A stretch of DNA of 64,000 nt from Pirellulaceae bacterium (lineage in GTDB: Bacteria > Planctomycetota > Planctomycetia > Pirellulales > Pirellulaceae). The notes beneath the pieces are model-generated. The model was not told where the DNA came from, did no database searches, and saw nothing but the letters and a program-made list of their open reading frames with translations. Positions 1 to 64,000 of this stretch are shown here, piece after piece (within the stretch, counting starts at the first letter, position 1; each line of letters starts with the position of its first letter). The DNA is taken from positions 12,418 through 76,417 of the forward strand of contig JAUMAK010000005.1 in the NCBI GenBank assembly GCA_032116735.1, in the 5' to 3' direction. The position numbers and the translations under genes are program-made.

Positions 1-1787
1 ACCGGATCGGAGGGTTGCCCGCTCCCGCGCCGCTGAACCCACAGGTCACCGGCCGTGTCCTTCGCGAGGGGTACACGGTCGAGAAAGTCCTGTTCGAGAG
101 CGCCCGGAAGTTTTACGTCACCGCAGGTTTGTTCCTTCCGGATCCGGTCAAGTTTCCACCCCCTTGGCCAGCGGTGGTGATCGTCTGTGGCCATGCCACC
201 GAAGGGAAGCTGCAAGAAGGTTACCAAACCGGGGCGGCGCTGACGGCCCTGAACGGGTTGGCGGCGATGGTCGTCGATCCGGTCGGCCAAGGGGAACGGA
301 TGCAAATGCTGGATCAGGATGGCAAGCCGACGATCGAAGGCTCGACCAACGAACACACCGTGCTCGGCACCAGCGCCATCCTTGTCGGTTGGAATACGGC
401 CCGTTGGATGATCGGTGATGCGATCGCCGCGATCGATTACCTGCAAACGCGGGGCGACATTCGTGGCGACAAGATCGGCTGCATGGGGAACAGCGGCGGG
501 GGGACCCAGACCAGTTATTTGATGGCCCTTGATGACCGGGTCGTCGCGGCGGCACCGAGCTGTTACATCACGAGCTTCAAGCGGTTGCTCGAGACGATCG
601 GTCCGCAAGACGCAGAACAGAACATTTTCGCTCAGATCGCCGTGGGGATGGATCATGCCGATTACTTGATGATGCGGGCGCCCAAGCCGACGATGATCAA
701 CTGCGCCACGAAAGATTTTTTCGACATCACTGGCACGTGGGGTGCCTATCGTGACGCGAAACGTTTGTTCCATCGCTTGGACGCGGGGCGGAACATCGAG
801 TTGGTCGAAGTCGATGCGACGCATGGATGGCACCCGACCCTCCGCCGGGCGAGCGTCCGATTCATGGTCGAGCATTTGGCGGGACGATTAGGCGACTTGG
901 TCGAACCGCCGATCATCCCGTTGAAGGCGGACGAGATGAATGTCACCCCTGAAGGGCAGGTCCTGCGGTTGCCTGGGGCGATCTCCGCATTCGAACAGGT
1001 CCGGCAGGAGGCGAAGCGATTGGCTGCCGAGCGATCGGAGGCAGGGCCTTCTCCCGAATCGCTTCGTGACGAAGTGAGACGGGTCGCGGGCATCCGCAAG
1101 TTGGCAGAGCTCCCGGAACCTGTCGTTCAGGCGGAGGGCGCTGTGGAGATCGATGGGTTGTCGGTAGAGCGTTTGTCGCTGCGGGTCGGAGCAGACATCT
1201 GGTTGCCCGCCTTGGTCGCGCGGACGCAAAAGAAACCGGGAGACAACGGCGGGGCGTCAGTTTTAACCTGCTTGATGTTGGAAGAGGGGAAGAAATCGAC
1301 GTTGGGTCCGGACGGGGAATTGCGTCGGCGGGTCGCGGCGGGGGAAACGGTGTTGGCGATCGATCTGCGGGGCATCGGCGAGACGAAGCCCGAGGGGAAA
1401 TGGTATCACCAGCGGTTCGGGGCCAATGGCGGCAACGCGGTGCTGGCCTATTTGCTCGGTAAGTCGCTCGTCGGGATCCGAGCCGAAGATGCGGTTGTCG
1501 CCGCGAAGTGGTTCGCCAGTCGCGAGGGGACGCAGCGGGTGCGGGTCGTTGCCAGCGGCGAACTGGTCACTCCGCTTTTGCATGCTGCCGCGGTCGAGCC
1601 TGATCTTTTCGAATCGGTCGAGCTTCGCGGGGGCCTGAGAAGTTGGTCCGAGATCATCAGCGCCCCGGAGTCGGAAAACCGCTACTCCAGCCTAGTTCAT
1701 TCGGGGTTAACCGCGTACGATCTTTCTGATTTGGCAGAGTTGATCGGTGGTCGATTGACCCCTGCCGCGTCCCCGCAAGCCGATTGA
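1..1787 (+). CDS. alpha/beta-hydrolase fold esterase (acetyl-xylan-esterase / dienelactone-hydrolase-like); 5' end probably outside the window
   Basis: ORF 15..1787, but the frame stays open back to nt 3, so the N-terminus is likely cut by the window edge. Nucleophile elbow G-x-S-x-G in CMGNSGGGTQTSYL, preceded by the VVIVCGHA strand. Codon third positions are GC-rich, as in the other genes. Confidence 0.55.
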   Translation, partial: RIGGLPAPAPLNPQVTGRVLREGYTVEKVLFESARKFYVTAGLFLPDPVKFPPPWPAVVIVCGHATEGKLQEGYQTGAALTALNGLAAMVVDPVGQGERMQMLDQDGKPTIEGSTNEHTVLGTSAILVGWNTARWMIGDAIAAIDYLQTRGDIRGDKIGCMGNSGGGTQTSYLMALDDRVVAAAPSCYITSFKRLLETIGPQDAEQNIFAQIAVGMDHADYLMMRAPKPTMINCATKDFFDITGTWGAYRDAKRLFHRLDAGRNIELVEVDATHGWHPTLRRASVRFMVEHLAGRLGDLVEPPIIPLKADEMNVTPEGQVLRLPGAISAFEQVRQEAKRLAAERSEAGPSPESLRDEVRRVAGIRKLAELPEPVVQAEGAVEIDGLSVERLSLRVGADIWLPALVARTQKKPGDNGGASVLTCLMLEEGKKSTLGPDGELRRRVAAGETVLAIDLRGIGETKPEGKWYHQRFGANGGNAVLAYLLGKSLVGIRAEDAVVAAKWFASREGTQRVRVVASGELVTPLLHAAAVEPDLFESVELRGGLRSWSEIISAPESENRYSSLVHSGLTAYDLSDLAELIGGRLTPAASPQAD

Positions 1788-1806
1788 GCCGAAGGAGCCG
1801 ATTCCG

Positions 1807-2952
1807 ATGCGATTGACCACCTCGATTTTGTCCGGCGGTCGCCCTCCCCTGTTCCCGATCGGGGTCATGGCGGGGGCGGTGACTTGTTTCGTATGGCTTG
1901 GGCATTGCACGTCTGCGGTGGTGGCTCAAGAGCGCGACCCATCGTCCGCGGTGATCGCCTCGAGATTCATTTACGAGTCGGCCCCGTTCCCCGAATGTCA
2001 CGCTTCGACGATCGTGTCGACACCAACGGGGCTGGTCGCGGCCTGGTTCGGCGGGCAACACGAGAAGGCGCCTGACGTTGGGATTTGGATCGCGCGTTAC
2101 GACGGCAAAGGGGAAGGTGGCCAAGGGTGGTCTGCACCGGTGGAGGTTGCCAACGGTGTCCAACACCCGAAGCTCCGTTGGCCGTGTTGGAATCCGGTCT
2201 TGTTCCAGGACCCCGAGGGGCCATTGGTATTGTTCTATAAGGTCGGACCTAGCCCTTCGACTTGGTGGGGGATGCGGACCGAATCGGTCGATGGCGGGAT
2301 CACCTGGAGCCGGCCGCATCGCTTGCCTGACGGGATTTTGGGGCCGATCAAGAACAAGCCCGTTCGATTGAAGTCGGGTGACTGGCTATGCCCCACGAGT
2401 TACGAGACGGACGAAAAGCCGAGCCGGTGGACGGTCCATTTCGAACGGACGGGAGACCGCGGTTTCACTTGGTCGCGGACCGAACCGCTGAATGATGGCT
2501 TGGAGTTGGCCGCGATTCAGCCGAGCATCTTGACCCATGCCGATGGGGGTTTGCAGGCGCTCGGACGGACTCGGCAGGGAAGGCTCTTCACGATCCGTTC
2601 GGCCGACCAGGGTGAGACGTGGGGGAAGATGGGGTTGCTCGATCTGCCCAACAGCAATTCGGGGACGGATGCCGTTACGTTGCGTGATGGCCGTCATGTG
2701 CTCGTCTACAACCACACGTCCAAAGGGCGTTCCCCGTTGAATGTCGCCGTGTCGAAGGATGGCGAGAATTGGGAGGGGGCGGTGGTGCTGGAAAGTGAGC
2801 CTGGCGAATACAGTTACCCCGCGATTATTGAAGCGGCGGACGGTCGGGTCGAGATCACCTACACGTGGAAGCGTCAGCGGATCAAGCATGTGACGATCGA
2901 TCCGTCCCGACTCGTTACGCGGCCCATCGTCGAAGGCCGTTGGCCGGATTAA
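1807..2952 (+). CDS. BNR/Asp-box repeat glycoside hydrolase (exo-alpha-sialidase-like), secreted
   Basis: 381 aa with an N-terminal hydrophobic signal (VMAGAVTCFVWLGHC). Four Asp-box (S-x-D-x-G-x-T-W) copies: SVDGGITWS, TGDRGFTWS, SADQGETWG, SKDGENWE. Confidence 0.7.
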   Translation: MRLTTSILSGGRPPLFPIGVMAGAVTCFVWLGHCTSAVVAQERDPSSAVIASRFIYESAPFPECHASTIVSTPTGLVAAWFGGQHEKAPDVGIWIARYDGKGEGGQGWSAPVEVANGVQHPKLRWPCWNPVLFQDPEGPLVLFYKVGPSPSTWWGMRTESVDGGITWSRPHRLPDGILGPIKNKPVRLKSGDWLCPTSYETDEKPSRWTVHFERTGDRGFTWSRTEPLNDGLELAAIQPSILTHADGGLQALGRTRQGRLFTIRSADQGETWGKMGLLDLPNSNSGTDAVTLRDGRHVLVYNHTSKGRSPLNVAVSKDGENWEGAVVLESEPGEYSYPAIIEAADGRVEITYTWKRQRIKHVTIDPSRLVTRPIVEGRWPD

Positions 2953-3109
2953 GGCTTCGTCGAGGAACGGCTCGCCCTTTGCCATGGCGGTGAGGAGGTG
3001 ATTATCTGTGGTGGTGGTTGCCGTCGATCGGACCATGTTTTCGGACCCGAGGCTGCTTCGGGCGAGGCCGATCGGTGGGGAGGTCATTTCAATCGGATCG
3101 AAGGTCAAA

Positions 3110-5626
3110 ATGAGTTCAACGCCGGGTGTGCCCAACGTCGAGCAATACGAAAAGCTGGCGTCTTTTTACTTGGGTCGTCGCTACGACCTCGCCGAGCAGC
3201 GGCCTTTGGACGAGCTGCTGATGTATGACGCCAAGGATCTATGCACGCACGCGATGTGCGTCGGGATGACCGGAAGTGGAAAGACCGGGTTGTGCCTGTC
3301 GTTGTTGGAGGAAGCGGCGATCGACGGGATTCCGGTGATTTGTGTCGATCCCAAGGGTGACCTGGCGAACCTGATGTTGGCGTTTCCGGAGTTGCGGCCT
3401 GAGGATTTTAAGCCTTGGCTGGAGCCTGGCGAGGCGACCCGTAAGGGCGTTTCGCTGGAGGAGTTGGCGGAGTCGACCGCCGCGACCTGGAAAAAAGGGT
3501 TGGCTTCGTGGGGCCAATCGCCCGATCGGATCCGGCGGTTTCGCGACAGCGTCGACATCGCGATCTACACCCCTGGAAGCAACGCCGGCTTGCCGTTGAC
3601 GGTCCTCAAGAGCTTCGATTCGCCACCACCGGAGGTCCTGGCCGATACCGACGCGATGCGTGAACGGGTGATGGGGGCTGCTTCGGGGCTGTTGACCTTG
3701 ATGGGGATCAACGCCGACCCGCTGCTGTCTCGCGAACACATCCTGATCTCGTCCTTGCTGGACCACGGTTGGCGAGAAGGGAAGCATTTGTCCTTGGCCG
3801 ACCTGATCGGGTTGATCCAGCGTCCCCCGATGCAGCGGATCGGCGTCATGGATTTGGAAACCTTCATGCCGATCGCCGAACGGGCGAAGATGTCGATGCA
3901 GCTTAATAACCTGCTCGCCTCGCCGGCGTTCGCCAGCTGGTTGGAGGGTGAAGCCCTATCGATCGAGCGGTTGCTGCACACCCCAGAGGGCAAGCCGCGG
4001 GTGTCGATTTTATCGATCGCCCATCTGAATGACACCGAGCGGATGTTTTTCTTGACGATCCTGCTCAACGAGTTGCTCGCTTGGGTACGGACCCAAAGTG
4101 GCACCGGGTCGCTGCGGGCGTTGTTTTACATGGATGAGATCGCGGGGTATTTTCCGCCCGTCAGTAACCCGCCGAGCAAGCCACCGATGTTAACGCTGCT
4201 AAAGCAGGCCCGCGCGTTTGGGCTCGGGATCACGCTGGCGACCCAAAACCCGGTCGACCTGGATTACAAAGGTTTGTCGAACATCGGCACCTGGTTCATC
4301 GGCAGGCTGCAGACGGAACGCGACAAGGCGCGGGTGTTGGACGGTCTGGAAGGGGCGTCGGTTCAAAACGGGGCGGCGTTCGATCGCAAGAGCATGGAAC
4401 TGATGTTGTCGGCGCTGGGTAATCGCGTTTTTCTCATGAACAATGTGCACGAGGATTCGCCGGTCGTCTTTCAAACGCGTTGGGCGTTGTCGTTCCTTGC
4501 CGGTCCGCTGGCACGCGCGCAGATCACTCGTCTGATGGCCGATCGCAAACGGTTCGGTGCCGTCGGTTCCCCAGTGGCGGGTGGTGTTGTTCCGCAGGCC
4601 ACGGCGCAGTCGGAACGGCCCATCGTCATCGACTTCCAGCAGGATCCCCTCCCCTCCCCTGCGGTGTCTGCCGTCGGGGCGCCGAAACGTCCCGTGATCC
4701 CGGCGGCGGTGGCCGAGCGGTTTTTGGAACCATCTGGCAGGCCGCTAGCAGGATTTCGGCTCGTCTATCGCCCGGCGATCCTCGGGGCCGGCTCATTGCA
4801 TTACGTACGGGCGTCCGGCGATGTCGATCGTTGGGTCGACTATCACTGTTTACTCGATTGTTCCCGAGGCCTCCCGAAGTCCGGTTGGGAAGAGGCGGCC
4901 GAGGTCGACGGTTGGGCCCTCGACCAGTCGCCCCGGGATGGGTTTGCCTTCGCCGAGGTCGCGACCGAACTATTGTCCGCCGCGACCTACAAGGGACTCG
5001 ATTCGCAATTCAAAGAGTATCTCTATCGCCATCATTCGATGACGATTTACAAAGCCCCGGCGCTCGGCAAGTTCGCCCCGGCCGGGATGTCGGAAGGGGA
5101 GGCCAGGGTTCATTTCACACAGGACCTGCGTGAATTAAGGGATCGCGAGACCGAAAAGATTCGTGCGAAGTACGCGTCGAAGGCCCAGTCACTCGAGAAG
5201 GCGATTCGCACCGCCGGGGAACGGGTCGAACGGGAGCGTTCAAACCTACGGTCGGTCGCGGCCGCACCGATGATCGAATTGGGAACGAGCATCTTGAATA
5301 CCTTCTTCGGCCGAAAGACCTCTCGCTCGGCGAGCTCTCGGACGGCTTCGGTCCTCCGGGGGGCCAACACCGCGTACAAGAAAAAAGCCGATGCCGATCG
5401 TGCCGAAGAGACGCTCCGCCAGTTGCAAATCGACCTCGAAGATCTCGAAACGTCGCTACGGAGAGAAATCGACGAGATGACGACCCAGTTCGATGTTACC
5501 CGGGTCGAGTTGGAACCTGTCGTCATCAGCCCTCGCAAATCGGATCTGAAGACGAGGCCGCTGGTCTTTTTATGGGTTCCGTGGCAGGTCGATCCGCAGG
5601 GGATCGCCGAGCCGATGTTCGGGTAG
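3110..5626 (+). CDS. HerA/FtsK/TrwB-type P-loop ATPase (DUF87-like) with a long C-terminal coiled-coil-like module
   Basis: ORF 3008..5626. Start moved to ATG 3110 (MSSTPGVPNVEQYEKLASFYLGRRYD). Walker A GMTGSGKTG, VICVDPKGD, Walker-B-like LFYMDEIAGYF, ATQNPVDLDYKGLSNIGTWFIGRLQTERD. C-terminal charged heptad-like stretch (RELRDRETEKIRAKYASKAQSLEKAIRTAGERVERE). Confidence 0.7.
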   Translation: MSSTPGVPNVEQYEKLASFYLGRRYDLAEQRPLDELLMYDAKDLCTHAMCVGMTGSGKTGLCLSLLEEAAIDGIPVICVDPKGDLANLMLAFPELRPEDFKPWLEPGEATRKGVSLEELAESTAATWKKGLASWGQSPDRIRRFRDSVDIAIYTPGSNAGLPLTVLKSFDSPPPEVLADTDAMRERVMGAASGLLTLMGINADPLLSREHILISSLLDHGWREGKHLSLADLIGLIQRPPMQRIGVMDLETFMPIAERAKMSMQLNNLLASPAFASWLEGEALSIERLLHTPEGKPRVSILSIAHLNDTERMFFLTILLNELLAWVRTQSGTGSLRALFYMDEIAGYFPPVSNPPSKPPMLTLLKQARAFGLGITLATQNPVDLDYKGLSNIGTWFIGRLQTERDKARVLDGLEGASVQNGAAFDRKSMELMLSALGNRVFLMNNVHEDSPVVFQTRWALSFLAGPLARAQITRLMADRKRFGAVGSPVAGGVVPQATAQSERPIVIDFQQDPLPSPAVSAVGAPKRPVIPAAVAERFLEPSGRPLAGFRLVYRPAILGAGSLHYVRASGDVDRWVDYHCLLDCSRGLPKSGWEEAAEVDGWALDQSPRDGFAFAEVATELLSAATYKGLDSQFKEYLYRHHSMTIYKAPALGKFAPAGMSEGEARVHFTQDLRELRDRETEKIRAKYASKAQSLEKAIRTAGERVERERSNLRSVAAAPMIELGTSILNTFFGRKTSRSASSRTASVLRGANTAYKKKADADRAEETLRQLQIDLEDLETSLRREIDEMTTQFDVTRVELEPVVISPRKSDLKTRPLVFLWVPWQVDPQGIAEPMFG

Positions 5627-5653
5627 GCCGACAGACGGCCGGTTCCCTATCAA

Positions 5654-8092
5654 TCATTTGGCGGTGTTCTCGTAAATCGGCAGGTGGCGATAAAAGACTT
5701 CGAGCGACAGTAGGTTCAGCGTCGTGAGGTAGAGGCGTCCTGCCTGGATCGCCCAGCGGTCGGGGATCGGTCCGGCGGGATCCCAGCTCCCTTCATTGGG
5801 CCCGCTTTTGACCTGCGCGTTGAGCAGGATCGGTTTGAGCTGGCCGTTCCAGTCTTGCCACCACTGCCCGCCCATGTGGAACATGACCTGGGTCGCGTAG
5901 TACCAGTAATAGGTGTCGCGGGCCGGGCTGGTCACGTCGCCGATTCTGGGCGGGTTGTTCAAAAGGTAAGCCGCGGCTTGGCGCATGTTCGTGTTGTCGC
6001 GGCCCCACCCCGAGTACATCCGCATCAGGATCGCAACGGCCGTCATCGACGGGGTCACCTCACGGCCGTGGCCTTGGGCCGCGGTGTTGGGGGCGAACGG
6101 GTTATAGCGGTAGAGGTCGCCCCGTTCGGGAGAGAGTTGGGCGAAATCGAGCCAGCGATCGACCCCTTCATAGGTCGAGGCGGGGACTGACAACCCGGCC
6201 AGCTCTCCGCTCTTGAGTGCCATCATCATCCAGCCGCTGACGCTGGTGTCGCTGCTAACTTGGGGCTGATAGCGCCACCCACCGCGTTGTCGGTGTTGGG
6301 TCTGAACGATGTAATCGATCGCACGCTGGGCAGGTTCGCGCAGTGCCGGATCGCCGGTCATCCCATAAGCCTCACAAATCGCGAGCGCCGCAATGCCGTG
6401 GGAGTAGAGTGCGACACTTTGGTTGCTGTAGGCGTCTTCGCTACGGAAGAGATTGCCGTCAGGCTGTTGCATGGCGAGCATCGCCCGGATCCCCTTAGCA
6501 ACGACAGGGGCATAACGGTGTTCGCGGTGGGTGTAGCCTGCCCCTTGGAAGGCGAGGAGTGACAGCCCTGTTGCCGCCGTGTCGCTGCGTAATGCGACTT
6601 CTTCGCCAGGGCTTTGCAACGTCCAGCGCCCGTCGGCCGTTTGTTGGGCGGCGAGGAACTTGAGGCCACGTTCGATCGCGTCTTCGGTTTCGGGGCCGGT
6701 TTCGGAGGCCGCCCCGGGGACTCCGCCTTTCGAATTGCGTAAGGTCCGGCGGCGAAAGACTTCAGGGATGGTGATTTGGTCCGCCGATGGCTTGAGGCCA
6801 CTGCCTCCACCGAACCGGGACTTCGGGTCGGGACGGCTCGCGACGTCACCGATTCGCGGCTGCATCTGGGCAAGCGATCCGATCGAGGGCCTTGCCAAGG
6901 GCGACCGGGCGATCGTACCGGCGCCGACGCGGGGCCCGATATCGGTCGGCAGGTTGATGTCGGTTGGCGGGGTGGTCACGGGGGCATCGGATGGCCGGTT
7001 CAGCGACATCGAATCGCTTCTGGACGGCGCGAGTTCTGTTCGTGGGGCGGGGGTGTCGCTGGGGACGGATGACCGGGCGTCAGCCGCCGGCAGGCTTGGC
7101 ATTTCGGGGGTCATCCCCAGCGCCTCCAGGGGGCGACGGCTGAGCCGAGGTCGGTCGGAGGGACGGGGCGCGTTGAGCGGCGTTACCGTCGGCAGGGTCT
7201 CCTGCGGGGGACGCGGGGGCGACTTGATCTCCGGCCGTTCGAGTGCGACGGCGGCCGACCGATCGGGGATCGAAGGGGTGTCGGGGAGGGCGAGCGATGC
7301 GGCAATCGCTGGCGAAGGGGGCGATCGCTCGGGTGCGGATTGCGTGGACGACATCCGCTCGGCCGCTTCCGGTTCGATCGCAGGCCGATTGCGGAGCTCG
7401 GGGATGGCGATCGAGGGCGGCAGGTCGATTTCGGGGAGTGCCGGCGGGGGTGTCGATCGGGACTGGGATAATGCCTCCGGTTCGTCCTGCGGTTCGGGGA
7501 GATTTGCCGCGGGGGCTGCCCGTGTGGCGAGCTCTTGAGGCTGCTCGGGTTGTGGGGTCTCGCGCTCGACGAACTCCAGGTTTGCGGCCGACTGGGGCTG
7601 GGGAGTGATTTCGGCCCGCCGCATCGATTCGGCTGCTGCAGACGCTTCGGCAGGGACGGGTTTGGCCCAATCGGGTTGGGAACTTTTCGCCGCGCGCGAG
7701 AAGAGGTAATCCGGAACGGTCTGCGGTTCACGTTCCCGTTGGGAACCGAGTTTCCCCGAATTTTCAGGAAAGTACTTTCCGAAGACGATCACGTTCACCG
7801 CCATCGACAACATGGTCAGGTGCAGCAGGATGCTGGCCAAAAAGCCGAGTTGTGCGGAACGTTCAAAGTACCGTGAGGCGACATACCGCGAGAGGAGCGA
7901 CAGCAGGACAACGCCTGTCCCGATCAGACCTAGATAAACGCCCGCATTATAAAAAGGGCGAGGGTCATCGAAACGAAGGTTGGTCAGGACGATGTAGCCA
8001 ACAACCCCACCCGCGACGAGCAGCCCGAGATCGAGCGGCCACATCCTTTCGGGTTGCCGGGGGGGGGCTTCTGCGGCGTACGGAAGGCTCAT
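5654..8092 (-). CDS. membrane protein: 3 TM helices, long Pro-rich linker and C-terminal prenyltransferase/squalene-oxidase-repeat (alpha/alpha-toroid) domain
   Basis: ORF 5654..8203. Start moved to ATG 8092 (MSLPYAAE) to remove the overlap with exbD. Hydrophobic helices LLVAGGVVGYIVL, VYLGLIGTGVVLLSLL, LGFLASILLHLTMLSMAVNVIVF. Several hundred residues of P/S/A-rich linker. C-terminal repeats LAAQQTADGRW, LAMQQPDGNLF, QRGGWRYQPQVSSDTSVSGWMMMAL. Confidence 0.6.
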   Translation of the reverse strand: MSLPYAAEAPPRQPERMWPLDLGLLVAGGVVGYIVLTNLRFDDPRPFYNAGVYLGLIGTGVVLLSLLSRYVASRYFERSAQLGFLASILLHLTMLSMAVNVIVFGKYFPENSGKLGSQREREPQTVPDYLFSRAAKSSQPDWAKPVPAEASAAAESMRRAEITPQPQSAANLEFVERETPQPEQPQELATRAAPAANLPEPQDEPEALSQSRSTPPPALPEIDLPPSIAIPELRNRPAIEPEAAERMSSTQSAPERSPPSPAIAASLALPDTPSIPDRSAAVALERPEIKSPPRPPQETLPTVTPLNAPRPSDRPRLSRRPLEALGMTPEMPSLPAADARSSVPSDTPAPRTELAPSRSDSMSLNRPSDAPVTTPPTDINLPTDIGPRVGAGTIARSPLARPSIGSLAQMQPRIGDVASRPDPKSRFGGGSGLKPSADQITIPEVFRRRTLRNSKGGVPGAASETGPETEDAIERGLKFLAAQQTADGRWTLQSPGEEVALRSDTAATGLSLLAFQGAGYTHREHRYAPVVAKGIRAMLAMQQPDGNLFRSEDAYSNQSVALYSHGIAALAICEAYGMTGDPALREPAQRAIDYIVQTQHRQRGGWRYQPQVSSDTSVSGWMMMALKSGELAGLSVPASTYEGVDRWLDFAQLSPERGDLYRYNPFAPNTAAQGHGREVTPSMTAVAILMRMYSGWGRDNTNMRQAAAYLLNNPPRIGDVTSPARDTYYWYYATQVMFHMGGQWWQDWNGQLKPILLNAQVKSGPNEGSWDPAGPIPDRWAIQAGRLYLTTLNLLSLEVFYRHLPIYENTAK

Positions 8093-8139
8093 CTGGGCGA
8101 TTGTGGTTCGTGGCGAATGTGCACGGACACCTGGTGGAC

Positions 8140-8568
8140 TTAACCCCCCGAGGGCCCTTCGCGGGTCGATACCGAGTAATCTGCGATCCCCGCTTCGTTG
8201 CACAAGTCCATCACGGTGACGACAGGCTGGAAGGAGGTTCCCGCATCTGCCCGGATCACGACGGCCTGATTGACCGGGTTGTTCGCGGCAGCGGCGGTGA
8301 GGGTTTCGCGGAGCTCATCCAAAGTTGTCGGCTGACTGCGCAGGTAAATATTACCCCGTGCATCGATATCGACCACGATTTCCCGCGGGCGATTTACCAT
8401 GGGCGAAGCGCTGGTGGCGGAGGGGAGAACGATATTGAGTCGCCGCTCATCCTCTTCCTCGAATTTGCTCGTGACGAGGAAAAAGATCAGTAGCAGAAAG
8501 ACGACATCGATCAGCGGGGTCAGGCTGAGGTTGTTGGCGACGCTGGAACGTTTGATCGAGACGGGCAT
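8140..8568 (-). CDS. exbD: ExbD/TolR family biopolymer transport protein
   Basis: 142 aa. Single N-terminal TM carrying the conserved Asp (LTPLIDVVFLLLIFFLV), followed by a periplasmic domain. Lies 16 nt downstream of exbB. Confidence 0.85.
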   Translation of the reverse strand: MPVSIKRSSVANNLSLTPLIDVVFLLLIFFLVTSKFEEEDERRLNIVLPSATSASPMVNRPREIVVDIDARGNIYLRSQPTTLDELRETLTAAAANNPVNQAVVIRADAGTSFQPVVTVMDLCNEAGIADYSVSTREGPSGG

Positions 8569-8584
8569 AGGTCAACGAACCACG

Positions 8585-9658
8585 TTAAGCGTGGCCACCG
8601 GTGGTGAGTGACGAGCTCGCCCCGCCGACAGGACTGGCGATCGGCGGGGAGGAGACCACGTTCCCGGTTGGGGGCGCGGCGGTTTGACGGGCTCGACCGG
8701 TCGCGGGCGGGAGCGAATGGAGCGAGCCATCCGTATGGAGTCGTGCGCGGCCTACGAACCGGACCAGGGTTGGGGCCAAACCGAAGGAGATCCGCTCGAT
8801 CCGATTGAAATGTTTGGCCAGTCGATTCTCGAGGTATTGAGCGAGGATCGCGGCAGGGATGGCAACGATCAATCCCGCGAGGGTTGTCACCAGGGCGACG
8901 TAGATCCCTTCGCTGAGTTGTTCGCTCCGGCTGCGGTCAGGGCTGAGGGTTGTCGATTCGTGGAACGCGACGATCATCCCCCAGACCGTGCCGAGCAAGC
9001 CCATCAGCGGGGTGGCCGACGCGGCCAAACTGAGCCAACGGATGGGGGCGGCCTGGTCGTCCGCTTCGCGTTGCAAGGCCTCGGAGGCGGCCCGTTCGAC
9101 ATCGGCGATCGGCTGGCCGGTACGCAAGAGCATCGCCGAAACGGTTGTCGCTAAGGCGGAGGGGTGTTCCTGGCACGCCGCCAGTGCTGAGGTCGGGTTG
9201 AAACGCTCGATCGGATCGGCGAGCCGCTGCAATTTGCCGATCAAGGCGGGTGGCATCAGTCGGCGGCGACGAAGGGAGATCATTCGTTCGACCGCCAGCG
9301 TGACGACCAAGATGGACATCACCCCGATCGGGATCATGAAGTTGCCGCCTCGGGCGATGAGGGTCAGCAGATCGATCCCGAGGGCTTGGTTTTCGGTCTG
9401 CTTTGCCGGCGACTCGGTTCCCTTGGGGGTGAGCAGGTCGCGGATGGCGTCGCCATCGACGGGGATGTCGCTGACCGTTGGGGGCTGCGGCGAATCGGCT
9501 TCGGCCTGCGGATTTTCCTGCGCGGCGAGCGGTGCTCGGGGGGCAAGACACATCACCAAACCGATAAGGAGGAGGCCACCGAACCGTCTGGCGAACGGCG
9601 CGTGACCGGAGACGATCGGTGGGACCGGCCGTTTTGGTGATAGCCCGAGAGGGGTCAT
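8585..9658 (-). CDS. exbB: MotA/TolQ/ExbB proton-channel family protein
   Basis: 357 aa. Signal-like N-terminus plus a periplasmic extension, then three TM helices (FMIPIGVMSILVVTLAVERMISL; LSLAASATPLMGLLGTVWGMIVAF; IYVALVTTLAGLIVAIPAAILAQYL). The ATG overlaps the stop of the upstream TPR gene (ATGA at 9655-9658). Confidence 0.85.
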   Translation of the reverse strand: MTPLGLSPKRPVPPIVSGHAPFARRFGGLLLIGLVMCLAPRAPLAAQENPQAEADSPQPPTVSDIPVDGDAIRDLLTPKGTESPAKQTENQALGIDLLTLIARGGNFMIPIGVMSILVVTLAVERMISLRRRRLMPPALIGKLQRLADPIERFNPTSALAACQEHPSALATTVSAMLLRTGQPIADVERAASEALQREADDQAAPIRWLSLAASATPLMGLLGTVWGMIVAFHESTTLSPDRSRSEQLSEGIYVALVTTLAGLIVAIPAAILAQYLENRLAKHFNRIERISFGLAPTLVRFVGRARLHTDGSLHSLPPATGRARQTAAPPTGNVVSSPPIASPVGGASSSLTTGGHA

Positions 9659-12600
9659 TGGCGAACTGATCGGGGGTTGGTAGTTGCGGGTTGGGCAGGA
9701 ACCTTCAGCCCCAGTTGGCTTAGGGCATCGAGCCGTTCTTTGCTCTTGGGGGCGAGTTCGTGTTGCGGGTGTTTGCGAACGACAAAGTCATAGAATTGCA
9801 TCGCGATCTCACCCGACTTTTTGCGGGCGTCCGCCTCTTTGACTCCTTGCATCATCAATTCGGCGCATCGACCGGCTTCATAACCACTTTTGGCTTGCCA
9901 GTTTTTGACTTCTGCCGAGGCCTGTTCGGCGCCATAGCCGAACATGACCCGTTGGAATTCGGGGATCGCCTTGGCGAAATCTTTACGACCGAAGAGGATC
10001 TCACCGACCATGAAGCGGGCACGGGCACCCAGGTCGTTCCGTTCCTTCTCCGCGACTTCGGCGTAGACGGTCATCGCCTCGTCCTCTTTGCCCGACTGCT
10101 GCAGCGAGTAGGCCGTCTCGTAGCGGGCCTTCGACAGATAGGACGAGTTGGGGAAACGTTTGCCCAATTCGTTAAACCATTCGACCGACGGCTCCCACTT
10201 CATGAGTTGCGACAGGCTTTGACCGCCGTGGAGGAAGACGAGTTCGCGAATTTGTCGGTCGGCGGCTTCGCCGATGGTCTTTTCTGATTCGTCCTTCTCG
10301 GTGATCCTTTTGCGGGCCGTTTCGTAAGCGGCCAAAGCGGCGTCGAACCGAGAGAGTTTGAATTGACCTTCGCCGACCATCAGGAGCGCATCGGGCAGGA
10401 ATTGTCCTTCGGGGAATTGCTTGGCAAGGTCGACGAAGGTTGATGAGGACGGTTCGAACTGGCCTGCCTTGTACTGCGACCACCCTTGGCGATAGAGCGC
10501 CTTCTCTTTCAATTCGGGGGAGGCCTTGGGGGATTGGGCCGCCGCGCCGAACGCCGCGATCGCATCCGCCCAGGACTCTCGCGAGTAATTCTGTTGTCCC
10601 AGGAAGTAATTCGCTTCGGGGAGACGGTCTGATTCGGGAAAGCGAGCGATCAACTCTTTGAACTGGGCCTCGGCGAGTTCGTTTTTGCCGTCATCCTTGT
10701 AGGCCCATGCCAGTTCGGCGAGGACCTTTTCGGACTCCGGGTAATCGGGGAGCGTTCTGACGATTTCGTCGAGGCGTTTGGAGGCGAGGTCCGGTCGTTT
10801 TTGTGACTGTTCGATGAGCGCCAATTCATAAAGGGCATTACCGCGGGGCACAGCAACCGGTGCGGTCTTCAAGAATTCTTCAAGCTGGGCTTTCGACTCT
10901 TCGGGCCGGTTGAGGGTTCGGAGGCACATCCCCATCGCCAGTCGGGCATCGCCGACAATCGGATGGCTGGGGTGTTCTTTGAGGATTTGTTCGAGAGGTC
11001 CGAGGGCGGCTTCGGCTTGGTTGCCGCGCATCAGGTTCCACCCTTTGCCGTAGAGGGCGAAGGGGGCGAGCGCGGGCTCTTTGGCCGATTTGATCAGTTC
11101 GTCGAACTTAGCGACGGCCCCTGGGTGGTCACCTTGGCGGGCCTTCATTAGTGCGAGGCGATAGCGGGCCTGATCGCCCCAGGGGTTGTCGGCGAGCTTT
11201 TGGGCCATTTCTTCCCAGGTTTTCGCGGCCAGTTCGTCATTGCCGGCAACGACATGGGCTTGGCCGAGTTGCAAATAGGCCTCATTGGCGAAGGGCCAAG
11301 TCACATCGGCGGCCAGCGAGTCGGAAAAGGCTTTGGCCGCTTCTGGACCGCGGCGTTGGGAGAGGTGGATTTGTCCGGCCACGAAGAGGGCTTCGGCCAA
11401 TTGCGGCGGTGAGAACGCCCCACGTTCGGCTTCGATCAACTTGATCCCTTCGTCGGGTTGGCCGGCCGCCGAACGTGCCGTCGCGGCGCGAATCACCCAG
11501 AGGGGCCACTGGGGTTTTTGTTTGGAGGCGGGGTCGTCGAGCAGCTTGGCGTACTGTTCGACCGATTTGGCTGGGTCACCCGCGGCGAGTTCCGCCTCGG
11601 CAACGATGTAGCGGACGTCGGGGACGAGTGAGTCGTTCGCAAATTTTTCGAGGAACTCGGAACCGAGTTCGAGGGCCGGACCGGCCTGCCCGAGGTCCAA
11701 TGCGGCGAACGCGGTGTTGTAAAGTGCCCGCGGCGCTTCGGGGGCTTGGGGTGCGGCACGGTACAGGTCGGCAAAAAGCTGCATCGCTTCGGCAGCCTTT
11801 CCGGGCAAAAGCATGGTCGCTTCGGCGAGGTCGAGCTTGAGCGTGTTCGCGTAGGGCCCTGTCGCACCGGCGTCGATTTGCTGTTTCGCGACGGCCGCGG
11901 CTTCCTGTGGTTTGCCGTCGCGCAGCGCGATCATCGCCAACCAGTGGGCCGACTCGGTCGATGAGGCGGGATCTTTGAGCGACATCACTCGTTGGAATCG
12001 CTTGGAGGCCTCTGGCAAATCGCCGGCACGATAGGTCGCCTGGGCGGAAGCGAGCATCGCGGCCCCCGCGTAAGGCGAGTCGGGAAACTCTTTGATCAAT
12101 CGCTCATAAATCGCGGACGCCTCCGCGGGCCGTTCGGCCTGGACGAGGGCGAAGGCCTGTCGCAGCAAAGCGTAAGGCTGTTGCGGCCCCGGGGCACTGG
12201 CGATCGGTTCGAAGTAACCAATCGCCTCAGCGAACTTCTTCTGAACGATGCTGGCATCCCCCATGCGGACCTTGGCATCGGCCTGCAGACGCGGGTCCTG
12301 GCAACCGCCGATGACCGCGCGATAGGCCTGCATCGCGTCATCGAAACGACCGGCATCTTCCAGTGCGATCCCTCGAGCGAAGATCGCTTCGCAGCGAAGT
12401 GGGGATTCTTTGGCCGATTCCAGTGCCAGGAGCTGGTCGTAGAGCTTGATCGCGTCTTCCGTTTTACCTAACGCGTAAGCCGCCTCGCCGCCGTAAAATA
12501 ATGCGCGGTCGAGAAATTTGCTCATCGGCTTTTCACGGATCAGCATCTGAAAGGCGGTTAGGCTCGCTTCCAGTCGTTTCACGTCCCGCCGTTCGCCACC

Positions 12601-13116
12601 CCCCGCGGCAGCGAATTGGCACCAACCCAGGTTGACCAAGCTCTCTTCGCGAATGTCCGACTTCGGGTCGGTGACGGCCCGGGCGAACGCGTCGGCGGCC
12701 AAAGCGTAGTCGGGATTTGCCTGTTGCATGTAGCAAACCCCCAGGTAATGCGATGCCTTGGGAACAAGCGGTTCTTTGGGGTATTCCGCCAAGAACCGTT
12801 TCCACCCTTCGATCGCCAACGGGATCGCCCCGTTCGTCTGAAAATTGGCGGCGTCGGCATAGGCCGCCATTGCCTTTTCATTCACCTGATCAGCCGGGGC
12901 CGTTGGCTTCGCACCCGCGGGGGCTGGAGGTTTGGCAGCGGCTGCTGTCGGAGCAGCCGAGCCTTTAGGCTCTTTCGCCCCCTTCGGCCCTTGGCCGAGG
13001 CCGGGTTGATACGAAAGTAGCGCGTGCCCGATGAGGATCGAGCAGAAGAGCGTGATCGTGATCCGGCGGTTTTGGCAAAAAACCGCAAGGAATGGCGGGG
13101 GTGACTGCGATGGCAT
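9655..13116 (-). CDS. giant membrane-anchored tetratricopeptide-repeat protein (YbgF/CpoB/BamD-style TPRs)
   Basis: 1153 aa. N-terminal hydrophobic anchor (ITLFCSILIGHALL), an A/P/K-rich linker, then many TPR-like helix pairs, e.g. PEANYFLGQQNYSRESWADAIAAFGAAAQ, EKALYRQGWSQYKAGQFEPSSSTFVDLAKQFP, ARARFMVGEILFGRKDFAKAIPEFQRVMFGY. Confidence 0.8.
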   Translation of the reverse strand: MPSQSPPPFLAVFCQNRRITITLFCSILIGHALLSYQPGLGQGPKGAKEPKGSAAPTAAAAKPPAPAGAKPTAPADQVNEKAMAAYADAANFQTNGAIPLAIEGWKRFLAEYPKEPLVPKASHYLGVCYMQQANPDYALAADAFARAVTDPKSDIREESLVNLGWCQFAAAGGGERRDVKRLEASLTAFQMLIREKPMSKFLDRALFYGGEAAYALGKTEDAIKLYDQLLALESAKESPLRCEAIFARGIALEDAGRFDDAMQAYRAVIGGCQDPRLQADAKVRMGDASIVQKKFAEAIGYFEPIASAPGPQQPYALLRQAFALVQAERPAEASAIYERLIKEFPDSPYAGAAMLASAQATYRAGDLPEASKRFQRVMSLKDPASSTESAHWLAMIALRDGKPQEAAAVAKQQIDAGATGPYANTLKLDLAEATMLLPGKAAEAMQLFADLYRAAPQAPEAPRALYNTAFAALDLGQAGPALELGSEFLEKFANDSLVPDVRYIVAEAELAAGDPAKSVEQYAKLLDDPASKQKPQWPLWVIRAATARSAAGQPDEGIKLIEAERGAFSPPQLAEALFVAGQIHLSQRRGPEAAKAFSDSLAADVTWPFANEAYLQLGQAHVVAGNDELAAKTWEEMAQKLADNPWGDQARYRLALMKARQGDHPGAVAKFDELIKSAKEPALAPFALYGKGWNLMRGNQAEAALGPLEQILKEHPSHPIVGDARLAMGMCLRTLNRPEESKAQLEEFLKTAPVAVPRGNALYELALIEQSQKRPDLASKRLDEIVRTLPDYPESEKVLAELAWAYKDDGKNELAEAQFKELIARFPESDRLPEANYFLGQQNYSRESWADAIAAFGAAAQSPKASPELKEKALYRQGWSQYKAGQFEPSSSTFVDLAKQFPEGQFLPDALLMVGEGQFKLSRFDAALAAYETARKRITEKDESEKTIGEAADRQIRELVFLHGGQSLSQLMKWEPSVEWFNELGKRFPNSSYLSKARYETAYSLQQSGKEDEAMTVYAEVAEKERNDLGARARFMVGEILFGRKDFAKAIPEFQRVMFGYGAEQASAEVKNWQAKSGYEAGRCAELMMQGVKEADARKKSGEIAMQFYDFVVRKHPQHELAPKSKERLDALSQLGLKVPAQPATTNPRSVRQ

Positions 13117-13394
13117 TGCGATCTATCTTTTAACGCAGGACGAAACCAGCCCCTCATTTTACCCCGCTCCGTAAGGGTCGCAAAGGACGAAACCGGGTTC
13201 TCCCTCCCTTCGGGATGTGGCGAAGTCCATTCGTTCGGCCCGATCGCTGTGGCTTGCCTAATCGATAGTTTTGCGTCGGGGGAGAGGTCACGGCTTTCGA
13301 AGAGAAACGTTCGTTACAGTAATCCGACAGATGCCGCCGCGCGGCCCTCCAAGGGGCTGGGGGTCGCGGGGCAATCCCGCTACTGAGGGTCTCG

Positions 13395-14234
13395 ATGCTC
13401 GACTTATATGACAAGGTTTCGGAAGCCCGAGATCAGATTCGCAACCGCTGGGATCGTCGCCCTCAGGTCGCGATCGTTTTGGGGACGGGCCTGGGAGGCG
13501 TTGTCAACGAGATCGAGGTCGAGGCGATTATCGATTATGCCGAAATCCCTCACTTCCCGATTTCGACCGCGACGAGCCACCGCGGAAGATTGGTTTGCGG
13601 CACCCTGCTCGGCGTGCCGGTCATCGCCATGGACGGGCGGATCCATTTCTATGAAGGCTATCCGCTCAAGCAGATCACCTTGCCGGTCCGCGTCTTCCGC
13701 TCGCTCGGCGCGGAGCTGCTGGTGTTGTCGAACGCGTGCGGGGGGATGAACCCTTACTTCTCGTCAGGCGACATCATGGTGATCGATGATCATATCAACC
13801 TGATCGGTGACAACCCGTTGATCGGGATCAATGACGATCGACTGGGGCCAAGGTTTCCGGACATGAGTGAGCCCTATGATCGGTTTTGGATCGATCGGGT
13901 TCGGGGGATCGCTAGGCGGCATGAGATCGACTTGCATCAGGGTGTCTTTGTTGCGGTCGCCGGCCCGAATTTGGAGACCCGTGCGGAGTACCGATTCTTG
14001 CGGACGATTGGCGCCGACGTGGTGGGAATGAGTACCGTCCCTGAGACGATCGTTGCGGTACATTGCGGGTTGAAAGTGATCGGACTATCGGTGATCACCG
14101 ACATGTGTTTGCCAGATGCGCTTAAGCCGGCCGAGATCAGCGAGATCGTCAGGGTCGCGGAGGAAGCTGAGCCGAAGCTCGCCTTGCTAGTCCGTGAGGT
14201 CGTCCGTGAGGTCGGCATGACGCGGATCGCGTAA
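13395..14234 (+). CDS. purine nucleoside phosphorylase, trimeric PunA-type, with Asp at the base-specificity position
   Basis: 279 aa. Motifs VLGTGLG, SHRGRLV, LSNACGGMNP, VGMSTVPETIVA, LSVITDMC. The Asp codon gac is at 14100-14102, where 6-oxopurine PNPs have Asn. Confidence 0.9.
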   Translation: MLDLYDKVSEARDQIRNRWDRRPQVAIVLGTGLGGVVNEIEVEAIIDYAEIPHFPISTATSHRGRLVCGTLLGVPVIAMDGRIHFYEGYPLKQITLPVRVFRSLGAELLVLSNACGGMNPYFSSGDIMVIDDHINLIGDNPLIGINDDRLGPRFPDMSEPYDRFWIDRVRGIARRHEIDLHQGVFVAVAGPNLETRAEYRFLRTIGADVVGMSTVPETIVAVHCGLKVIGLSVITDMCLPDALKPAEISEIVRVAEEAEPKLALLVREVVREVGMTRIA

Positions 14235-14309
14235 CAGCGTAACAGCGTGAGGTGCCGTGGATCGGTGCGCCCGCGACGAGGGATTAAGGATGGCAGCCGG
14301 TGTTGATGC

Positions 14310-15173
14310 GTGAGGCGATCGATGATGCAGCCACGATCGGGTGTGACGGACCAGACGTTGGGATCGGCGATCCTGCACGTGAGTTCCCGGACCCCCTTAG
14401 TCCCCCGGGTGGCGATCATTTTAGGGAGCGGGTTGGGAGCTTTGGCCGATCGTTTGGCCGATGCGGTTGCGATCGGCTATGACTCGTTGCCAGGCTTCGG
14501 CAGGTCGATGGCGCGGGGCCACCGCGGCGAGTTGATCCTGGGGATGCTGGGCGACATCCCGGCCGTGATGATGGCCGGGCGGTTGCATCGTTACGAAGGG
14601 TATCGCGATGAGCAGATCGTTCTTCCCGTCAGGTTGATGGCCGCGATGGGGGCCGAGATCCTGATCGTCAGCAATGCTGCCGGTGGCTTGAATCCTTTTT
14701 TGCGGGTGGGTGATCTCGTCGTGATCCGCGACCACATCGATTTGGCCTACCGCCGAGGATCGTACCCGTCGGTCGGGACCGAATCCCCCAGGTATCCGAG
14801 TCGGGAGGTGTACGATCCCGGGTTGATCGATGTGGCGTTGGCGGGGGCTAGGGCGGGCGATTTTCGCGCGGTCGAAGGGGTCTATTTGGCGACTTTGGGG
14901 CCGACTTATGAGACCCCTGCCGAGTACCGGATGATGCGTCGGCTCGGGGCGGACGTTGTCGGTATGAGCACCGCACCGGAGGCCCGCGTCGCCGCGGACT
15001 TGGGGTTGCGGGTCTTGGGGTTGTCGGTCGTGACCAACGTAGCGAAGCCCGAACGCGGATCAGCATCGGCCGCCCTACCGACGACCCATGACGAGGTCTT
15101 GGCGGTCGGCCTTGGGGTGGTCGACAAGGTGTGCCGGATCATCGATGAGGTCATGCGAAGCGGAATCGTGTAG
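14310..15173 (+). CDS. punA: purine nucleoside phosphorylase, trimeric PunA-type, with the canonical Asn
   Basis: 287 aa from GTG 14310; ATG 14322/14325 are alternative starts. Motifs ILGSGLG, GHRGELI, VSNAAGGLNP, VGMSTAPEARVA, LSVVTNVA (Asn codon aac at 15036-15038). Confidence 0.85.
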   Translation: MRRSMMQPRSGVTDQTLGSAILHVSSRTPLVPRVAIILGSGLGALADRLADAVAIGYDSLPGFGRSMARGHRGELILGMLGDIPAVMMAGRLHRYEGYRDEQIVLPVRLMAAMGAEILIVSNAAGGLNPFLRVGDLVVIRDHIDLAYRRGSYPSVGTESPRYPSREVYDPGLIDVALAGARAGDFRAVEGVYLATLGPTYETPAEYRMMRRLGADVVGMSTAPEARVAADLGLRVLGLSVVTNVAKPERGSASAALPTTHDEVLAVGLGVVDKVCRIIDEVMRSGIV

Positions 15174-15252
15174 ACTGAGATCTCGAGTCCGTCCACCAGT
15201 TCATCTGCCGCCGTCGGCGGCTTTGCGAGATCGGTCGAAAGCGAGGTCCCAG

Positions 15253-16725
15253 ATGTCAAACGTTCCCTTCCGACCCCTATTCTGCCGGGGTTTTGTCGCA
15301 GTCGTGTGCTTGTCGGCGTTGGCCATTTCGTCGGTAGGCCCGGCGATCGCGCAAGAAAAGGAATCGGCTTCAGCGGTGGCCGAACCGCCGACGCGTGATG
15401 AGATCATCACGATGATCCGCGAACGGCGATTTGCCGACGGCTTGCAGCGATTGGACGATGCCTTGGTCGCCAGTCCGAATGACTACTCCCTGGGCGTCTT
15501 GTACTACAACCTCGTGATGGCGATCGGGAACGACAAGTCGGACGATTCGCTGGCGCTGCTCCGCTCGATCCTGCAGCGTCATCAGGAAGCGCCGAACCCG
15601 GGGGTGGGCAACGTCATCGCCTTGGCCGCCGCGACGGAATCGATCTTGCTGCGAGACGAGTCGCTCTCGTTGGACGACAAGCTGGGGATGCTCGATCGGC
15701 TCGATGAGAAGACGGTGGGTGGCAACCCGATGTTGGAGATGCCTCGGCGAACCGCCATGAACCGCCGCGTTATGTTGCTGCTCAGTGCGGACAGGAAAGA
15801 AGAGGGGTTGGCCAAGCTCGAAGCGTTGGTCACGGAGTCGAAGGCGGATCTCGCTGGGAAATCGCCCACTGCGATCGCGAAATTCGTCACGGCTGTGCAG
15901 ACGTTCCAATCGCTCGGCGGGACGGCCTTCCCAGAGCGGGCAGCGGAATTGATGGCCGAGGCACAGGGCGCGACGTCGGAAGCGTTCGCGGCAGAGCAGG
16001 TCGATCCGCTGGTGATGAACGCGTTCTTCATGCTCCGTTTGAGTCATGCGAACATGCTCGCCCGGACCGATATTGATATGGCGGAAAAATTGCTTAAAGA
16101 GCTCGGCGAGGCGCTCGAATCGGCCCCGACTAAAGTCGGTGAGCAGAACGCCCGAGCGGTTGATGGTTACGCACGTTCGGTTCAGCAGCTTCGTTCGCGG
16201 GTCGCAGCGACGAAAAAGATCAACGCGATGATCGGGACGGAGGCCCCCGAGATCGATGCCGAACACTTCGTCGCCGGCGAGCCGGTCTCGTTGGCCGATC
16301 TCCGCGGCAAGGTCGTGCTGATCGATTTTTGGGCCGTCTGGTGCGGCCCGTGCATCATCACATTCCCGCATCTGATCGAATGGCACGAGAAGTATGCCGA
16401 TAAGGGCTTGGTGATTCTTGGGGCGACGCGGTTCTATGGTTACCGTTGGGATGAGGAGGCCGGTCGTGCGGTCCGCGTTGAGGAGGCGATCCCTGCCGAG
16501 CAAGAGTTAGCGATGTTGGAGAAGTTTCGGGAGTCCCACGGCTTGAAGCACCCGTTCTTTGTCACCCCGGCACAGAGCGATTTTCAAGCAGCCTACGGGG
16601 TGACCGGGATCCCGCACGCGGTCCTGATCGACAAAGCAGGAAAGATCCAAATGATTCGGGTCGGCTCTGGCGAGGCGAACGCGAAGGATCTGGAAGCGAA
16701 GATCGAGGAGCTTTTGGGGAGCTGA
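15253..16725 (+). CDS. TlpA-like thiol:disulfide oxidoreductase (thioredoxin fold) with a long helical N-terminal domain
   Basis: ORF 15088..16725. Start moved to ATG 15253 (MSNVPFRPLFCRGFVAVVCLSALAISS, signal-like). C-terminal thioredoxin motif LIDFWAVWCGPCIITFP. Confidence 0.75.
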   Translation: MSNVPFRPLFCRGFVAVVCLSALAISSVGPAIAQEKESASAVAEPPTRDEIITMIRERRFADGLQRLDDALVASPNDYSLGVLYYNLVMAIGNDKSDDSLALLRSILQRHQEAPNPGVGNVIALAAATESILLRDESLSLDDKLGMLDRLDEKTVGGNPMLEMPRRTAMNRRVMLLLSADRKEEGLAKLEALVTESKADLAGKSPTAIAKFVTAVQTFQSLGGTAFPERAAELMAEAQGATSEAFAAEQVDPLVMNAFFMLRLSHANMLARTDIDMAEKLLKELGEALESAPTKVGEQNARAVDGYARSVQQLRSRVAATKKINAMIGTEAPEIDAEHFVAGEPVSLADLRGKVVLIDFWAVWCGPCIITFPHLIEWHEKYADKGLVILGATRFYGYRWDEEAGRAVRVEEAIPAEQELAMLEKFRESHGLKHPFFVTPAQSDFQAAYGVTGIPHAVLIDKAGKIQMIRVGSGEANAKDLEAKIEELLGS

Positions 16726-16744
16726 TCATCGGGCCGCACTGGCC

Positions 16745-18982
16745 TCAGGCGACATCGCCCAGGTCGAGGACTTCGCCATAGCGCCGCAGGACTTGGCGTT
16801 TAAGGCCTGCGGCGGAAGGGGCGTCGAGTTCGGGATCGATGTCGATCAGCTCTTGGGCGATCTCGCGAGCGACCGTAAGGATCGACTCGTCGCGGACGAG
16901 ATCGGCGATCCGCAGCGGCGGCATGCCGCTTTGTCGTTCCCCCAAGAGGTCACCCGGCCCTCGCATCCGGAAGTCGGCTTCGGCGATGGCGAAGCCATCC
17001 TGGGTTTCGGCGAAGGTCTTGAGCCGCTGGTTGTCAGTCGGTGAGGCTTTGCCGTCGGTGAAGAGGCAGACATGTCCGTCGAGGCCCCCTCGCCCCACCC
17101 TGCCCCGTAGTTGATGGAGCTGCGCGATCCCGAACCGTTCCGCCCCAAGGATCGTCATCACGGTAGCGTTCGGTACGTCGATCCCGACTTCCACGACGGT
17201 GGTGGTGACCAAAATTTGGGTTTCGCCCTGAACGAATTTCTCCATGGCGTTCCCCTTTTCTTCCGCCGACATTCGGCCGTGGAGTAGCCCGATGCGATAG
17301 CCGGCCAGCGGTCCCGCGATGAGTTGTTCGAATGTGGCGAGCGCGGACGAGACGTCCTCGGTTGACCCCTCATTCATTTCCGAACCGATCTCCGTCTCTT
17401 GGAGCAGGGACGGCGGTTCGGCTGTTGGCGGGGCGGGGACCGATTCGGCCCTTGCGACACGGGGTGTGATGACGAAGCCCTGGCGGCCCTGATCGAGCTG
17501 TCGGGCGACGAATTGCCACCACCGATCCCGCCAAGCGTCTTCTGCCAAGTAGGTGCGGGTCGCCCCGCGGCCGGGCGGTTTTTGCCTCAGGGTGCTGACG
17601 TCGAGGTCGCCGAAGAGCGTCATCGTGACCGTCCTGGGGATCGGCGTCGCTGACAAGACGAGGTAGTGGGGGTCGGCGTTCCCTCGGCGCAGAGCCTTTC
17701 GCTGGGAGACGCCGAATTTGTGCTGTTCGTCGATCACGCACAGCCCGAGTTTCGCGAAGCGGATCTCGCCATGCAGAAGAGCTTGGGTGCCGACGAGAAC
17801 ATCGATCTCCCCTTCCGCAACCTGTCTCAACACCTCGCGCCGCTTCGCGGGCGACAGCGATCCGCAGAGCAGCCCGATCCGAACGCGGCTATGCGCGAGC
17901 GATTGGGTCAAGGTGCGGTGATGCTGGCGAGCCAAGACCTCGGTCGGTGCCATCATCACCGCTTGGTGCCTGTGGGCCACCGCTAGCAGCATCGCGTATT
18001 GCGCGACCACCGTCTTACCGCTACCGACGTCTCCCTGCACGAGTCGATTCATCGGGAATTGTCTCGACATGTCTTGGCCGACCTCGGCGATCGCCCGCTG
18101 CTGATCCTCCGTCAGGCGAAAAGGAAAGCGGTTGCGAATCCGTGAATCGATCAAGGGTGTCGGGGGGAGAGGCGGCGCCGATAACGCCGTCGTTAAACGT
18201 CGTCGCCGCAGCGCCAGGGCCAGTTGCAAGACGAGCAACTCTTGGAAGATCAGTCGCCGTTTTGCCCCCTCCAGCGTCGATGCGTCACTGGGACGATGGA
18301 TCTCGCGCAGCGCCTCTGCGATGCCGAACAACGGCGGAGACATCCCTGGCAAAGTCCCTTCGATCCGCGAGCCGGCGGTCGCTCGCAAACGGTCGTCCAG
18401 GACCTCTTCGATCGTATCGGCAAGGGCCGATGTGACGGCGGCGGTGACCCGCCGAAGGTCGGACTGGCGTAAGCCTTCCACCAACGGATAGATCGGTAAA
18501 ATCTTTCCTGATGGGAGCGTCTCGTCGTCCTGCAAGACGGTCACCTTCGGATGGACGAATTCCATCCGCAGGCCGTTGAGCTTCGGGACACCCGAGATGA
18601 GCAGACGGTTCCCACGACGGAGCTGTTCGACGCGATGCGGCTGATTGAAGAACAGCAGTCGCACCACCCCGTGCTCATTTTCGACGACAGCCCCGACGAT
18701 CGATCTGCCCGGCGGGCGGGTGTGGCGCTCGACCTCGGTAACCCTGCCGATCAGCGACGCCGGCTGGCCTTCGCGAAGGGAGTCGATCGCCATCCGTTCG
18801 GCGGGGTGCTCGTAGGATCGCGGGAAACAGAACAGGGCATTCCCCGCGGTGTGAATCTGCAGACGTCGCATCAACGGGGCGCGAGCCGTCCCGACCCCTG
18901 GGACGAATTGGATGTCCGTCCCGAGTTGCAGCGCCGTCGCGGCGGGCGGGATCGGGGGTGGTGAAGGGCCTTCCGGGTTCAC
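16745..18982 (-). CDS. recG: ATP-dependent DNA helicase RecG
   Basis: 745 aa with a GTG start. Wedge/OB N-terminal part. Helicase motif I GDVGSGKTVVA, motif II VIDEQHKFG, SATPIPRT, QLHQLRGRVGRG, and the C-terminal GPGDLLGERQSG TRG-type motif. Confidence 0.92.
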   Translation of the reverse strand: MNPEGPSPPPIPPAATALQLGTDIQFVPGVGTARAPLMRRLQIHTAGNALFCFPRSYEHPAERMAIDSLREGQPASLIGRVTEVERHTRPPGRSIVGAVVENEHGVVRLLFFNQPHRVEQLRRGNRLLISGVPKLNGLRMEFVHPKVTVLQDDETLPSGKILPIYPLVEGLRQSDLRRVTAAVTSALADTIEEVLDDRLRATAGSRIEGTLPGMSPPLFGIAEALREIHRPSDASTLEGAKRRLIFQELLVLQLALALRRRRLTTALSAPPLPPTPLIDSRIRNRFPFRLTEDQQRAIAEVGQDMSRQFPMNRLVQGDVGSGKTVVAQYAMLLAVAHRHQAVMMAPTEVLARQHHRTLTQSLAHSRVRIGLLCGSLSPAKRREVLRQVAEGEIDVLVGTQALLHGEIRFAKLGLCVIDEQHKFGVSQRKALRRGNADPHYLVLSATPIPRTVTMTLFGDLDVSTLRQKPPGRGATRTYLAEDAWRDRWWQFVARQLDQGRQGFVITPRVARAESVPAPPTAEPPSLLQETEIGSEMNEGSTEDVSSALATFEQLIAGPLAGYRIGLLHGRMSAEEKGNAMEKFVQGETQILVTTTVVEVGIDVPNATVMTILGAERFGIAQLHQLRGRVGRGGLDGHVCLFTDGKASPTDNQRLKTFAETQDGFAIAEADFRMRGPGDLLGERQSGMPPLRIADLVRDESILTVAREIAQELIDIDPELDAPSAAGLKRQVLRRYGEVLDLGDVA

Positions 18983-19219
18983 GGGGGAGCGATGGGGTTG
19001 GGAGGGGTTACCGAAGGGGCGATGCGGTCGAACGGAGTTGCTCTCATTGTAGCGAATGTCGACGCGTGTTTACCGGTTGATGACTCGACTTGCCAGGGGG
19101 GGCCCAAAACTGGTAGTCCCCCGATCGATTACCCAGTTCGGGGGGCTGGGACGCCCGTTAAGGATGGATTCGCGCAAACCTATCTCAACCTTGTTCTCTC
19201 CAACCAGGGGACGCGTTCG

Positions 19220-20920
19220 ATGGATCGCTGGCGACTTCGAATCACGGTTTCGATACTTTTGGCCTCGCCGGTGATGTCGACCGCGGTGGCTCAGGAGCTT
19301 GCCGACTTGATCCTTGGGACGAAGTCCCCAGCACCTGCCATCACAAAAGCCGATGGCCCTGTCGAAGAGGTTGATCGCGGCGGGAGTTTGCCTGCGGCGC
19401 AGGGTCTGTCCGAACTGATTCGCGGTTCAAAACCGCCTGCCGGCATGGTTCCCCGGGTGGAGACGTTACCCGAAAGGGCTGACAGGGTGATCACCCGATC
19501 GGCGGCGCGGGAGCTTCTCGATCCGTTCCCCGATCCGGCCCCTGGCATCGTCAAGGCATCGCATGAGGAAGGCCGGTTGCCAGGGCTTGAAGAAGGGTTC
19601 GCCGAGCCGACCCGCGCGATCGGAAGGGTTGAGGTTGTTGACTCCGATCCTGTTGCTGAGGAGGGCCCATCCGCCGTTATGGTTGTGTCGCCGAACCCGA
19701 CGGTCCCCCCGAGCATGTCGAACGAACCGGACATCTGGGTGAACCCACCTGACCCTGAGTTGGGGCCCGGCGGTCTGGGTGGACCCGCGGTGACGAGCGA
19801 TGTCGGGATTGCCCTTTCGGGAAACCTCTCCCTGGTCGCGTTGGCGAGCACCAGTCGGCCGTTCGTGCCTTGGAATCCGCTCTTCATGATGCCAGAGTCG
19901 CCGTTTGGTCTCAGCACCAACGGTTTGGAGTTGCATGGTCGCCAGAGCAGTTTGCAAGCCGCTTTTCGTGGCCCGTCGCTCGCGGAGTGGGAGACGGGTG
20001 GGTTGATCAAGCTATTCCTGCAGGCGGGCAGTTTGACATCGGATACGTATGGGGTGCTGCCCGTTGTCGCTTTTGGTGAGATCAAGAATGAGGAATGGCG
20101 GGTTTCCGCCGGGCTTCAACCCGACCTCTTTGCCCCTCGCGACCCGACCGTTATCCCGACGGTGTTGTTAGGCGGTTCGGGGAACCCCGGGACATTTCGC
20201 GGCCAATTTCGCATCGAACGAACCCTACGACCCAGTGACAACTTTCAGAGCAAGTGGCAATTCGCCTTGAGCGATCCGCTGACGACCGTGTTGATCGACA
20301 ACACCCGGAGGACCACCGAAGGGAACGGTTGGCCGAATGTCGAAAGTCGCGTGGCGCTCGGCTTAGGTGCCGAGCAAGGTTATGCAGGTGGCCGGGTCGA
20401 ACGTGATCTGGAAATCGGCTTGGCCGGAGTCGTTGGGCAGTTGCGGAACACACGACTCGTCTTTGACATCGAGGATCTCGATCCGCTTCAACCCCCACGA
20501 CGAGTGATCGATGTCTGGGGCGTTTCGCTCGACGGTAAGCTGAACCTGACCCATCGGATGGGGGTTTCGGCAGAATTCTTTACCGGCAGCGCGATCGGGA
20601 GTTACGCGGCGAATATTTTTCAATCTTTCGACCCCGATGATTTTTATCCCGTCCGCGGGAGTGGTGGTTGGGTCGACGCGTTTTACTATTGCACCGATCA
20701 GGTCCACTTGCATTTGGGGTATGGTTTGGAGGTCCCCGATGGTGAGACGCTTGGACCCAAGGGGATTTCCCGTAACGAGACTTATTACACGACGATGGTG
20801 TGGGACGTTTCCGAGAGGTTTCAAATCGGGCTGGAGGCCGATTATCGACAGACAGACTATGTCACACTCGCAGGCGGGCAAGGGGCCGTGTTGATCTCGC
20901 AGCTTTTGTGGCGATTCTGA
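19220..20920 (+). CDS. putative outer-membrane beta-barrel (porin-like) protein
   Basis: ORF 18992..20920. Start moved to ATG 19220 (MDRWRLRITVSILLASPVMSTAVAQE, signal peptide). Pro-rich N-terminal part. The C-terminal ~400 aa have alternating hydrophobic/polar beta-strand patterning with many Gly/Tyr/Trp. The protein ends ...ISQLLWRF (aromatic C-terminal residue, typical of OMPs). Confidence 0.4.
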   Translation: MDRWRLRITVSILLASPVMSTAVAQELADLILGTKSPAPAITKADGPVEEVDRGGSLPAAQGLSELIRGSKPPAGMVPRVETLPERADRVITRSAARELLDPFPDPAPGIVKASHEEGRLPGLEEGFAEPTRAIGRVEVVDSDPVAEEGPSAVMVVSPNPTVPPSMSNEPDIWVNPPDPELGPGGLGGPAVTSDVGIALSGNLSLVALASTSRPFVPWNPLFMMPESPFGLSTNGLELHGRQSSLQAAFRGPSLAEWETGGLIKLFLQAGSLTSDTYGVLPVVAFGEIKNEEWRVSAGLQPDLFAPRDPTVIPTVLLGGSGNPGTFRGQFRIERTLRPSDNFQSKWQFALSDPLTTVLIDNTRRTTEGNGWPNVESRVALGLGAEQGYAGGRVERDLEIGLAGVVGQLRNTRLVFDIEDLDPLQPPRRVIDVWGVSLDGKLNLTHRMGVSAEFFTGSAIGSYAANIFQSFDPDDFYPVRGSGGWVDAFYYCTDQVHLHLGYGLEVPDGETLGPKGISRNETYYTTMVWDVSERFQIGLEADYRQTDYVTLAGGQGAVLISQLLWRF

Positions 20921-20947
20921 TCGAGACACCAGGGGGCGACGCGTTGA

Positions 20948-23101
20948 TCACCTGCCGTTTCGAATGATCCAAAACAGTTTGGCGATCGCTTCGCGCTGTG
21001 CCTCTGCATCCCCTTCCGTTGGTCCGGTGATCTGTCGGGCGATATCGATCTGTTCTGGGGTGACGTTGCGATAACCGGCCGCATAGAACGCGTGACGGCG
21101 TTGTTCCTCGATGTCGCTAATCGATTCCATCCAACCGCCCCTCAACCCCTCGCGATCGGCTAACCACTGGGCCCACCAGTAATCCTCGTCGGCGGGTCGT
21201 TGCGTCGGGCCCGTGGTCGGGGGAGCGATGCCTGGTCTTCGGGCAGGTGCTAACAGCAGCGGTTGTGCGAGGACGGCGCGGTCGGTGGCGATCGTCGTTG
21301 GCAGTCCGGACGACCTCGAATTCATCATCGCTATCAGTTGCCGACTGCTCGACATCGGCCAATGCGCCCGTGCCGCGGCGAAAGACCGCTGGGCAAGGGA
21401 CGCCGTGGCCAACGCTTCTTCGGAGGCGATCTGCCAACGGTCTTGCAGAAAAACATCGGGCAAGCCTCGACGCATCGGGTCACACCGGATCACCCAATCG
21501 GCGGCGGCGCGAATGTCAAAGCCCGTCGCTAACAAGCGGTCGGCGAGCATATCGAGCCCCCGATCGAGCGCATCGTCATGTGGGGCTGCGATCGGCGAAC
21601 TGGTCGGGGAGACCATGGGTGTCCCGAAGCCGATCGACCAGAGGTGGTTCGCGAGGGTTCGTGCGACTTGTCGGTTGCCGATGATCCGATCGCGGATCGC
21701 CAGGGTGGGCGACGGAGAGAGGGTCGCCGATGGGCTTGGTGCGGGTAGCCAGCGTTCAGGGATTTCTGGTGTTGCTACCTTCTGCCGGCCGTCCGGGAGT
21801 TCATAAAAGAGCGTCGCCGACTTCGCGTCAACGAACATCGCTGCGGTCGACCAGTAATCTTGCTGCGTCCACCGGCTATCGATGGGGGAATCGTGACATC
21901 GGGCACAAGCGGCATCCGCTCCGGCGACTTTGGATGCGAACCATTCGCCGAGGACTTCCGGCCGATAAGTTGCCCCGGGACGGTTCGTCGGTTGGGGCTC
22001 GCGATGCGATGATGCCAGTTCCTCGACCCATTCGGCTAGCCAATGATCGAAGCGATCGCCGCGATGGATCGTTCGTGCGGCAGTTTCGATCAGCGCTTCG
22101 AGGCGATCGCGGCCCGGTCGCAGGTCTTGGCTTAGCTCGGAGACCAACCTCCGTGCGAGTTCCCTCGCGGCGGCAGGGTCGTGCCACGGGTAGGCGACTC
22201 GCGAAGCGATCGCGTCGTTATCCTGGGCGGCGTCAGCGAGGGCGGATTCGTCACCGCCCTTGTCGTCGCCCAAGGCGGGCGATGCTTGAACCGCGATTCC
22301 GAAACGGTCTGCGATCCGATCGGACCACGCGAGCGGATCGGAGAGGTTTGCAGGAGTCACACCGATCGAATTCCAATAACCCTTGAACTGTTCGTCGAAT
22401 TTAGCCAGCCCGGCAAGATCATCGATTGGCGGCTTGGGTGGCGACGATGGGCCGGAAGGACCGTTGGCTGCGAGCTCCGAAGCCATCGGTGACGCGGGGG
22501 GGCGATTCGGCCCGATCGAGTCGCTGTCGGGGGCCTTCGCCGTGGCGGTGGAGTTAGGTTCCGACGCCCGATTCAGCGGGTGCGTATCCCCGCTGAGTAG
22601 GACGGGGGATTTCGGGGTCGGGCTGCTGCCGCCTGACGCTGGGCTTTTCGAAGTTGCTGTCGATGAGCCCTGGGACAACGCGAGGTCATCGGCGAGTGTG
22701 GCGGTTTCTCTGGTTCGTTTACGGGCGGGTGTTTGCGGCCGCTGGGGGGCCGGGGTCGCGGCCCGGACGGCGACCTTCGACGGCGTACCCGCCAGTTGGC
22801 GGTAACTTCGAAAGGCAGAGAACGCGACGACGGCCAAGACCGATGCCGCCAAGCTCGACCAAACGGCGGTGCTGATGTTTCGGCGGGAATTTCCTTCGGC
22901 GGGTTCTCCCAATCCTTGAGGACGGACCGGTGCGCGGCGGGCAGATTCTCGGAGGACGGCTTCGGTGAAATCGCGACGTGGGGGGGCCGTTTGCGAGTCG
23001 CGTTCGAAAAACGCCTGCAGCATCGCGTCCAGAGCCCGATCATCGGCCTCCGAAAGGCCTTCGGGGCGGTCTGACGGTTGGTCATGTAGGCCGTTGGTCA
23101 T
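20948..23101 (-). CDS. putative anti-sigma factor with one TM and a periplasmic DUF1553-like (PSD1-like) domain
   Basis: 717 aa, 34 nt downstream of the ECF sigma gene. Cytoplasmic N-terminus, TM helix AVWSSLAASVLAVVAFSAF, S/P/A-rich linker. The C-terminal domain carries CARCHDSPIDSRWTQQDYWSTAAMF and ANHLWSIGFG, which align to motifs of the DUF1549/1553 protein at 25111-26829. Confidence 0.45.
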   Translation of the reverse strand: MTNGLHDQPSDRPEGLSEADDRALDAMLQAFFERDSQTAPPRRDFTEAVLRESARRAPVRPQGLGEPAEGNSRRNISTAVWSSLAASVLAVVAFSAFRSYRQLAGTPSKVAVRAATPAPQRPQTPARKRTRETATLADDLALSQGSSTATSKSPASGGSSPTPKSPVLLSGDTHPLNRASEPNSTATAKAPDSDSIGPNRPPASPMASELAANGPSGPSSPPKPPIDDLAGLAKFDEQFKGYWNSIGVTPANLSDPLAWSDRIADRFGIAVQASPALGDDKGGDESALADAAQDNDAIASRVAYPWHDPAAARELARRLVSELSQDLRPGRDRLEALIETAARTIHRGDRFDHWLAEWVEELASSHREPQPTNRPGATYRPEVLGEWFASKVAGADAACARCHDSPIDSRWTQQDYWSTAAMFVDAKSATLFYELPDGRQKVATPEIPERWLPAPSPSATLSPSPTLAIRDRIIGNRQVARTLANHLWSIGFGTPMVSPTSSPIAAPHDDALDRGLDMLADRLLATGFDIRAAADWVIRCDPMRRGLPDVFLQDRWQIASEEALATASLAQRSFAAARAHWPMSSSRQLIAMMNSRSSGLPTTIATDRAVLAQPLLLAPARRPGIAPPTTGPTQRPADEDYWWAQWLADREGLRGGWMESISDIEEQRRHAFYAAGYRNVTPEQIDIARQITGPTEGDAEAQREAIAKLFWIIRNGR

Positions 23102-23135
23102 CGTCCGGAAAAGCCCATGGGTATAGGAGATCGCA

Positions 23136-23774
23136 TCATCGTTCGGTTTCGGCCTCGGGCCAGCGGTTTCGCTCGCCCGGGTCGCGTTTGTTCTTCAATT
23201 CGGTCAGTTTGGATTGGACGCAGTCTCGAAGCTGCTGTTTGGCCCGCTGCATCAGGTTTCGCGCCCCGTGTTCACTGATACCGAGTTTCTCCGCGATCGA
23301 AGCCCGACTGGCGTTTTCCGCGAATCGCATCTGCAGCGCTAAGCGGGCTCGGTCGGTGATCGAATCGAGGCAAATCCGTAGGCAGTCGATCCCTTCGTCG
23401 CCACTCAGGTCGCTACCGGCCCAGCGGTCCCAAATCTCGTCGAGCGGGTCGTCGGTGACAATCGTCTTGACGCGGCCCCCTTTGCGGTGGTGGGTGATCA
23501 ACAAATTTCGCGCTGTCCTGCGGAGGTAGGCCGCGGTCGCGCTTTGGCTCCATTGCGAGAACGATTCCTGACAAATCACCTTCACCAACGTTTCTTGAGT
23601 CAGGTCATCTGCCAGTGAATCGTCGCAACCGAGCATCCGGAGGTATCGCCAAATGCCGAGTTGGTGGCGGCGGATCAGTTCTTCCGCCGTAAGTACTTTC
23701 TCGGGGGGTGGTCGCTCGTCAGGTTCGTCACTCACAGATCGATTCACACCGAGCGTAACGGGAAGGCCTGCCAA
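23136..23774 (-). CDS. ECF-type RNA polymerase sigma-70 family factor
   Basis: 212 aa; the track start is TTG, so the exact start is uncertain. Region 2 is HQLGIWRYLRMLGCDDSLADDLTQETLVKV. Region 4 HTH is RASIAEKLGISEHGARNLMQRAKQQLR. Confidence 0.85.
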   Translation of the reverse strand: MAGLPVTLGVNRSVSDEPDERPPPEKVLTAEELIRRHQLGIWRYLRMLGCDDSLADDLTQETLVKVICQESFSQWSQSATAAYLRRTARNLLITHHRKGGRVKTIVTDDPLDEIWDRWAGSDLSGDEGIDCLRICLDSITDRARLALQMRFAENASRASIAEKLGISEHGARNLMQRAKQQLRDCVQSKLTELKNKRDPGERNRWPEAETER

Positions 23775-23798
23775 GAGGCGGATGGACCTCCCTCTGTG

Positions 23799-25094
23799 TC
23801 AGGCGAGCAATTCCTGAATGACCTTGCCACCACCAGCGATCTTCATCGGTCGACCGCTTTTGGAAGTGTAAGTCTTATCGAGAGAAATACCCAGTCCCTT
23901 GCAGACGGTCGACATCAAATCTTCGCTGGTGTAAGGGGTCCCTTCGACTTCGGTGCCATCGCTGTTGGTTTGGCCGACCGCGATCCCCCCCTTGATACCG
24001 GCACCGCCGACGACGACCGACCAGGAACGTGCCCAGTGGTCGCGGCCCGAGGTCTGGTTGATGCGGGGCGTGCGGCCGAACTCACCCATCCAAATGATCG
24101 CCGTGTCCTTGAGCAGATCCCGTTGCGCCAAGTCTTCGACCAAGGCGCTCATCGCGCGGTCGAGTTCCGGGAGCTTGGTGTCGCTCAGGGTGTTGAAAAT
24201 GTTGTTGTGGTTGTCCCATCCGCCCAGGTCGACCTCGACAAAGGGGACCCCTGCTTCGACCAATCGTCGGGCAAGGAGGCAACCTTGTCCGAAGCCCCGT
24301 TCGCCGTAGCGTTCCTTCATCTCCTTGGGCTCTTGATCGACCTTGAACGCCTTCATCTGTTCGCTGGTCATCAGGTCGAGCGTTTTGCGGAGGACCTTCT
24401 GGTGTTCACCAGCCGGGCTCGCCGCCGGGGCGCCACCGCGGGTCTGTTTGATGAAACCGCTTTCGATCAAGTCGAGCGCGGCGACTCGCTGTGCCAAGCG
24501 GCGGTCATCGATTTTCAGTGATAAGTCTCGGATCTGCCCGTTGCTGCTTACCGAAAACGGGGCCCAGGCCATCCCCAAGAAGCCGGGGCCCGAGCCGCCG
24601 CCCCCGATATGAACGAAAGGCGGGATCGCCAGGTCTGGTCGTTGGTCGAACAGTTCGTGCGCGATCACCGAACCGTAGCTCGGGTGCTCGATGCTGGGGT
24701 TGGGAACGTAACCGGTCTGCATGTAATAACGGCCGCGGTTGTGGTCGGCCTCGCGGGTCGACATCGATCGGACGATCGACAGGTGCTTCATCTGAGCCGC
24801 GACCATCGGCAGGTGTTCGCAGATCTGTAAATCGCCCGTGGTGCTGATCGGGCGAAACGGCCCGCCGGTCGGGGCACCAGGCTTGAGGTCCCACAGGTCG
24901 ATCGTCGAGGGCCCGCCGCCCATCCACAGGAGGATTGCCGACTTGCGATTCTTGCGGAGCTCTTCGGCGTTGGCCGCCATCGCGGTGCTGAACGACAACG
25001 CCGTCGAGGCCATCGCCGCGGAACCCACCAGGTGCTGGGCGAAATGCCGCCTGGTCATGCCGCTGGGCGTGGAGAACTGAGAAGAGAGGTTCAT
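23799..25094 (-). CDS. DUF1501 domain protein (sulfatase-fold, Tat-type signal)
   Basis: ORF 23799..25184. Start moved to ATG 25094 (MNLSSQFSTPSGMTRRHFAQHLVGSAAMAS, twin-Arg-like). Motifs ILLWMGGGPSTIDLWDLKP and SGRDHW. Confidence 0.85.
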   Translation of the reverse strand: MNLSSQFSTPSGMTRRHFAQHLVGSAAMASTALSFSTAMAANAEELRKNRKSAILLWMGGGPSTIDLWDLKPGAPTGGPFRPISTTGDLQICEHLPMVAAQMKHLSIVRSMSTREADHNRGRYYMQTGYVPNPSIEHPSYGSVIAHELFDQRPDLAIPPFVHIGGGGSGPGFLGMAWAPFSVSSNGQIRDLSLKIDDRRLAQRVAALDLIESGFIKQTRGGAPAASPAGEHQKVLRKTLDLMTSEQMKAFKVDQEPKEMKERYGERGFGQGCLLARRLVEAGVPFVEVDLGGWDNHNNIFNTLSDTKLPELDRAMSALVEDLAQRDLLKDTAIIWMGEFGRTPRINQTSGRDHWARSWSVVVGGAGIKGGIAVGQTNSDGTEVEGTPYTSEDLMSTVCKGLGISLDKTYTSKSGRPMKIAGGGKVIQELLA

Positions 25095-25110
25095 CGAAAT
25101 TACCCTGGCG

Positions 25111-26829
25111 TTAGTGTTGCATGATGAATTCGTTGCTGTTGATGATCGCCCACCACATGTCTTGCAGCATCGCGATCTCGTCACCTTTTCGGGCCGTTAA
25201 CAACTTCGAAGCGACCATCAATTCGTCCTTCGAAGCTCGTCTGCTGAGGCCTGTCAAGAAAAGCTGATTGACCCGGTCCCGGGTGTTTCGGTTTTGTGAC
25301 ATCACCGTCTTGAGGAATCCGCCGTCCTCTTCGCTGATCGCTTGGCGGGTCAGTTCGCCATTGAAAAGCATCAGTGCCTGGGGGATCGACCCGTTGAAGG
25401 TGGTCGCCTCGTCCCCCTCGTCGGTCCCGAAAGCGACGACGAATTGTTGCATCCAGCGGCGACGCTCCTGTTCCTGACGTTCGTAACTCCCGGCCGCCTT
25501 CGCGCCGCTCGAAGTCACCAGCGATTGATAGAGCTGTTCCGCGGTCATCTGCCGCAAGTAAAAGTGCGAAAACTTAGGGGCTTCACCGACCGTAGGGTCG
25601 TCGACCTCGTTCGCGGCGCTGTGCCGGGCGGCGAGCTGGTAGGGCTTGCTGAGCACGATCCATCGCATCAACTGTTTGCAGTCATGGCTGTTGCCCCTCA
25701 CCTCTTTCGCCAAATATTCCATCAGGTCCGGATGGCTGGGGGCGTTGTGAGGCCCTATATCATCGATCGGCTTGGTGAAGCCGTGACCCAAGAAGTGGGA
25801 CCAAAACCGATTGACCATCATCTTGTCGAGGTAGGGGCTGGCCACGATCAGCTTCCCGAGTTCCAACCGTCGATTGACTTCGCTGACGTAACCGCTCTTG
25901 CCGATCTCGGTGTCATCGACGAAGACGGGGTACGCGGTCTTGATCAAGCCGTTGCGAAGCTCGTAGTAGATCAACGCATCGCTCGGGTCTCCCCCCTGCC
26001 CTTCATAGTCCTCGCTAACCAGTTCGGCATGATCGACGTCGTTCGTCCCAGGGACGAAGCGTCGCAAGGCTCGGGTCTGGCGAAAGAACGCGTTGAAGTC
26101 CCAGAACTTTTGTTGCTTCCACTGATTGAACGGGTGGTTATGACACTGCGTGCATTGGACCTGGAGCCCAAGAAAAACTCTCGAAGTCGAACTGGTCGCG
26201 AGCACCGCGTCTTCGGCGTTCACCTTGTCCGCGAGGAAGTTCGCCGCCCCGTTAAAGTTTGGCGACCCTGGCTTGGTCGCGCCTTCCGCGGTCACCAATT
26301 CGAAGACCATCCGATCGTAGGGCTTGTTCGCCGCGAACGAATCGCGCAGGTATTTCATCATCCCATCGCGGCTGGTGAGCGAATCACGCTCGGTGCCACC
26401 GCTCCGGCCGATTAGGACGTTGCACCAGACCGTCGCCCAATGGTTCGCATACTCTTCAGCGTAGCGGTCGTCTTCGAGCAGGCGTTCGACCAAATTCGAC
26501 CGACGCTGGGCGGCATTATCCGCCAAGAATTCGTTCAGCTCGTCGACCGAGGGGATCCTTCCGATCAGATCAAGAAAGACCCGGCGGCACCACCGGTCGT
26601 CCTCGACTTCCGGGGCCGGCTTGATCTCAAAGTCACGCCACTGCTGCTCGATCGCCGAATTGATTTCGGCAACTTGCGGCGGAAGCGTCGGGGATGCCCC
26701 ACGCGAGTCGACCACCCCAAGCCCGCCGAAAAAGGCGGCATGTAACGAGAGTAGCAGCACCCAAGGACGCGGAATGCGAACTGAAAATCTCATAAAAAGA
26801 GACCATGCGGTGCGAGGCGAAAGCGACAA
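25111..26829 (-). CDS. DUF1549/DUF1553-like (PSCyt2/PSD1-like) planctomycete protein
   Basis: 572 aa; the alternative start M13 at 26793 gives the signal-like MRFSVRIPRPWVLLLSLHAAFFGG. Motifs RRVFLDLIGRIPSVDELNEF and VQCTQCHNHPFNQWKQQKFWDFNAFF. Lies 16 nt upstream of the DUF1501 gene, the usual pairing for these families. Confidence 0.8.
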   Translation of the reverse strand: MSLSPRTAWSLFMRFSVRIPRPWVLLLSLHAAFFGGLGVVDSRGASPTLPPQVAEINSAIEQQWRDFEIKPAPEVEDDRWCRRVFLDLIGRIPSVDELNEFLADNAAQRRSNLVERLLEDDRYAEEYANHWATVWCNVLIGRSGGTERDSLTSRDGMMKYLRDSFAANKPYDRMVFELVTAEGATKPGSPNFNGAANFLADKVNAEDAVLATSSTSRVFLGLQVQCTQCHNHPFNQWKQQKFWDFNAFFRQTRALRRFVPGTNDVDHAELVSEDYEGQGGDPSDALIYYELRNGLIKTAYPVFVDDTEIGKSGYVSEVNRRLELGKLIVASPYLDKMMVNRFWSHFLGHGFTKPIDDIGPHNAPSHPDLMEYLAKEVRGNSHDCKQLMRWIVLSKPYQLAARHSAANEVDDPTVGEAPKFSHFYLRQMTAEQLYQSLVTSSGAKAAGSYERQEQERRRWMQQFVVAFGTDEGDEATTFNGSIPQALMLFNGELTRQAISEEDGGFLKTVMSQNRNTRDRVNQLFLTGLSRRASKDELMVASKLLTARKGDEIAMLQDMWWAIINSNEFIMQH

Positions 26830-27092
26830 AGTAACGGGCCGATTCCTTCTGCCGTTAAACTATCAACGAAGGGATGTGCGGGGGGGTACCCAAAATTCCC
26901 TGCCGAAAACGAACGTCCAAGATTTGGCGCCTTATGCGCACACCGGACATTCTACACGTGCCGCCTGTAGGAATCGATTCGGTTCGGCAAAAGGTCAAAG
27001 TAAAACCCGCTGCCTCGATCGCGGATCGGTCCGCCCAGCGAACTTGGTGCCAGGTGGGCCAAATGGCTAATGGCCATGAGAATTGCATTGAT

Positions 27093-27124
27093 AGGCCCCT
27101 GCGTCATTGCAGGGGCCTGTTTTA
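27093..27124. terminator. perfect 10-bp GC-rich hairpin with a T-tract on the + strand (candidate intrinsic terminator, orientation ambiguous)
   Basis: AGGCCCCTGC (27093-27102), loop GTCATT, GCAGGGGCCT (27109-27118), then GTTTTA. It sits 46 nt beyond the folE stop (- strand), but the U-tract only follows the stem when read on the + strand. Confidence 0.45.
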
Positions 27125-27169
27125 GTCCCTAAGGCGGTTTCGGATGGCCTGGGGTCGCTGCCGCGGGCT

Positions 27170-27835
27170 TTATTTGCCGCGATTGATCAGGTCCATCACC
27201 TCGCCACGGCTCTTCGAATCGCTCCGGAAGATCCCGCGGACGGCGGAGGTGATGCAGAGGCTGCCAGGCTTGCGGATCCCGCGCATCGTCATGCACGAAT
27301 GGGTGGCTTCGAGGACGACTGCGACACCCCTTGCTTCGAGGCGGCTTTCCATGAGGTCTGCGATCGTCTGGGTCATCCGTTCTTGGACCTGCGGACGGCG
27401 GGCGACTTCTTCGACAAGTCGAGCGAGTTTACTGAGGCCGACGACCGACCCCTTCGGGATGTAGGCGATGTGGGCGACGCCGGTGAACGGAAGCAGGTGG
27501 TGTTCGCACATGCTGCAGAAGCTGATGTCGCGGACCAAGACGATTTCGTCAAAATTCTCGGCGAAGACTTTGGCCAAATGCCTTCCTGGGTCGTGCCGCA
27601 AGCCGGCAAACATTTCGGCATACATCCGGGCGACACGGGCGGGGGTTTCGAGCAACCCGTCGCGATCGGGATCTTCGCCGACGGCAATGAGAATTTCGCG
27701 GACCGCCTTCTCGATCCGCTTGAGGTCGACATGATCAGCCTTGGGGGCGTTCTTGTCGACGAAGGTCGGCGAAAGGGGGCCGGTCGACTTTTCAGGCCGG
27801 GCCGGGGTGGTTTGAATCGGTGCGGAGGATTCCAT
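27170..27835 (-). CDS. folE: GTP cyclohydrolase I
   Basis: ORF 27170..28039. Start moved to ATG 27835 (MESSAPIQ). Motifs [63 protein letters not shown]. Confidence 0.92.
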
Positions 27836-28035
27836 GTTGGGTGATTCCTGGGGGCCTGGGTCGATCGGTTGGTGGGGTCGCATCGGCGCGTAGTTCGCTA
27901 GAGATCTCGGGGGGAAAGTCACTGGGACTCCCCAGGTCTCGCAGGAATACCCGCGATTTATGTTAGCCGCTTGCCAAGTCCCGGCAACGGCGAAACCGCA
28001 ACGTCGCTCTGTGGCTACCCCTTTGAGCCACCCGA

Positions 28036-28782
28036 TCAATTGAGGCTAAAGGGGGGTGGGAACTCGGGTCGAGACGGGGTCGTGGGGGGCGAATTGGCAG
28101 CCCCGCTGGGATGTTGGGACAGGCCCGATGTCGGCTTCGAAAACCGTCGCAGAAGTTCGGCCAAGAGGATCGCACGTTGGGCGATGTCGTTTTGTTCGAG
28201 GAGTTTCAGCTTGGCGGATGTTCCCAGTGGGAGGGTGAACGCGATGATGTCGGTGATCGGGCCCAGGCCCATTTGGCTGGCCATCAGTTCGTGCAGGTTC
28301 TGTTGGACCGTGGCGCTGGCCGGTATCGCCGACGCGAACGCGTCAAGCACTTCCGACTTCAGCTTGATCGCTGTCGGCGAGTCGGGGGGTGGGGCGAATT
28401 CCGGGAGCGGTTCGATTTCGGCGACTCGAAAAGGGTGGTCGGTCTTCAGTTCGCGGATCACCCGAGCTCGTCTGGCCCCGATCAGCAGGATGTTGTGGGT
28501 GCCGCCTTCCGTTTCGGCGTGCGAGACGACCTTTCCGATGCAGACCATGGGGTGGATCGCCGGCGGCGACTTGGGGCCCCCGGATGAACCCCCGATTAAA
28601 GTCGCCATGCCGATCAGTTTGTCGGTTGCCATGGCGTCATCGAGCATTTCGCAATACCGCGGCTCGAAAATGTGGAGGGGCTGCATGGCGTGTGGGAAGA
28701 CGACCAGATCGGGCAGCGGAAACAGCCGCAACCTGCCGGAAAAGTCGTCGGGGATTTTGGTGACATCGTCAAAGCTTGACAT
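28036..28782 (-). CDS. LON N-terminal (substrate-binding) domain protein
   Basis: ORF 28036..28881. Start moved to ATG 28782 ([11 protein letters not shown]). [32 protein letters not shown] is the typical start of a LON substrate-binding domain. No AAA+ or protease domain is present. Confidence 0.75.
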
Positions 28783-29044
28783 GAGGGGCTGCGGGAAAGT
28801 GTGTTGGGGTTCGGGGCCGTGGGGTGTGGTCGTCGTCGGGGCCACGCTCCGGGGCGGCTGTGCGGCTAGGCGGGGTGACACCCACCGTTTTTTGCGGGCT
28901 GTCCTATCAGTTTAATCCGCAAGGGATGGCGAGTCGTTGACAGGCCCCCCTGCCGAGACCCACAATTACGAAACAGGAATCTTCCCTGGGTAGGCTCTGG
29001 CGCGGGCTTGCCCCTCACCGTTACTCTGGCATCGGTCGGCAAAG

Positions 29045-29617
29045 ATGATCCTATCAGGCGAGGAGATACGCCGGCATCTGGGGGCCGACATTGTGATCGA
29101 GCCGTTCAACGCGGACGATCTCAACCCGAATAGCTACAACTTGACTTTGCATGACGAGCTGCTCGTTTACGAAGAGGTCGTTCTGGATGCCGCTTCGCCC
29201 AATCGTTACGCAAGGCTGCGGATCCCGCCGGAGGGTCTGACGTTACACCCCGGCCAGCTGTACCTGGGCAGGACCGTGGAATGGACAGAGACGAAACGTT
29301 TCGTCCCGCGTATCCAAGGGCGGAGTTCTTTGGCGAGGCTCGGCCTTTTCATCTGCCCGGGGGGCAGCCTCGGGGCGGTCGGGTATCGAGGGACATGGAC
29401 GCTCGAAATGTTCGTCATTCAACCGGTGAAGGTTTACCCATCAATGAAGGCTTGCCAGATCTACTTCCACGAACTCGTTGGGGATTTGGCGCCGTACGAC
29501 GGCGGGAAGTATCAGGACAGCAATGACATCCAGCCGAGCCAGATGTATCGTGAATTCGGCGGTGAGCCTCGAGACCAGCAATTGGAGCTGAGTTTCGAGG
29601 ATCGGTTGCGTTTCTGA
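29045..29617 (+). CDS. dcd: dCTP deaminase (dUTPase-fold, housekeeping type)
   Basis: 190 aa. MILSGEEIRRHLGADIVIEPF...NPNSYNLTL..., GRSSLARLGL, and WTLEM (the Glu-containing catalytic strand). Confidence 0.9.
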   Translation: MILSGEEIRRHLGADIVIEPFNADDLNPNSYNLTLHDELLVYEEVVLDAASPNRYARLRIPPEGLTLHPGQLYLGRTVEWTETKRFVPRIQGRSSLARLGLFICPGGSLGAVGYRGTWTLEMFVIQPVKVYPSMKACQIYFHELVGDLAPYDGGKYQDSNDIQPSQMYREFGGEPRDQQLELSFEDRLRF

Positions 29618-29657
29618 ATCGGGACCGGGCCCCAGTGCACTGGCCTCTTCCCGCTGC

Positions 29658-30041
29658 TCAGCGTGGAACGCGTTTACTCTCGGCCTGTGTCGTCGTCCCG
29701 CGATAGAGGAAAACTCGTCTGGGGGCCAAGCCCGCCGCGGCGAACAGCTTGTTGATCGCCGTCATCAGCTTGTCCCATTGGTCGAGGAGGTCAGGGACCT
29801 CGAACGTGCCCGCGTCTCTGCGGCCGAACCCCCTTTCGCTGACCCGGACCTGGGTCCCGAGGTGAAGCAACGCCTCCAAAGCCAAGTGATCGCGACGTTC
29901 GCGCCGCGTGAGCCCGGCGTCGTCATAAACCCAGACTTGGTCCCCAAACGACTCGTCGAGCAGACGCAGCGCCGCCGATTCGGCGCAGTCGGCGAGCACG
30001 AGCAGGTGATGGCAACCGCAACTGACGTAGTACTTAGGCAT
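29658..30041 (-). CDS. hypothetical protein
   Basis: ORF 29658..30125. Preferred start is ATG 30041 (MPKYYVSCGCHHLLVLADC), preceded by GGAAGAA; ATG 30056 is an alternative. No motif recognised. Coding status rests on ORF length and GC3 only. Confidence 0.35.
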   Translation of the reverse strand: MPKYYVSCGCHHLLVLADCAESAALRLLDESFGDQVWVYDDAGLTRRERRDHLALEALLHLGTQVRVSERGFGRRDAGTFEVPDLLDQWDKLMTAINKLFAAAGLAPRRVFLYRGTTTQAESKRVPR

Positions 30042-30463
30042 CTTCGTTTCTTCCATGATCGGATCGTTTGATCGGGACGCGGTCGGCGACCCAGGTCGCC
30101 GCAGAGATCTCTCGGCCCCTGACACAACAAGGATCGCACCCCGGGATGACTAGATTGGTCAGCCGGCGAAACGTTTTTTTCCTCAAAGTCAAAAGCCCCG
30201 TTCCGGCTCGCCACCCTGACGATTCGGGCGGTATCCGCCGTCGGCTGTTCTGGAAGTTTGGGGTGACTGCGGGGGTTGTATTGGCCTGCATCGGGAATCT
30301 TGCTTCGGGTTGTAACGATTCGTTGCATCTGGCCGGATGCGCCGGCCGAAACGAAGCATGTTCGGTGGTGCATCCGCATCGGAGCCGACATCGAAACAAC
30401 CAATCACCCACATCCTGTCCGCGGGAAATGCTTGCGGTCGGGCTCGTTCGGAAGGAATCGACG

Positions 30464-31033
30464 ATGAACCGTTGGCAATGGATGGCGTCCTTAGGGATCC
30501 TGTTATTCAGTTCGACCGGGTGTTTGCATCATCACACCCGTCACCAGGCGGCTTGCGGCCCGGAGTGCTCGGAGTGTGATCCGGGTACGGCATGTGGTCC
30601 GATGGGGTGCCGCCGCCCGGTGCGCAGCGCGTTGGGGAACATTTTCGCTTGCGGCTGTGGACGGACGGGTTGCGTCCCGGGGCCGATCGGATGGATGCAG
30701 GGGGGATTGAACTACAGTAGTCACCTCTGTCCTTCGTATGGGACGGCCGGACATGGTTGCGGCACCGGGGCCTTCGCCGCGGGGATGGCGCACGGGGAAG
30801 CTTGTGCCAGCGGCGCATGCGGTTCGGCCGGCGCGATGGCTGGCGGTGCTTGCGGTGCGGGAGGCGTGCCGACCGGACTACCGGGGAGCGGCCCAGGGGG
30901 ATTGGCCGGGATGCACCCCCAACCGCCGATGATCAACCCGGGGCCGCCGTCTGCCCAGGTCGCCTATCCGTATTACACCCATCGTGGGCCCCGGGATTTC
31001 CTCTTGGACAACCCGCCATCGATCGGTCGCTAG
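30464..31033 (+). CDS. Cys/Gly/His-rich putative lipoprotein with a C-terminal YPYYTHRGPRDFLL motif
   Basis: ORF 30068..31033. Start moved to ATG 30464, 8 nt after GGAAGGA. Lipobox-like LLFSSTGC. 14 Cys in the ~170-aa mature part (CGPECSECDPGTACGPMGC, ACGCGRTGC, GACGSAG, GGACGAGG) plus HHHTRH. Confidence 0.5.
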   Translation: MNRWQWMASLGILLFSSTGCLHHHTRHQAACGPECSECDPGTACGPMGCRRPVRSALGNIFACGCGRTGCVPGPIGWMQGGLNYSSHLCPSYGTAGHGCGTGAFAAGMAHGEACASGACGSAGAMAGGACGAGGVPTGLPGSGPGGLAGMHPQPPMINPGPPSAQVAYPYYTHRGPRDFLLDNPPSIGR

Positions 31034-31285
31034 TCGCCGAGGTGACGAGCGGTTAGGTTTCGGCCGATTGGCGGTTGGGGGCGTCGCTCCCGGAGTGCCC
31101 CGAACCGCGGGGCGGCAATTGGCCATTAGGGTTGTGGTGCCGCCGCGGGTCACGCGGGTTGGCGGCCGCCCGTTCGTCCTGGCGTTTTCTTCGTCGCTGG
31201 GATTGTGTGCGCCGTCCGGTCCGGTCCTGGGGTATGATCACAAGGGTTTGGTTTTGTTTTGATCGAGCATGCGTGAGCGTTCGCC

Positions 31286-32260
31286 GTGGCAACAGATTTT
31301 CGACTCAAATCGCAGCTACCAGAATTGACCCAGCGGATCGTGGCGACCTATTCGCCGGACGACGGGATGAACCATCTGGGCCATTGTCCGCTGCCGAGTT
31401 ACGAGGAGATTATCGAGGCGCTGTTGGACCTGAAGGATATTCTCTATCCCGGTTACCGACGGAAGGTGGGGCTGCATAGCGGCAACATCGTTTATCACGT
31501 CGGCGGTTTGATCGATTCGTTGCACGACCGCCTCACGGTCCAAATCGGACGGGCCCTGCAGCATGAAGACCGGGTGACTCGCAAGCACCGCGACTGCGAG
31601 ACCGGTTTTGACTTCGAGGCGAAGGGCCAAGCGATGACGCTGGAGTTCCTGAAACGGATCCCCGAGCTTCGCAAGACACTCGCGACCGATGTGCGGGCCG
31701 CTTTCGAAGGGGACCCGGCATGCCAAACGACGGACGAGGTGGTTTTTTGCTACCCCGGTTTCGCGGCCACGACCGTCTATCGGATCGCACACTTGTTGTT
31801 GGAATTGGGTGTCCCGTTCATCCCCAGGATGATGACGGAATGGGCGCACAAGCAGACCGGGATCGACATCCACCCCGGGGCGACGATCGGCGAGTTCTTT
31901 TTCATCGACCACGGGACGGGTGTGGTGATCGGTGAGACGTGTGAGATCGGCCGTCACGTCAAGATTTATCAGGGGGTGACCCTCGGTGCCCTCAGCTTCC
32001 CCACCGACGCGGACGGGCAATTGATCCGGGGTCACAAGCGACACCCCACGATCGAGGACCGCGTGGTGATCTATGCCAACGCGACCGTGTTGGGCGGCCG
32101 CACGGTTGTCGGTCACGACAGCGTGATCGGGTCGAGCGTGTGGTTAACCAGGAGCGTCTCGCCGCATACCACGGTAACGCTCGAAAAACCGCAGTTGAAG
32201 GTTCGGAACGCGATCAGCGATGCCGAAGTCCTGAACGCCGATCTCAATTTTCAGATCTGA
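31286..32260 (+). CDS. cysE: serine O-acetyltransferase (long form)
   Basis: 324 aa with a GTG start. [27 protein letters not shown], then hexapeptide repeats [43 protein letters not shown]. Confidence 0.85.
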
Positions 32261-32316
32261 GCGCGGTTGGAGGGAACTCGTAGCGCCACGACCGGAGGGG
32301 GATCGGCCAGGCCGAT

Positions 32317-33726
32317 TCACTTGGCCAGCGATACGCGGATGATCTCCTTGTCGTTGCGGATGAAGACCGATCGGTCGGCGTAGGCGGGGGCAGACCAGAC
32401 GATCTCGCGGCCGTAAGCGGTCCCGGTGGGTGCGATCAGGTGAGACCGATCGATTTCGGAGTAACCCTCGGGCGAGAGCGATGCGATCACCAAGTCGCCT
32501 GCTTCGGTGAAGAGCCAATAGCGATCGCCGTGGCGGACGATAAAGGCTGTCGCAGAATCCTGTGGCCGACCGGGGAGCGGGCCGCCCCCTTGCCAGCGGA
32601 TCTCACCGCTGGGGATCGCGACGCATCGCATTTCTCCATTTTCGTGAAAGCCGTAGAGGTAGCCGTCGGCATGAAAGGGCTGGACATTGACCGCCGACAG
32701 CCCATGTTTTTGCTTGTCTTGCCAGACGACTTCGACATCGGGCTTGTCGCTGCGGAGTTTCAGCAGCAGGTTGCGAGAACGGAAGCCGCCGATGTAGAGA
32801 TAATCGCCGGACCGGACCGGGGCCATGATGATCGATCCGTAGTCGGCCGTGTAGGGTGCGGTCCAGTAGCGTTTCCCCGTTTCGGGATCGATCCCGTCGA
32901 TCCCGTCGGGGCGAGTCAGGAGCAATTGCCGGACCCCAGCCGCTTCGATGATCGTCGGCGGCGAGTATCCCTGTTCCCGGGCCGACCCTGAGGACCAGAT
33001 CTCCGCCCCGGTGAGCTTGTCGAACGCGGCGGCGTGGGCCACGTCTTTGCCCACGACGCAGATCAGACGGTTCCCGTCGATCAGCGGGTGACCGGCGTAA
33101 CCCCACATGGCCGCCTTGGTGCGGTAATCGGCCTTCAGGTCGCGTGACCAGACCACCTTCCCGTCTTCGGCATTGAAGCAAAAGAGGTTCCCTTCGGCGC
33201 CGAGGGTGTAGACCCGATCGCCGTCGACCGTCGGCGTGCAGCGCGGCCCCGCGGGGTAAGAGATCGTGTAGGTGACAGGGTATTCGTGTTTCCATCGAAT
33301 CTCACCGGTCGCCGCATCGAGACACAGGACACGTTCGGTCCCGCTCGAAGCCTTGCGGTCGAAATTCGGATCCTTCGAATCCCCTTGGCCGACGACGTAA
33401 TCGGTGACAAAGACCCGTCCGCCGCTCACCGCAGGCCCCGCATAACCGCCGGCAACCTCCGCCCTCCACATGACCTTGGGGCCACCTTCGGGGAACCGAT
33501 CGAGGATCCCATCTTCGCGCCAAACGTTGTCCCGCTTGGGGCCCATCCACTGGGGCCAATCATCTCCCCAAGCGTCCGGTGTCAGGAGGAGGCACCCGAG
33601 GACCACGGCAGCGATCTGCCCGGCCAGGATGGCGAGCGGCCTAGCCAAGATGGGGATCGGCGCGGGCAAAATTTTCGAAACGATCCGCATCATCGAAGTT
33701 CTCCGTGGTCTGATCGACAGGGACAA
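32317..33726 (-). CDS. PQQ-like / BamB-like beta-propeller repeat protein, membrane-anchored or secreted
   Basis: 469 aa with N-terminal hydrophobic LAILAGQIAAVVLGCLLL. Repeated blade signatures DAATGEIRWKH, AEDGKVVWSR, KLTGAEIWSS, PETGKRYWTA, IPSGEIRWQG. Starts 7 nt after the upstream gene. Confidence 0.7.
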   Translation of the reverse strand: MSLSIRPRRTSMMRIVSKILPAPIPILARPLAILAGQIAAVVLGCLLLTPDAWGDDWPQWMGPKRDNVWREDGILDRFPEGGPKVMWRAEVAGGYAGPAVSGGRVFVTDYVVGQGDSKDPNFDRKASSGTERVLCLDAATGEIRWKHEYPVTYTISYPAGPRCTPTVDGDRVYTLGAEGNLFCFNAEDGKVVWSRDLKADYRTKAAMWGYAGHPLIDGNRLICVVGKDVAHAAAFDKLTGAEIWSSGSAREQGYSPPTIIEAAGVRQLLLTRPDGIDGIDPETGKRYWTAPYTADYGSIIMAPVRSGDYLYIGGFRSRNLLLKLRSDKPDVEVVWQDKQKHGLSAVNVQPFHADGYLYGFHENGEMRCVAIPSGEIRWQGGGPLPGRPQDSATAFIVRHGDRYWLFTEAGDLVIASLSPEGYSEIDRSHLIAPTGTAYGREIVWSAPAYADRSVFIRNDKEIIRVSLAK

Positions 33727-33733
33727 ATCGGCT

Positions 33734-34297
33734 TTAAGCTTTGGTGTCGTCGTAGCGAATGACTTTCACGCCGCGCCGGCCGCTGGGGAGTTTCGCGGTG
33801 ACGTTGATCTCGGTGATCGCGTAACGCCCCGGAACCCATCGCTGGTTGCTTTTCGTCGAAAAGATCTGTTGCGGCAAGACGAGCCGTTCTCCGGGGAGGA
33901 TCGGCGATTGCCGGTAGAGAAAGTATTGGCCGTTGATGTCGACGGTCAGGTTCGGAAGTTCGTGTGCGGTGCGATTGTGGATCACGATCACTTCGGTCAG
34001 GATCGCCCCTTGGCCCCCGACCGCTTCGACCGGTTCGCGGGCCACCGTCACGTCGACATCCAAAGCGGTATCGCTCGCCTTGCCGAACATCGCCGCGTAG
34101 CCGCTGAGGGCGACCAGCGGCACGAGGCAAGTCATCAGCAGCAGCAGCGTCAGGACGCGGGGCGATAGCCTACGGGTCGGGGCGATGGTGACCAGGTCGG
34201 CGGGAAGGGTTGCCCCCCCGTTTTCCCCGACCGCGGCGACGGCCGCCATGGGTTGGGCTGGCGTCGGTTGGGGATCGGCTGGGTTGGAATCGTTCAA
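33734..34297 (-). CDS. hypothetical single-pass membrane protein
   Basis: 187 aa. One TM (VLTLLLLMTCLVPLVALSGYAAMF) followed by a ~120-aa beta-rich domain. Sits between two coupled genes of the same operon. Confidence 0.45.
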   Translation of the reverse strand: MNDSNPADPQPTPAQPMAAVAAVGENGGATLPADLVTIAPTRRLSPRVLTLLLLMTCLVPLVALSGYAAMFGKASDTALDVDVTVAREPVEAVGGQGAILTEVIVIHNRTAHELPNLTVDINGQYFLYRQSPILPGERLVLPQQIFSTKSNQRWVPGRYAITEINVTAKLPSGRRGVKVIRYDDTKA

Positions 34298-34327
34298 AAT
34301 CGGCGTCGCTCCGATTGCGAGTAAGCG

Positions 34328-35455
34328 TTAGCGTTGGTAGATCGGCAAGTAATGATAGGTAACGCTCAAGCTCAGCACTGCCAAGGCCGTGGCGTAGGCT
34401 GATCCGTAGTTCCGTTCTTCCCCGCGGGTGCTCGACCACGAGCCGTCGGCGTTCTGTTCACCCAACAGGAGTTGGCTCACTGTGGCCGCGGCGTTTTCGC
34501 CATGACGCCCGCCACGCTGGTGCATCGCCTGGGCGTAGTAATAGGTCCCGTAATAAAAAAAACGCTCATCCAGCTTCGGCGGGTTTAAGAGCAACCAGTC
34601 GGCGGCCGAGAGTGCCAAGGGGGAGTTGTAGCGGCCACAGACCTGCATCGCCAAAAGCCCTGCGGCGGTCATCGCGAATGTCGGGCGGTTTTGTCCCGGC
34701 GTGTAGCTGAAACCTGCGGGTGATTCGCGGGGTTGGCCATCGGCGTTCAGGGGTGACGTGAAGGACATTTCGAGATAGCGGACCGCTTGGTCGATCGCTT
34801 CGCTGGGGATCGGTAGCCCGTCGTTCTTTGCCGATCGTAGCGCCATCAATTGCCAGACCGAGACGGAGAGGTCGGAATCGGTCGAGTCGGGGGTGTATCG
34901 CCATCCGCCTTGGTTGTTGGAGGCCTTGCGTACCCCTTGGGCCGCGAGGATCACCCGCAGCGCCGGGTCGAGGGCTTGCCGGATGTAGATGTCTTGTTGT
35001 TCGTCGGCCCCCATCCCGTTGATTTCGGTCAACATCAGCGTCGTGATCCCGTGGCCATACATCCGCGAACCGTCCGCGCGGCCGAAGTAACCTTGTGGGT
35101 CTTGCCGCACGGGGCGGCTGGCGGCGCTGGGGTTGACGACGAAGTCGATCGCCCGGCGCATGGCGAGCGACTCCTGGGTCGGGTCTGCCGGGAGGATGCC
35201 GATGCTCGCCATCGCCATGATCGCCAGCGAGGTCATCGACGTGTCGTGCCCGCGGTCGTGGATCGAGCCATCTTTTTGCTGGAGCGACAGGAGATGTTTA
35301 ACGCCATTTTGTGTGGCGCGGCGGATCGCCTGCTCGTCGGGTGCGGGGAGCTTGATCGCGTCGAGGACCTTGTCTTGGGCCAGCAGTGCTAGCGGCGCAC
35401 CGGCGACAATCCAAGCGAGCAAAAAGAGCGACACGTTCCGGGCGCGATGGTTCAT
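34328..35455 (-). CDS. secreted prenyltransferase/squalene-oxidase-repeat (alpha/alpha-toroid) protein
   Basis: ORF 34328..35581. Start moved to ATG 35455 (MNHRARNVSLFLLAWIVAGAPLALLAQ, signal peptide), which overlaps the upstream stop (ATGA). Repeats LLSLQQKDGSI, NNQGGWRYTPDSTDSDLSVSVWQLMAL, GEQNADGSWSS. Confidence 0.65.
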   Translation of the reverse strand: MNHRARNVSLFLLAWIVAGAPLALLAQDKVLDAIKLPAPDEQAIRRATQNGVKHLLSLQQKDGSIHDRGHDTSMTSLAIMAMASIGILPADPTQESLAMRRAIDFVVNPSAASRPVRQDPQGYFGRADGSRMYGHGITTLMLTEINGMGADEQQDIYIRQALDPALRVILAAQGVRKASNNQGGWRYTPDSTDSDLSVSVWQLMALRSAKNDGLPIPSEAIDQAVRYLEMSFTSPLNADGQPRESPAGFSYTPGQNRPTFAMTAAGLLAMQVCGRYNSPLALSAADWLLLNPPKLDERFFYYGTYYYAQAMHQRGGRHGENAAATVSQLLLGEQNADGSWSSTRGEERNYGSAYATALAVLSLSVTYHYLPIYQR

Positions 35456-38400
35456 CGTTCTTGCCCCTGTTCGGCGATCGCCCGGAAATAGGCTTCGATC
35501 TGGCGGCGGTATTCGGGCGAGACTTCGATCCGGCGTTGGACGCTCGTATCTTCGGCCTCGAGCTGTCGCAGGCGGCCCCACTCCCCGCCGCGGCGGGCCC
35601 CGGCCTCACCTAGCCGGAACGAATCGGGGTCACTGCCGATGCTGCCCAGGCCCGACCGCGATGAGGCGGCGGTGCCCGGTTGGCCTTGGGCGGGGTCGCC
35701 CTGTTGGGACGCGTTTTCGCCCTGGGGGCCGGGCGAGGACTCGTTTGCCGGCTGTTGGTTCGGCAAGGTTCGATTCATCGCCATCTGCTGCATCTGTCGA
35801 CGGGCTTCCGAGGCGAGTGTCGGCGAGGAAGGTCGGTTTTGGCCGGACTGATTCGCCGATCCCGAGGGGTTGGCCTGGGACCCGGATGCGAGTTGGTTCC
35901 CTTGCTGGTTCGATTGGGCGTTGGGGTCGGTGTCGCCGTTGGCTTGCTGTTGCTGTCCTGACTGCTCCGATTGCCCCGGCTGTTGGGATGGTTGGGGTTG
36001 TCCCTCTTGGCCGCGGCGTGATTGGGTCAGGGAGCGATCGAGTTCGTCGAGGGTTCGGGCGAGCTGGTTGGCCGGGTTGGCGGACTCGTCCCCCTGTTGG
36101 TTGTTGTCAGCGGATGGGTCGGGGCCCATCTTCGCGAGCTGATCCGCGAGGGCTTTGGCCTGCTGGGCGATCGCCGCTTCGGCATCCCGCAGTTTCTGGG
36201 CCGCGGCATCCGCGGGGGCAGACTGTTGGGGCTGTTGCTGTGCCGCGGAAGCGGTATCGGCAAGCGTTTGGGTCGCTTGGGCCACCGGTTCTTGGGCGAC
36301 TTTAGCGACGGCCTGGGCGACATCGCTGATCGGCTGGTGCGGGGTTTCGCTTTGGAGCCGCTGGAGATGGCGAGCGGAACGTTGGAGATTTTCGGCGGCG
36401 CGGCCGACCTCGCTTTCGACCTGGGCTTGGGTTTGGCGGGAGTTCGCCAGTGGGGTGGCCTCGCCCAGGACGGGGGCTGCCTCCGCGGCACGCTTCGCGG
36501 CCGCCGCGAGCGAATCCCTCTGTGCGGCGATCTCTTCGGCCGCCCGGTCGAGCATCGCTTCGGTCAGTTCCCCTGCGGGCCGCGGGGTGTCGAGGGCCGG
36601 CAATGGGGTCCTGCCGATTTCGGCAAGTTGCTCGCGGGTCCGGTTGGCCTCCTCGCGCCGGCGGTTCGATTCTTCCTGGGCGATCGCCTCCTTCGTTTTT
36701 TCTCCTTCGACCTTCCGTGCGGCGGCGTCGCGAAGGCGTTTCAGCTCCGGGTCGTCAGGTTTCTGGTCGAGCCGTTTTTGGGCGTCGCCCAAAGCCCGCT
36801 CGGCTTGGCGTGTTTGGCCGTTGGCGTTTCTCGCCGATTGCTCGGATTGGGATGCGGCCTGATTGGTCCGATTGACCGCGCCTCGGATCGCCCCGGCCAG
36901 CGTGTCCCGTGCTTGTCGTTGCAAGTTTTGCATGTCCCGCTGTTCTGCTTTACGGGGGTCACCTGGGATCTCCGCCTTGGGATCTTGTCGGATTTGGTCG
37001 GTCGTTTCCGCCGCCTGGTCGAAGGCCTCGGACGCCTTGCCGAGGCTTTCTCGCAAGGCTTCCGCGGTCCGTTTCAGGTCCTCCATCAGCTCCTGTTCGG
37101 CGGCGCGGATAGCGGACGCCGCCTGAGTCGCCTGTTGCAGTTGGTCGACGGCCGCGTCGAGCCGTTGGCGGTTCTCGGTGGCCGCCTTCGCGAGGGGTTC
37201 GGGCAAGCCCGGAGAAAGAAGTCTCGCGGCGGTTTGTCGGGCCGTGTGAAGTCGTGAACGTTGGACCGCCGCGGTCTGGTCGAGGGCGGTCCGGATCGCG
37301 TCTTCCAATCGGCGTTTCTCGTCAAGCAGCCTCGGGTCTTGTCGCTCCAGTTCCAGGCGGAGTTCACGTTCCCGCTGGGCCTGTTGATCGAGCGTCTGTT
37401 GGGCATCGCGGATCGATTGTCGTGCGATCCGTTGCAGTTCCTTTCGCATCGCCTCGTTACGCTTCAACTCTTGGGCGAGTTGATCGAGCATCTCGCGGGG
37501 GTCGGACCGGAGGGCTTCGGCGAGCATTTTGCTGCGTGCGAATTCCTCGTCGAGCTTCTGCTTGAGGTCGAGTTCTTCTTCGAGCGCGGCGAGATCGGCC
37601 CCCTCGTTGGCTTGCGCGTCGGGGTTATCGGGTGAACGTTGCTGTTGATAGTGGTTGGCGATCCGTTCGAGGGTTTGGGCCGCTTGGGCGAGCGGGTCGG
37701 CGGCGGCCTGCAAAGCCTCCGCGGCCGCTTGCGGCTCGGTCGCCTGTTCGGCTTGCGAGATCGCGCGGTTGGTGGCTTCGGCCGCTTCGTCCATTCGCAT
37801 CTCGAGGGCCCGCGAGGCGATATCGGCCTCGCGGGCGCGATCCATTCCCTCGCGGGTCGTCAGGTCTTGGGTATTCGCCTCGTCGATGAGCGCCTCCTTG
37901 AGTGACTCGGCTTGGGCGGCGATCTGTCGTTGGAGTTCGGCGAGCTGCTGCGATGATTCTCGCGGCTTCTCGGGCTCGGGCTGTCGCGCGGCCTGCTCCG
38001 CCTTACGGAGCGATTCGGCCGTCTCGCCGGCCATTTCGCCGAGGTCTGGCAGGTAGGCCTGAAGCCGCCGCCGCGCCTCGGCCGCGACGGGGGCCAGCCC
38101 CTCGCCGGCGGCGACCAACGCCTCTGCCTTCTTGTCGAGGTCATCGGCGAGCGAGATGGCGGGGGAACGTTGGTAGCGACGGGTCGTGATCGCACCCGCG
38201 ATTCGGGATGTTTCGGAATGATGGACGGCGTCATGGAGCGGTTGACGCACCTCCCAAGGGATCCCCGAGCGTTCGAGCGCGCCCAGCGAATGGTCGAGCC
38301 CGCGTTGCACCCTTTCCCACCTCCGCGGCGCGTCGAGCCAAGCACCTGCCGTGTCGATATCCCACCGTTCGGTGTCGGCGAGCGTTCGGAGCTCCATCAG

Positions 38401-41184
38401 CCATTGGTTCCACAGGTGGATCGCCTCCAATTGCCGGAACGCGGCGGCGATGTCCTCCAGGACCTTGGTCAAGTCTTTCCCCTCGGGGGGCGAGAATCCC
38501 TCTGCCTGGATCGTATCGAGCACGCGACGCATCAGCCGCACGTCGGTCACGTAGCGTCGGTCGGCCTCAGGGCGGCGGAGGTTGAATTCGGAATCGCGGT
38601 CGAGCTGTTCCGAGGCGTAACCCAGCGCTTCGGCGGTTTCGGGCGGCAACTGCCAACGGGGCGTCTGGTCGGCTGTCGCGGCCGGTTTAATTGCGACCGT
38701 CTGGCGGGCCGCTTGGATCGCCGGGAACGAATCGCCGAAGAGCTCATGCAGGCGGTTCTGCGATTCGACCATCATCGACGGGAGCCTCCCGTCGAGCATC
38801 CCGTAACGCTTGCGGGTCGAGATGTCGGCCAGCAGGTCCTTGGCCATCGCCCGGGTCCGCTGTTCTCCGATCTCCGGCTTGGCGTGGTCTTCGATCCGTT
38901 GCAGCCAATCGTCGATCCACCGCTGCAACTGTTCGTTGTGGTTGCGGGTCGATTCGGGGACCGCTTCGCGCAACGAGTCGATCAGTCCTCGGATGTCAAG
39001 GAATTGTTGTGTCGTGACACGATGGTAAGCCGCGAACGATTCCCACCGTACCCCCGAGCCGGGATCGGTCAGCGGGGCGATCGAGCGATCCATGCGATCG
39101 AGGTCATCGGCAAGGGTAACGCTTAGGCGATGGGCCGCGCCAAGTCGAGCGGCGCTATCGATCGCCGTGACCGATTTGAGGAGTTGTCCCATCCAGTCAC
39201 CGGTCGGACGCGCATCGGCGGCGGCTTTTCGTAATTCGGCATCGATCCTCGCGATGCCCCGACCGATCGGTTCGAGTTCGCCGGCTTCGGAATCGTGCAG
39301 CGCAGCCGCGTTCATTTTGTTGATCCGAGCGAGGAGCTTTTGGGTCTGCTCGGCGAGCGGTGGCGCGGCCCGTGAGGGTGTCTGCGGCGCGGCGGTCCCA
39401 ACCTTGGCAGCTGGGACTTGCATCCCGAGCCGTTCCAGGTCGCGCGTCACGGCGTCGGCCCAGAGTTTCAGATCGTCGATCAGTCCCCCCCAGCCGAGAA
39501 GGTTGTCGCGACGCTTGACGCTGAAAGCCTGATCGCTGATCAGGTATTCGCGGACTTCCGATTCGCCCCGCTGCCCTTTGCGGTCGACCGCGACCAAGCG
39601 GGTGCGAAGCAGGTCGCCCGGGCGTAGCGGCTCTTCGCCGGAGCTGAAGCGGTCGAGGTCCCAAACCCAACTTTGCCGCGACCGGGTCGCCTCCGAGAGG
39701 CCGTTGGGCTGGAAGGGTGACGGGTCGCGCTGCCACGCCCCTTGATTGATGGCCGTCTCTTGGAAGAGCTCTTCGATCGGCATTTCGTCTTCGGTCGATA
39801 CCGCCAGTTCGATCGAAGCTCGCGACGGGATCAGTTTGCGGTGATCAGGTCGTCGTGGTTCGTCGAGTGGGTGTTCCGGGAGGTCACCTTCCGGATGGTC
39901 GGCCGAGGCCTCGTGGGAGGCGGCTTGCGCGTCTGTCCATACGACTTGGGGTGGGACGTCGGGGATCCCGACGACCGCATATTGGGGGCTGAGCGAGTTA
40001 TCGAACCCCGTAAGCGCGTCGCTGGCGACGACTTGGTAACGGTCGTCACGGGTGACTTGGAAGGACGCTTCCCATCGGTTACCGCCGGCCGCGGTCAGCC
40101 CCTTCATCGGGATCCGGACATCGGCGTCGATCAGCCTCAGCTCGGGCCGGACCACGGGGGCGGCGAACGAGGCGGTTACGGTCAATGTGCTGTCGCGGAG
40201 CACCTGAATGTTACCCTCCTCGGATGTCGCCGTCTCTTCCGGTAGTCGGGAGTACGACGGGGGTGTGACGCGGAACTCGAAGCCGACCACTTTGGGGCGG
40301 GGCTTCGGTTCGAGCCGGTGCCAAGCGGTGACGCCGTCGCCCGCCAGGACCCGGTATCGGATCGGGGCGTCACCGACCGGGAGGTTGCCGGCCAATTCGG
40401 TAACCGCTTCGACGCCACCGGAGGTCGGCCTCTCTTCGAGAGCGCGGAGCTCGATCGCGCCGCTGGCGCCGTCGGGGGTCTGCCACTCGAGGCTCCCTGT
40501 GTTCGTGACTTGCCCCGAGGTCGCTACCCGAACCGCCGTCCATTCGTTCGCCGGGACGTCGGCCGATGCGGGGCTTGGGGAAAGGATCTCGATCTTGGTC
40601 CGCGAGACGCGATCGAGGTCGATCCCCGGGATGATCGCCCGCGCGAGCCGCGTCCCGTAGCGGAGGTCAGGGATCAACAGCATCGATCCGGCCGCGGCGG
40701 CGAGCGCCCCGGCGATCAACAGCGGCTTGCGGATCAACGCCAGCGGAAGGATGTCTGGGATTTCGACCCGGGCCAAGCGAGCCGCGACGTCCCGCTGGGC
40801 CGCTTCGATGAAAGCCCGCGACCCCGAGAGCGATCCGCGGGCCGATTCGCTCGCCAGCTCGAACGCCGACAAGAGCCGGTCCCGCATTTCGGGGCGGGCC
40901 GATTCCAAAGCGATCGCGGCCCGACGTAGCGGCCGCTCGCGGCGCGATCGCGAAAAGCCTAAATAAGCAAAGAGGGTAAGCGCCATGCCATGGACCAGCA
41001 GGCTCAGCGTCATCCGGGTGGGGCGTTCGATGACCCAGATCGCGTCGATCAGCACAAGGGCCAAGATCCCGAGGATCCAGAGGACCAGCGCGGCAAGGGC
41101 GGCACGGAGCAGGACCAATCGACGCTGGCGTCTGGCGAATCGCTGCAGCCGCGCGCCGATCAACGGATCGAGTGCGATACTCAT
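35452..41184 (-). CDS. giant (1910 aa) membrane-anchored coiled-coil protein, DUF4175-like architecture
   Basis: N-terminal TM helices (LRAALAALVLWILGILALVLIDAIWVI; LSLLVHGMALTLFAYLGF; LLIAGALAAAAGSMLLI) and a mixed middle region. A very long A/E/Q/R-rich heptad-like region follows, then a Q/N/S/G low-complexity tail and the C-terminal SPEYRRQIEAYFRAIAE. The start is 1 nt after the upstream stop. Confidence 0.7.
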   Translation of the reverse strand: MSIALDPLIGARLQRFARRQRRLVLLRAALAALVLWILGILALVLIDAIWVIERPTRMTLSLLVHGMALTLFAYLGFSRSRRERPLRRAAIALESARPEMRDRLLSAFELASESARGSLSGSRAFIEAAQRDVAARLARVEIPDILPLALIRKPLLIAGALAAAAGSMLLIPDLRYGTRLARAIIPGIDLDRVSRTKIEILSPSPASADVPANEWTAVRVATSGQVTNTGSLEWQTPDGASGAIELRALEERPTSGGVEAVTELAGNLPVGDAPIRYRVLAGDGVTAWHRLEPKPRPKVVGFEFRVTPPSYSRLPEETATSEEGNIQVLRDSTLTVTASFAAPVVRPELRLIDADVRIPMKGLTAAGGNRWEASFQVTRDDRYQVVASDALTGFDNSLSPQYAVVGIPDVPPQVVWTDAQAASHEASADHPEGDLPEHPLDEPRRPDHRKLIPSRASIELAVSTEDEMPIEELFQETAINQGAWQRDPSPFQPNGLSEATRSRQSWVWDLDRFSSGEEPLRPGDLLRTRLVAVDRKGQRGESEVREYLISDQAFSVKRRDNLLGWGGLIDDLKLWADAVTRDLERLGMQVPAAKVGTAAPQTPSRAAPPLAEQTQKLLARINKMNAAALHDSEAGELEPIGRGIARIDAELRKAAADARPTGDWMGQLLKSVTAIDSAARLGAAHRLSVTLADDLDRMDRSIAPLTDPGSGVRWESFAAYHRVTTQQFLDIRGLIDSLREAVPESTRNHNEQLQRWIDDWLQRIEDHAKPEIGEQRTRAMAKDLLADISTRKRYGMLDGRLPSMMVESQNRLHELFGDSFPAIQAARQTVAIKPAATADQTPRWQLPPETAEALGYASEQLDRDSEFNLRRPEADRRYVTDVRLMRRVLDTIQAEGFSPPEGKDLTKVLEDIAAAFRQLEAIHLWNQWLMELRTLADTERWDIDTAGAWLDAPRRWERVQRGLDHSLGALERSGIPWEVRQPLHDAVHHSETSRIAGAITTRRYQRSPAISLADDLDKKAEALVAAGEGLAPVAAEARRRLQAYLPDLGEMAGETAESLRKAEQAARQPEPEKPRESSQQLAELQRQIAAQAESLKEALIDEANTQDLTTREGMDRAREADIASRALEMRMDEAAEATNRAISQAEQATEPQAAAEALQAAADPLAQAAQTLERIANHYQQQRSPDNPDAQANEGADLAALEEELDLKQKLDEEFARSKMLAEALRSDPREMLDQLAQELKRNEAMRKELQRIARQSIRDAQQTLDQQAQRERELRLELERQDPRLLDEKRRLEDAIRTALDQTAAVQRSRLHTARQTAARLLSPGLPEPLAKAATENRQRLDAAVDQLQQATQAASAIRAAEQELMEDLKRTAEALRESLGKASEAFDQAAETTDQIRQDPKAEIPGDPRKAEQRDMQNLQRQARDTLAGAIRGAVNRTNQAASQSEQSARNANGQTRQAERALGDAQKRLDQKPDDPELKRLRDAAARKVEGEKTKEAIAQEESNRRREEANRTREQLAEIGRTPLPALDTPRPAGELTEAMLDRAAEEIAAQRDSLAAAAKRAAEAAPVLGEATPLANSRQTQAQVESEVGRAAENLQRSARHLQRLQSETPHQPISDVAQAVAKVAQEPVAQATQTLADTASAAQQQPQQSAPADAAAQKLRDAEAAIAQQAKALADQLAKMGPDPSADNNQQGDESANPANQLARTLDELDRSLTQSRRGQEGQPQPSQQPGQSEQSGQQQQANGDTDPNAQSNQQGNQLASGSQANPSGSANQSGQNRPSSPTLASEARRQMQQMAMNRTLPNQQPANESSPGPQGENASQQGDPAQGQPGTAASSRSGLGSIGSDPDSFRLGEAGARRGGEWGRLRQLEAEDTSVQRRIEVSPEYRRQIEAYFRAIAEQGQER

Positions 41185-41185
41185 A

Positions 41186-43597
41186 TCAGATCAACCCCGC
41201 CTTTTTTCGGAACCACCATTCGGCCGTTAACAGGCCGATGACCATCCAGAACCATGGGAACGATTCGGCCAGCGGGTAGCGACGGGTTTCGATCCGCCCG
41301 TCGCTCAGCGGGGCGATCGCGTCCCAGACTTTTTGCGCCTCCGACTCGTCAGCGTAAACCCCGCCCGAAGACTCGGCGAGCGACCCCAGGAGGTCGACGT
41401 CCTGCGCCAATCGCGATGCCTCGCGATCGGGAGGTGGGACGACCAACATTGATGTCTTGACCTCTTGCGATTCGTTGTAACCGGCCGAGCGGAGCGAGAT
41501 CTCGTAAACCCCAGACCCAAGCGGTCCTGATCGCCCTTCATAAATCCCGCGGTCCGCATCGACGTTCTTCAGCAACACCGTTTCGGGGCCACCCGCGCCC
41601 CCACTCAGGATCGCCTCGACGATCGCGCCCCCTACCGGCTTGCCGGAGGCGTCGCGGAGCTGTGCTCGGAGCGTCGCCGACTCGCCGGCCGTGTACTGGG
41701 GGGAGCCCACGGCGAGCGAAACGTATCGGTCTTTGACTTCGAACGGCGGCTGCATGATCGCCTCGAGCAACTGATTCCAGAAGCGATTATGGTAGCGGTC
41801 GGCGACACGGTACCGCCATCGCCAAGTTTGATCGAAGGCAAGGTAGACCGCTTGACCTCCCCCAAACCTGCGGGTGACCACCGCGGGCGACGCGGGGGAT
41901 GAATTCATCGGTTCCGTTTCGAGCCAAACCTCGGATCCCGGCAGCCCCGTGACGCCTCTCAGTTTGGTCGGCGGCGCGAGGGTTCCCCAGACCGACGCGT
42001 CATCACCAAGCCGCAGGGCGGCTTGACCGGCACCCAGCGCGGTCGGCCTGAGAGACCGTGGGGCGGATAGCATCGGGTCGGTCGTCAGCTTGACCGGCAA
42101 CACGGCCCCGACCGGGGAGTCTGACAGCGATGCCAAGCCGTTGCGGTCGCCATCGATAAAGACGATCGCACCCCCTTGGGAGACATAATCTCGAAGACGC
42201 TCAAGCTCATCCCTGGTGAAGGGGTCGTGCCCGCAGTCACCCCAAATGACAGCGTCGTAGGCTGCCATCCCCTGGGTGTCGGCGGGGAAGGTCCCTTCGC
42301 GTCGGTCCCGCACCACTTGCCCACCCATCGTTCTTGGCGGCGCGATCAGCGTGTCGACTTGCCACGAGGGGTCGCGGTCAAAAAGGTTGAAGAGGTAACG
42401 CGTCTCCCAGCGGCTCCGCGAATCGACGATCAGCAACTTCCGTTGCCGCAAATTCGCCGAGACGCGGAAATCGAGCCGATTGTTCTTCGTATCGAGTTGG
42501 CCAGCGATCGGGTCGATGCTCACCGATAGCGGCAAGGTGACCCGCGTCCGTTTGACGTCCCCTTCCCCACCTCCGCCGAGCCGTTCGATGAGAGGTGCGA
42601 CGGCAAAATCGAACCCGACGCGGCGCTGGGGAACGCCCTGGCTCGAGAGCGTCTCTTCCCAAACCGTCTGATCCCCCATCATCACCCGCAACCGCAGCGC
42701 CTCCCCTGCCCCCGCGAGGTCCTTGATCGTCACTTGCCCGCTGATCCTGCCCCCGGCCGAAACGCTCGGTGGGACGTTGACCCCCAGGATCGCGACATCG
42801 CGAGGCTCTGCCTTCGACCCGAAGCCGATCGTGTGGACGGGGACGCGGGAGTCTCCCAGGCGTTGTGACCAGACGGCCGGGGGCGAGCCGACGTTGTGCT
42901 GGCCATCCGACAACAGGATCACCGCCGCTCGCCCGGAAGCCTGGTCCCCCTCGCCACGCAGGACCCGCGACGCGATCGGGTCGCCGAGGTTTGTGAAGCC
43001 ACCCCCGACAAAGTTCGATCCGCTCGCGTCCGACGATTGGTCGCCCGGCAAAGCCACAGAACCCGGTTCGGGCGAATTCGGCGGTTCGGCCGTTACCGGC
43101 GCGGCGCGGAGCGAATCCGGAAGTGGTAAGTCGGATCGCGAATCCCACAGCAACCTGACGTCGTCCTCGCGGAGCCGGTGGATCAGGACGTGATGGGTTT
43201 GTCGAACCGAATCCAACCAACCGGCTCGGCCCGAGGCCTCGCCGGTTAACAGTTCCCATGCCCGCTCGAGCCTGGCCCGCGGCGGGGAGGCGCCCTCCGG
43301 ACCGGGGCCCGCGGCTTGGGCGGAATCGTTCGTCAACATGCTGCCGCTGGCATCGATGAACAGGTCGATCGTCGGTACCGAACCGCTGATTTTTTGATAG
43401 CTCAACACCGGTCCGGCGAGCATCAACAGGGCGAGCGCCAGGGCACCGCCTCGGAGCAACGGTAGGAGCCAAGACCAGGGCGGGTCGAGGCGTCGGGTCT
43501 CGCGGCGATACAACCATGCGAGCGCGACAGCGGCCGCGATGGCGATCGCCAGGGCGGTCGCCATCGACATTTCGCCTTGAGATTGCAAACGGAACAT
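41186..43597 (-). CDS. BatA-like double-TM / von Willebrand factor A domain protein with a C-terminal amidotransferase-like module
   Basis: 803 aa. Two N-terminal TM helices (ALAIAIAAAVALAWLY; LLRGGALALALLMLAGPVL). MIDAS DxSxS (IDLFIDASGSM) and AAVILLSDGQHNVG of a VWA domain. Later LLIVDSRSRWETRY and GGAIVFIDGD resemble the DUF1355 / class-I GATase-like fold. Confidence 0.7.
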   Translation of the reverse strand: MFRLQSQGEMSMATALAIAIAAAVALAWLYRRETRRLDPPWSWLLPLLRGGALALALLMLAGPVLSYQKISGSVPTIDLFIDASGSMLTNDSAQAAGPGPEGASPPRARLERAWELLTGEASGRAGWLDSVRQTHHVLIHRLREDDVRLLWDSRSDLPLPDSLRAAPVTAEPPNSPEPGSVALPGDQSSDASGSNFVGGGFTNLGDPIASRVLRGEGDQASGRAAVILLSDGQHNVGSPPAVWSQRLGDSRVPVHTIGFGSKAEPRDVAILGVNVPPSVSAGGRISGQVTIKDLAGAGEALRLRVMMGDQTVWEETLSSQGVPQRRVGFDFAVAPLIERLGGGGEGDVKRTRVTLPLSVSIDPIAGQLDTKNNRLDFRVSANLRQRKLLIVDSRSRWETRYLFNLFDRDPSWQVDTLIAPPRTMGGQVVRDRREGTFPADTQGMAAYDAVIWGDCGHDPFTRDELERLRDYVSQGGAIVFIDGDRNGLASLSDSPVGAVLPVKLTTDPMLSAPRSLRPTALGAGQAALRLGDDASVWGTLAPPTKLRGVTGLPGSEVWLETEPMNSSPASPAVVTRRFGGGQAVYLAFDQTWRWRYRVADRYHNRFWNQLLEAIMQPPFEVKDRYVSLAVGSPQYTAGESATLRAQLRDASGKPVGGAIVEAILSGGAGGPETVLLKNVDADRGIYEGRSGPLGSGVYEISLRSAGYNESQEVKTSMLVVPPPDREASRLAQDVDLLGSLAESSGGVYADESEAQKVWDAIAPLSDGRIETRRYPLAESFPWFWMVIGLLTAEWWFRKKAGLI

Positions 43598-43757
43598 TGG
43601 CGGCCGCGGCGGGGGGATGGGTTGGAGCTTCCGATTCTAACAATCGTACTCAAGATGATCACGCGGCGTTGACGATCCTAGCGAATGTACGGAATGAACC
43701 GACCCGGGGCCATGGTTTCGCTGGCGAACGGGTAACCGCAAATGTGAGGTCGAAACC

Positions 43758-44801
43758 GTGTCTTTTTTGATTCGCAAGCGTTCCGCCGCTATTCCCATGC
43801 TGCTCGCTTCGGTGTGGACCTTCGGGGATGCCCCGACGGCCAGCGCTCAGAGGGCCGTCGTCCCCGGCGCGGGGACCGAGATCGTTGGGGTGGCCGACGA
43901 CTTCGAAGATCCTAATTGGCAGTTTATCCCCAACAATCCCAAGAGCACGGAAGATATCGACGAGAATCAGCGTGCGCCGATGGGGAAAACGACCAACGGC
44001 CGGTGGTACGAGGGGATCAAGCGGGGGCATCCCGATGAGGTGAAGCGGGTCCCGACTCCCTCGGGAGGTCTCGCCGGCAGCAGCGGCGCGATGCTGATGC
44101 GGAGCCGCGATACCGGGATCCCCGGCCGCCCCAGTGGCGAAATGCACCAGGACGACTTCGTTTGCAACGTCCAATATCGCCTCAAACGCCCGATCCAAAT
44201 TTCGGAAGTCCCCAGCGTGACGACGCGAGTTTTCCTGCCACCGGTCGCCCAATGGGAACCCCGAAGCGGCCCCCACTTCGGTTTCCGGCTCGCCTTGGAA
44301 ACGACAGCGATGATCGAACAGCGGATCGGAAAGACCCCGCTCAAGACGAAATCGAAGGGGAATGAAGTCTACTGGCCCGGGATGTTCATCGAATTCGAAA
44401 GCAAGGCTCAGACCGGCAAGGAAGATGACTACGCCTATCTTCGCATCCGCAGCAACAGCCAGGGCGGCGACTTTCGCGGGCCCCAAATCACCCAGACCGG
44501 GTGGTGGACCCTGGGAATGTCGGTTACCCCGGACGGCATGGTGCACTACTACGCCAAGCCCGGCATCGAAGAGTTGACTGAAGATGACTACATCACGAGC
44601 CAATTTCCCTACAGCTATCGGGCCGAGCGGTTCCGGACCTTCTTTTACAATATTTGCAGCGCTGATAACGGCCGCCAATGGAGCACGGCGTTCATCGTCG
44701 ACGACCCCAAAGTTTACGTCTTACGCCCCTCCGGAAGTGGCCAAATGGCTGCCGTTCCCGCCCCGGCCAAGGCGAGCGGCGGCAAAGGGGTGCGCCGCTA
44801 G
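43758..44801 (+). CDS. hypothetical secreted protein
   Basis: 347 aa, GTG start, signal peptide MSFLIRKRSAAIPMLLASVWTFGDAPTASAQ. Balanced composition (K, Y, W, N, F present) and GC-rich third positions. The antisense 339-aa ORF has shadow-type R/G/P/A composition. Confidence 0.55.
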   Translation: MSFLIRKRSAAIPMLLASVWTFGDAPTASAQRAVVPGAGTEIVGVADDFEDPNWQFIPNNPKSTEDIDENQRAPMGKTTNGRWYEGIKRGHPDEVKRVPTPSGGLAGSSGAMLMRSRDTGIPGRPSGEMHQDDFVCNVQYRLKRPIQISEVPSVTTRVFLPPVAQWEPRSGPHFGFRLALETTAMIEQRIGKTPLKTKSKGNEVYWPGMFIEFESKAQTGKEDDYAYLRIRSNSQGGDFRGPQITQTGWWTLGMSVTPDGMVHYYAKPGIEELTEDDYITSQFPYSYRAERFRTFFYNICSADNGRQWSTAFIVDDPKVYVLRPSGSGQMAAVPAPAKASGGKGVRR

Positions 44802-44987
44802 GACAGCTTTCGGTAGGGTTCTCCGTTGACGCGGAGGCCAAAAGTGATTTTCATGATGAGTCCGAGGTGTCCGGGTGAGTGCTCGGGTTGCACGGACGGG
44901 ACAAGTTACACTAAGAGATCGTCGGGCCGGCGGGCTGCGATTTCCCCGCGGCGATCCATCGATCCCAAGAGGCAATTTTGAACGACG

Positions 44988-45371
44988 ATGAACGATGTAT
45001 CGAGTAAGTCGAGTAATTCGTTGACCCTTTCGGTAGGCCAAGTCGACGAGCAGTTGGCTCACCTCTGGATGGTGCGGACTTTCATCAAGCACAGTGATGA
45101 GTCCCAGGATGATGAAGACCTTCGCGAAATCGCACGCGAGCTCTACGACTTTATTCTAGCGCTCGCGCCGGCAAAGAACGCCGAGGACGACGAGGCCTAC
45201 GTCAAAATGGCCCGCAAGAAATTCCCCAAAGTGAAGAAGGCCGCGGAGTTATTTAACGAGATCTACGCCGACGTTAGCTCGCATACGAACTTCGAGATGG
45301 CCAACAAGTCGCTGCAACTGGTCATCCAGAAGATCGAACAGATCCTGCAGGGGCTCGGCCAGCAGGGGTAG
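44988..45371 (+). CDS. hypothetical small acidic/Lys-rich helical protein
   Basis: 127 aa with an ATG start. Helical-looking sequence (DLREIARELYDFILALAPAKNAEDDEAYVKMARKKFPKVKKAAELFNEIY). Local GC is lower than in the neighbours. No family recognised. Confidence 0.45.
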   Translation: MNDVSSKSSNSLTLSVGQVDEQLAHLWMVRTFIKHSDESQDDEDLREIARELYDFILALAPAKNAEDDEAYVKMARKKFPKVKKAAELFNEIYADVSSHTNFEMANKSLQLVIQKIEQILQGLGQQG

Positions 45372-45537
45372 CGGTTCGGCCGCCTCGATCATCGTTGCCA
45401 CGCGTCGGTCGCCGGCCGCCGCGCACTTCGGTAGTGGCGGTCTGCCGGTCCGCCAGAACCTCGGGCCTGAATCGCAACGGCGAAGTCAGGCCTGTCGCGA
45501 TGCCCAACATCAACCGTGCTTTATCGTAGCGAAGGGT

Positions 45538-46596
45538 TCAGAAGTCGCCGATCACTTCCCCACCACCCCGAGACCCCAACCCGCGATAGATCTGCCGGTC
45601 GATGCTGTCGGTAAGTGGCCGGACCGACCCGTCCATCATCACCCCTTGGACCAAGCCCTCATGGAAGCTCCGGGAGGTGATCGCCCCGCGACCGATCTCC
45701 GTGGCGATCCGGCCCTCGCCGCTGCTGTAGGCGTCGATGTCATAGGTGCGGCCTTCGCGGACACACGAAACGGCCGTATTGGGGGTGAAGGTGGTCGTGA
45801 AACCGCTGTGGACCGCCAAGCCGCAAACCCACTCGGTGTGCCCCCCGCTTTCGGACCACTCCCCGCCTTGTGCGGCCGCAACGATATCCTCCGGACGGAG
45901 CGGTTCGGCCACCGGTAAGTCGGCGTCAAAGAAAACAGGTGTGTAACCCTTGACCTCCGACATCGCCAAGGTGTTGCTCAGCCCGTCGGTGAACGCCGCC
46001 GCCCCGAATCGGGCATTCGGGGCAAACGCCGCGCCGCCATCCGAGCGGTTGAGGGGGTTATAAACGAGGTAACGCCCCACGCTTAGCGTATAGTTCAGCG
46101 GATGGTGCAGGGCCTCTCGGGTGGTCGGATCGACCCATCCCCGATCGTTGACCTCGGACGGACACATCAGCACGGGGATTCGCGTTGAAGCGATCCCTCC
46201 CGGTGGGAATGCGGCCCGATTGGAAGGCGAATGGTACCCGGTGGTGAAGTCGATCCGCGAATAGCTGTTGCCGCCCTCGACAAATGGGAGCAGGAACGAT
46301 TGGCCTGACCAATGCACCGAAGACGGGCCAGTCGCAACGGTCGAAGGGGGAAAGACCCGATGGGTCGATTCGTAATTGTGCAACGCTAACCCGAGTTGCT
46401 TGAGGTTGTTTTGGCAACTCATCCGCCTGGCGGCCTCGCGGGCCGCTTGCACGGCAGGTAGCAGCAACCCGACCATCACCCCGATGATCGCGATCACCAC
46501 CAACAACTCCACAAGTGTAAAACCGCCCGTCGTTTGTGGGCCTCGGGGTTCGCGGCCCCGGGTGGGACAAACCGTCTGACGATGGCGAAACATCAA
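45538..46596 (-). CDS. DUF1559 protein (type II secretion prepilin-like N-terminus, H-X9-DG motif)
   Basis: 352 aa. Prepilin cleavage/methylation motif GGFTLVELLVVIAIIGVMVGLLLPAVQAAREAARRMSCQNNLKQLGLALHNYES. C-terminal H-X9-DG (FHEGLVQGVMMDGSV). Confidence 0.9.
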   Translation of the reverse strand: MMFRHRQTVCPTRGREPRGPQTTGGFTLVELLVVIAIIGVMVGLLLPAVQAAREAARRMSCQNNLKQLGLALHNYESTHRVFPPSTVATGPSSVHWSGQSFLLPFVEGGNSYSRIDFTTGYHSPSNRAAFPPGGIASTRIPVLMCPSEVNDRGWVDPTTREALHHPLNYTLSVGRYLVYNPLNRSDGGAAFAPNARFGAAAFTDGLSNTLAMSEVKGYTPVFFDADLPVAEPLRPEDIVAAAQGGEWSESGGHTEWVCGLAVHSGFTTTFTPNTAVSCVREGRTYDIDAYSSGEGRIATEIGRGAITSRSFHEGLVQGVMMDGSVRPLTDSIDRQIYRGLGSRGGGEVIGDF

Positions 46597-47121
46597 TCCA
46601 TCTCGAAAAATAGGACCCTACGGCGCACCCGCCCAAGCGGCGTTGGCAACGCGGCAATTCCGGCATTGCCCCCTGTTGGCGGGCGTGCTTCCGGGCGGGT
46701 GAGGGCACCGGCCTTGCTGAGAATCAATCTCATTAAGATTAGGCGGGGTGTCCAGGATGTCAATGTTTGGTGACGATCCACTGTCGCTGGCCCCCTTTTC
46801 AATCCGGATTGTCGCTATGACCGGAAAATCGGAGCCGATTCGGCCCATATTTCCCCAAGATGGGCTATTTCCTGGTGCGAGTCCCGGGGGATTAATTAGA
46901 GTCGGCGGGGTTCAATCCGAAATCGAAGTAACTTCCGAGAACCGAATCGCCTTTTCCGGCGTATGCACGTGTAACCTTGGTAAAGCGTCTTCTCAGATCT
47001 CGGGTTGTCCCTGGGGAGAGGATTGCGGGAAACCGAAGGGGTTTCGCGAAGTTCCAAGGTTTTTCCGCCTGAAGAGGGCGGTACCATCGACGACAAGGTC
47101 AACATCGAGTGAGGTAAGTCC

Positions 47122-47529
47122 ATGGCACGACAGGATTCGATCGAGAAGCTTCGCGGCATGTTGTTGCGTCGACGCGAGGCCCTCGCCCGTTCGATCCAGG
47201 GGGATATGAAGCTTCTGCGGGAGTTTCATGGCGAAACATCGGGCGACGTCCTCGACGCGGCCGCCGACACGGTCCAGGACGAAATGAACAGTCGATTGTT
47301 GGAGGTCGAGAGCGATGAACTTCGGGCGATCGATGCGGCGATCGAGCGGATCAAGGACGGGACCTACGGGACCTGTCAGGATTGTGGAAAACCGATCCCA
47401 CTGAAACGTTTGCAGGCCGTCCCTTACGTCGTCGATTGCATCGGCTGTCGGCGGGAAGCGGAAAAGCGGTCCGATTCGAAGGCCTCTGGTTGGAGTAGCT
47501 CCGTCTCCTACGGGTACAGTCAAAACTGA
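47122..47529 (+). CDS. dksA: DksA/TraR family C4 zinc-finger transcription factor
   Basis: 135 aa. Coiled-coil with a DxxDxA tip motif (GDVLDAAAD). Zinc finger CQDCGKPIPLKRLQAVPYVVDCIGC (CxxC-N17-CxxC). Confidence 0.8.
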   Translation: MARQDSIEKLRGMLLRRREALARSIQGDMKLLREFHGETSGDVLDAAADTVQDEMNSRLLEVESDELRAIDAAIERIKDGTYGTCQDCGKPIPLKRLQAVPYVVDCIGCRREAEKRSDSKASGWSSSVSYGYSQN

Positions 47530-47862
47530 GCCCAGCCGCGCGACTTGCCGATCGGCATCAGCGGGGTGATCCCAAACGATTTTCGCCTTGGCGGCGGGTC
47601 GAAAGATCCGTCGCCAATCGTTTAGGCGAACCACTTCTCGCCCTCATCGATTGTCGGCCAAGCCGATGGCGAGAGCTTGTTCGCGCATCCGCGGCCTGCC
47701 ACCGCTGCCGGAGGGCGGAGTTGCGACGAAAAGACCGGTCGTCCCGTTTGTCATGATCGAGGCCGGCGAAGCGGTTGCTAGCAAACTTCTACCCCCGTAA
47801 CCGCCGATCAATAGTCTGAAACTCGGTCGTCCTCCCCTCCTCCCGAACCGTAGTCTTTCCCA

Positions 47863-49155
47863 ATGTTCGTCATTCGTCGTGGCGGCTGTCCCCAAAGCGG
47901 GGCTGCCTCCCTCCTGGTCCGAATCGGGTCAGGTCATCGATCGATCCTCCGCCGTGCCACCTGGCGTGCGATCTGCGCGGCGGCCGTCTCTGCCTGTTGC
48001 TGCGCCCCTGTTTTGGCCCAAACTTCGGATGATGTCGGCGTAGGGAACGTTGCCGTCGGGGGCGAGGTCGCGGTTGGAAGCGGAGCTCTGTTCGGCGGGA
48101 ATCCGTCCGACGATCTCGAGTCCAGCGCGGGGGCACCGACGACCGAAGCGGTCGATTCACAGCGTGAGGCGGTCTACGAAGAGTTGGCCGAGGAATTCGC
48201 CTTGGTGGATCGCTTGGGTAACTTGGTCAAGCGGGTCGCGGCATTGGTCAAGCCGAGCGTCATCCACATCGAAGCGCGGAAGTTGGAGCGGAACCGCGGG
48301 CGGAGCGAGGCTTTTGACGAAGCCGGTGCGGGGGTCGCGATCCGACTCGCGGGTCAGACGTGGATCCTGACCAACCGGCACGTGATCGCGGGGGCCGAGC
48401 CTGCCGAGATCTCGATCCAAACGAGCGACGGGCGAAAGTGTCATCCGTTGCAGGTCTTCGCCGACCCGAGCACGGATGTTGCGGTGATGCGAGTCGACAT
48501 CCCGATCGCCGTCGCAAAGGTCGGTAACAGTTCGTCAGCCGAAATCGGTGATTTCGTTATCGCGATTGGCAGCCCCTTCGGGCTAAGCCACAGCGTCACG
48601 TTCGGGATCCTGAGTGCCCGGGGGCGACGCGACCTGTCTTTGGGGAGCGAGCGGATCGATCTTCAGGATTTTTTCCAGACCGATGCCGCGATCAACCCCG
48701 GGAACAGCGGCGGTCCGCTGATCAACCTGCGAGGCGAACTGATCGCGATCAACACCGCGATCGCCAGCAGCGGCGGCGGCAGCGAAGGGATCGGCTTCGC
48801 GATCCCGATCGATATGGCGGTCCGCGTCGCCGAAGAATTGATCTGCCACGGCAAATTGCGACGGGGTTATCTCGGGGTGACGCTTGACCCGGAATTCTCA
48901 CCCGCCGAAGCGGTGCGGCTATTGGGTTCGCCCCATGGCGCCTTGGTGAAGGATGTTCGGGCCGGTTCCCCGGCAGACTTGGCCCACATCCGCCGCGGCG
49001 ACGTGATCATCGAATTCGATGGAGAACCGGTCGAAAGCGATGACCATTTGGTGACCCGGGTCGGACTGGCGCCGATCGATCGCGAGGTCCCTCTGGTCAT
49101 CTCAAGGAATGGCCAAAAGTACCGAACCGCGCTGGTCGTTACCCCGATGCCCTAA
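47863..49155 (+). CDS. htrA: HtrA/DegP family serine protease with one PDZ domain
   Basis: 430 aa with a signal-like N-terminus. Catalytic triad contexts TNRHVI (His), DVAVMRV (Asp), GNSGGPLINLRGELIAINTAI (Ser). C-terminal PDZ (RGYLGVTL...GDVIIEFDG). Confidence 0.88.
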   Translation: MFVIRRGGCPQSGAASLLVRIGSGHRSILRRATWRAICAAAVSACCCAPVLAQTSDDVGVGNVAVGGEVAVGSGALFGGNPSDDLESSAGAPTTEAVDSQREAVYEELAEEFALVDRLGNLVKRVAALVKPSVIHIEARKLERNRGRSEAFDEAGAGVAIRLAGQTWILTNRHVIAGAEPAEISIQTSDGRKCHPLQVFADPSTDVAVMRVDIPIAVAKVGNSSSAEIGDFVIAIGSPFGLSHSVTFGILSARGRRDLSLGSERIDLQDFFQTDAAINPGNSGGPLINLRGELIAINTAIASSGGGSEGIGFAIPIDMAVRVAEELICHGKLRRGYLGVTLDPEFSPAEAVRLLGSPHGALVKDVRAGSPADLAHIRRGDVIIEFDGEPVESDDHLVTRVGLAPIDREVPLVISRNGQKYRTALVVTPMP

Positions 49156-49243
49156 CCGCACGGGGCGATCGGTCTGTCGTTCTTTGAAGGAACGGAGCCG
49201 ATCGATGGCAGTTTACCGCTTCGTCCGATCGCCGTGATCGCGA

Positions 49244-49849
49244 CTAAAGTTCGCCACGAACGACGGCGACCGCGACACCTAGGACCTTCGCCGATTTGAC
49301 GTAAATTGGCTTCATCTGCTTGTTCGCCGGTTGCAGCCGAATCCGGTTTTCTTCGGGGTGCCAATACTTCAGCGTCGCCTCCCCTTCGGCGGTTTGCGCG
49401 ACGACCATCTGGCCGGGTCGGGCTTTTTGCGCCGGCTCGATGATGACGTAATCGCCATCAAGGATGTGGGCATCGATCATCGAATCGCCCGAAACCCGAA
49501 GGACAAAGCGGTTTTCGCGGTAAAGGATTTGGCCCAAGTCGATCCGCTCTTCCTGTTCGAAGGCGAGCGTTGTCGGCCCCGCCGCGACCACCCCGGCCAT
49601 CTGCATCGCGTGCCGACTACGGTCGGCGGCATCGACCAATTCGATCGCCCGGCTCCGTTTTGCTTGGCGTGTGATCAATCCTTTCTTTTCTAACGCCCGG
49701 AGGTGACACATCACGCCGTTCGGGCTGCCGATTTGGAAATGCTCGGCGATTTCGCGGACCGTTGGACCGTAGCCGCGATCGACGATTAGTCCGCGGATCA
49801 TTTCGTAAACCGCACGTTGTCGGGTGGTCAGTGCTCGTGTTGGGGCCAT
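49244..49849 (-). CDS. lexA: LexA repressor
   Basis: ORF 49244..49912. Start moved to ATG 49849 (MAPTRALTTRQRAVYEMIRGLIVDRGYGPTVREIAEHF, winged HTH). Cleavage-site/peptidase S24 part has LRVSGDSMIDA (Ser) and ATLKYW (Lys). Confidence 0.9.
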   Translation of the reverse strand: MAPTRALTTRQRAVYEMIRGLIVDRGYGPTVREIAEHFQIGSPNGVMCHLRALEKKGLITRQAKRSRAIELVDAADRSRHAMQMAGVVAAGPTTLAFEQEERIDLGQILYRENRFVLRVSGDSMIDAHILDGDYVIIEPAQKARPGQMVVAQTAEGEATLKYWHPEENRIRLQPANKQMKPIYVKSAKVLGVAVAVVRGEL

Positions 49850-49948
49850 GGTTGGACCGAAGTCAGATCGAGGATGGTTGGGAGGGAATGTCAGGGCCCG
49901 CCGTTCCCGCAACCTCGGGCCCAGTCGGTATTCCTTTGTCTATTATCA

Positions 49949-50872
49949 CTAGTGACCTTCCCGGATGCCAGCCCCGGAGACGATTTCCTGAAAAAAATCA
50001 TCCCTTATCAGCCGAGTCGCCCCTAAGGCCTCGACCGGGACCATTGCCGCCACAGGGACGGCGGGGGCGGGCTGGGCGGCCGGGCGATCGACTTCGAGCC
50101 ACCCCAGCAAAGCGGCGACGATCACCAAGACCCCCACCGGGCCGCACCAGTAGGCGAACCAGTGGAGCCGATCTTTGCGGCTCCATCGCATCAACCACTT
50201 CAGGGCAACGATTCCCAGCAGGAACGAGATCGCCGCGCCGGCCACGAGCTTGACGACGTCGTCCCGACCGATCGTCTGTTCGCGAAGGTCGTCGAGCGCC
50301 AGGATTGTCGCCCCCGAAAGCGCCGGGATCGCGAGCAGGAAGGAGAACGTCACCGCGTCCGTTCCACGCAATCCCATCAACCGGCCGCCGAAGATCGTCG
50401 ATCCGCTCCGGCTGAGTCCCGGCAGGATTGCGCAAGCCTGGAAGCAGCCGATCAGCAGCGCCCCCTTCCAACTCAGATCGGCATATTCCTTTTCCCCGCG
50501 GTCGATCCGTTTCAACAGCAGCAGCAGCGAAGCCGTGACCAACAGCATGCAACCCGCCAGCACTGGGCTCTTCAGCAACCATTCCGCAAAGAGCTTCATC
50601 GGCAACCCGACGGTCACCGCCGGGAGCGTCCCGATGATGATCAGCGGGATCACCCTGCGGTCGCTCGTCAGGAGTCGCCAGATGCGTTGCCAATAAACGA
50701 CCAGGATCGACAGCAGCGTCCCCGTGTGGAGCAAAATCTCCACCACGGCGGAATCCGAAGCGTTCCCCAAGAGTCGTCCCACCAGCACGAGATGTCCGGA
50801 GGAGCTGATCGGCAAAAACTCTGCGATCCCCTGCACGATCGCCAGGATCACCATATCGAGCCATTCAATCAC
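49949..50872 (-). CDS. uppP: undecaprenyl-diphosphate phosphatase (BacA/UppP) with a ~45-aa C-terminal extension
   Basis: 307 aa. ILAIVQGIAEFLPISSSGHLVL and PGLSRSGSTI signature motifs. Multiple TM helices. Confidence 0.88.
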   Translation of the reverse strand: MIEWLDMVILAIVQGIAEFLPISSSGHLVLVGRLLGNASDSAVVEILLHTGTLLSILVVYWQRIWRLLTSDRRVIPLIIIGTLPAVTVGLPMKLFAEWLLKSPVLAGCMLLVTASLLLLLKRIDRGEKEYADLSWKGALLIGCFQACAILPGLSRSGSTIFGGRLMGLRGTDAVTFSFLLAIPALSGATILALDDLREQTIGRDDVVKLVAGAAISFLLGIVALKWLMRWSRKDRLHWFAYWCGPVGVLVIVAALLGWLEVDRPAAQPAPAVPVAAMVPVEALGATRLIRDDFFQEIVSGAGIREGH

Positions 50873-50881
50873 GGGAATCGA

Positions 50882-51769
50882 TTAACCGTTGTTGTGGAGG
50901 TTGGGGAAAAGGGCGGCGCCGCAGCCACGACAAAATCGTGCCTGCTCGTCATGCCCTTCCAGGAAACAGTGGGGGCAGGTCCGGTTTTGCCACTGCCGAC
51001 GCCGTTTGGAGTCGAACAGTTCGGCCGACACGAAACCGGTCGGGACGATGATCAGGCTGTAACCGACCAGTATCAGGATCGCCGAGACGCATTTTCCCAA
51101 GACGGTCTTGGGGACGACGTCACCGTAGCCGACGGTCGTCATCGTCACTACCGCCCAATAGATCGACTGCGGGATCGATGTGAATTGGGATTCGGGGTTG
51201 CCGAAGCTTTCGATCTCGTACATCAGCGCCCCCGAGACGGTGACCGAGATCCCGATGAACATCAGAAAGACAACGATCTTGCCTCGCGCCTCCCAGACGG
51301 CCTGAGCCAACCCTTCGGCGTCTGATGTCAACTGAAACATCTTCAGCACGCGAAAGACACGCAGCAGCCGAAACATCCGGACGATCGCGAACGAACCGCT
51401 CCCCATCAGCATCAGCTCGATCAGCGTCGGCAGTATCGACATCAGGTCGATGATCCCATAAACGCTCGTCGCATACCGCCGCGCGTCGCGGACGCAGTAC
51501 AGCCGCAGGACGTATTCCACGGTGAACAGGAGCGTGATGCACCACTCGGCCAACATCAGCCACCCGCCGTACTTCGCCTGAATCGGACGCACCGTCTCGA
51601 AACTGACGACCAACACGCTCAGAAGGATCAACACCAACAGCCCGATGTCGAATCGCTTTCCGGCCGGGGTGTCGGATTCGAAAATGATGTCATAAAGGCG
51701 AATCTTGAGCGGGTGTGCCGTCTCCTGGGCCGGGCGATGTTTCGTGGCGGGTTCGCTTGGTCGGGTCAT
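50882..51769 (-). CDS. voltage-gated K+ channel (6TM, Ion_trans type) with a C-terminal zinc-ribbon
   Basis: 295 aa. S4 has a basic residue every third position (RMFRLLRVFRVLKMFQL). Selectivity filter TTVGYGD. C-terminal CPHCFLEGHDEQARFCRGCGA. Confidence 0.85.
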   Translation of the reverse strand: MTRPSEPATKHRPAQETAHPLKIRLYDIIFESDTPAGKRFDIGLLVLILLSVLVVSFETVRPIQAKYGGWLMLAEWCITLLFTVEYVLRLYCVRDARRYATSVYGIIDLMSILPTLIELMLMGSGSFAIVRMFRLLRVFRVLKMFQLTSDAEGLAQAVWEARGKIVVFLMFIGISVTVSGALMYEIESFGNPESQFTSIPQSIYWAVVTMTTVGYGDVVPKTVLGKCVSAILILVGYSLIIVPTGFVSAELFDSKRRRQWQNRTCPHCFLEGHDEQARFCRGCGAALFPNLHNNG

Positions 51770-51786
51770 GACCGCTGGCGGGGTTG

Positions 51787-51817
51787 GGTGAAGGGTGAAG
51801 GGTGAAGGGTGAAGGGT
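51787..51817. repeat. tandem heptanucleotide repeat (GGTGAAG)x4 plus a partial copy, part of a run of six G-tracts (51780-51816)
   Basis: Read directly: GGGGTTGGGTGAAGGGTGAAGGGTGAAGGGTGAAGGGTT. It lies 11-48 nt upstream of the K+ channel start codon (51769, - strand). The G-rich strand is the template strand for that gene. Confidence 0.9.
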
Positions 51818-52053
51818 TCGGACGGACGATGGGTGATCTTTTTGCAGAGCAAAGTCTAGTCACAAACACGGGTTCGAGGTGAATCGATCGGCCGAGGGCG
51901 TCTCGCCCGACGTCGGCGGCCGTTATCTCGGACCATCTCGGGGGCAAAATCAGATCGAGCTTGCCGCAGCGACGCTTATTTGCGAAGCTCCCTGCTGGGC
52001 GGCAGGCGATCCCGTATTCGCATCCCGCCCCACCGTTTTTCAGCACCCACAGG

Positions 52054-53013
52054 ATGGCACGGAGGTCGGCGATGGTACGAGATCGGATGCGGTTGTGCGG
52101 CGGTTTGGCGCTGGTGCTGTTGACCCTGGCAATGACTCTCGGGGGGGCTGCTGCTGACCAGCCACAGGCCTCGCCTGCCAAAACCGCCGGTCAAGGAAAG
52201 GCCTCCCCGCCCCCCGAGGCTGATTCCCAAAAGGTCTTGCTCCGTTACAAGTTGGCCGAAGGGGAGTCGTTGCGATACGAGGTGACGCATGCCGCGAAGA
52301 CGCTGACCCGAGTCCGTGGCACCGAGCTGGCCGGTCAAGCCCACACCACCAGCGAGAAACTCTGGGCCGTTTCCAAGGTCGCCCAAGACGGCACCATGAC
52401 CTTCGTCCATTCGGTCGACTTTGTCGAAATGATGCAGCAGGAGGGTGACAAGGAAGAGCTCCGTTGGTCGAGCCGTTCGGGTGAGGCCCCGCCGATCCTC
52501 TTTGAAGCGGTCGCCAAACAGCTCCAAAAACCGCTCGTCACCGTGTCGATCGACCCCCGCGGTCAGGAGCTCACCCGCGAGCAGCACGGCGGCACGGAAA
52601 TGCAATTGGGTATGGGTGGGCTGACCTTGGCCTTACCCGAAGAAGCCGTCGCGATCGGGGCTTCCTGGAGTGTCCCACGCGAGATCAAGGCGCGTGACCC
52701 CGAGGGGAAGATCAAGGAGATCAAGGTCCGCGATTCGTTCACGCTCGAAAAGGTCCAGACCGGCGTCGCCACGATCCGGGTCCGAACCGAAGTCTTGACC
52801 CCGATCGAAGCGGCATCGGTCAAGGCGCAAATCGTTCAGCAACTGAGCAACGGCATGATCAAGTTTGATGTCGATGCAGGTCGGGTGCTCAGCAAAGAGC
52901 TCGATTGGGACGAGACGGTTGTCGGGTTTCAAGGCGAAAACAGCCTGATGGAATACCGCGCCCGAGTCACCGAGAAGCTGATCGACGGGCCGACTCGCAC
53001 GGCCAAGCGATAG
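52054..53013 (+). CDS. hypothetical secreted protein
   Basis: ORF 51961..53013. Start moved to ATG 52054 (MARRSAMVRDRMRLCGGLALVLLTLAMTLGGAAA, signal-like). Balanced beta-rich composition. No family recognised. Confidence 0.5.
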   Translation: MARRSAMVRDRMRLCGGLALVLLTLAMTLGGAAADQPQASPAKTAGQGKASPPPEADSQKVLLRYKLAEGESLRYEVTHAAKTLTRVRGTELAGQAHTTSEKLWAVSKVAQDGTMTFVHSVDFVEMMQQEGDKEELRWSSRSGEAPPILFEAVAKQLQKPLVTVSIDPRGQELTREQHGGTEMQLGMGGLTLALPEEAVAIGASWSVPREIKARDPEGKIKEIKVRDSFTLEKVQTGVATIRVRTEVLTPIEAASVKAQIVQQLSNGMIKFDVDAGRVLSKELDWDETVVGFQGENSLMEYRARVTEKLIDGPTRTAKR

Positions 53014-53026
53014 CCACGCATCCGAC

Positions 53027-54793
53027 CTAGTCGGCCGCGGCGGGATGTCCTTGCGAAGGACGCCAGTCGATAAGGTGGATCTCAACGTTTCGCTGGCCGG
53101 CGAATTCATTGATCACCGGCCGATAGGCGATATCGATCGGCCCTTGCACCGCGTTGAGCGAATCGCACCAATCGCCTTGGCCGAAGGCGACCCCGCGGAC
53201 TTTGACGTTGTGCTGTGTGAACCGGGCGCTGAGGTGGCGATCGCCACCTCCCATTCGCCGCGAAGGTTCGGCGAGCGTCACCTGGCTGCTGCAGAGAACG
53301 GGGCGAGGGTTCCCTTGGCCGAAAGGCGAGAGCTGTTCGATCTGGTTCATCGTCCGCAGGTTAAGTTGCCCCAGCGGTGTTTGCGCGTCGATGATGATCT
53401 CCGAGGCGGGTGAGTCGTCGGACATCTGCTTCGAAACGGCTTCGAAGAACTCTTGGCGGAAGGCATCGATCTGCTCGTCGGCGATCGTCAAACCCGCGGC
53501 CGCGCGGTGCCCGCCGTGGCGGATCAGGCGGTGTGTGCACTCGGACAGCGCGGTGAAGAGATCGATGTGTGGCGACCCCGCGCGCCCTGACCCGACCGCT
53601 GCCCGGGCCCCGCTGGGGTCTTGGCTCAGCACGATCACCGGCTTGCCATACTTGTCGGCCAGCCTCCCCGCGACGACCCCGATCACTCCTAGGTGCCAAC
53701 CGGCCCCGGCCAGCACCAAAGCCGGATCCGACTCGGGATCGAAATCGGTCGTCGCCGCTTTGCTCGCGGCAAGCTGTACCGATCGCTGCAACGAATCGCG
53801 GCTGACGTTGAGCTGTTCGATGTACTCGGCGAGCGATTTGGTACGCTCCCCCGCGGGTGAAGTCAGCAGCTCGACGGCGAGTTGGGCTTGGCCGAGCCGG
53901 CCGGCCGCGTTGAGCCGCGGGGCGAGCGAAAAGGCGATGTCCTCGCTCGACAGCGACGATTTCTCCGTCAGCTTCGCCAATCGCATCAGCTCTGCGATCC
54001 CCGGTGACGGTTCCGACTGGAGCGTCTTTAGGCCATGCAGCACCAGGATCCGGTTCTCGTCCAACAGCGGCACCATGTCGGCCACCGTCCCGATCGCGGC
54101 CAGACCGAGAGATCGCATCAGGAACGACCGCATCGCTTCGGTGACGCGGGTCGAACCGCTCGCCCGCTGGCACAATGCCCAGGCGAGCTTGAACGCGACA
54201 CCGGCCCCGCACAGGTCGCCGAAGGGGTAGTTCGATCCCGGCAGCCGCGGGTGGACGATCGCTGCCGCGTCGGGTAGCCGATCGGAGAACTGGTGATGAT
54301 CGGTGATGATCAGCTTCAGGCCGATCGATCGGCACGTCGCGGCCTGGTCGACGCTCGTGATCCCGCAGTCGACCGAAATGACCAGCTTGCGGCCGCGGCG
54401 GTAGAGCTTTTCGAGCGCCTCCGAGTTAAGCCCATACCCCTCTTCCAGCCGATTGGGAATGAAGTACTGGACGTCTGCCCCCAGCAGCCTCAAGCAATTG
54501 ACCAGGATCGCCGCGCCAGTCATGCCGTCGGCGTCGTAGTCGCCATAGACGGTGATCGGGTCACCGGCGGCGATCGCCTCGCCGATCACGGCGACGGCTT
54601 CGTTGACCCCAGGGAGTTCGCCGGGGTCGCGGAGCCCCGCGAGTTTCGCGTCGAGAAAGACTTTCGCGTCGTCCGGGCGATAGACACCTCGGCTGACGAG
54701 CAATTGGGCCACGACGGGGGCAACGCCGGCCGAACGGATCAACGAGTCGACCCGCCCCGAATCATGCGGCAAGAATCGCCACTGTTTCCGCAT
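53027..54793 (-). CDS. recJ: single-stranded-DNA-specific exonuclease RecJ
   Basis: ORF 53027..54817; preferred start ATG 54793 (MRKQWRFLP). DHH motifs VYGDYDADGMTG, VDCGI, IITDHH. DHHA1 has GGHRAAAG. Confidence 0.9.
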   Translation of the reverse strand: MRKQWRFLPHDSGRVDSLIRSAGVAPVVAQLLVSRGVYRPDDAKVFLDAKLAGLRDPGELPGVNEAVAVIGEAIAAGDPITVYGDYDADGMTGAAILVNCLRLLGADVQYFIPNRLEEGYGLNSEALEKLYRRGRKLVISVDCGITSVDQAATCRSIGLKLIITDHHQFSDRLPDAAAIVHPRLPGSNYPFGDLCGAGVAFKLAWALCQRASGSTRVTEAMRSFLMRSLGLAAIGTVADMVPLLDENRILVLHGLKTLQSEPSPGIAELMRLAKLTEKSSLSSEDIAFSLAPRLNAAGRLGQAQLAVELLTSPAGERTKSLAEYIEQLNVSRDSLQRSVQLAASKAATTDFDPESDPALVLAGAGWHLGVIGVVAGRLADKYGKPVIVLSQDPSGARAAVGSGRAGSPHIDLFTALSECTHRLIRHGGHRAAAGLTIADEQIDAFRQEFFEAVSKQMSDDSPASEIIIDAQTPLGQLNLRTMNQIEQLSPFGQGNPRPVLCSSQVTLAEPSRRMGGGDRHLSARFTQHNVKVRGVAFGQGDWCDSLNAVQGPIDIAYRPVINEFAGQRNVEIHLIDWRPSQGHPAAAD

Positions 54794-54921
54794 CCGCTGC
54801 CCCCCCCGATCCGACAAATTCGGGTCGATAAATTCGCGCCAATAAATCCAGACCGATCTACCCGGGCCTGCCGCCCGTTTCGGTCCGCTGGCGACGAATC
54901 GACACCCAGGAGATGGGGGAT

Positions 54922-55086
54922 TTACTTCTTCTTTTCGAGGTGCAGCGTGTGCCGGCGAAGGCGTGGGCTGTACTTCTTCAGTTGCAACTTCTCACCCCCC
55001 GGCTTACGGACGATGGTGTAGTTGTAATCTCCCGTCTCTTGGCAGACGAGGAAAACGGTTTCGGCTTTTTTCTTGCTCTTGGCCAT
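54922..55086 (-). CDS. rpmG: 50S ribosomal protein L33 (Cys-poor, zinc-independent type)
   Basis: Not in the ORF track (54 aa); translated by hand as MAKSKKKAETVFLVCQETGDYNYTIVRKPGGEKLQLKKYSPRLRRHTLHLEKKK. This matches the L33 pattern (..C.E.G..NY......P.KL.LKKY.P..R.HTLH.E.K). There is only one Cys, so it is the C-minus form. Confidence 0.85.
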   Translation of the reverse strand: MAKSKKKAETVFLVCQETGDYNYTIVRKPGGEKLQLKKYSPRLRRHTLHLEKKK

Positions 55087-55315
55087 GGCGAATCAGCTTT
55101 ACGATACGAGGGTCCGCCGGAAATCGGCTGGGACTTGATAATCCATCGGGTCGGGAATTATGCCGAATTGAACCCGTTTTCCGCAAGCCTTGAAGGGCCG
55201 GTTCCGCCGGACCGTTTTTTTGGTGCAGGGCTGGCGGGGGTTCGGACCCGCCTCCAAGACACGCCCGCCAAGGGGGCCTTGCTGCCGGAAGGAGCGGGTA
55301 AGGGGTGGACGAAGG

Positions 55316-56545
55316 TCAATTCTCGCCGCGACGGATCATCGGTCCGCTGAAATTGATCTGGAAGCGATAAATCCGCTTCAGGTCGCAGTGGATCTCACCG
55401 GTCTTGAGGTCGATCCGCTTGGGAATTTCGGCCCGATTCACGTTCGCGACCGCGCGAAATCCCCGCTCGGCGAAGACATCGATCACCATCGCCAGGGCCA
55501 GCGGGTTTTCGAACACGGTGTCCTCCGAATTGACAACCGCCATCCCCGCGATGGCGTGCCGCCTGACGATCGGCATGAAGCGTTCCTCGATCAGCTTGAT
55601 CACCTGCCGGAAGAGCTCGGTGTGTTCGAGCTGATAGCTGTCCATCCTTTTGACCAATTCTTGGCGGGCATGCAGGACGATCTCTGACGCCAACGGGATC
55701 CGCCGGACGGTGTCGTAAGTTTCGGGGTCGAGCTCCAGCGACGATTGGTAGGCCAGTTCCCTCAGGATGTTCTGTTCGACGTCGTGGATATCCCCTTGGG
55801 CGTTGATGAAGTGGTAGTGATAGAGTTCGCGGAGTGACTGCAGGGCATCCCAAGTCTTCTCTTTGAAGACGCGGTACCGCTTGCGGGCGGCCTCGGCGTC
55901 GAGGTCGGTCTCGCGTTCTTCCAGGAGGTCGGTCCCCCCTTCCGCCCGGACTTTAGCGTTGTATTCGGCGACCTCTCGGCCCCGTCGCAATTGCCGTTCG
56001 ATGCTCGTCTTCTCGTCGATGAAGAGGACCATCGCGTGGACCGTCGGCTTGCGGAAATTGATCGCCAGCGCCGTTTTGTGATACTCGCGGTAGAGCTGGT
56101 TCATCTTGTCGATGATCAGCTTGAGGCATTCGACCTGCACCCTCGTCCTGGGGAATCCGTCGAGGATGCAGCCGTCGCGATACTCGGGTTCGAGCAATTT
56201 TCGGAACAGGATCGCGATCACCTCGCGGTCACCCACCATCCCGCCAGCCTGTTTGACCCGTTCTGCCTCCGGGGTGGTCAGTAACGAGCTAACGACAATC
56301 GGCGGACAGGTCAGGCCGCGGGCCTTCGCGATGAAAGCGGTGTTGGTCCCCTTCCCCGCCCCGGGCGCCCCGCCCAACAGGATGATCTCCTTCGAAAACC
56401 TTAAATTCTCTCGACCGTACTCCGCCTCCAAGCCGCTCCAAACGTTGTTGAAAATGACCTGAGCGTCTTTGACCTCCAAATCCTCGGACTGGGGAGGGTT
56501 CTTGGTCGATTCGCCCACGGCGAGGGGAGGGTTGGAAGGGTTCAA
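55316..56545 (-). CDS. adenylate-kinase-like P-loop NMP kinase fused to an uncharacterised ~150-aa C-terminal domain
   Basis: 409 aa. P-loop ILLGGAPGAGKGTN, ILDGFPRT, and a LID/tail-like RRGRE...RETDLDAEAARKRYRVFKEKT...YHYHFINAQGDI. The usual NMP-site STGD.LR is replaced by VVSSLLTT. The C-terminal domain has no motif recognised. Confidence 0.6.
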   Translation of the reverse strand: MNPSNPPLAVGESTKNPPQSEDLEVKDAQVIFNNVWSGLEAEYGRENLRFSKEIILLGGAPGAGKGTNTAFIAKARGLTCPPIVVSSLLTTPEAERVKQAGGMVGDREVIAILFRKLLEPEYRDGCILDGFPRTRVQVECLKLIIDKMNQLYREYHKTALAINFRKPTVHAMVLFIDEKTSIERQLRRGREVAEYNAKVRAEGGTDLLEERETDLDAEAARKRYRVFKEKTWDALQSLRELYHYHFINAQGDIHDVEQNILRELAYQSSLELDPETYDTVRRIPLASEIVLHARQELVKRMDSYQLEHTELFRQVIKLIEERFMPIVRRHAIAGMAVVNSEDTVFENPLALAMVIDVFAERGFRAVANVNRAEIPKRIDLKTGEIHCDLKRIYRFQINFSGPMIRRGEN

Positions 56546-57176
56546 CGATCGGCTCGGGGGTGGGAGGGCTATCCGATCCTAACGGTAGCAACGATGAAGC
56601 CTAAGGGTACCAGCTTCGCCGGCGGAATTTAACCGCCTTCTCCGCACCCGAGCCCGAAAGGGGCGAAACTCGCCCCCGGCAGGCCGGTTTAAAAGCGTGG
56701 CCGAAGGGGCCGAGCCGGCTGCCCATGAAAGTGTACGAAGGTTGATCGGCTTTGGCGATTTCTCTTCGTGCCGGAGCCGTTATCGGGTATGATTCGGTGA
56801 TCGCCTACGTGGAATGATCGCTCGGGCGGAAATTGCTGTCCGCTGGTTGATTCTCTGGGCCGCGGTGCCGACCCGATGCCGATTCCCCAAATTGACGACC
56901 CGAACTGACTGCCCAACCCGATATCCCTGGGCCGAGCGGTGTGCCGCGGATGGGTGGGTTGCCACTGGGCGATTCCCTTAAAAATCCCACATCCGTCGGC
57001 GAAGCGGTCGGGTTTGGGCTCGCCAGGGATCGCGGTCGCCGGGCAAGATAACCCCGGCGGCGGTTCCGAAGACCGAGGAATGATGCGAGGCGGCCCTTGA
57101 AGGGTGCCGATCATCTTCCTACCCACCTTAAGTTTCATCCCCCCCCATTCGGCCCTCCATTCATCGAGTAAAAGCC

Positions 57177-59054
57177 ATGCGAACCTTTGAACGAGGAACC
57201 GGAAGCCGTGCCGCCGGGCGCAATCGCGGCGGTATCCTGATCAGCTTACTCTTGGCTTTAGCCGTTTTGGCCGGGCTCGGTTGGGGCGGCTATCGTGCCT
57301 GGCAGCGCAATGCCGAAGCGGAAGTCGCCCCCGATCTGATTGTCGACCAGGTCACCCGCGGTTCCTTTGACCACATTGTCCTTGAGCAGGGCGAGTTGGA
57401 GAGTAGCAAGAACGTTGACGTGCTCTGCGAGGTCCGCGCCCGCAGCGGCGGCGCCGGAACCCCCATCCTGTGGGTGGTGGCGGAGGGGACCGCGGTCAAG
57501 AAAGGAGAAAAGCTTGTTGAACTGGATGCCTCGGCCCTGAAAACCGCCCTGCGAGACAAAAAGATCGTCGTGATCGGCGCCGAGGCGCAGGTAGCGGCGG
57601 CGGAGGCGGCGGTCGAGCAGGCCAAGATCACCCGCCAGGAGTACCTCGAGGGGCTTTACCAGACCGAAGAACGGACGATCCAAAGCGAAATGGCGGTTGC
57701 CCAGCAGGGCCTACGCAAGGCACAGCTCGAACTGCAAAGCACCGAACGTTTGGTCGCGCGGGGCTTGGTGAAGTCGTTGCAACTCGAAGCGGACCAATTC
57801 GCCGTCGCCAATAATCAGAACCAGCTCGAATCGGCCGAAAACCGGCTGCGGGTACTGCAGAACCTGACCAAACAAAAGATGCTGGTCGAGCTCGACAGCA
57901 AGATCAATGCGGCCGAAGCCCAGCTCGCCGCGGCGGTCGGATCCCTCGAGGAAGAGCAGACCGATCTCAAGGACATCGAAACCCAGATCGAGCTCTGCAC
58001 GATCTATGCCCCTTCTGACGGTGTCGTGACCCATGCCAACGTCTACAGCAGCCGTGGCGGCAGCGCCGAGGTCGTGATCGAAGCGGGTACGGTCGTCCGC
58101 GAACGTCAGACGTTGATCCGGCTTCCGGACCCGAAGCTGATGCAGGTTCGCGCCAAGGTCAACGAATCACGCATCACCCTGATCGACCAAGGGATGCCGG
58201 CGAAGATCCGGGTTGACGCCATCCCCGGGATGGAATTGTTGGGACGGGTCATACGGGTCAATCGCTATGCCGAACCGGGGAGTTGGTTCAGCACCTCCGT
58301 CAAAGAGTATGCCACCATCATCGAAATCATCGATCCTCCCCCGACGATTCGGACCGGGATGACCGCCGAGGCCCAGATCTTCGTCAAGCAGATCCCCAAC
58401 GCCGTCCAGGTCCCGATCCAGGCCATCTACGAGCATGGCGGCCTGACCTACAGCCTAGTGCAGAAGGGAGACAAGTTCGAAACCCGCCCGGTCAAGATCC
58501 TTGCGACGAATGAGAAGCGGGCGGCCATCGAGGAAGGTTTGCAAGAGAACGAAACGGTGGTTTTGAACCTTCGCCAGAATATTGCCCTGATGAAGTTGCC
58601 GGAGCTGAAGCCGTCGGAAGAGGACGCGATGCTCGCCAAGCGTGTCTCAGATGCCGCTGGTCCGCTCCCTGAGTCGCCTAGCCCCCGCGGCGGGGCCGGC
58701 CAGGTCGGCCCTGGAGGCCCGGCAGGAGCGGCTGCTGCCGGTGGTCGACCCGGCGGCCCGGGTCCCGGTGGGGCGGGTGGACCCGGTGCGGCGGGAGGTG
58801 GTCGTCCCGGAGGTTTCGGTGGACCAGGTGCAGCGGGTGGTGGCGGTGGACGTCCCGAGGGGGTCGGCCCGCCCGCGGGGGGCGGTCGCCCTGCTGGTGG
58901 GCCCCCGGCGCAGCGACCAGGTACTGCCGCCCAGGCGAGCCAGGAAGCCGGTGCCGAGTCGTCTGATGCCACCGCAGGGACCGAGGGGAAGAAACGTTCC
59001 TTCCTCGATCGCATCTCGGAAGTTCGCCAAGGCGAGGAAAAATCGAGTGAGTGA
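57177..59054 (+). CDS. HlyD/MacA-type periplasmic adaptor (membrane fusion protein) with a Gly/Pro-rich C-terminal tail
   Basis: 625 aa. N-terminal TM (ILISLLLALAVLAGLGWGG). Lipoyl/beta-barrel segments flank a long alpha-hairpin (AEAQVAAAEAAVEQAKITRQEYL...). ELCTIYAPSDGVVTHANV. A ~130-aa tail is rich in GGRPGG-type repeats. Confidence 0.85.
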   Translation: MRTFERGTGSRAAGRNRGGILISLLLALAVLAGLGWGGYRAWQRNAEAEVAPDLIVDQVTRGSFDHIVLEQGELESSKNVDVLCEVRARSGGAGTPILWVVAEGTAVKKGEKLVELDASALKTALRDKKIVVIGAEAQVAAAEAAVEQAKITRQEYLEGLYQTEERTIQSEMAVAQQGLRKAQLELQSTERLVARGLVKSLQLEADQFAVANNQNQLESAENRLRVLQNLTKQKMLVELDSKINAAEAQLAAAVGSLEEEQTDLKDIETQIELCTIYAPSDGVVTHANVYSSRGGSAEVVIEAGTVVRERQTLIRLPDPKLMQVRAKVNESRITLIDQGMPAKIRVDAIPGMELLGRVIRVNRYAEPGSWFSTSVKEYATIIEIIDPPPTIRTGMTAEAQIFVKQIPNAVQVPIQAIYEHGGLTYSLVQKGDKFETRPVKILATNEKRAAIEEGLQENETVVLNLRQNIALMKLPELKPSEEDAMLAKRVSDAAGPLPESPSPRGGAGQVGPGGPAGAAAAGGRPGGPGPGGAGGPGAAGGGRPGGFGGPGAAGGGGGRPEGVGPPAGGGRPAGGPPAQRPGTAAQASQEAGAESSDATAGTEGKKRSFLDRISEVRQGEEKSSE

Positions 59055-59904
59055 AACCCAGGTCGAACCGTACCGCGCCCCTGGCTCGGGGGTCTCCCCG
59101 GCGTTCGCGTCGGTCCTGAGCTATTCGTCACCCAAGTCGCTGGGCGATTCGGTCCCTGCCGTATCGATTCGCGATCTCAAGAAGTCCTACGTCCTAAAGA
59201 GCGAGACGGTCCATGCGCTGCGTGGCGTATCGTTCGACGTCCCCGAGGGGGATTACGTCGCGATCATGGGGCCTTCCGGTTCCGGCAAGAGCACGCTGCT
59301 TAACCTGTTGGGATGCCTCGACAAGCCAACGAGTGGCCACTTTTATCTCGGCACCGACGATGTCGCATCGATGAATGACGACCAGTTGGCAGAAATCCGC
59401 AGCCAACGCATCGGTTTTGTCTTTCAGTCTTACAACCTGATCCAGCAGTACACCGTCGTCGAAAACATCCTCGTCCCGCTCTATTACCAGGGGCGTTCGG
59501 GCCCGGCCGAAAAGCAGCGGGCGATCGAATTGGCCCGCTCCGTAGGTCTGGGCGAGCGGTTGGACCAGCGCCCGATGCAACTCTCCGGTGGCCAGCAGCA
59601 ACGTGTCGCGATCGCCCGTAGCCTGATGAACGACCCGTACTTCATCCTCGCCGACGAGGCGACCGGTAACCTCGACTCGGTCACGACCGAAGAAATCCTG
59701 AACCTCTTCGACGCGCTCAACAATCAGGGTCGCACGATCATCATGGTGACGCACGAAGACGAAGTCGCCGCACGTGCCAAACGTGTCGTTCGGCTCGCCG
59801 ACGGGCTATTGTCGAGCGACCGGCTCAACAGCGAGGAGAGCCGGCAGGAGGCGCGGCGTCGTCAGCACGAAAATATTTTGGCCCTGGCCCAGCGTAAGGT
59901 TTGA
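59047..59904 (+). CDS. ABC transporter ATP-binding protein (MacB/LolD-type)
   Basis: Long ORF 58642..59904, whose 5' part overlaps the adaptor tail. There is no in-frame ATG before the Walker A, so I propose GTG 59047 (overlapping the upstream stop); the start is uncertain. Walker [11 protein letters not shown]-loop, signature [14 protein letters not shown], Walker [12 protein letters not shown]. Confidence 0.85.
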
Positions 59905-59910
59905 TCGCTC

Positions 59911-61233
59911 ATGCTCTGGTTGCGAACCTGGAAACTCGGTGTCAAAAGCCTGCTGCTGCACCCCTTGCGTAGCGGCCTGACGATGCTCGGGATCTTGATC
60001 GGCGTGTGGGCCGTTATCGTCTTGACCGCGATCAGCCAAGGTGCCAGCGACGTCGTCCAGAAGCAGATCGAGTCATTGGGGGCCAACACGATCATCGTCC
60101 GCAGCGTCAAGCCACCCCCGGAAAAGATGTCAGGCCGTGCCGCACTCTACGGGCTAAAGCGGAGCGATCTCGATCTGATCCTTTCGAACGTCCCGACGAT
60201 CGATGGCGCGTTGCCGATCCGAGAGATTCGTCGACAGTTCACCTATCGCGACAAGCAGGTCGATGGCCGCCTCGTCGGTTGCACCCCGGAATACGCCGAG
60301 ATCAACCGCCTCAAGGTTCGCAGCGGGCGTTTCCTGGCTGATGCCGATGACTTGCAAGGGGACAACGTCTGCGTGTTGGCAGCACAGGTCGCCGAGCGAC
60401 TATTCCCTTACGAGGAACCGCTAGGCAAACGGGTCTATGTCCCCGAGAGTTACCACTACTACCGCGTCGTCGGGGTCTTGGAGCATCGCAACGCCTCCGC
60501 CGCGATCGGCGGTTCGCTCGACTCGCAAGACTTCTCCAGCGACGTCTACATCCCCATTAAAACGCTCCGCCAAAGGGTGGGTGATACGGTCGTCACACGC
60601 AGGGCCGGCCAGTTCGAAACGGAGATCATGGAGCTGAACCAGATCACCCTGCAGGTGCAGGACGTCGACAAGGTGCGAACCACCGCCGCGATGATCGAAT
60701 CGCTCGTCATGCCCGGGCACGCCGCTATGCGGGACGTGGCGGTCGTCGTCCCGTTGGAGTTGCTCGAACAAGCCCGTAACCTGCGGCTGATGTTCTTGGG
60801 GATCGGCGTCTTGATCGCTTGTATCTCGCTCGTCGTCGGCGGGATCGGCATCATGAACATCATGCTAGCCAGCGTGACCGAACGGACACGAGAGATCGGA
60901 ATCCGGCGGGCGTTAGGTGCGAAGCGGAAAGACATTATCCAGCAGTTCTTGGTCGAGACGATCGTTCTCAGTTTTTCTGGGGCCGCATTGGGGATTGTGC
61001 TTGGGTTTCTCGGTCCCCCGATCTACCGCGGGATGTTGTTCGCCTTAGAGAAGACGTCCCCTGAAAAGTTCGCCTCATTACCCGAAGCGATTCGCCAGGC
61101 GGAGCCGTCCATCGTCTACGCCACGATCCCATTGGCGGTCGGCATCGCCGTAGCGGTCGGGCTGATCAGCGGCCTGTATCCCGCGATCCGTGCGGCCAAT
61201 ATGAATCCCATCGACGCCTTGCGGCACGAGTGA
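59911..61233 (+). CDS. ABC transporter permease, MacB-like (periplasmic core domain plus FtsX)
   Basis: 440 aa. N-terminal TM (LRSGLTMLGILIGVWAVIVLTAI), a ~230-aa periplasmic domain, and a C-terminal FtsX-type 3 TM with ERTREIGIRRALGAKRKDI. Confidence 0.88.
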   Translation: MLWLRTWKLGVKSLLLHPLRSGLTMLGILIGVWAVIVLTAISQGASDVVQKQIESLGANTIIVRSVKPPPEKMSGRAALYGLKRSDLDLILSNVPTIDGALPIREIRRQFTYRDKQVDGRLVGCTPEYAEINRLKVRSGRFLADADDLQGDNVCVLAAQVAERLFPYEEPLGKRVYVPESYHYYRVVGVLEHRNASAAIGGSLDSQDFSSDVYIPIKTLRQRVGDTVVTRRAGQFETEIMELNQITLQVQDVDKVRTTAAMIESLVMPGHAAMRDVAVVVPLELLEQARNLRLMFLGIGVLIACISLVVGGIGIMNIMLASVTERTREIGIRRALGAKRKDIIQQFLVETIVLSFSGAALGIVLGFLGPPIYRGMLFALEKTSPEKFASLPEAIRQAEPSIVYATIPLAVGIAVAVGLISGLYPAIRAANMNPIDALRHE

Positions 61234-61248
61234 TTGCGGGAGAGGTGG

Positions 61249-62457
61249 TCAGGGCCACCTTCTGACGTTGGGCCGGGATCGGAACGAAGAGGCGGTGGCC
61301 ACCAAGGCAGCGATCGCCGCACCGGCACCGGCACCATAGGCCGTGCCACGCAACAAGTGCTGCTCGAACGGCAGGCCATAGGGGACCCCGGGGGATGGGG
61401 CTTTCAGGATGAACAGCTCACCGTTTTGTCGCTTGGCTTCCTCTCGCTTCTCGGCCCCCTTCGACAGCCCCAACGCTTTGACCGCCGCGTCGTAGTCCGC
61501 CTGCAAGACATCAAGCTTCTGCTTGTATTCCTGTTCCTTGACCGACTCCTGCTGCCTGCGGATGGTGGTCTCGCGAAGCCTCGCGATTTGCATGTCGAGT
61601 TGTTCAAGCTTCATCGTCTCCGTCGCGATCTCTTCGCGAAGCGACGTGATCAAACGACGGATTTGCGTCAGCACCTGCTCCTGGTCGAGCGCCGCGAGTT
61701 GTGTAGAGATCTCGTCACCCGTTTCACCTCGCAACAGGCTGAGCAACTTGACAACCGGTTCCTCCTTTTCTTTCGCCTCGGCCGCGTTGGTCAACCGCTT
61801 TTGAAACCCCTGGATGCGGGTCGCGATTTCGGCCCGTTCCTCTTCGATCGCGGTGAGCTCCCTCTTAAGGTCATCAACGCTCCGCCCGTCGACGGTCAGT
61901 TTGTCGAATTCACGTCGCCATTCCCGGTATTCCTTCTCGGCCTGTTCCAGCACATCCAGGCGTTGGTCCATCTCGGAGAGCTTCTGTTTGGTCGTTTCCA
62001 AATCTGTCGGCTCTTCGTTTTTCGTCTCGGGGAAATGCTGTTGCTGAAAGGCCTTCAGAAGGTTTTCCAAAAACGCTTGCGGACGCTGTGGTTCGAGGTC
62101 ATCCTTCGTCGCCCTGATCAGGATCTCGGTCAACGAAAAGCTAACGGTCTCGACGGCGAAGTTCTTGCCGGCGCGGAAATCGAGCAGCGCCAGTTCGATC
62201 TCGGGGCTGTTGTTCTCTAAGCCCCCCAAGATCAAGGCTTCCCGAACCGTCGTTTCGGAGCGGAGCAATTCCGGCATCCTTCCCAGTTGCCCTGCGGGGG
62301 GTGACGTCCCGTTTTCCGGCGCGGGGGGCACGGTGATCCGAAGGTCGGCAGTCGAACGAAATCTTTTCGGCTGGCTGAGCCCCTGCAAGTAGCCGTAACC
62401 TGTGCCGACCAATGTCCCGATCGCCAGCAAGGCCAACAGTCTTAGGGGTGATGGCAT
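61249..62457 (-). CDS. polysaccharide co-polymerase (Wzz/GumC-like chain-length determinant) family protein
   Basis: ORF 61249..62592. Start moved to ATG 62457 (MPSPLRLLALLAIGTLVGTGYGYL, TM1). Long periplasmic coiled-coil, a Pro-containing segment before TM2 (FILKAPSPGVPYGLP), and a C-terminal TM (AYGAGAGAAIAALVATA). Confidence 0.55.
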   Translation of the reverse strand: MPSPLRLLALLAIGTLVGTGYGYLQGLSQPKRFRSTADLRITVPPAPENGTSPPAGQLGRMPELLRSETTVREALILGGLENNSPEIELALLDFRAGKNFAVETVSFSLTEILIRATKDDLEPQRPQAFLENLLKAFQQQHFPETKNEEPTDLETTKQKLSEMDQRLDVLEQAEKEYREWRREFDKLTVDGRSVDDLKRELTAIEEERAEIATRIQGFQKRLTNAAEAKEKEEPVVKLLSLLRGETGDEISTQLAALDQEQVLTQIRRLITSLREEIATETMKLEQLDMQIARLRETTIRRQQESVKEQEYKQKLDVLQADYDAAVKALGLSKGAEKREEAKRQNGELFILKAPSPGVPYGLPFEQHLLRGTAYGAGAGAAIAALVATASSFRSRPNVRRWP

Positions 62458-62501
62458 CGGGGGGCTCCGTGGGGGAGGGAATGATTGCGGGGCGGCCGAA
62501 A

Positions 62502-63515
62502 TTACCTTTGGGTGGCGGTGCGACGCAGAGGACGCCACCACTCCGGGCGAGCCGTGTACCAGCGGATCGTCTGCTCGAGCGCCGCAGGCCAAGCGGAGCG
62601 GGTCGGGCGCCAGTCGAGCTCGCGAGCGATTTTCGTGGCATCGATCGCGTAGCGTCGATCATGGCCAGGACGATCGGCGACGTAGCGGATCGATGTCTCG
62701 TCCTTGCCCATCAACGCGATGATGGTGCGGGTCAGTTCGAGGTTGGATCGCTCATTATTGCCACCGATGTTGTAAACCTCACCCGCCGCGCCCGCTTCCA
62801 GGACCCTCAACAGCGCCTCGCAGTGGTCTTCGACATGCAACCAGTCGCGAACGTTCAGCCCGTCGCCATAGAGGGGGACTTGCTCCCCTTCGAGCAGGTT
62901 GGTGACGAAGAGCGGGATCACCTTCTCGGGGTATTGATAAGGGCCAAAGTTATTCGAACATCGCGTCACCGCAACGTTCAACCCGTGGGTGTGGTGGTAA
63001 GCCAGGGCGAGCAAATCGCTTCCGGCTTTGCTCGCGCTGTAGGGGCTGTTGGTGTGCAGCGGCGTTTGTTCGGTGAACTGAAGGTCGGGCCGATCGAGCG
63101 GCAGAGAGCCGTAGACTTCGTCGGTGCTGACGTGCAAAAATCGTTTCGGGCTACCTTTGCCCCAAACCGATAGGGCCGCATCGAGCAGGGTTTGCGTCCC
63201 CAGCACGTTCGACTCGATGAACGGGCGAGAATTGACGATCGACCGATCGACGTGGCTTTCGGCCGCCAAATGAGCGACGGCATCGCAATCCACGAGCAGC
63301 CTTTCGACCAACTCGCGGTCGAGGATGTTGCCGTGCACGAAACGGTAGTGCGGATCACTTACCAGGTCGGCGAGGTTCGCCGGGTTGCCGGAGTAAGTGA
63401 GCGCGTCCAGATTGGTGATGATCCAGTCCGGACGGGCGGCGCGGACGAACCGAACAAGGTTCGACCCAATGAACCCACAACCGCCGGTGATCAAAAGGTG
63501 GCGGATCGGGGTCAA
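62502..63515 (-). CDS. rfbB: dTDP-glucose 4,6-dehydratase
   Basis: 337 aa. TTG start overlapping the upstream stop (TTGA). Rossmann motif LITGGCGFIGSN, SDR catalytic YSASKAGSD, and the typical C-terminus RYAIDATKIARELDWRP. Confidence 0.92.
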   Translation of the reverse strand: MTPIRHLLITGGCGFIGSNLVRFVRAARPDWIITNLDALTYSGNPANLADLVSDPHYRFVHGNILDRELVERLLVDCDAVAHLAAESHVDRSIVNSRPFIESNVLGTQTLLDAALSVWGKGSPKRFLHVSTDEVYGSLPLDRPDLQFTEQTPLHTNSPYSASKAGSDLLALAYHHTHGLNVAVTRCSNNFGPYQYPEKVIPLFVTNLLEGEQVPLYGDGLNVRDWLHVEDHCEALLRVLEAGAAGEVYNIGGNNERSNLELTRTIIALMGKDETSIRYVADRPGHDRRYAIDATKIARELDWRPTRSAWPAALEQTIRWYTARPEWWRPLRRTATQR

Positions 63516-64000
63516 TTCTTATCAGCGTCCGAGTTGAGAGAGAGTTCCAGTTGGGCCTTGCGACCACGAACCGTAACGGTCCGAGATTTCGAAGCGCCAA
63601 GATACTCGTCGCTTGCGCTATGGCCATAGCCATACCCATAACCGTAGCCATAACCGTAGCTGTAATCTCCGCCGTAAGACGATGCGGCCGATGCGTAAGT
63701 CGCCGAGTAGGCGGTATCGCCGATGGCGTTAACGACAACACCGATCGTGTTGACCTGCAGGTTCTTTAGGAGCTGAACGGCCTTTTGGGACGACGGCTTG
63801 CAGTTTCTGCCGATTCGCATCACGAACAAGACGCCATCCACCTGCGAGCTGATGTTGCTCGCGTCGGTGCAGGCGAGCAACGGCGGCGAATCGATGATGA
63901 TTAGGTCATACTCGGTTCGCAAGTCATCGATGACCCCGCCGAACTCGGGGAGCATCAACGCCTCGGCCGGGTTGTTCGGCATCGGTCCGGTGGTCAACAG
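63512..64000 (-). CDS. BY-kinase (CpsD/CapB/Wzc-type tyrosine autokinase), C-terminal part only; gene continues beyond the window
   Basis: The frame is open to nt 64000. DLIIIDSPPLL (Walker B-like), VDGVLFVMRIG, VNTIGVVVNAI, then the C-terminal tyrosine cluster YSATYASAASSYGGDYSYGYGYGYGYGYGHSASDEY. Confidence 0.7.
   Translation of the reverse strand: MLTTGPMPNNPAEALMLPEFGGVIDDLRTEYDLIIIDSPPLLACTDASNISSQVDGVLFVMRIGRNCKPSSQKAVQLLKNLQVNTIGVVVNAIGDTAYSATYASAASSYGGDYSYGYGYGYGYGYGHSASDEYLGASKSRTVTVRGRKAQLELSLNSDADKN

Follow-up and report, generated by a model that had tools for sequence, protein, structure and literature searches.

What does a motor of the ExbB-ExbD or TolQ-TolR type drive when the gene behind it, in the place normally held by tonB or tolA, encodes a protein with an unfamiliar head? 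The question is raised by four genes in the stretch of Pirellulaceae DNA analysed here (64,000 nucleotides, hereafter the window), the last of which encodes an 812-aa protein referred to as X. The original prediction was of a PMF-driven 5:2-type stator coupled to a new periplasm-spanning output protein. An ORF check of the window places all four ORFs on the minus strand, at the positions first given, and the relevant features are as follows.

13156..13183, minus strand: sigma-70-like promoter candidate just upstream of the ATG of the TPR gene (TTGCGA-16-TAAAAT, 9/12 matches)
9655..13116, minus strand: gene 1, 1153-aa TPR protein, predicted periplasmic, with YbgF/BamD-type TPR units
8585..9658, minus strand: gene 2, 357-aa TolQ/ExbB-like proton-channel subunit
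8140..8568, minus strand: gene 3, 142-aa ExbD/TolR-like subunit
5654..8092, minus strand: gene 4, X, 812-aa toroid-headed, putatively TonB-like protein
7772..8041, minus strand: residues 18-107 of X, three TM helices, N-terminus predicted inside and C-terminus periplasmic
7820..7834, minus strand: Ser87-x3-His91 in TM3 of X, candidate motor-docking motif, equivalent of TonB Ser16/His20
7700..7720, minus strand: residues 125-131 of X, 'TVPDYLF', conserved Pro-flanked hydrophobic motif after TM3
6698..7771, minus strand: residues 108-465 of X, linker rich in Pro, Ala and Ser, disordered, which would bridge the periplasm
5657..6697, minus strand: residues 466-812 of X, single (alpha/alpha)6 toroid head according to AF2 and Foldseek

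The junctions, read from the sequence, are those of four closely packed co-directional genes, as had been claimed: the stop of the TPR gene and the start of the ExbB-like gene share an ATGA at 9655-9658, genes 2 and 3 are separated by 16 nt and genes 3 and 4 by 47 nt. The order TPR, ExbB/TolQ, ExbD/TolR, 812-aa protein is likewise borne out by the ORFs and their family assignments. For X, the ATG at 8092 is favoured as the start, giving 812 aa, because the homologue P0001 is also 812 aa long and 94% identical at 100% coverage; a longer GTG ORF reaching 8203 would overlap exbD. The promoter candidate is the sole promoter-like match between 5300 and 13600, but shuffled sequence yields 1.2 such matches on average, hence the promoter evidence is weak. 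No minus-strand terminator-like sites were found inside the four-gene block. The claim that no TonB-, TolA-, TolB- or Pal-like ORF is present holds for the 22 window ORFs checked, the operon's own four among them, a set that does not exhaust the window.

Synteny across relatives, set beforehand as a test, extends throughout the Pirellulales. At least 565 relatives of X in genome contigs were confirmed by tblastn, and 80 loci, all from Planctomycetota or unclassified MAGs, were retained. The complete order TPR-ExbB-ExbD-X is found at 45 of these 80 loci, ExbB-ExbD-X at one and ExbD-X at 11, with most of the others too short for gene order to be judged; the ExbD match starts a median of 13.5 nt after the ExbB stop codon. 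Independent look-ups of Rosistilla oblonga and a distant Pirellulales MAG returned the same gene order. As flanking genes are common only to the two closest relatives, the four-gene block itself appears to be the conserved unit. There are exceptions: X has no exbD upstream at three loci (L008, L033 and L061), at L045 X comes immediately after the TPR gene, and in a Pirellula clade only the ExbD-X linkage is seen, such that exbB must lie elsewhere. A profile of the N-terminal module of X retrieved 574 representative clusters, in which the module is always N-terminal. Of the best 150 hits, the 142 that are new representatives have it joined to the toroid head only. Headless sequences carrying the module are short, and the five inspected all stop inside the linker or where the head begins.

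Both motor subunits retain the functional residues of their families. The ExbB-like protein matches PF01618 (E 1.6e-24), with TolQ as its top NCBIfam match and E. coli TolQ as its top PDB match (8odt, E 2.3e-8); the alignment with 8odt retains the 'GTVWG' and 'AL(I/V)xT' segments, whose Thr residues we take to be the pore-lining Thr145 and Thr178 of TolQ. The ExbD-like protein matches PF02472 (E 1.5e-31) and has just the small ExbD-type periplasmic domain. Alignment of its 'TPLIDVVFLLL' with 'TPFIDVMLVLL' of ExbD sets Asp21 on the conserved TM Asp, presumably Asp25 in E. coli numbering, the residue that the original prediction had picked out. Family membership and these conserved channel residues point to an ExbB5-ExbD2-type motor.

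The TPR gene lies upstream of ExbB in the 45 loci, and its orthologues begin with a Sec-type signal peptide that lacks a lipobox Cys. Of the earlier description as a giant YbgF/CpoB-style protein, the first half stands: as well as a TPR_16 match (E 1.6e-46), 11 stretches match the YbgF-type TPR model TIGR02795 (E 1.2e-74). Orthology to CpoB is ruled out by the score against NF008068, 118 bits where the cut-off is 383 bits.

X itself has the layout proposed for it, an N-terminal membrane anchor of three TM helices followed by a long Pro-rich spacer. AF2 helices at residues 18-38, 50-75 and 80-107 agree with hydropathy peaks close to residues 28, 60 and 94; residues 68-81, a loop, carry a net charge of +2. 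The 358-residue linker is 17.6% Pro, 12.8% Ala and 11.5% Ser, and between residues 111 and 464 all but three residues have pLDDT below 50; its length varies so widely that members of the family are anything between about 794 and about 2243 aa long. In the final TM helix before this linker, His91 is invariant in the sets A1 and A2, and conservation of Ser87 is complete in A2 and at least 90% in A1; the orientation and depth of the pair agree with those of TonB Ser16 and His20. Only Ser-x3-His is retained from the SHLS motif; the residue at His+7 is Ala rather than Leu. No canonical D-box was found at the expected offset in X; the 'TVPDYLF' region, with the consensus (R/K)KT(V/I)P(D/E)(Y/H)(L/I/V)F even in distant members, is possibly a diverged one. 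Direct alignment of the N-terminus of X with TonB gave no significant match (probability 1.4%).

The link to TonB would instead be transitive, through a paralogous toroid-headed family of the Pirellulales, A3, whose members are about 590 aa long (e.g. Aeoliella mucimassa P0090 and Pirellulimonas nuda P0104). The toroids of A3 and X align with hhalign at a probability of 100% (E 2.4e-66, 36% identity), and TM3 of X aligns with the A3 TM helix at 84% (E 8e-6), placing Ser87 and His91 on Ser49 and His53 of A3. Met1 aside, these are the only invariant A3 residues before the toroid. The A3 profile aligns with residues 11-55 of E. coli TonB (E 5e-5; TonB sequence checked against PDB 9ddo_F), with Ser49 and His53 on Ser16 and His20. 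A3 also carries a motif, 'PV(R/K)V(T/R)IV', that fits the published D-box pattern (PMC10907165); it lies at His+24 to His+28, mostly at +25, the same spacing as that of Ile45 in the E. coli TonB D-box (His20+25). Some A3 members are labelled 'TonB' by JGI.

Like X, A3 is encoded directly after ExbB-ExbD, as seen in Aeoliella and Pirellulimonas and in a record that bears the name Rubripirellula amarantea; a fourth A3 gene follows ExbD in a locus truncated on its upstream side. The two operon types differ in that the linker of A3 is a short Pro/Glu one and its D-box is canonical, and in that A3 loci have no giant TPR gene, with a BON-domain gene upstream, tatA/tatB downstream and a compact ExbB of 228 aa. 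Identity between the operon types is similar for ExbD (38%), ExbB (34%) and toroid (36%), as duplication of the whole motor-transducer module would predict.

The predicted C-terminal alpha/alpha toroid, a fold test likewise set beforehand, was recovered by AF2, which models residues 467-811 as all-helical with pLDDT mostly above 90, and by Foldseek, which returned (alpha/alpha)6 toroids only. The top matches (8paj/8pak, AprG, MstE, GH76 enzymes and sugar epimerases) have E values of 2e-7 to 1e-3, target-normalised TM-scores of 0.52-0.66 and identities of 11-19%. No curated family threshold is reached by the head: SQHop_cyclase_C scores 24.0 bits, below its threshold of 26.1, and Pec_lyase, GH88 and GlcNAc 2-epimerase are further weak Pfam hints. 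Head identity over the 80 genome loci is 49-73%, and the many invariant residues include Asp, Glu, His, Arg, Trp and Tyr.

Taken with synteny, the fold, the Ser-x3-His motif and the A3 D-box support the prediction of a stator with a new output protein, and from them we infer physical coupling of X to the motor and force transduction. X is read, with moderate confidence, as a force transducer of the TonB/TolA class that bears a new head, within a self-contained PMF-driven trans-envelope machine of the Pirellulales; its two TM helices in excess of the one in TonB and TolA count against this reading. An unlikely alternative is that X is an enzyme or binding protein that acts in the periplasm from a membrane anchor, for instance a hydrolase, lyase or epimerase of glycans, or a toroid that handles lipids or terpenoids. 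It would be co-transcribed with the TolQR-like motor without being mechanically driven by it, and the motor would work with a different partner, encoded elsewhere. Most of the closest folds are indeed those of enzymes, namely class II terpene cyclase-like proteins, AprG, GH76 mannanases and sugar epimerases; the weak Pfam matches listed above favour this view as well, the conservation of polar and aromatic head residues would fit an active site too, and three loci have X without an adjacent exbD. Those matches all fall under curated thresholds, however, and the acid motif of class II cyclases is absent. Such an enzyme would leave unexplained the invariant Ser-x3-His, the canonical D-box of the paralogue and the near-obligate place directly after exbD in two paralogous families. 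Nor would it obviously need a highly variable disordered linker of 250-1700 residues, which better fits a tether that reaches across.

It is rather improbable that X anchors or regulates the motor, its toroid binding peptidoglycan or another polymer of the envelope so that the TolQR-like stator is held in place or gated, as MotB/Pal-type OmpA-like domains do in other 5:2 motors, with the TPR protein or something else as the output. Pal is absent from the phylum (PMC12204202 supplement), the ExbD here offers only its small periplasmic domain, glycan binding is common among toroid folds and the TPR gene adjoins X directly at L045; yet a TonB-type TM motif and a paralogue's D-box typify a transducer rather than the anchoring subunit of a stator, and a linker of such length and flexibility is ill suited to static anchoring. 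That X truly is a squalene-hopene cyclase or prenyltransferase, as the source annotations 'squalene--hopene cyclase' and 'prenyltransferase/squalene oxidase repeat-containing protein' and the sub-threshold SQHop_cyclase_C match would have it, is scarcely credible and effectively refuted by the missing catalytic motif, as DxDD is absent from 24/24 X-family and 21/21 paralogue sequences, there is one toroid where cyclases have two domains, scores against TIGR01787 (25.8 bits, cut-off 322.7) and TIGR01507 (17.7, cut-off 431) are far too low, the sole nearby Cys is not invariant and hence no prenyltransferase or LanC-type zinc site exists, and the head is predicted to be periplasmic, on the end of a disordered tether.

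As a transducer, X would share with TonB (ExbB-ExbD-TonB) and TolA (TolQ-TolR-TolA) its gene position directly after the motor pair, a predicted inside N-terminus, a TM helix with Ser-x3-His and a long Pro-rich disordered domain II leading to a globular C-terminal head, to which the A3 paralogue adds a D-box at TonB spacing. In TonB and TolA, by contrast, that head is a TonB_C/TolA_C domain of about 90 residues that binds by beta-strand addition, against a toroid of about 345 residues in X; they have the full SHLS, whereas X has only Ser and His and no canonical D-box, the X linker is 3 to 15 times longer, and no gene for TolB, Pal or a TonB-dependent transporter is linked to X. The monodomain toroids that share the overall fold of the head (8paj/8pak, MstE, AprG, GH76, cellobiose and GlcNAc 2-epimerases) differ in that none is tethered to a membrane motor, and X lacks DxDD.

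The closest published precedent is the class of vWA-headed motor-driven force transducers of PVC bacteria, Bacteroidetes and Proteobacteria, which in PVC bacteria have an SHLS TM helix and are encoded downstream of TPR-tolQ-tolR-tolR (Mol Biol Evol 2025, PMC12204202). That class has a vWA rather than a toroid head, a heterologous tolR pair where a single tolR-like gene is found here, and a linker of about 100 residues against about 350 to more than 1000 in the X family, which also has three TM helices. No toroid, prenyltransferase or squalene-cyclase-like heads are mentioned in PMC12204202, and no published description of a toroid-headed transducer class was found. Given that precedent, the novelty of X lies in its head domain rather than in its kind.

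Under the transducer reading, the TolQ-like and TolR-like proteins would assemble in the cytoplasmic membrane into an ion-driven motor of the ExbB5-ExbD2 type, with X as its dedicated force transducer, acting as TonB or TolA does. TM3 would dock onto the outside of the pentamer via Ser87 and His91, and the ExbD periplasmic domains may hold the conserved segment immediately after it. The unusually wide planctomycetal periplasm could then be bridged by the Pro-rich linker, 350 residues long in X and as many as about 1700 in relatives. The head would contact a ligand on the wall or outer membrane, and turning of the motor would pull or move the head. As the nearest folds of the head are sugar- and terpenoid-handling toroids, a first guess is that this ligand may be a glycan, either peptidoglycan or a polysaccharide that belongs to the outer membrane or is imported. 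The secreted TPR protein, translationally coupled to the motor gene, would act in the periplasm as a scaffold or adaptor, serving either the head or the target of the head. If this reading is true, the block would represent an undescribed route of energy to the outer envelope in a phylum without Tol-Pal.

All four genes of the block predicted at 5654-13116 were recovered as co-directional minus-strand ORFs, with the junctions described in the original prediction: an ATGA overlap at 9655-9658, followed by gaps of 16 nt and 47 nt.

9655-13116, minus strand: TPR protein, 1153 aa
8585-9658, minus strand: MotA/TolQ/ExbB-family protein (ExbB-like), 357 aa
8140-8568, minus strand: ExbD/TolR-family protein (ExbD-like), 142 aa
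5654-8092, minus strand: X, the toroid-headed protein, 812 aa

The 812 aa start of X is backed by a homologue of 94% identity and the same length. On one side a HerA-like gene ends at 5626, and on the other a PNP/UDP phosphorylase gene starts at 13395; both run on the opposite strand to the block, which is therefore an isolated unit. Two weaker pieces of evidence are a single promoter-like site directly upstream of the ATG of the TPR gene and the lack of any minus-strand terminator-like site inside the block. The redoxin gene at 15088-16725 was considered as a possible associate, but a link was rejected since no relative beyond the closest one keeps it. The contig closest to the window is JBEIRZ010000294.1 (locus L005), labelled 'Planctomycetaceae bacterium', with protein identities of 94-99%. 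Elsewhere in the window, PSCyt2/PSD1 (DUF1549/DUF1553) and DUF1501 genes, which are typical of planctomycetes and in keeping with a Pirellulales origin, are found at 20948-26829 on the minus strand, and ORFs of 1910 aa and 803 aa, for which Pfam gave no match at E values up to 1e-4, adjoin at 35452-41184 and 41186-43597, both also on the minus strand. The region of these two ORFs has the most extreme AT skew of the window (-0.449, at 36-38 kb) and its highest G+C content (approximately 0.65-0.66).

To see how far the block is conserved, a single genome was scanned for each species, which found at least 565 relatives of X; the four window proteins were placed by tblastn in the best 80 loci. All 80 are from Planctomycetota or unclassified MAGs, and nearly all of those named to order belong to the Pirellulales. 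Synteny, which the original prediction put forward as a check, is observed across this order, the full TPR-ExbB-ExbD-X arrangement being present in order on one strand at 45 of the 80 loci; a further locus has ExbB-ExbD-X, 11 have ExbD-X only, three (L008, L033 and L061) have X without exbD upstream, and 20 are on contigs too short for judgement. X therefore adjoins at least one motor gene in 57 of the approximately 60 informative loci, and a median of 13.5 nt separates the ExbB stop codon from the beginning of the ExbD match. The genes flanking the block are common only to the two closest relatives. Independent look-ups showed that Rosistilla oblonga has the same gene order, as does a distant Pirellulales MAG with an X of 1370 aa.

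The loci with ExbD and X only are L025 (9546-12493), L023, L044, L052, L054, L056, L058, L063, L069, L074 and L077; at least 3 kb lies upstream of ExbD in six of them, and those with a name are Pirellula sp. The two ORFs overlap in L025, from the Pirellula clade, and upstream of this pair are unrelated genes that run in the other direction, which implies that the matching ExbB and TPR genes are either elsewhere or absent. The X gene of L033 (9920-12568), a lake MAG of low GC content, comes after an Exo_endo_phos gene, with no exbD. At L045 (5323-11113), one of the loci too short to judge, an X-like ORF with three TM helices and the segment 'LVSLVVHLLL' comes straight after the TPR gene, with neither ExbB nor ExbD between them.

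The two motor subunits match their Pfam families well above the cut-offs (ExbB-like, PF01618, E 1.6e-24, 86.5 bits against 22.9; ExbD-like, PF02472, E 1.5e-31, 109.6 bits against 25.4). Among the NCBIfam models, those for TolQ and TolR rank slightly over those for ExbB and ExbD, and the scores are far below the equivalog cut-offs of all four, which makes this a distinct subfamily. The best alignment of the ExbB-like protein to a solved structure is with E. coli TolQ (8odt; E 2.3e-8), and in this alignment the 'GTVWG' and 'AL(I/V)xT' segments are retained. The Thr residues of these segments presumably correspond to the pore-lining Thr of TolQ. The predicted TM Asp of the ExbD-like protein is indeed present, with Asp21 falling on the conserved Asp of solved ExbD. 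The pair thus shows the Pfam scores, TM Asp and Thr-containing segments of MotA/TolQ/ExbB and ExbD/TolR subunits, and is equipped as a functional 5:2-type proton motor would have to be.

X has exactly three hydrophobic segments by hydropathy, as the original prediction stated, and an AlphaFold2 model built with a 24-sequence alignment has helices at 18-38, 50-75 and 80-107. In the same model, residues 111-464 have pLDDT values below 50 at all but three positions, and 467-811 form an all-helical domain with values mostly above 90. The N-terminus is likely to lie inside, with the linker and head in the periplasm, because the loop at 68-81 is positive and the N-tails of homologues are basic. The supposed Pro-rich spacer of several hundred residues is evident at 108-465 (17.6% Pro, 12.8% Ala and 11.5% Ser), and corresponds to the periplasm-spanning disordered or Pro-rich domain II of the TonB/TolA class. 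X varies from approximately 794 to approximately 2243 aa across relatives, and the linker accounts for all of this difference.

Searching the PDB by Foldseek with the head of X returned only (alpha/alpha)6 toroids, including the monodomain class II terpene-cyclase-like 8paj and 8pak (E 2e-7, target-normalised TM-score 0.66), AprG, CPF_2247, MstE, GH76 mannanases and sugar 2-epimerases. The alpha/alpha toroid fold first proposed is hence borne out by the model, but the head can be assigned to none of the matched families. All head matches in Pfam and NCBIfam are sub-threshold (PF13243, 24.0 bits against 26.1; TIGR01787, 25.8 against 322.7; TIGR01507, 17.7 against 431.1), and phmmer with the toroid found nothing among PDB sequences. 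For the N-terminus, a PDB sequence search gave no meaningful match, and Pfam found nothing relevant in the N-terminus and linker of X and two paralogues at E values up to 10.

Within the membrane region, the 24 aligned sequences share invariant residues only in the third TM helix, TM3 (Gln81, Leu85, His91 and Leu92), where Ser87 is also invariant or nearly so. This Ser-x3-His pair matches Ser16 and His20 of TonB, as numbered in a PDB-verified sequence, in depth and orientation, and likewise Ser18 and His22 of TolA. Of the longer SHLS pattern (Ser-x3-His-x6-Leu-x3-Ser), X keeps the Ser and His, with Ala98 at His+7 and Ile or Val at His+11. No match to the canonical D-box, the short segment after the TonB TM helix, is found in X at the TonB offset. 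A Pro-flanked motif, (R/K)KT(V/I)P(D/E)(Y/H)(L/I/V)F, is conserved at His+32 to His+40, with a TVP(D/E)YLF core spanning His+34 to His+40, and is succeeded by a conserved PDW-x2-PV; the T(I/V)P(D/E)Y core is retained in distant members of the family. In one distant member, P0324, Asn replaces the TM3 His (S-L-L-V-N), with T-V-P-D-Y still present after the helix. The His20Asn variant of TonB is functional.

As X has no Pfam or NCBIfam match to TonB_C/TolA_C (PF03544, PF06519, PF13103), it falls outside both of these families, although by sequence it carries their working parts and may act as they do, with a different head. A direct hhalign comparison of its N-terminus with E. coli TonB was not significant (TM1 was aligned, with a probability of 1.4%), hence no direct homology is claimed and the link is a transitive one. 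A word-indexed search with the N-terminal profile returned only seven fragments and was uninformative regarding other architectures. An index-free HMM search found 574 representative clusters, 384 of them at E values up to 1e-10, and in every case the module is at the N-terminus. The toroid is present in 80 of 142 new representatives and the remaining 62 are shorter; of the five short ones inspected, four end inside the linker and one where the head begins. None of the 142 showed a different head.

The decisive lead on the likeness of X to TonB, as judged from sequence, comes from a paralogous toroid family, A3. It was reached through P0073, a weak match in the first search, and comprises 3836 matches at E values up to 0.001; the 120 best-listed members are typically approximately 590 aa and have Aeoliella, Pirellulimonas, Posidoniimonas, Pseudobythopirellula and Lacipirellulaceae as their named sources. 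The toroids of A3 and X align with an hhalign probability of 100% (E 2.4e-66, 36% identity), and the TM3 region of the X family (sequence set A2) aligns with the Ser-x3-His helix of A3 at a probability of 84% (E 8e-6), Ser on Ser and His on His. Besides Met1, Ser49 and His53 are the sole invariant A3 residues ahead of the toroid, and 'P-V-(R/K)-V-(T/R)-I-V' lies 24-28 residues past the His. The D-box pattern (PMC10907165) is found at His+24 to His+28 in 19 of the 20 A3 sequences in which Ser-x3-His was detected, a spacing shared with E. coli TonB (His20 to Ile45). The A3 profile aligns with residues 11-55 of E. coli TonB, using a sequence identical to PDB 9ddo_F, with a probability of 67% (E 5e-5), superposing both Ser-x3-His and D-box.

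A3 is also linked to a motor. In three genomes its gene directly follows those for ExbB (228 aa) and ExbD (146 aa) and precedes tatA and tatB, and ExbD is directly upstream at a fourth locus, which is cut at its upstream end (the A3 cluster loci are L086 4986-10495, L087 4697-10586, L088 4735-10359 and L085 3-3167). The cluster (BON-domain gene, ~200-aa gene, ExbB, ExbD, ~590-aa D-box toroid protein, tatA, tatB) is kept in Aeoliella, Pirellulimonas and a record labelled Rubripirellula amarantea. Several A3 members are labelled 'TonB' by JGI. The identities between the X-type and A3-type operons (ExbD 38%, ExbB 34%, toroid 36%) are consistent with duplication of a whole motor-transducer module.

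The TPR protein contains many YbgF-, BamD- and TPR_16-type units, with TIGR02795 matching in 11 stretches (E 1.2e-74). The original YbgF/CpoB-style description holds as regards these repeats, but CpoB orthology was rejected: CpoB is only a quarter as large as this protein, which scores 118 bits with the CpoB model, against a cut-off of 383. Orthologues start with a Sec-type signal peptide and have no lipobox Cys, and we infer a soluble periplasmic scaffold. As predicted, no TolB or Pal domain is found in the block or among 22 scanned window ORFs; hence the block has neither the tolB and pal that accompany tolQRA in a Tol-Pal system nor a CpoB/YbgF orthologue. Planctomycetes have been reported to be without pal (PMC12204202 supplement).

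The proposal of a PMF-driven stator with a new periplasm-spanning output protein is supported by the synteny, the Ser-x3-His pair and the homology links through A3. We infer that X binds the motor and transduces force, and consider it reasonably probable that the TolQR-like motor is coupled to X as ExbBD is to TonB. TM3 would dock onto the ExbB-type pentamer and ExbD would capture the segment following it, while the long Pro-rich linker would span the wide planctomycete periplasm. Turning of the motor would then pull a target engaged by the toroid head, with the secreted TPR protein as scaffold or adaptor. The modelled fold neighbours of the head favour a glycan or a lipid/terpenoid as its ligand.

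Polar and aromatic residues of the head are very highly conserved, which fits a specific pocket and would also fit catalysis. X could be a periplasmic enzyme, anchored and sharing no more than a transcript with the motor, which we regard as unlikely. A wall-binding anchor or a regulator of the stator appears a still less likely role for X. That it is a true squalene cyclase or prenyltransferase is extremely improbable: the class II cyclase DxDD motif is missing from all 24 aligned X-family sequences, the head is a single toroid where squalene-hopene and class II terpene cyclases have a two-domain beta-gamma architecture, the catalytic motifs of prenyltransferases and of LanC, also considered, are missing too, and no score reaches its threshold.

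The textbook proteins for powering an outer membrane that has no energy source of its own are TonB and TolA, which both carry the same small C-terminal domain. A study from 2025 described a motor-binding N-terminus joined to a vWA head (PMC12204202). These vWA transducers have a vWA C-terminus and an SHLS TM helix and lie downstream of TPR-tolQ-tolR-tolR. The X block shares the operon grammar, but X has a toroid in place of the vWA head, which places it outside that class, and the block has only one tolR-like gene. Toroid, prenyltransferase or squalene-cyclase-like heads are not mentioned in that paper, and literature searches on toroid, prenyltransferase or squalene-oxidase-repeat proteins with ExbD, and on TonB-like proteins in Planctomycetota, found no description of them. 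On the sequence evidence, X is a putative third head class for TonB/TolA-type transducers, with the 3-TM anchor, giant linker and giant TPR partner as unusual additions.

In this locus and the A3 family, the putative motor-binding module is hence also attached to a large (alpha/alpha)6 toroid, in hundreds of planctomycete lineages. Database names for such proteins (squalene-hopene cyclase, prenyltransferase, pectic acid lyase or TonB) are thereby corrected. A wider and rather doubtful possibility is that toroid-headed TonB-like proteins, of which there are at least two motor-linked families, are a main route by which Pirellulales send PMF energy across the enlarged periplasm, so as to replace Tol-Pal, energise macromolecule uptake, or both. 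As a Tol-Pal replacement they would tether or remodel the wall and outer membrane; in uptake they would energise the import of large polysaccharides, with the toroid clamping a glycan or lipid under force instead of acting by beta-strand addition. The R. baltica genes exbB (RB12053) and exbD (RB12055), possible members of either operon type, have been reported as induced after one hour of high salinity (PMC2754498). The mechanism of 'selfish' polysaccharide uptake by planctomycetes has been stated to be unknown (PMC6474216). The toroid-headed proteins are candidate answers to how Planctomycetes, reported to have no Pal and a very wide periplasm, may couple their membranes mechanically, and to how they may import macromolecules without known TonB-dependent machinery.

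Follow-up and report, generated by a model that had tools for sequence, protein, structure and literature searches.

The nearest known systems to the locus described here are the Bacteroides aerotolerance (Bat), or MoxR-proper, operons (MoxR-DUF58-BatA-BatB-BatC-BatD-BatE), which have counterparts in spirochetes, Francisella and Riemerella. ATPases of the MoxR clade are considered to rely on VWA proteins for substrate recruitment (PMC3495828), and in BB0173, a BatA-type protein, the VWA domain has been shown to face the periplasm (PMC5700661). Also related are the membrane-proximal MoxR-vWA(DUF58)-transglutaminase (YebA-like) operons of Zhang and Aravind (2012; PMC3495828), for which the proposed logic is that the vWA protein recruits a substrate and MoxR remodels it.

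The locus, five genes (g1 to g5) in a 64-kb stretch of Pirellulaceae DNA (the window), has relatives that resemble the Bat operons in several respects. They carry DUF58, a bona fide BatA (PF07584 plus VWA_2) and g1 in tandem, in the manner of BatA/BatB, they are sometimes led by a MoxR of the AAA_3 family, and the VWA domain is predicted to be periplasmic, where that of BB0173 was shown to lie. Unlike the Bat operons, they lack the TPR proteins (BatC/BatE) and BatD, and encode instead a membrane protein of ~1,900 aa and a toroid predicted to be exported; MoxR is usually unlinked in the relatives, and in the window DUF58 and BatA are unlinked as well. With the YebA-type operons they share a MoxR/DUF58 pair joined to a multi-TM membrane protein, but there is no transglutaminase-like peptidase, and the membrane partners are VWA proteins, a giant Ig/helical protein and the toroid.

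Layout of the locus

All five ORFs listed in the initial annotation are present, consecutive and on the minus strand of the window, in the order g1 to g5 (Table 1). The tight packing described there is real, although two of its junctions depend on the choice of start codon. The 1-nt gap between g1 and g2 (41184/41186, TGAtATG) and the ATGA overlap between g2 and g3 (35452-35455) were both confirmed. The 30-nt gap between g3 and g4 holds from a TTG start and becomes 78 nt from an in-frame ATG 48 nt downstream, and the 7-nt gap between g4 and g5 likewise requires a TTG start of g5, becoming 40 nt from the ATG at 33693; this ATG follows a GGAG at a distance of 7 nt and was chosen by the gene call in a 97%-identical contig, L010. 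The promoter of a g1-g5 transcript is presumed to lie in the intergenic region upstream of g1; no sigma-70-like consensus was found there, a result that is uninformative for a planctomycete host. No terminator-like site was found on the g1-g5 strand. A hydropathy scan found hydrophobic N-terminal or TM segments in all five products, in keeping with the membrane or periplasmic location claimed for them. The surroundings show conserved core-gene synteny (LexA, HtrA, DksA, cysE).

Table 1. Features of the locus in window coordinates
Feature	Position	Strand	Basis
Intergenic region, 160 bp, between g1 and a divergent 347-aa gene	43598..43757	.	Gene boundaries
g1, 803 aa, BatA paralog	41186..43597	-	ORF, HHalign, AF2 model, Foldseek
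g1 MIDAS motif DASGS, D82-S86	43340..43354	-	Translation
g2, 1910 aa, giant inner-membrane protein	35452..41184	-	ORF, homolog and profile searches
g2 residues 1-172, TM hairpin, loop and third TM helix	40669..41184	-	AF2, hydropathy
g2 residues 197-550, three Ig-like beta-sandwich domains	39535..40596	-	AF2
g2 residues 556-1700, Ala/Gln/Glu/Arg/Leu-rich	36085..39519	-	Composition and periodicity
g2 residues 1701-1850, Q/S/G/N/P-rich low-complexity	35635..36084	-	Composition, homolog gaps
g2 residues 1851-1910, C-terminal module (WGRLR ... SPEYRRQIEAYFRAIAEQ)	35455..35634	-	Translation
g3, 375 aa, single alpha/alpha-toroid (prenyltransferase/squalene-oxidase-repeat type)	34328..35455	-	Pfam, leader, homologs
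g4, 187 aa (171 aa from ATG), single-TM	33734..34297	-	ORF, hydropathy
g5, 458 aa from ATG (469 aa from TTG 33726), PQQ_2/BamB-like beta-propeller	32317..33693	-	HMMs, start site

Products of the five genes

g1 is a BatA paralog of full length, and its MIDAS is intact. The resemblance to BatA_N/VWA proteins claimed earlier stands at the level of family comparison (HHalign of the g1 and BatA families, probability 99.1%, E 4e-19, 655 columns) and fails at that of single models: the HMM check of the locus proteins gave no match to BatA_N/TIGR02226, Pfam VWA reached only E=0.068, and GATase1_like (DUF1355) fell below its cutoff (21 bits against 27). The DASGS motif is present as described; D82, S86 and D231 are invariant in an alignment of 30 homologs (A3), where S84 is at least 90% conserved and T202 nearly invariant. 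An AF2 model (mean pLDDT 84) predicts two TM helices followed by the VWA domain with its MIDAS and a disordered insert, and then an Ig-like domain, a GATase1-like/GIFT-like domain, a second Ig-like domain and a C-terminal TM helix. Foldseek matched the model to STM3548/STM1381 (TM-score 0.64-0.69 relative to the target), as well as to OST chain G, the PTMP1 VWA protein and a CARDB domain. At least 197 homologs occur in Planctomycetota and Verrucomicrobiota, some labelled 'VWA domain-containing protein'.

Proteins of the DUF4175 (PF13779)/TIGR02302 type have an N-terminal cluster of two to three TM helices and a long extracytoplasmic Gln/Gly-rich low-complexity region, and linkage of these proteins to MoxR-DUF58 loci has been reported in Alphaproteobacteria. 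g2 shares this general layout but is about twice as long, has three Ig-like domains and matches no family in Pfam or NCBIfam, DUF4175 included; the DUF4175 identity first proposed for it was undetectable in g2 and in 10 diverse distant relatives, even at E<=1 to 10. Word search found 27 full-length homologs, at 97% down to 26% identity, and a profile of the N-terminal part matched 11,331, 6,346 and 738 cluster representatives at E<=1e-3, 1e-10 and 1e-30, respectively, the best of them mostly 1600-2170 aa long. Conservation spans the entire length with few gaps among homologs, and two independent assemblies, L010 and L012, carry the ORF without interruption.

The N-terminal helices of g2 span residues 7-49, 54-80, 85-138 and 148-168 in the AF2 model. 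Between the TM hairpin and the third TM helix lies a conserved helical loop of ~65 aa (RPEMRDRLLSAFELA), and A90, E94, P98, L105, A107 and E109 are invariant in this part of the protein. The loop is predicted from the positive-inside rule to be cytoplasmic, and Arg-rich flanks are visible in the sequence. The Ig-like domains, predicted to be periplasmic, are modelled with pLDDT mostly 85-95, and Foldseek returned generic tandem Ig/FN3 proteins only (e.g., SiiE and NCAM2). Residues 556-1700, presumed helical from their composition, gave weak ApoLp-III-like and DUF7201 matches. The extended coiled coil envisaged at the outset is not supported: the heptad signal is patchy and confined to residues 1190-1700, and the only windows with a period-3.5 z of 3.3-8.6 are those that begin at residues 1191, 1331, 1541 and 1611. 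The low-complexity region (Q20 S15 G11 A11 P9 N9 %) varies in length, with a gap fraction of 0.15-0.27 among homologs, and is followed by a C-terminal module that is among the best-conserved blocks of the protein (identity 0.60). The strict pattern of this module occurs in 31 of 107 long relatives, and a looser one, W-G-x-L ... Y-R/F-x-x-[VI]-E/Q-x-Y-[FY], in nine of the nine displayed C-termini of long relatives.

g3 is a single toroid without the DxDD motif of class II terpene cyclases. It has QW-like repeats in common with squalene-hopene cyclases, terpene cyclases/mutases and prenyltransferase beta-subunits, and scores above the cutoff for Pfam SQHop_cyclase_C (30.8 bits against 26.1); public annotations label its 2450 homologs (E<=1e-10) as 'prenyltransferase/squalene oxidase repeat-containing' or 'terpene cyclase/mutase family'. 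Unlike the squalene-hopene and terpene cyclases, it is single-domain, is predicted from its hydrophobic N-terminal leader to be exported, and scores far under every equivalog cutoff (NCBIfam cyclase models, 16-23 bits against 320-850); a PDB profile search gave weak matches only, to squalene-hopene-cyclase repeat segments (E about 1e-4). Among 120 orthologs, 63 have RR (Tat-like) leaders, one has DxDD and 100 end in YH[YF]LPIYQR. g3 is the most conserved protein of the set, with 68-83% identity to orthologs against 34-57% for g2, and some 95 of its positions are invariant, among them D128, H135, R186, D193, D195, R207, N211 and E347. Such high conservation and so many invariant polar residues would fit an enzyme too.

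The remaining two products are more narrowly distributed. g4, which ends in a domain of about 115 aa, matched no family in HMM searches; its identity to the L002, L003 and L006 proteins is 72-74%. It is clade-specific, following g3 in five of 44 loci, every one with a g2 identity of at least 49%, and missing at all DUF58-BatA-linked loci. g5 resembles BamB in three ways: it is a PQQ_2 propeller (110 bits) of the eight-bladed type, it carries a hydrophobic leader, and it has a Cys within a possible lipobox, VLGC. Unlike BamB, it reaches 55 bits where the equivalog TIGR03300 requires 285, and its position is not conserved: it is present in L010 and at none of 40 other loci. At 57-62% g2 identity (L002, L008, L013) it is absent, and a convergent gene on the opposite strand stands directly after g4. 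g5 is a recent addition, outside the conserved unit.

The conserved unit and its separation from DUF58-BatA

We compared 63 related non-redundant loci, with denominators that differ by gene. g1 adjoins g2 in 49 of 56, and g3, which had been placed outside the Bat set, adjoins in 42 of 46; of the last three genes, g3 is the one conserved beside the first two, and g4 and g5 are not. The suspected association of the g1-g2 pair with MoxR/DUF58 loci was upheld: BatA lies directly upstream of g1-g2 in 40 of 50 loci and DUF58 upstream with BatA in 39 of 49, while MoxR is adjacent in only seven of 49. No other flanking gene is common to more than 10 loci. The relatives' BatA (PF07584, 51-53 bits, with VWA_2 also matched), DUF58 (170 bits) and MoxR (AAA_3, 214 bits) pass curated cutoffs. 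The junctions of DUF58-BatA-g1-g2-g3 are tight in the relatives, with 4-nt overlaps in L001 and 1-4-nt overlaps in L007, and in both the g1/g2 gap is 1 nt, as in the window. The conserved unit is DUF58-BatA-g1-g2-g3, sometimes led by MoxR. Pirellulaceae carry it, parts of it are also found in a Gemmataceae MAG and in Verrucomicrobiota (L065-L067), and g1-g2-g3 are the last three genes of this widespread Pirellulaceae envelope operon of the MoxR/Bat type.

In the lineage of the window the trio is separated from DUF58-BatA. A phmmer search with the relatives' proteins found no MoxR, DUF58 or BatA homolog in the 64 kb, as the initial annotation had stated for MoxR and DUF58, and the trio stands apart from all three genes in at least three species-level lineages (the window with L010 and L012; L008 with L013; L002). 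It has been joined by the clade-specific g4 and, in this species only, by the BamB-like lipoprotein gene g5.

Alternative explanations and proposed function

That all five products belong as subunits to a single dedicated envelope-spanning assembly, as originally proposed, now seems to us very unlikely. The genes share one strand with gaps of at most 78 nt and no terminator-like site, all five products have membrane or export signals, and the order of the five is kept in L010. However, L010 is 97% identical and therefore without independent weight, g5 is gone and g4 abuts a convergent gene already at 57-62% g2 identity, and g4 is missing from every DUF58-BatA-linked locus. The same narrow distribution bears on a further reading, to which we give almost no credence: that g5 is the sensor propeller of a conflict or threat-sensing system of the MoxR-vWA-beta-propeller type, as known from Kaur et al. 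(2020) and from the Esr pathway. The locus does bring together genes for a VWA protein, a long filament-like protein and a beta-propeller, Esr combines MoxR, vWA and propeller-tipped surface filaments (bioRxiv 10.64898/2026.09.08.750141), and the MoxR of L001 also matches bpMoxR (PF20030, 42.5 bits). Nonetheless, that same MoxR scores far better on AAA_3, the propeller gene is restricted to one species, PADLOC gave no matches, kinase, FHA and effector genes are lacking, and the locus lies within conserved core-gene synteny.

Two further explanations concern the trio itself. It might be a passive structural tether or adhesin-like module that works without an AAA+ ATPase, its DUF58-BatA vicinity reflecting shared regulation only, and both its separation from MoxR, DUF58 and BatA in several lineages and the scarcity of adjacent MoxR genes agree with this. 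We consider it quite unlikely all the same, given the overlapping stop and start codons that join DUF58, BatA, g1, g2 and g3 in relatives, a linkage in 39-40 of about 50 loci that reaches Verrucomicrobiota, and the fact that g1 is itself a BatA paralog. Alternatively, g3 could be a periplasmic catalyst acting on a polyprenyl, a terpenoid or another envelope lipid or glycan, with g1 and g2 positioning or regulating it. Its score above the Pfam gathering cutoff, its conservation and fixed C-terminus, and the twin-arginine-type leaders of half its orthologs, which suit export after folding or cofactor loading, speak for such a role; the single toroid of about 340 aa in place of a two-domain cyclase, the near absence of DxDD, the low cyclase-model scores and PDB matches limited to repeat segments make it unlikely.

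On balance, we favour a reading in which the conserved envelope-operon trio is probably an inner-membrane-anchored periplasmic scaffold serviced by MoxR. To our knowledge, the biochemical function of Bat-type operons is not settled, which counts against it. So does the Bat deletion in Leptospira biflexa, which had no phenotype (PMC3557215). Two features of the proteins also weigh against it, namely the patchy heptads in the central 1,150 residues of g2 and the strong conservation of g3, which an enzyme would show as well. The coupling to an ATPase is an extrapolation, because MoxR, DUF58 and BatA are absent within 64 kb and MoxR rarely adjoins the trio elsewhere; the MoxR and DUF58 proteins of this genome would be encoded at other sites. 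Under this scaffold reading, the proteins would form one inner-membrane-anchored periplasmic complex, in which the VWA/MIDAS domains of BatA and g1 may clamp acidic ligands on g2, g3 or both, and g3 would be a binding module and not a cyclase. From the cytoplasm, MoxR with DUF58 would drive assembly or remodelling of the complex, possibly through the cytoplasmic loop of g2, and g2 itself would serve as a long scaffold across the wide planctomycete periplasm.

Gene order in the window and its relatives

Overall, the finding is real: the locus is a variant, so far uncharacterised, of an operon type already known. Five consecutive minus-strand ORFs occupy positions 32317-43597, with a GC3 (76-79%) typical of coding sequence in the window, and encode g1 (a BatA-like VWA protein), g2 (a giant of 1910 residues), g3 (an exported toroid), g4 (a small single-TM protein) and g5 (a PQQ_2 propeller). 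The initial annotation joined all five into one envelope-spanning assembly, and it is this five-gene framing that our comparison overturns.

Related loci were found by exact-protein look-up of g2 and g1 homologs, together with a scan of species-representative genomes with a g2 N-terminus profile, and the resulting 67 loci were annotated with local HMMs built from the window proteins and from relatives' MoxR, DUF58 and BatA. Adjacency was counted on the same strand, with duplicates removed, and only in loci with enough flanking sequence. On this basis g1 adjoins g2 in 49 of 56 loci and g3 is adjacent in 42 of 46; BatA is adjacent in 40 of 50, DUF58, the second gene upstream of g1, in 39 of 49, and MoxR in 7 of 49. 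The corresponding counts are 5 of 44 for g4 and none of 40 for g5, which otherwise appears only in L010, a locus from the window's own species. The upstream genes of the relatives are bona fide family members (BatA, PF07584 at 51-53 bits with VWA_2; DUF58, PF01882 at 170 bits; MoxR, AAA_3 at 214 bits). The proposed link of g1 and g2 to MoxR/DUF58 loci was right and can now be put in exact terms. In two relatives, L001 and L007, the genes from DUF58 through BatA, g1 and g2 to g3 follow one another with 1-4-nt overlaps of stop and start codon or with a spacing of 1 nt, and no further gene upstream of DUF58 or downstream of g3 is common to more than 10 loci. The adjacency counts, the junctions and the absence of any other shared flanking gene thus define the conserved unit as DUF58-BatA-g1-g2-g3, with or without MoxR.

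This arrangement is present in Rhodopirellula, Rubripirellula, Novipirellula, Roseimaritima, Aporhodopirellula, Allorhodopirellula and Neorhodopirellula, the N. pilleata locus (protein P0025) being L050 in the genome scan. A Fimbriiglobus MAG has a partial version (g2-g3), as do Roseibacillus/Akkermansiaceae MAGs and related contigs, with MoxR-DUF58-BatA-g1-g2 in L065 and g3 in L067. Several single loci depart from the pattern: a 1523-aa g2-like gene stands without g1 or g3 in L004 (10001-14572), g2-like genes lack an upstream g1 in L043 and L046, L062 carries a 1137-aa BatA-like ORF (3936-7346), and a single 1481-aa ORF in L061 (5217-9659) matches g1 with no separate BatA match, and is possibly a BatA-g1 fusion. 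In several MFD-series MAG loci (e.g. L036, L059 and L062) genes are split over many frames in what look like assembly frameshifts.

In the lineage of the window and its nearest relatives (L010/L012, L008/L013 and L002; g2 identity of 57% or more), g1 is preceded by a divergent gene of 318-347 aa, which stands in an unrelated neighbourhood of sulfatase, DUF1559 and DksA genes. Searches of the 64-kb window by phmmer with a relative's MoxR, DUF58 and BatA returned no match, in agreement with the initial annotation as regards MoxR and DUF58, and in this lineage the trio is therefore separated from the front half of its operon. Behind g3, g4 is found only in loci of at least 49% g2 identity (L002, L006, L008, L010 and L013), and g5 only at 97% identity. 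At 57-62% identity an opposite-strand gene comes directly after g4 (in L002 a hexapeptide-repeat, cysE-like gene), so that g5 is a recent insertion into the convergent intergenic region and is not part of the system. In annotation, the propeller gene should be left out of the system, and the small TM gene probably too. No family match was found for g4. The 110-bit PQQ_2 match of g5 marks a generic propeller, and its BamB scores fall far below the equivalog cutoffs (TIGR03300, 55.2 bits against 285.2; NF008351, 42.8 bits against 423).

Junctions and surroundings

Within the trio the proposed junctions are as described, with a 1-nt gap between g1 and g2 (TGAtATG) and an ATGA overlap between g2 and g3. 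The two short gaps proposed further downstream depend on the start codon. That between g3 and g4 is 30 nt with a TTG start and 78 nt with an in-frame ATG 48 nt downstream, and conservation among g4 homologs starts only downstream of both candidates; that between g4 and g5 is 7 nt with a TTG start and 40 nt with the ATG at 33693, which has GGAG 7 nt upstream and is the start in the gene call of the 97%-identical contig L010. The giant ORF is uninterrupted, as had been supposed: g2 is intact in the independent assemblies L010 and L012, full-length relatives range from 97% down to 26% identity, and the ORF is not an assembly artefact. A promoter and terminator consensus scan of the coding strand found none, a negative that carries no information in this phylum.

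The neighbours at 44988-49912 are ordinary core or planctomycete-typical genes, which supports a chromosomal, non-mobile setting. The divergent 347-aa protein is 85% identical in L002 and has a counterpart in equivalent position in L008 and L010; the 160-bp intergenic region between its gene and g1 is an arrangement seen only in the split-operon lineage. AT skew is extreme at 36001-38000 (-0.449, against about -0.05 to -0.17 elsewhere), where it overlaps the Ala/Gln/Glu-rich helical part of minus-strand g2, and thus probably reflects composition rather than replication or a mobile element.

Features of the window (nucleotide positions) and of the g1 protein (residues)
Feature	Position	Strand	Basis
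ORF of 849 aa with g3-like toroid segment	5654-8203	-	phmmer with a relative's g3, 63 bits
Convergent cysE-like gene downstream of operon	31286-32260	+	ORF and NCBIfam search
Divergent gene upstream of operon; 347-aa protein, signal-peptide-like N-terminus	43758-44801	+	ORF/gene boundary; no Pfam/NCBIfam match
Small Cob_adeno_trans-like protein	44988-45371	+	Pfam, 26 bits
DUF1559-type prepilin-like protein	45538-46596	-	synteny with annotated L002
HtrA-type protease	47863-49155	+	synteny with annotated L002
LexA	49244-49912	-	synteny with annotated L002
g1 N-terminal TM helices	12-34, 41-61		AF2
g1 VWA domain with disordered insert	insert 166-198		AF2
g1 first Ig-like domain, between VWA and GATase1-like domains			AF2
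g1 GATase1-like/GIFT-like alpha/beta domain	about 374-615		AF2
g1 second Ig-like domain, between GATase1-like domain and C-terminal TM			AF2
g1 C-terminal TM helix	780-800		AF2

Anatomy of the trio

The BatA_N (Pfam BatA) and TIGR02226 models do not match g1, and Pfam finds only VWA (E=0.068) and a GATase1_like (DUF1355) match of 21 bits, under cutoff. However, HHalign of a 30-sequence g1 alignment against 35 BatA sequences shows homology over the full length, with a probability of 99.1% (E 4e-19, 655 columns), and on this profile similarity g1 is a paralog of BatA, the analogy being with the BatA/BatB pair. Its AF2 model (mean pLDDT 84) resembles STM3548/STM1381 in Foldseek, with TM-scores of 0.64-0.69 relative to the target; other matches are a yeast oligosaccharyltransferase complex subunit (chain G), VWA proteins and a CARDB domain, and a PDB sequence/profile search gave marginal VWA matches only. 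The MIDAS residues D82, S86 and D231 do not vary among 30 homologs from Planctomycetota and Verrucomicrobiota, and S84 and T202 hardly do. Between TM1 and TM2, and again beyond the C-terminal TM helix, there are segments rich in Arg and Lys. By the positive-inside rule this would put the VWA domain and its companion domains on the periplasmic side, in agreement with the topology that experiments have established for BB0173 (PMC5700661). In Prosthecobacter algae (Verrucomicrobiota; L011, 10001-12340) a g1-like VWA gene stands alone, which indicates that such proteins exist outside this operon too.

No Pfam or NCBIfam family matches g2. The DUF4175 label proposed for it found no support: model searches with DUF4175 (PF13779)/TIGR02302 gave no match to g2 at E<=10 (Pfam) or E<=0.01 (NCBIfam), nor to 10 diverse, distant relatives at E<=1. 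The AF2 model of residues 1-570 (mean pLDDT 80) runs from a TM hairpin through a conserved helical loop of ~65 residues, bordered by Arg-rich segments and predicted to be cytoplasmic, to a third TM helix and three Ig-like beta-sandwiches, for which Foldseek returned generic tandem Ig/FN3 matches and no functional lead. Residues 556-1700 are rich in Ala, Gln, Glu, Arg and Leu, and because heptad periodicity is significant only in patches between residues 1190 and 1700, the coiled coil of the initial annotation is a fitting description only in part. A Q/S/G/N/P-rich stretch of variable length (1701-1850) precedes a conserved module in the last 60 residues (WGxLR ... YRxx[VI]ExYF) that recurs across the wider family. 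BLASTP self-comparison found no internal repeats, and conservation is distributed over the full length. Searched exhaustively as an HMM, the first 570 residues retrieved 11,331, 6,346 and 738 cluster representatives at E<=1e-3, 1e-10 and 1e-30, and the best 150 matches are mostly 1600-2170 aa. Thus g2 belongs to a large family of conserved size, numbering hundreds of 50%-identity clusters at E<=1e-30, for which neither Pfam nor NCBIfam has a model.

Of the set, g3 is the most conserved (68-83% identity, against about 72% for g4, 45-62% for g1 and 34-57% for g2). It belongs to the prenyltransferase/squalene-oxidase repeat (alpha/alpha toroid) superfamily, with PF13243 (SQHop_cyclase_C) at 30.8 bits (cutoff 26.1) and PF13249 at 26.7 bits (cutoff 26.2), and many orthologs carry the same precomputed domains. 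It covers positions 81-274 of the 319 in the C-terminal domain model and is a single toroid of ~340 residues, whose similarity to squalene-hopene cyclases is weak and at the level of the repeat; a PDB sequence/profile search likewise gave marginal squalene-hopene-cyclase repeat matches only. Its 2450 homologs at E<=1e-10 bear generic names (prenyltransferase/squalene-oxidase-repeat or terpene cyclase/mutase family). On two counts g3 does not fit the squalene-hopene/class II terpene cyclases: it lacks their two-domain (beta-gamma, ~630 aa) architecture, having 375 aa and equivalog scores of 16-23 bits against cutoffs of 320-850, and the catalytic DxDD is present in 1 of 120 orthologs. The C-terminus YH[YF]LPIYQR is shared by 100 of the 120. 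RR-type (Tat-like) leaders occur in 63 of the 120 orthologs (P0295-P0414; loci L020-L063); the window's g3 has a hydrophobic leader, and RR is absent in its clade, so the predicted export route seems to differ between lineages. Besides this clade, a few others have leaders without RR, and the protein is nonetheless at least 54% identical. Elsewhere in the window, the 849-aa ORF (SQHop_cyclase_C 23.8 bits, slightly under cutoff) is, by sequence similarity, a larger paralog of the exported toroid.

A proposed function, its rivals and what it means

Starting from the established synteny, junctions, domain anatomy, paralogy, absence of front-half genes from the window and non-conservation of g4 and g5, a function can be proposed in outline. 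g1, g2 and g3, with BatA, would form one inner-membrane-anchored periplasmic complex, in which the MIDAS domains may bind acidic ligands on partners, g2 would be a long scaffold and g3 a binding module. MoxR with DUF58, which would be encoded elsewhere in this genome, may assist assembly or remodelling, in line with the usual picture in which VWA proteins recruit substrates for ATPases of the MoxR clade (PMC3495828). What Bat-type operons do biochemically is not settled: stress phenotypes are reported for Riemerella (PMC11834572), but none for Leptospira (PMC3557215). The likeness lies in g1, with its BatA-type double-TM N-terminus and MIDAS-bearing VWA, and in the relatives' upstream DUF58; the differences are that the MoxR and DUF58 of such operons are absent from the window, that BatC/BatE (TPR) and BatD have no match in g1-g5, and that no further conserved gene flanks the unit in relatives, a TPR gene standing upstream in L007 only. 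A literature search on DUF4175, MoxR/DUF58/BatA and Planctomycetes found no paper describing this gene set.

Other readings assign the parts differently. An enzyme-centred system with g3 as the catalyst is unlikely, and an enzymatic g3 would be less probable than a binding module. That the trio functions independently of an ATPase is very unlikely in our view; the trio stands apart from the front half here, and DUF58 lies upstream in most relatives. A machine of five subunits, g1 to g5, is highly improbable, contradicted as it is by the distribution of g4 and g5. The same distribution contradicts a MoxR-vWA-propeller conflict system, which is extremely improbable: such ternary systems combine linked MoxR and vWA genes with a propeller-bearing sensor and with effector or signalling domains, whereas here the propeller is linked only in the window's species and MoxR is absent from the window, PADLOC returned no matches to defence systems, and the locus sits in core-gene synteny. 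Returning to the periplasmic complex, a bolder and, as a joint claim, decidedly unlikely extension would make g2 a length-conserved, periplasm-spanning filament, anchored by its three TM helices and tipped by the C-terminal module, that reports on or determines the condition of the outer envelope (e.g. periplasm width, outer-layer contact or damage), its conserved, predicted cytoplasmic loop relaying the signal to a MoxR-DUF58 motor, with the BatA/g1 MIDAS domains and g3 as clamps in the periplasm. If true, it would be the structural counterpart, in a Gram-negative setting, to the sensing by filament, MoxR and vWA that has recently been proposed for the Esr pathways of actinobacteria.

Of the bacterial gene clusters that still lack a mechanism, MoxR/Bat-type operons rank with the most widespread, and their PVC-lineage version is now sharply delimited as DUF58-BatA-BatA paralog-giant-toroid. 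It offers experimental handles in the MIDAS residues of g1, the conserved, predicted cytoplasmic loop and C-terminal module of g2, and the invariant-rich exported toroid g3. The planctomycete periplasm is unusually large and convoluted, and a conserved, inner-membrane-anchored protein of ~1,900 residues such as g2 is thus a plausible organiser of that space.
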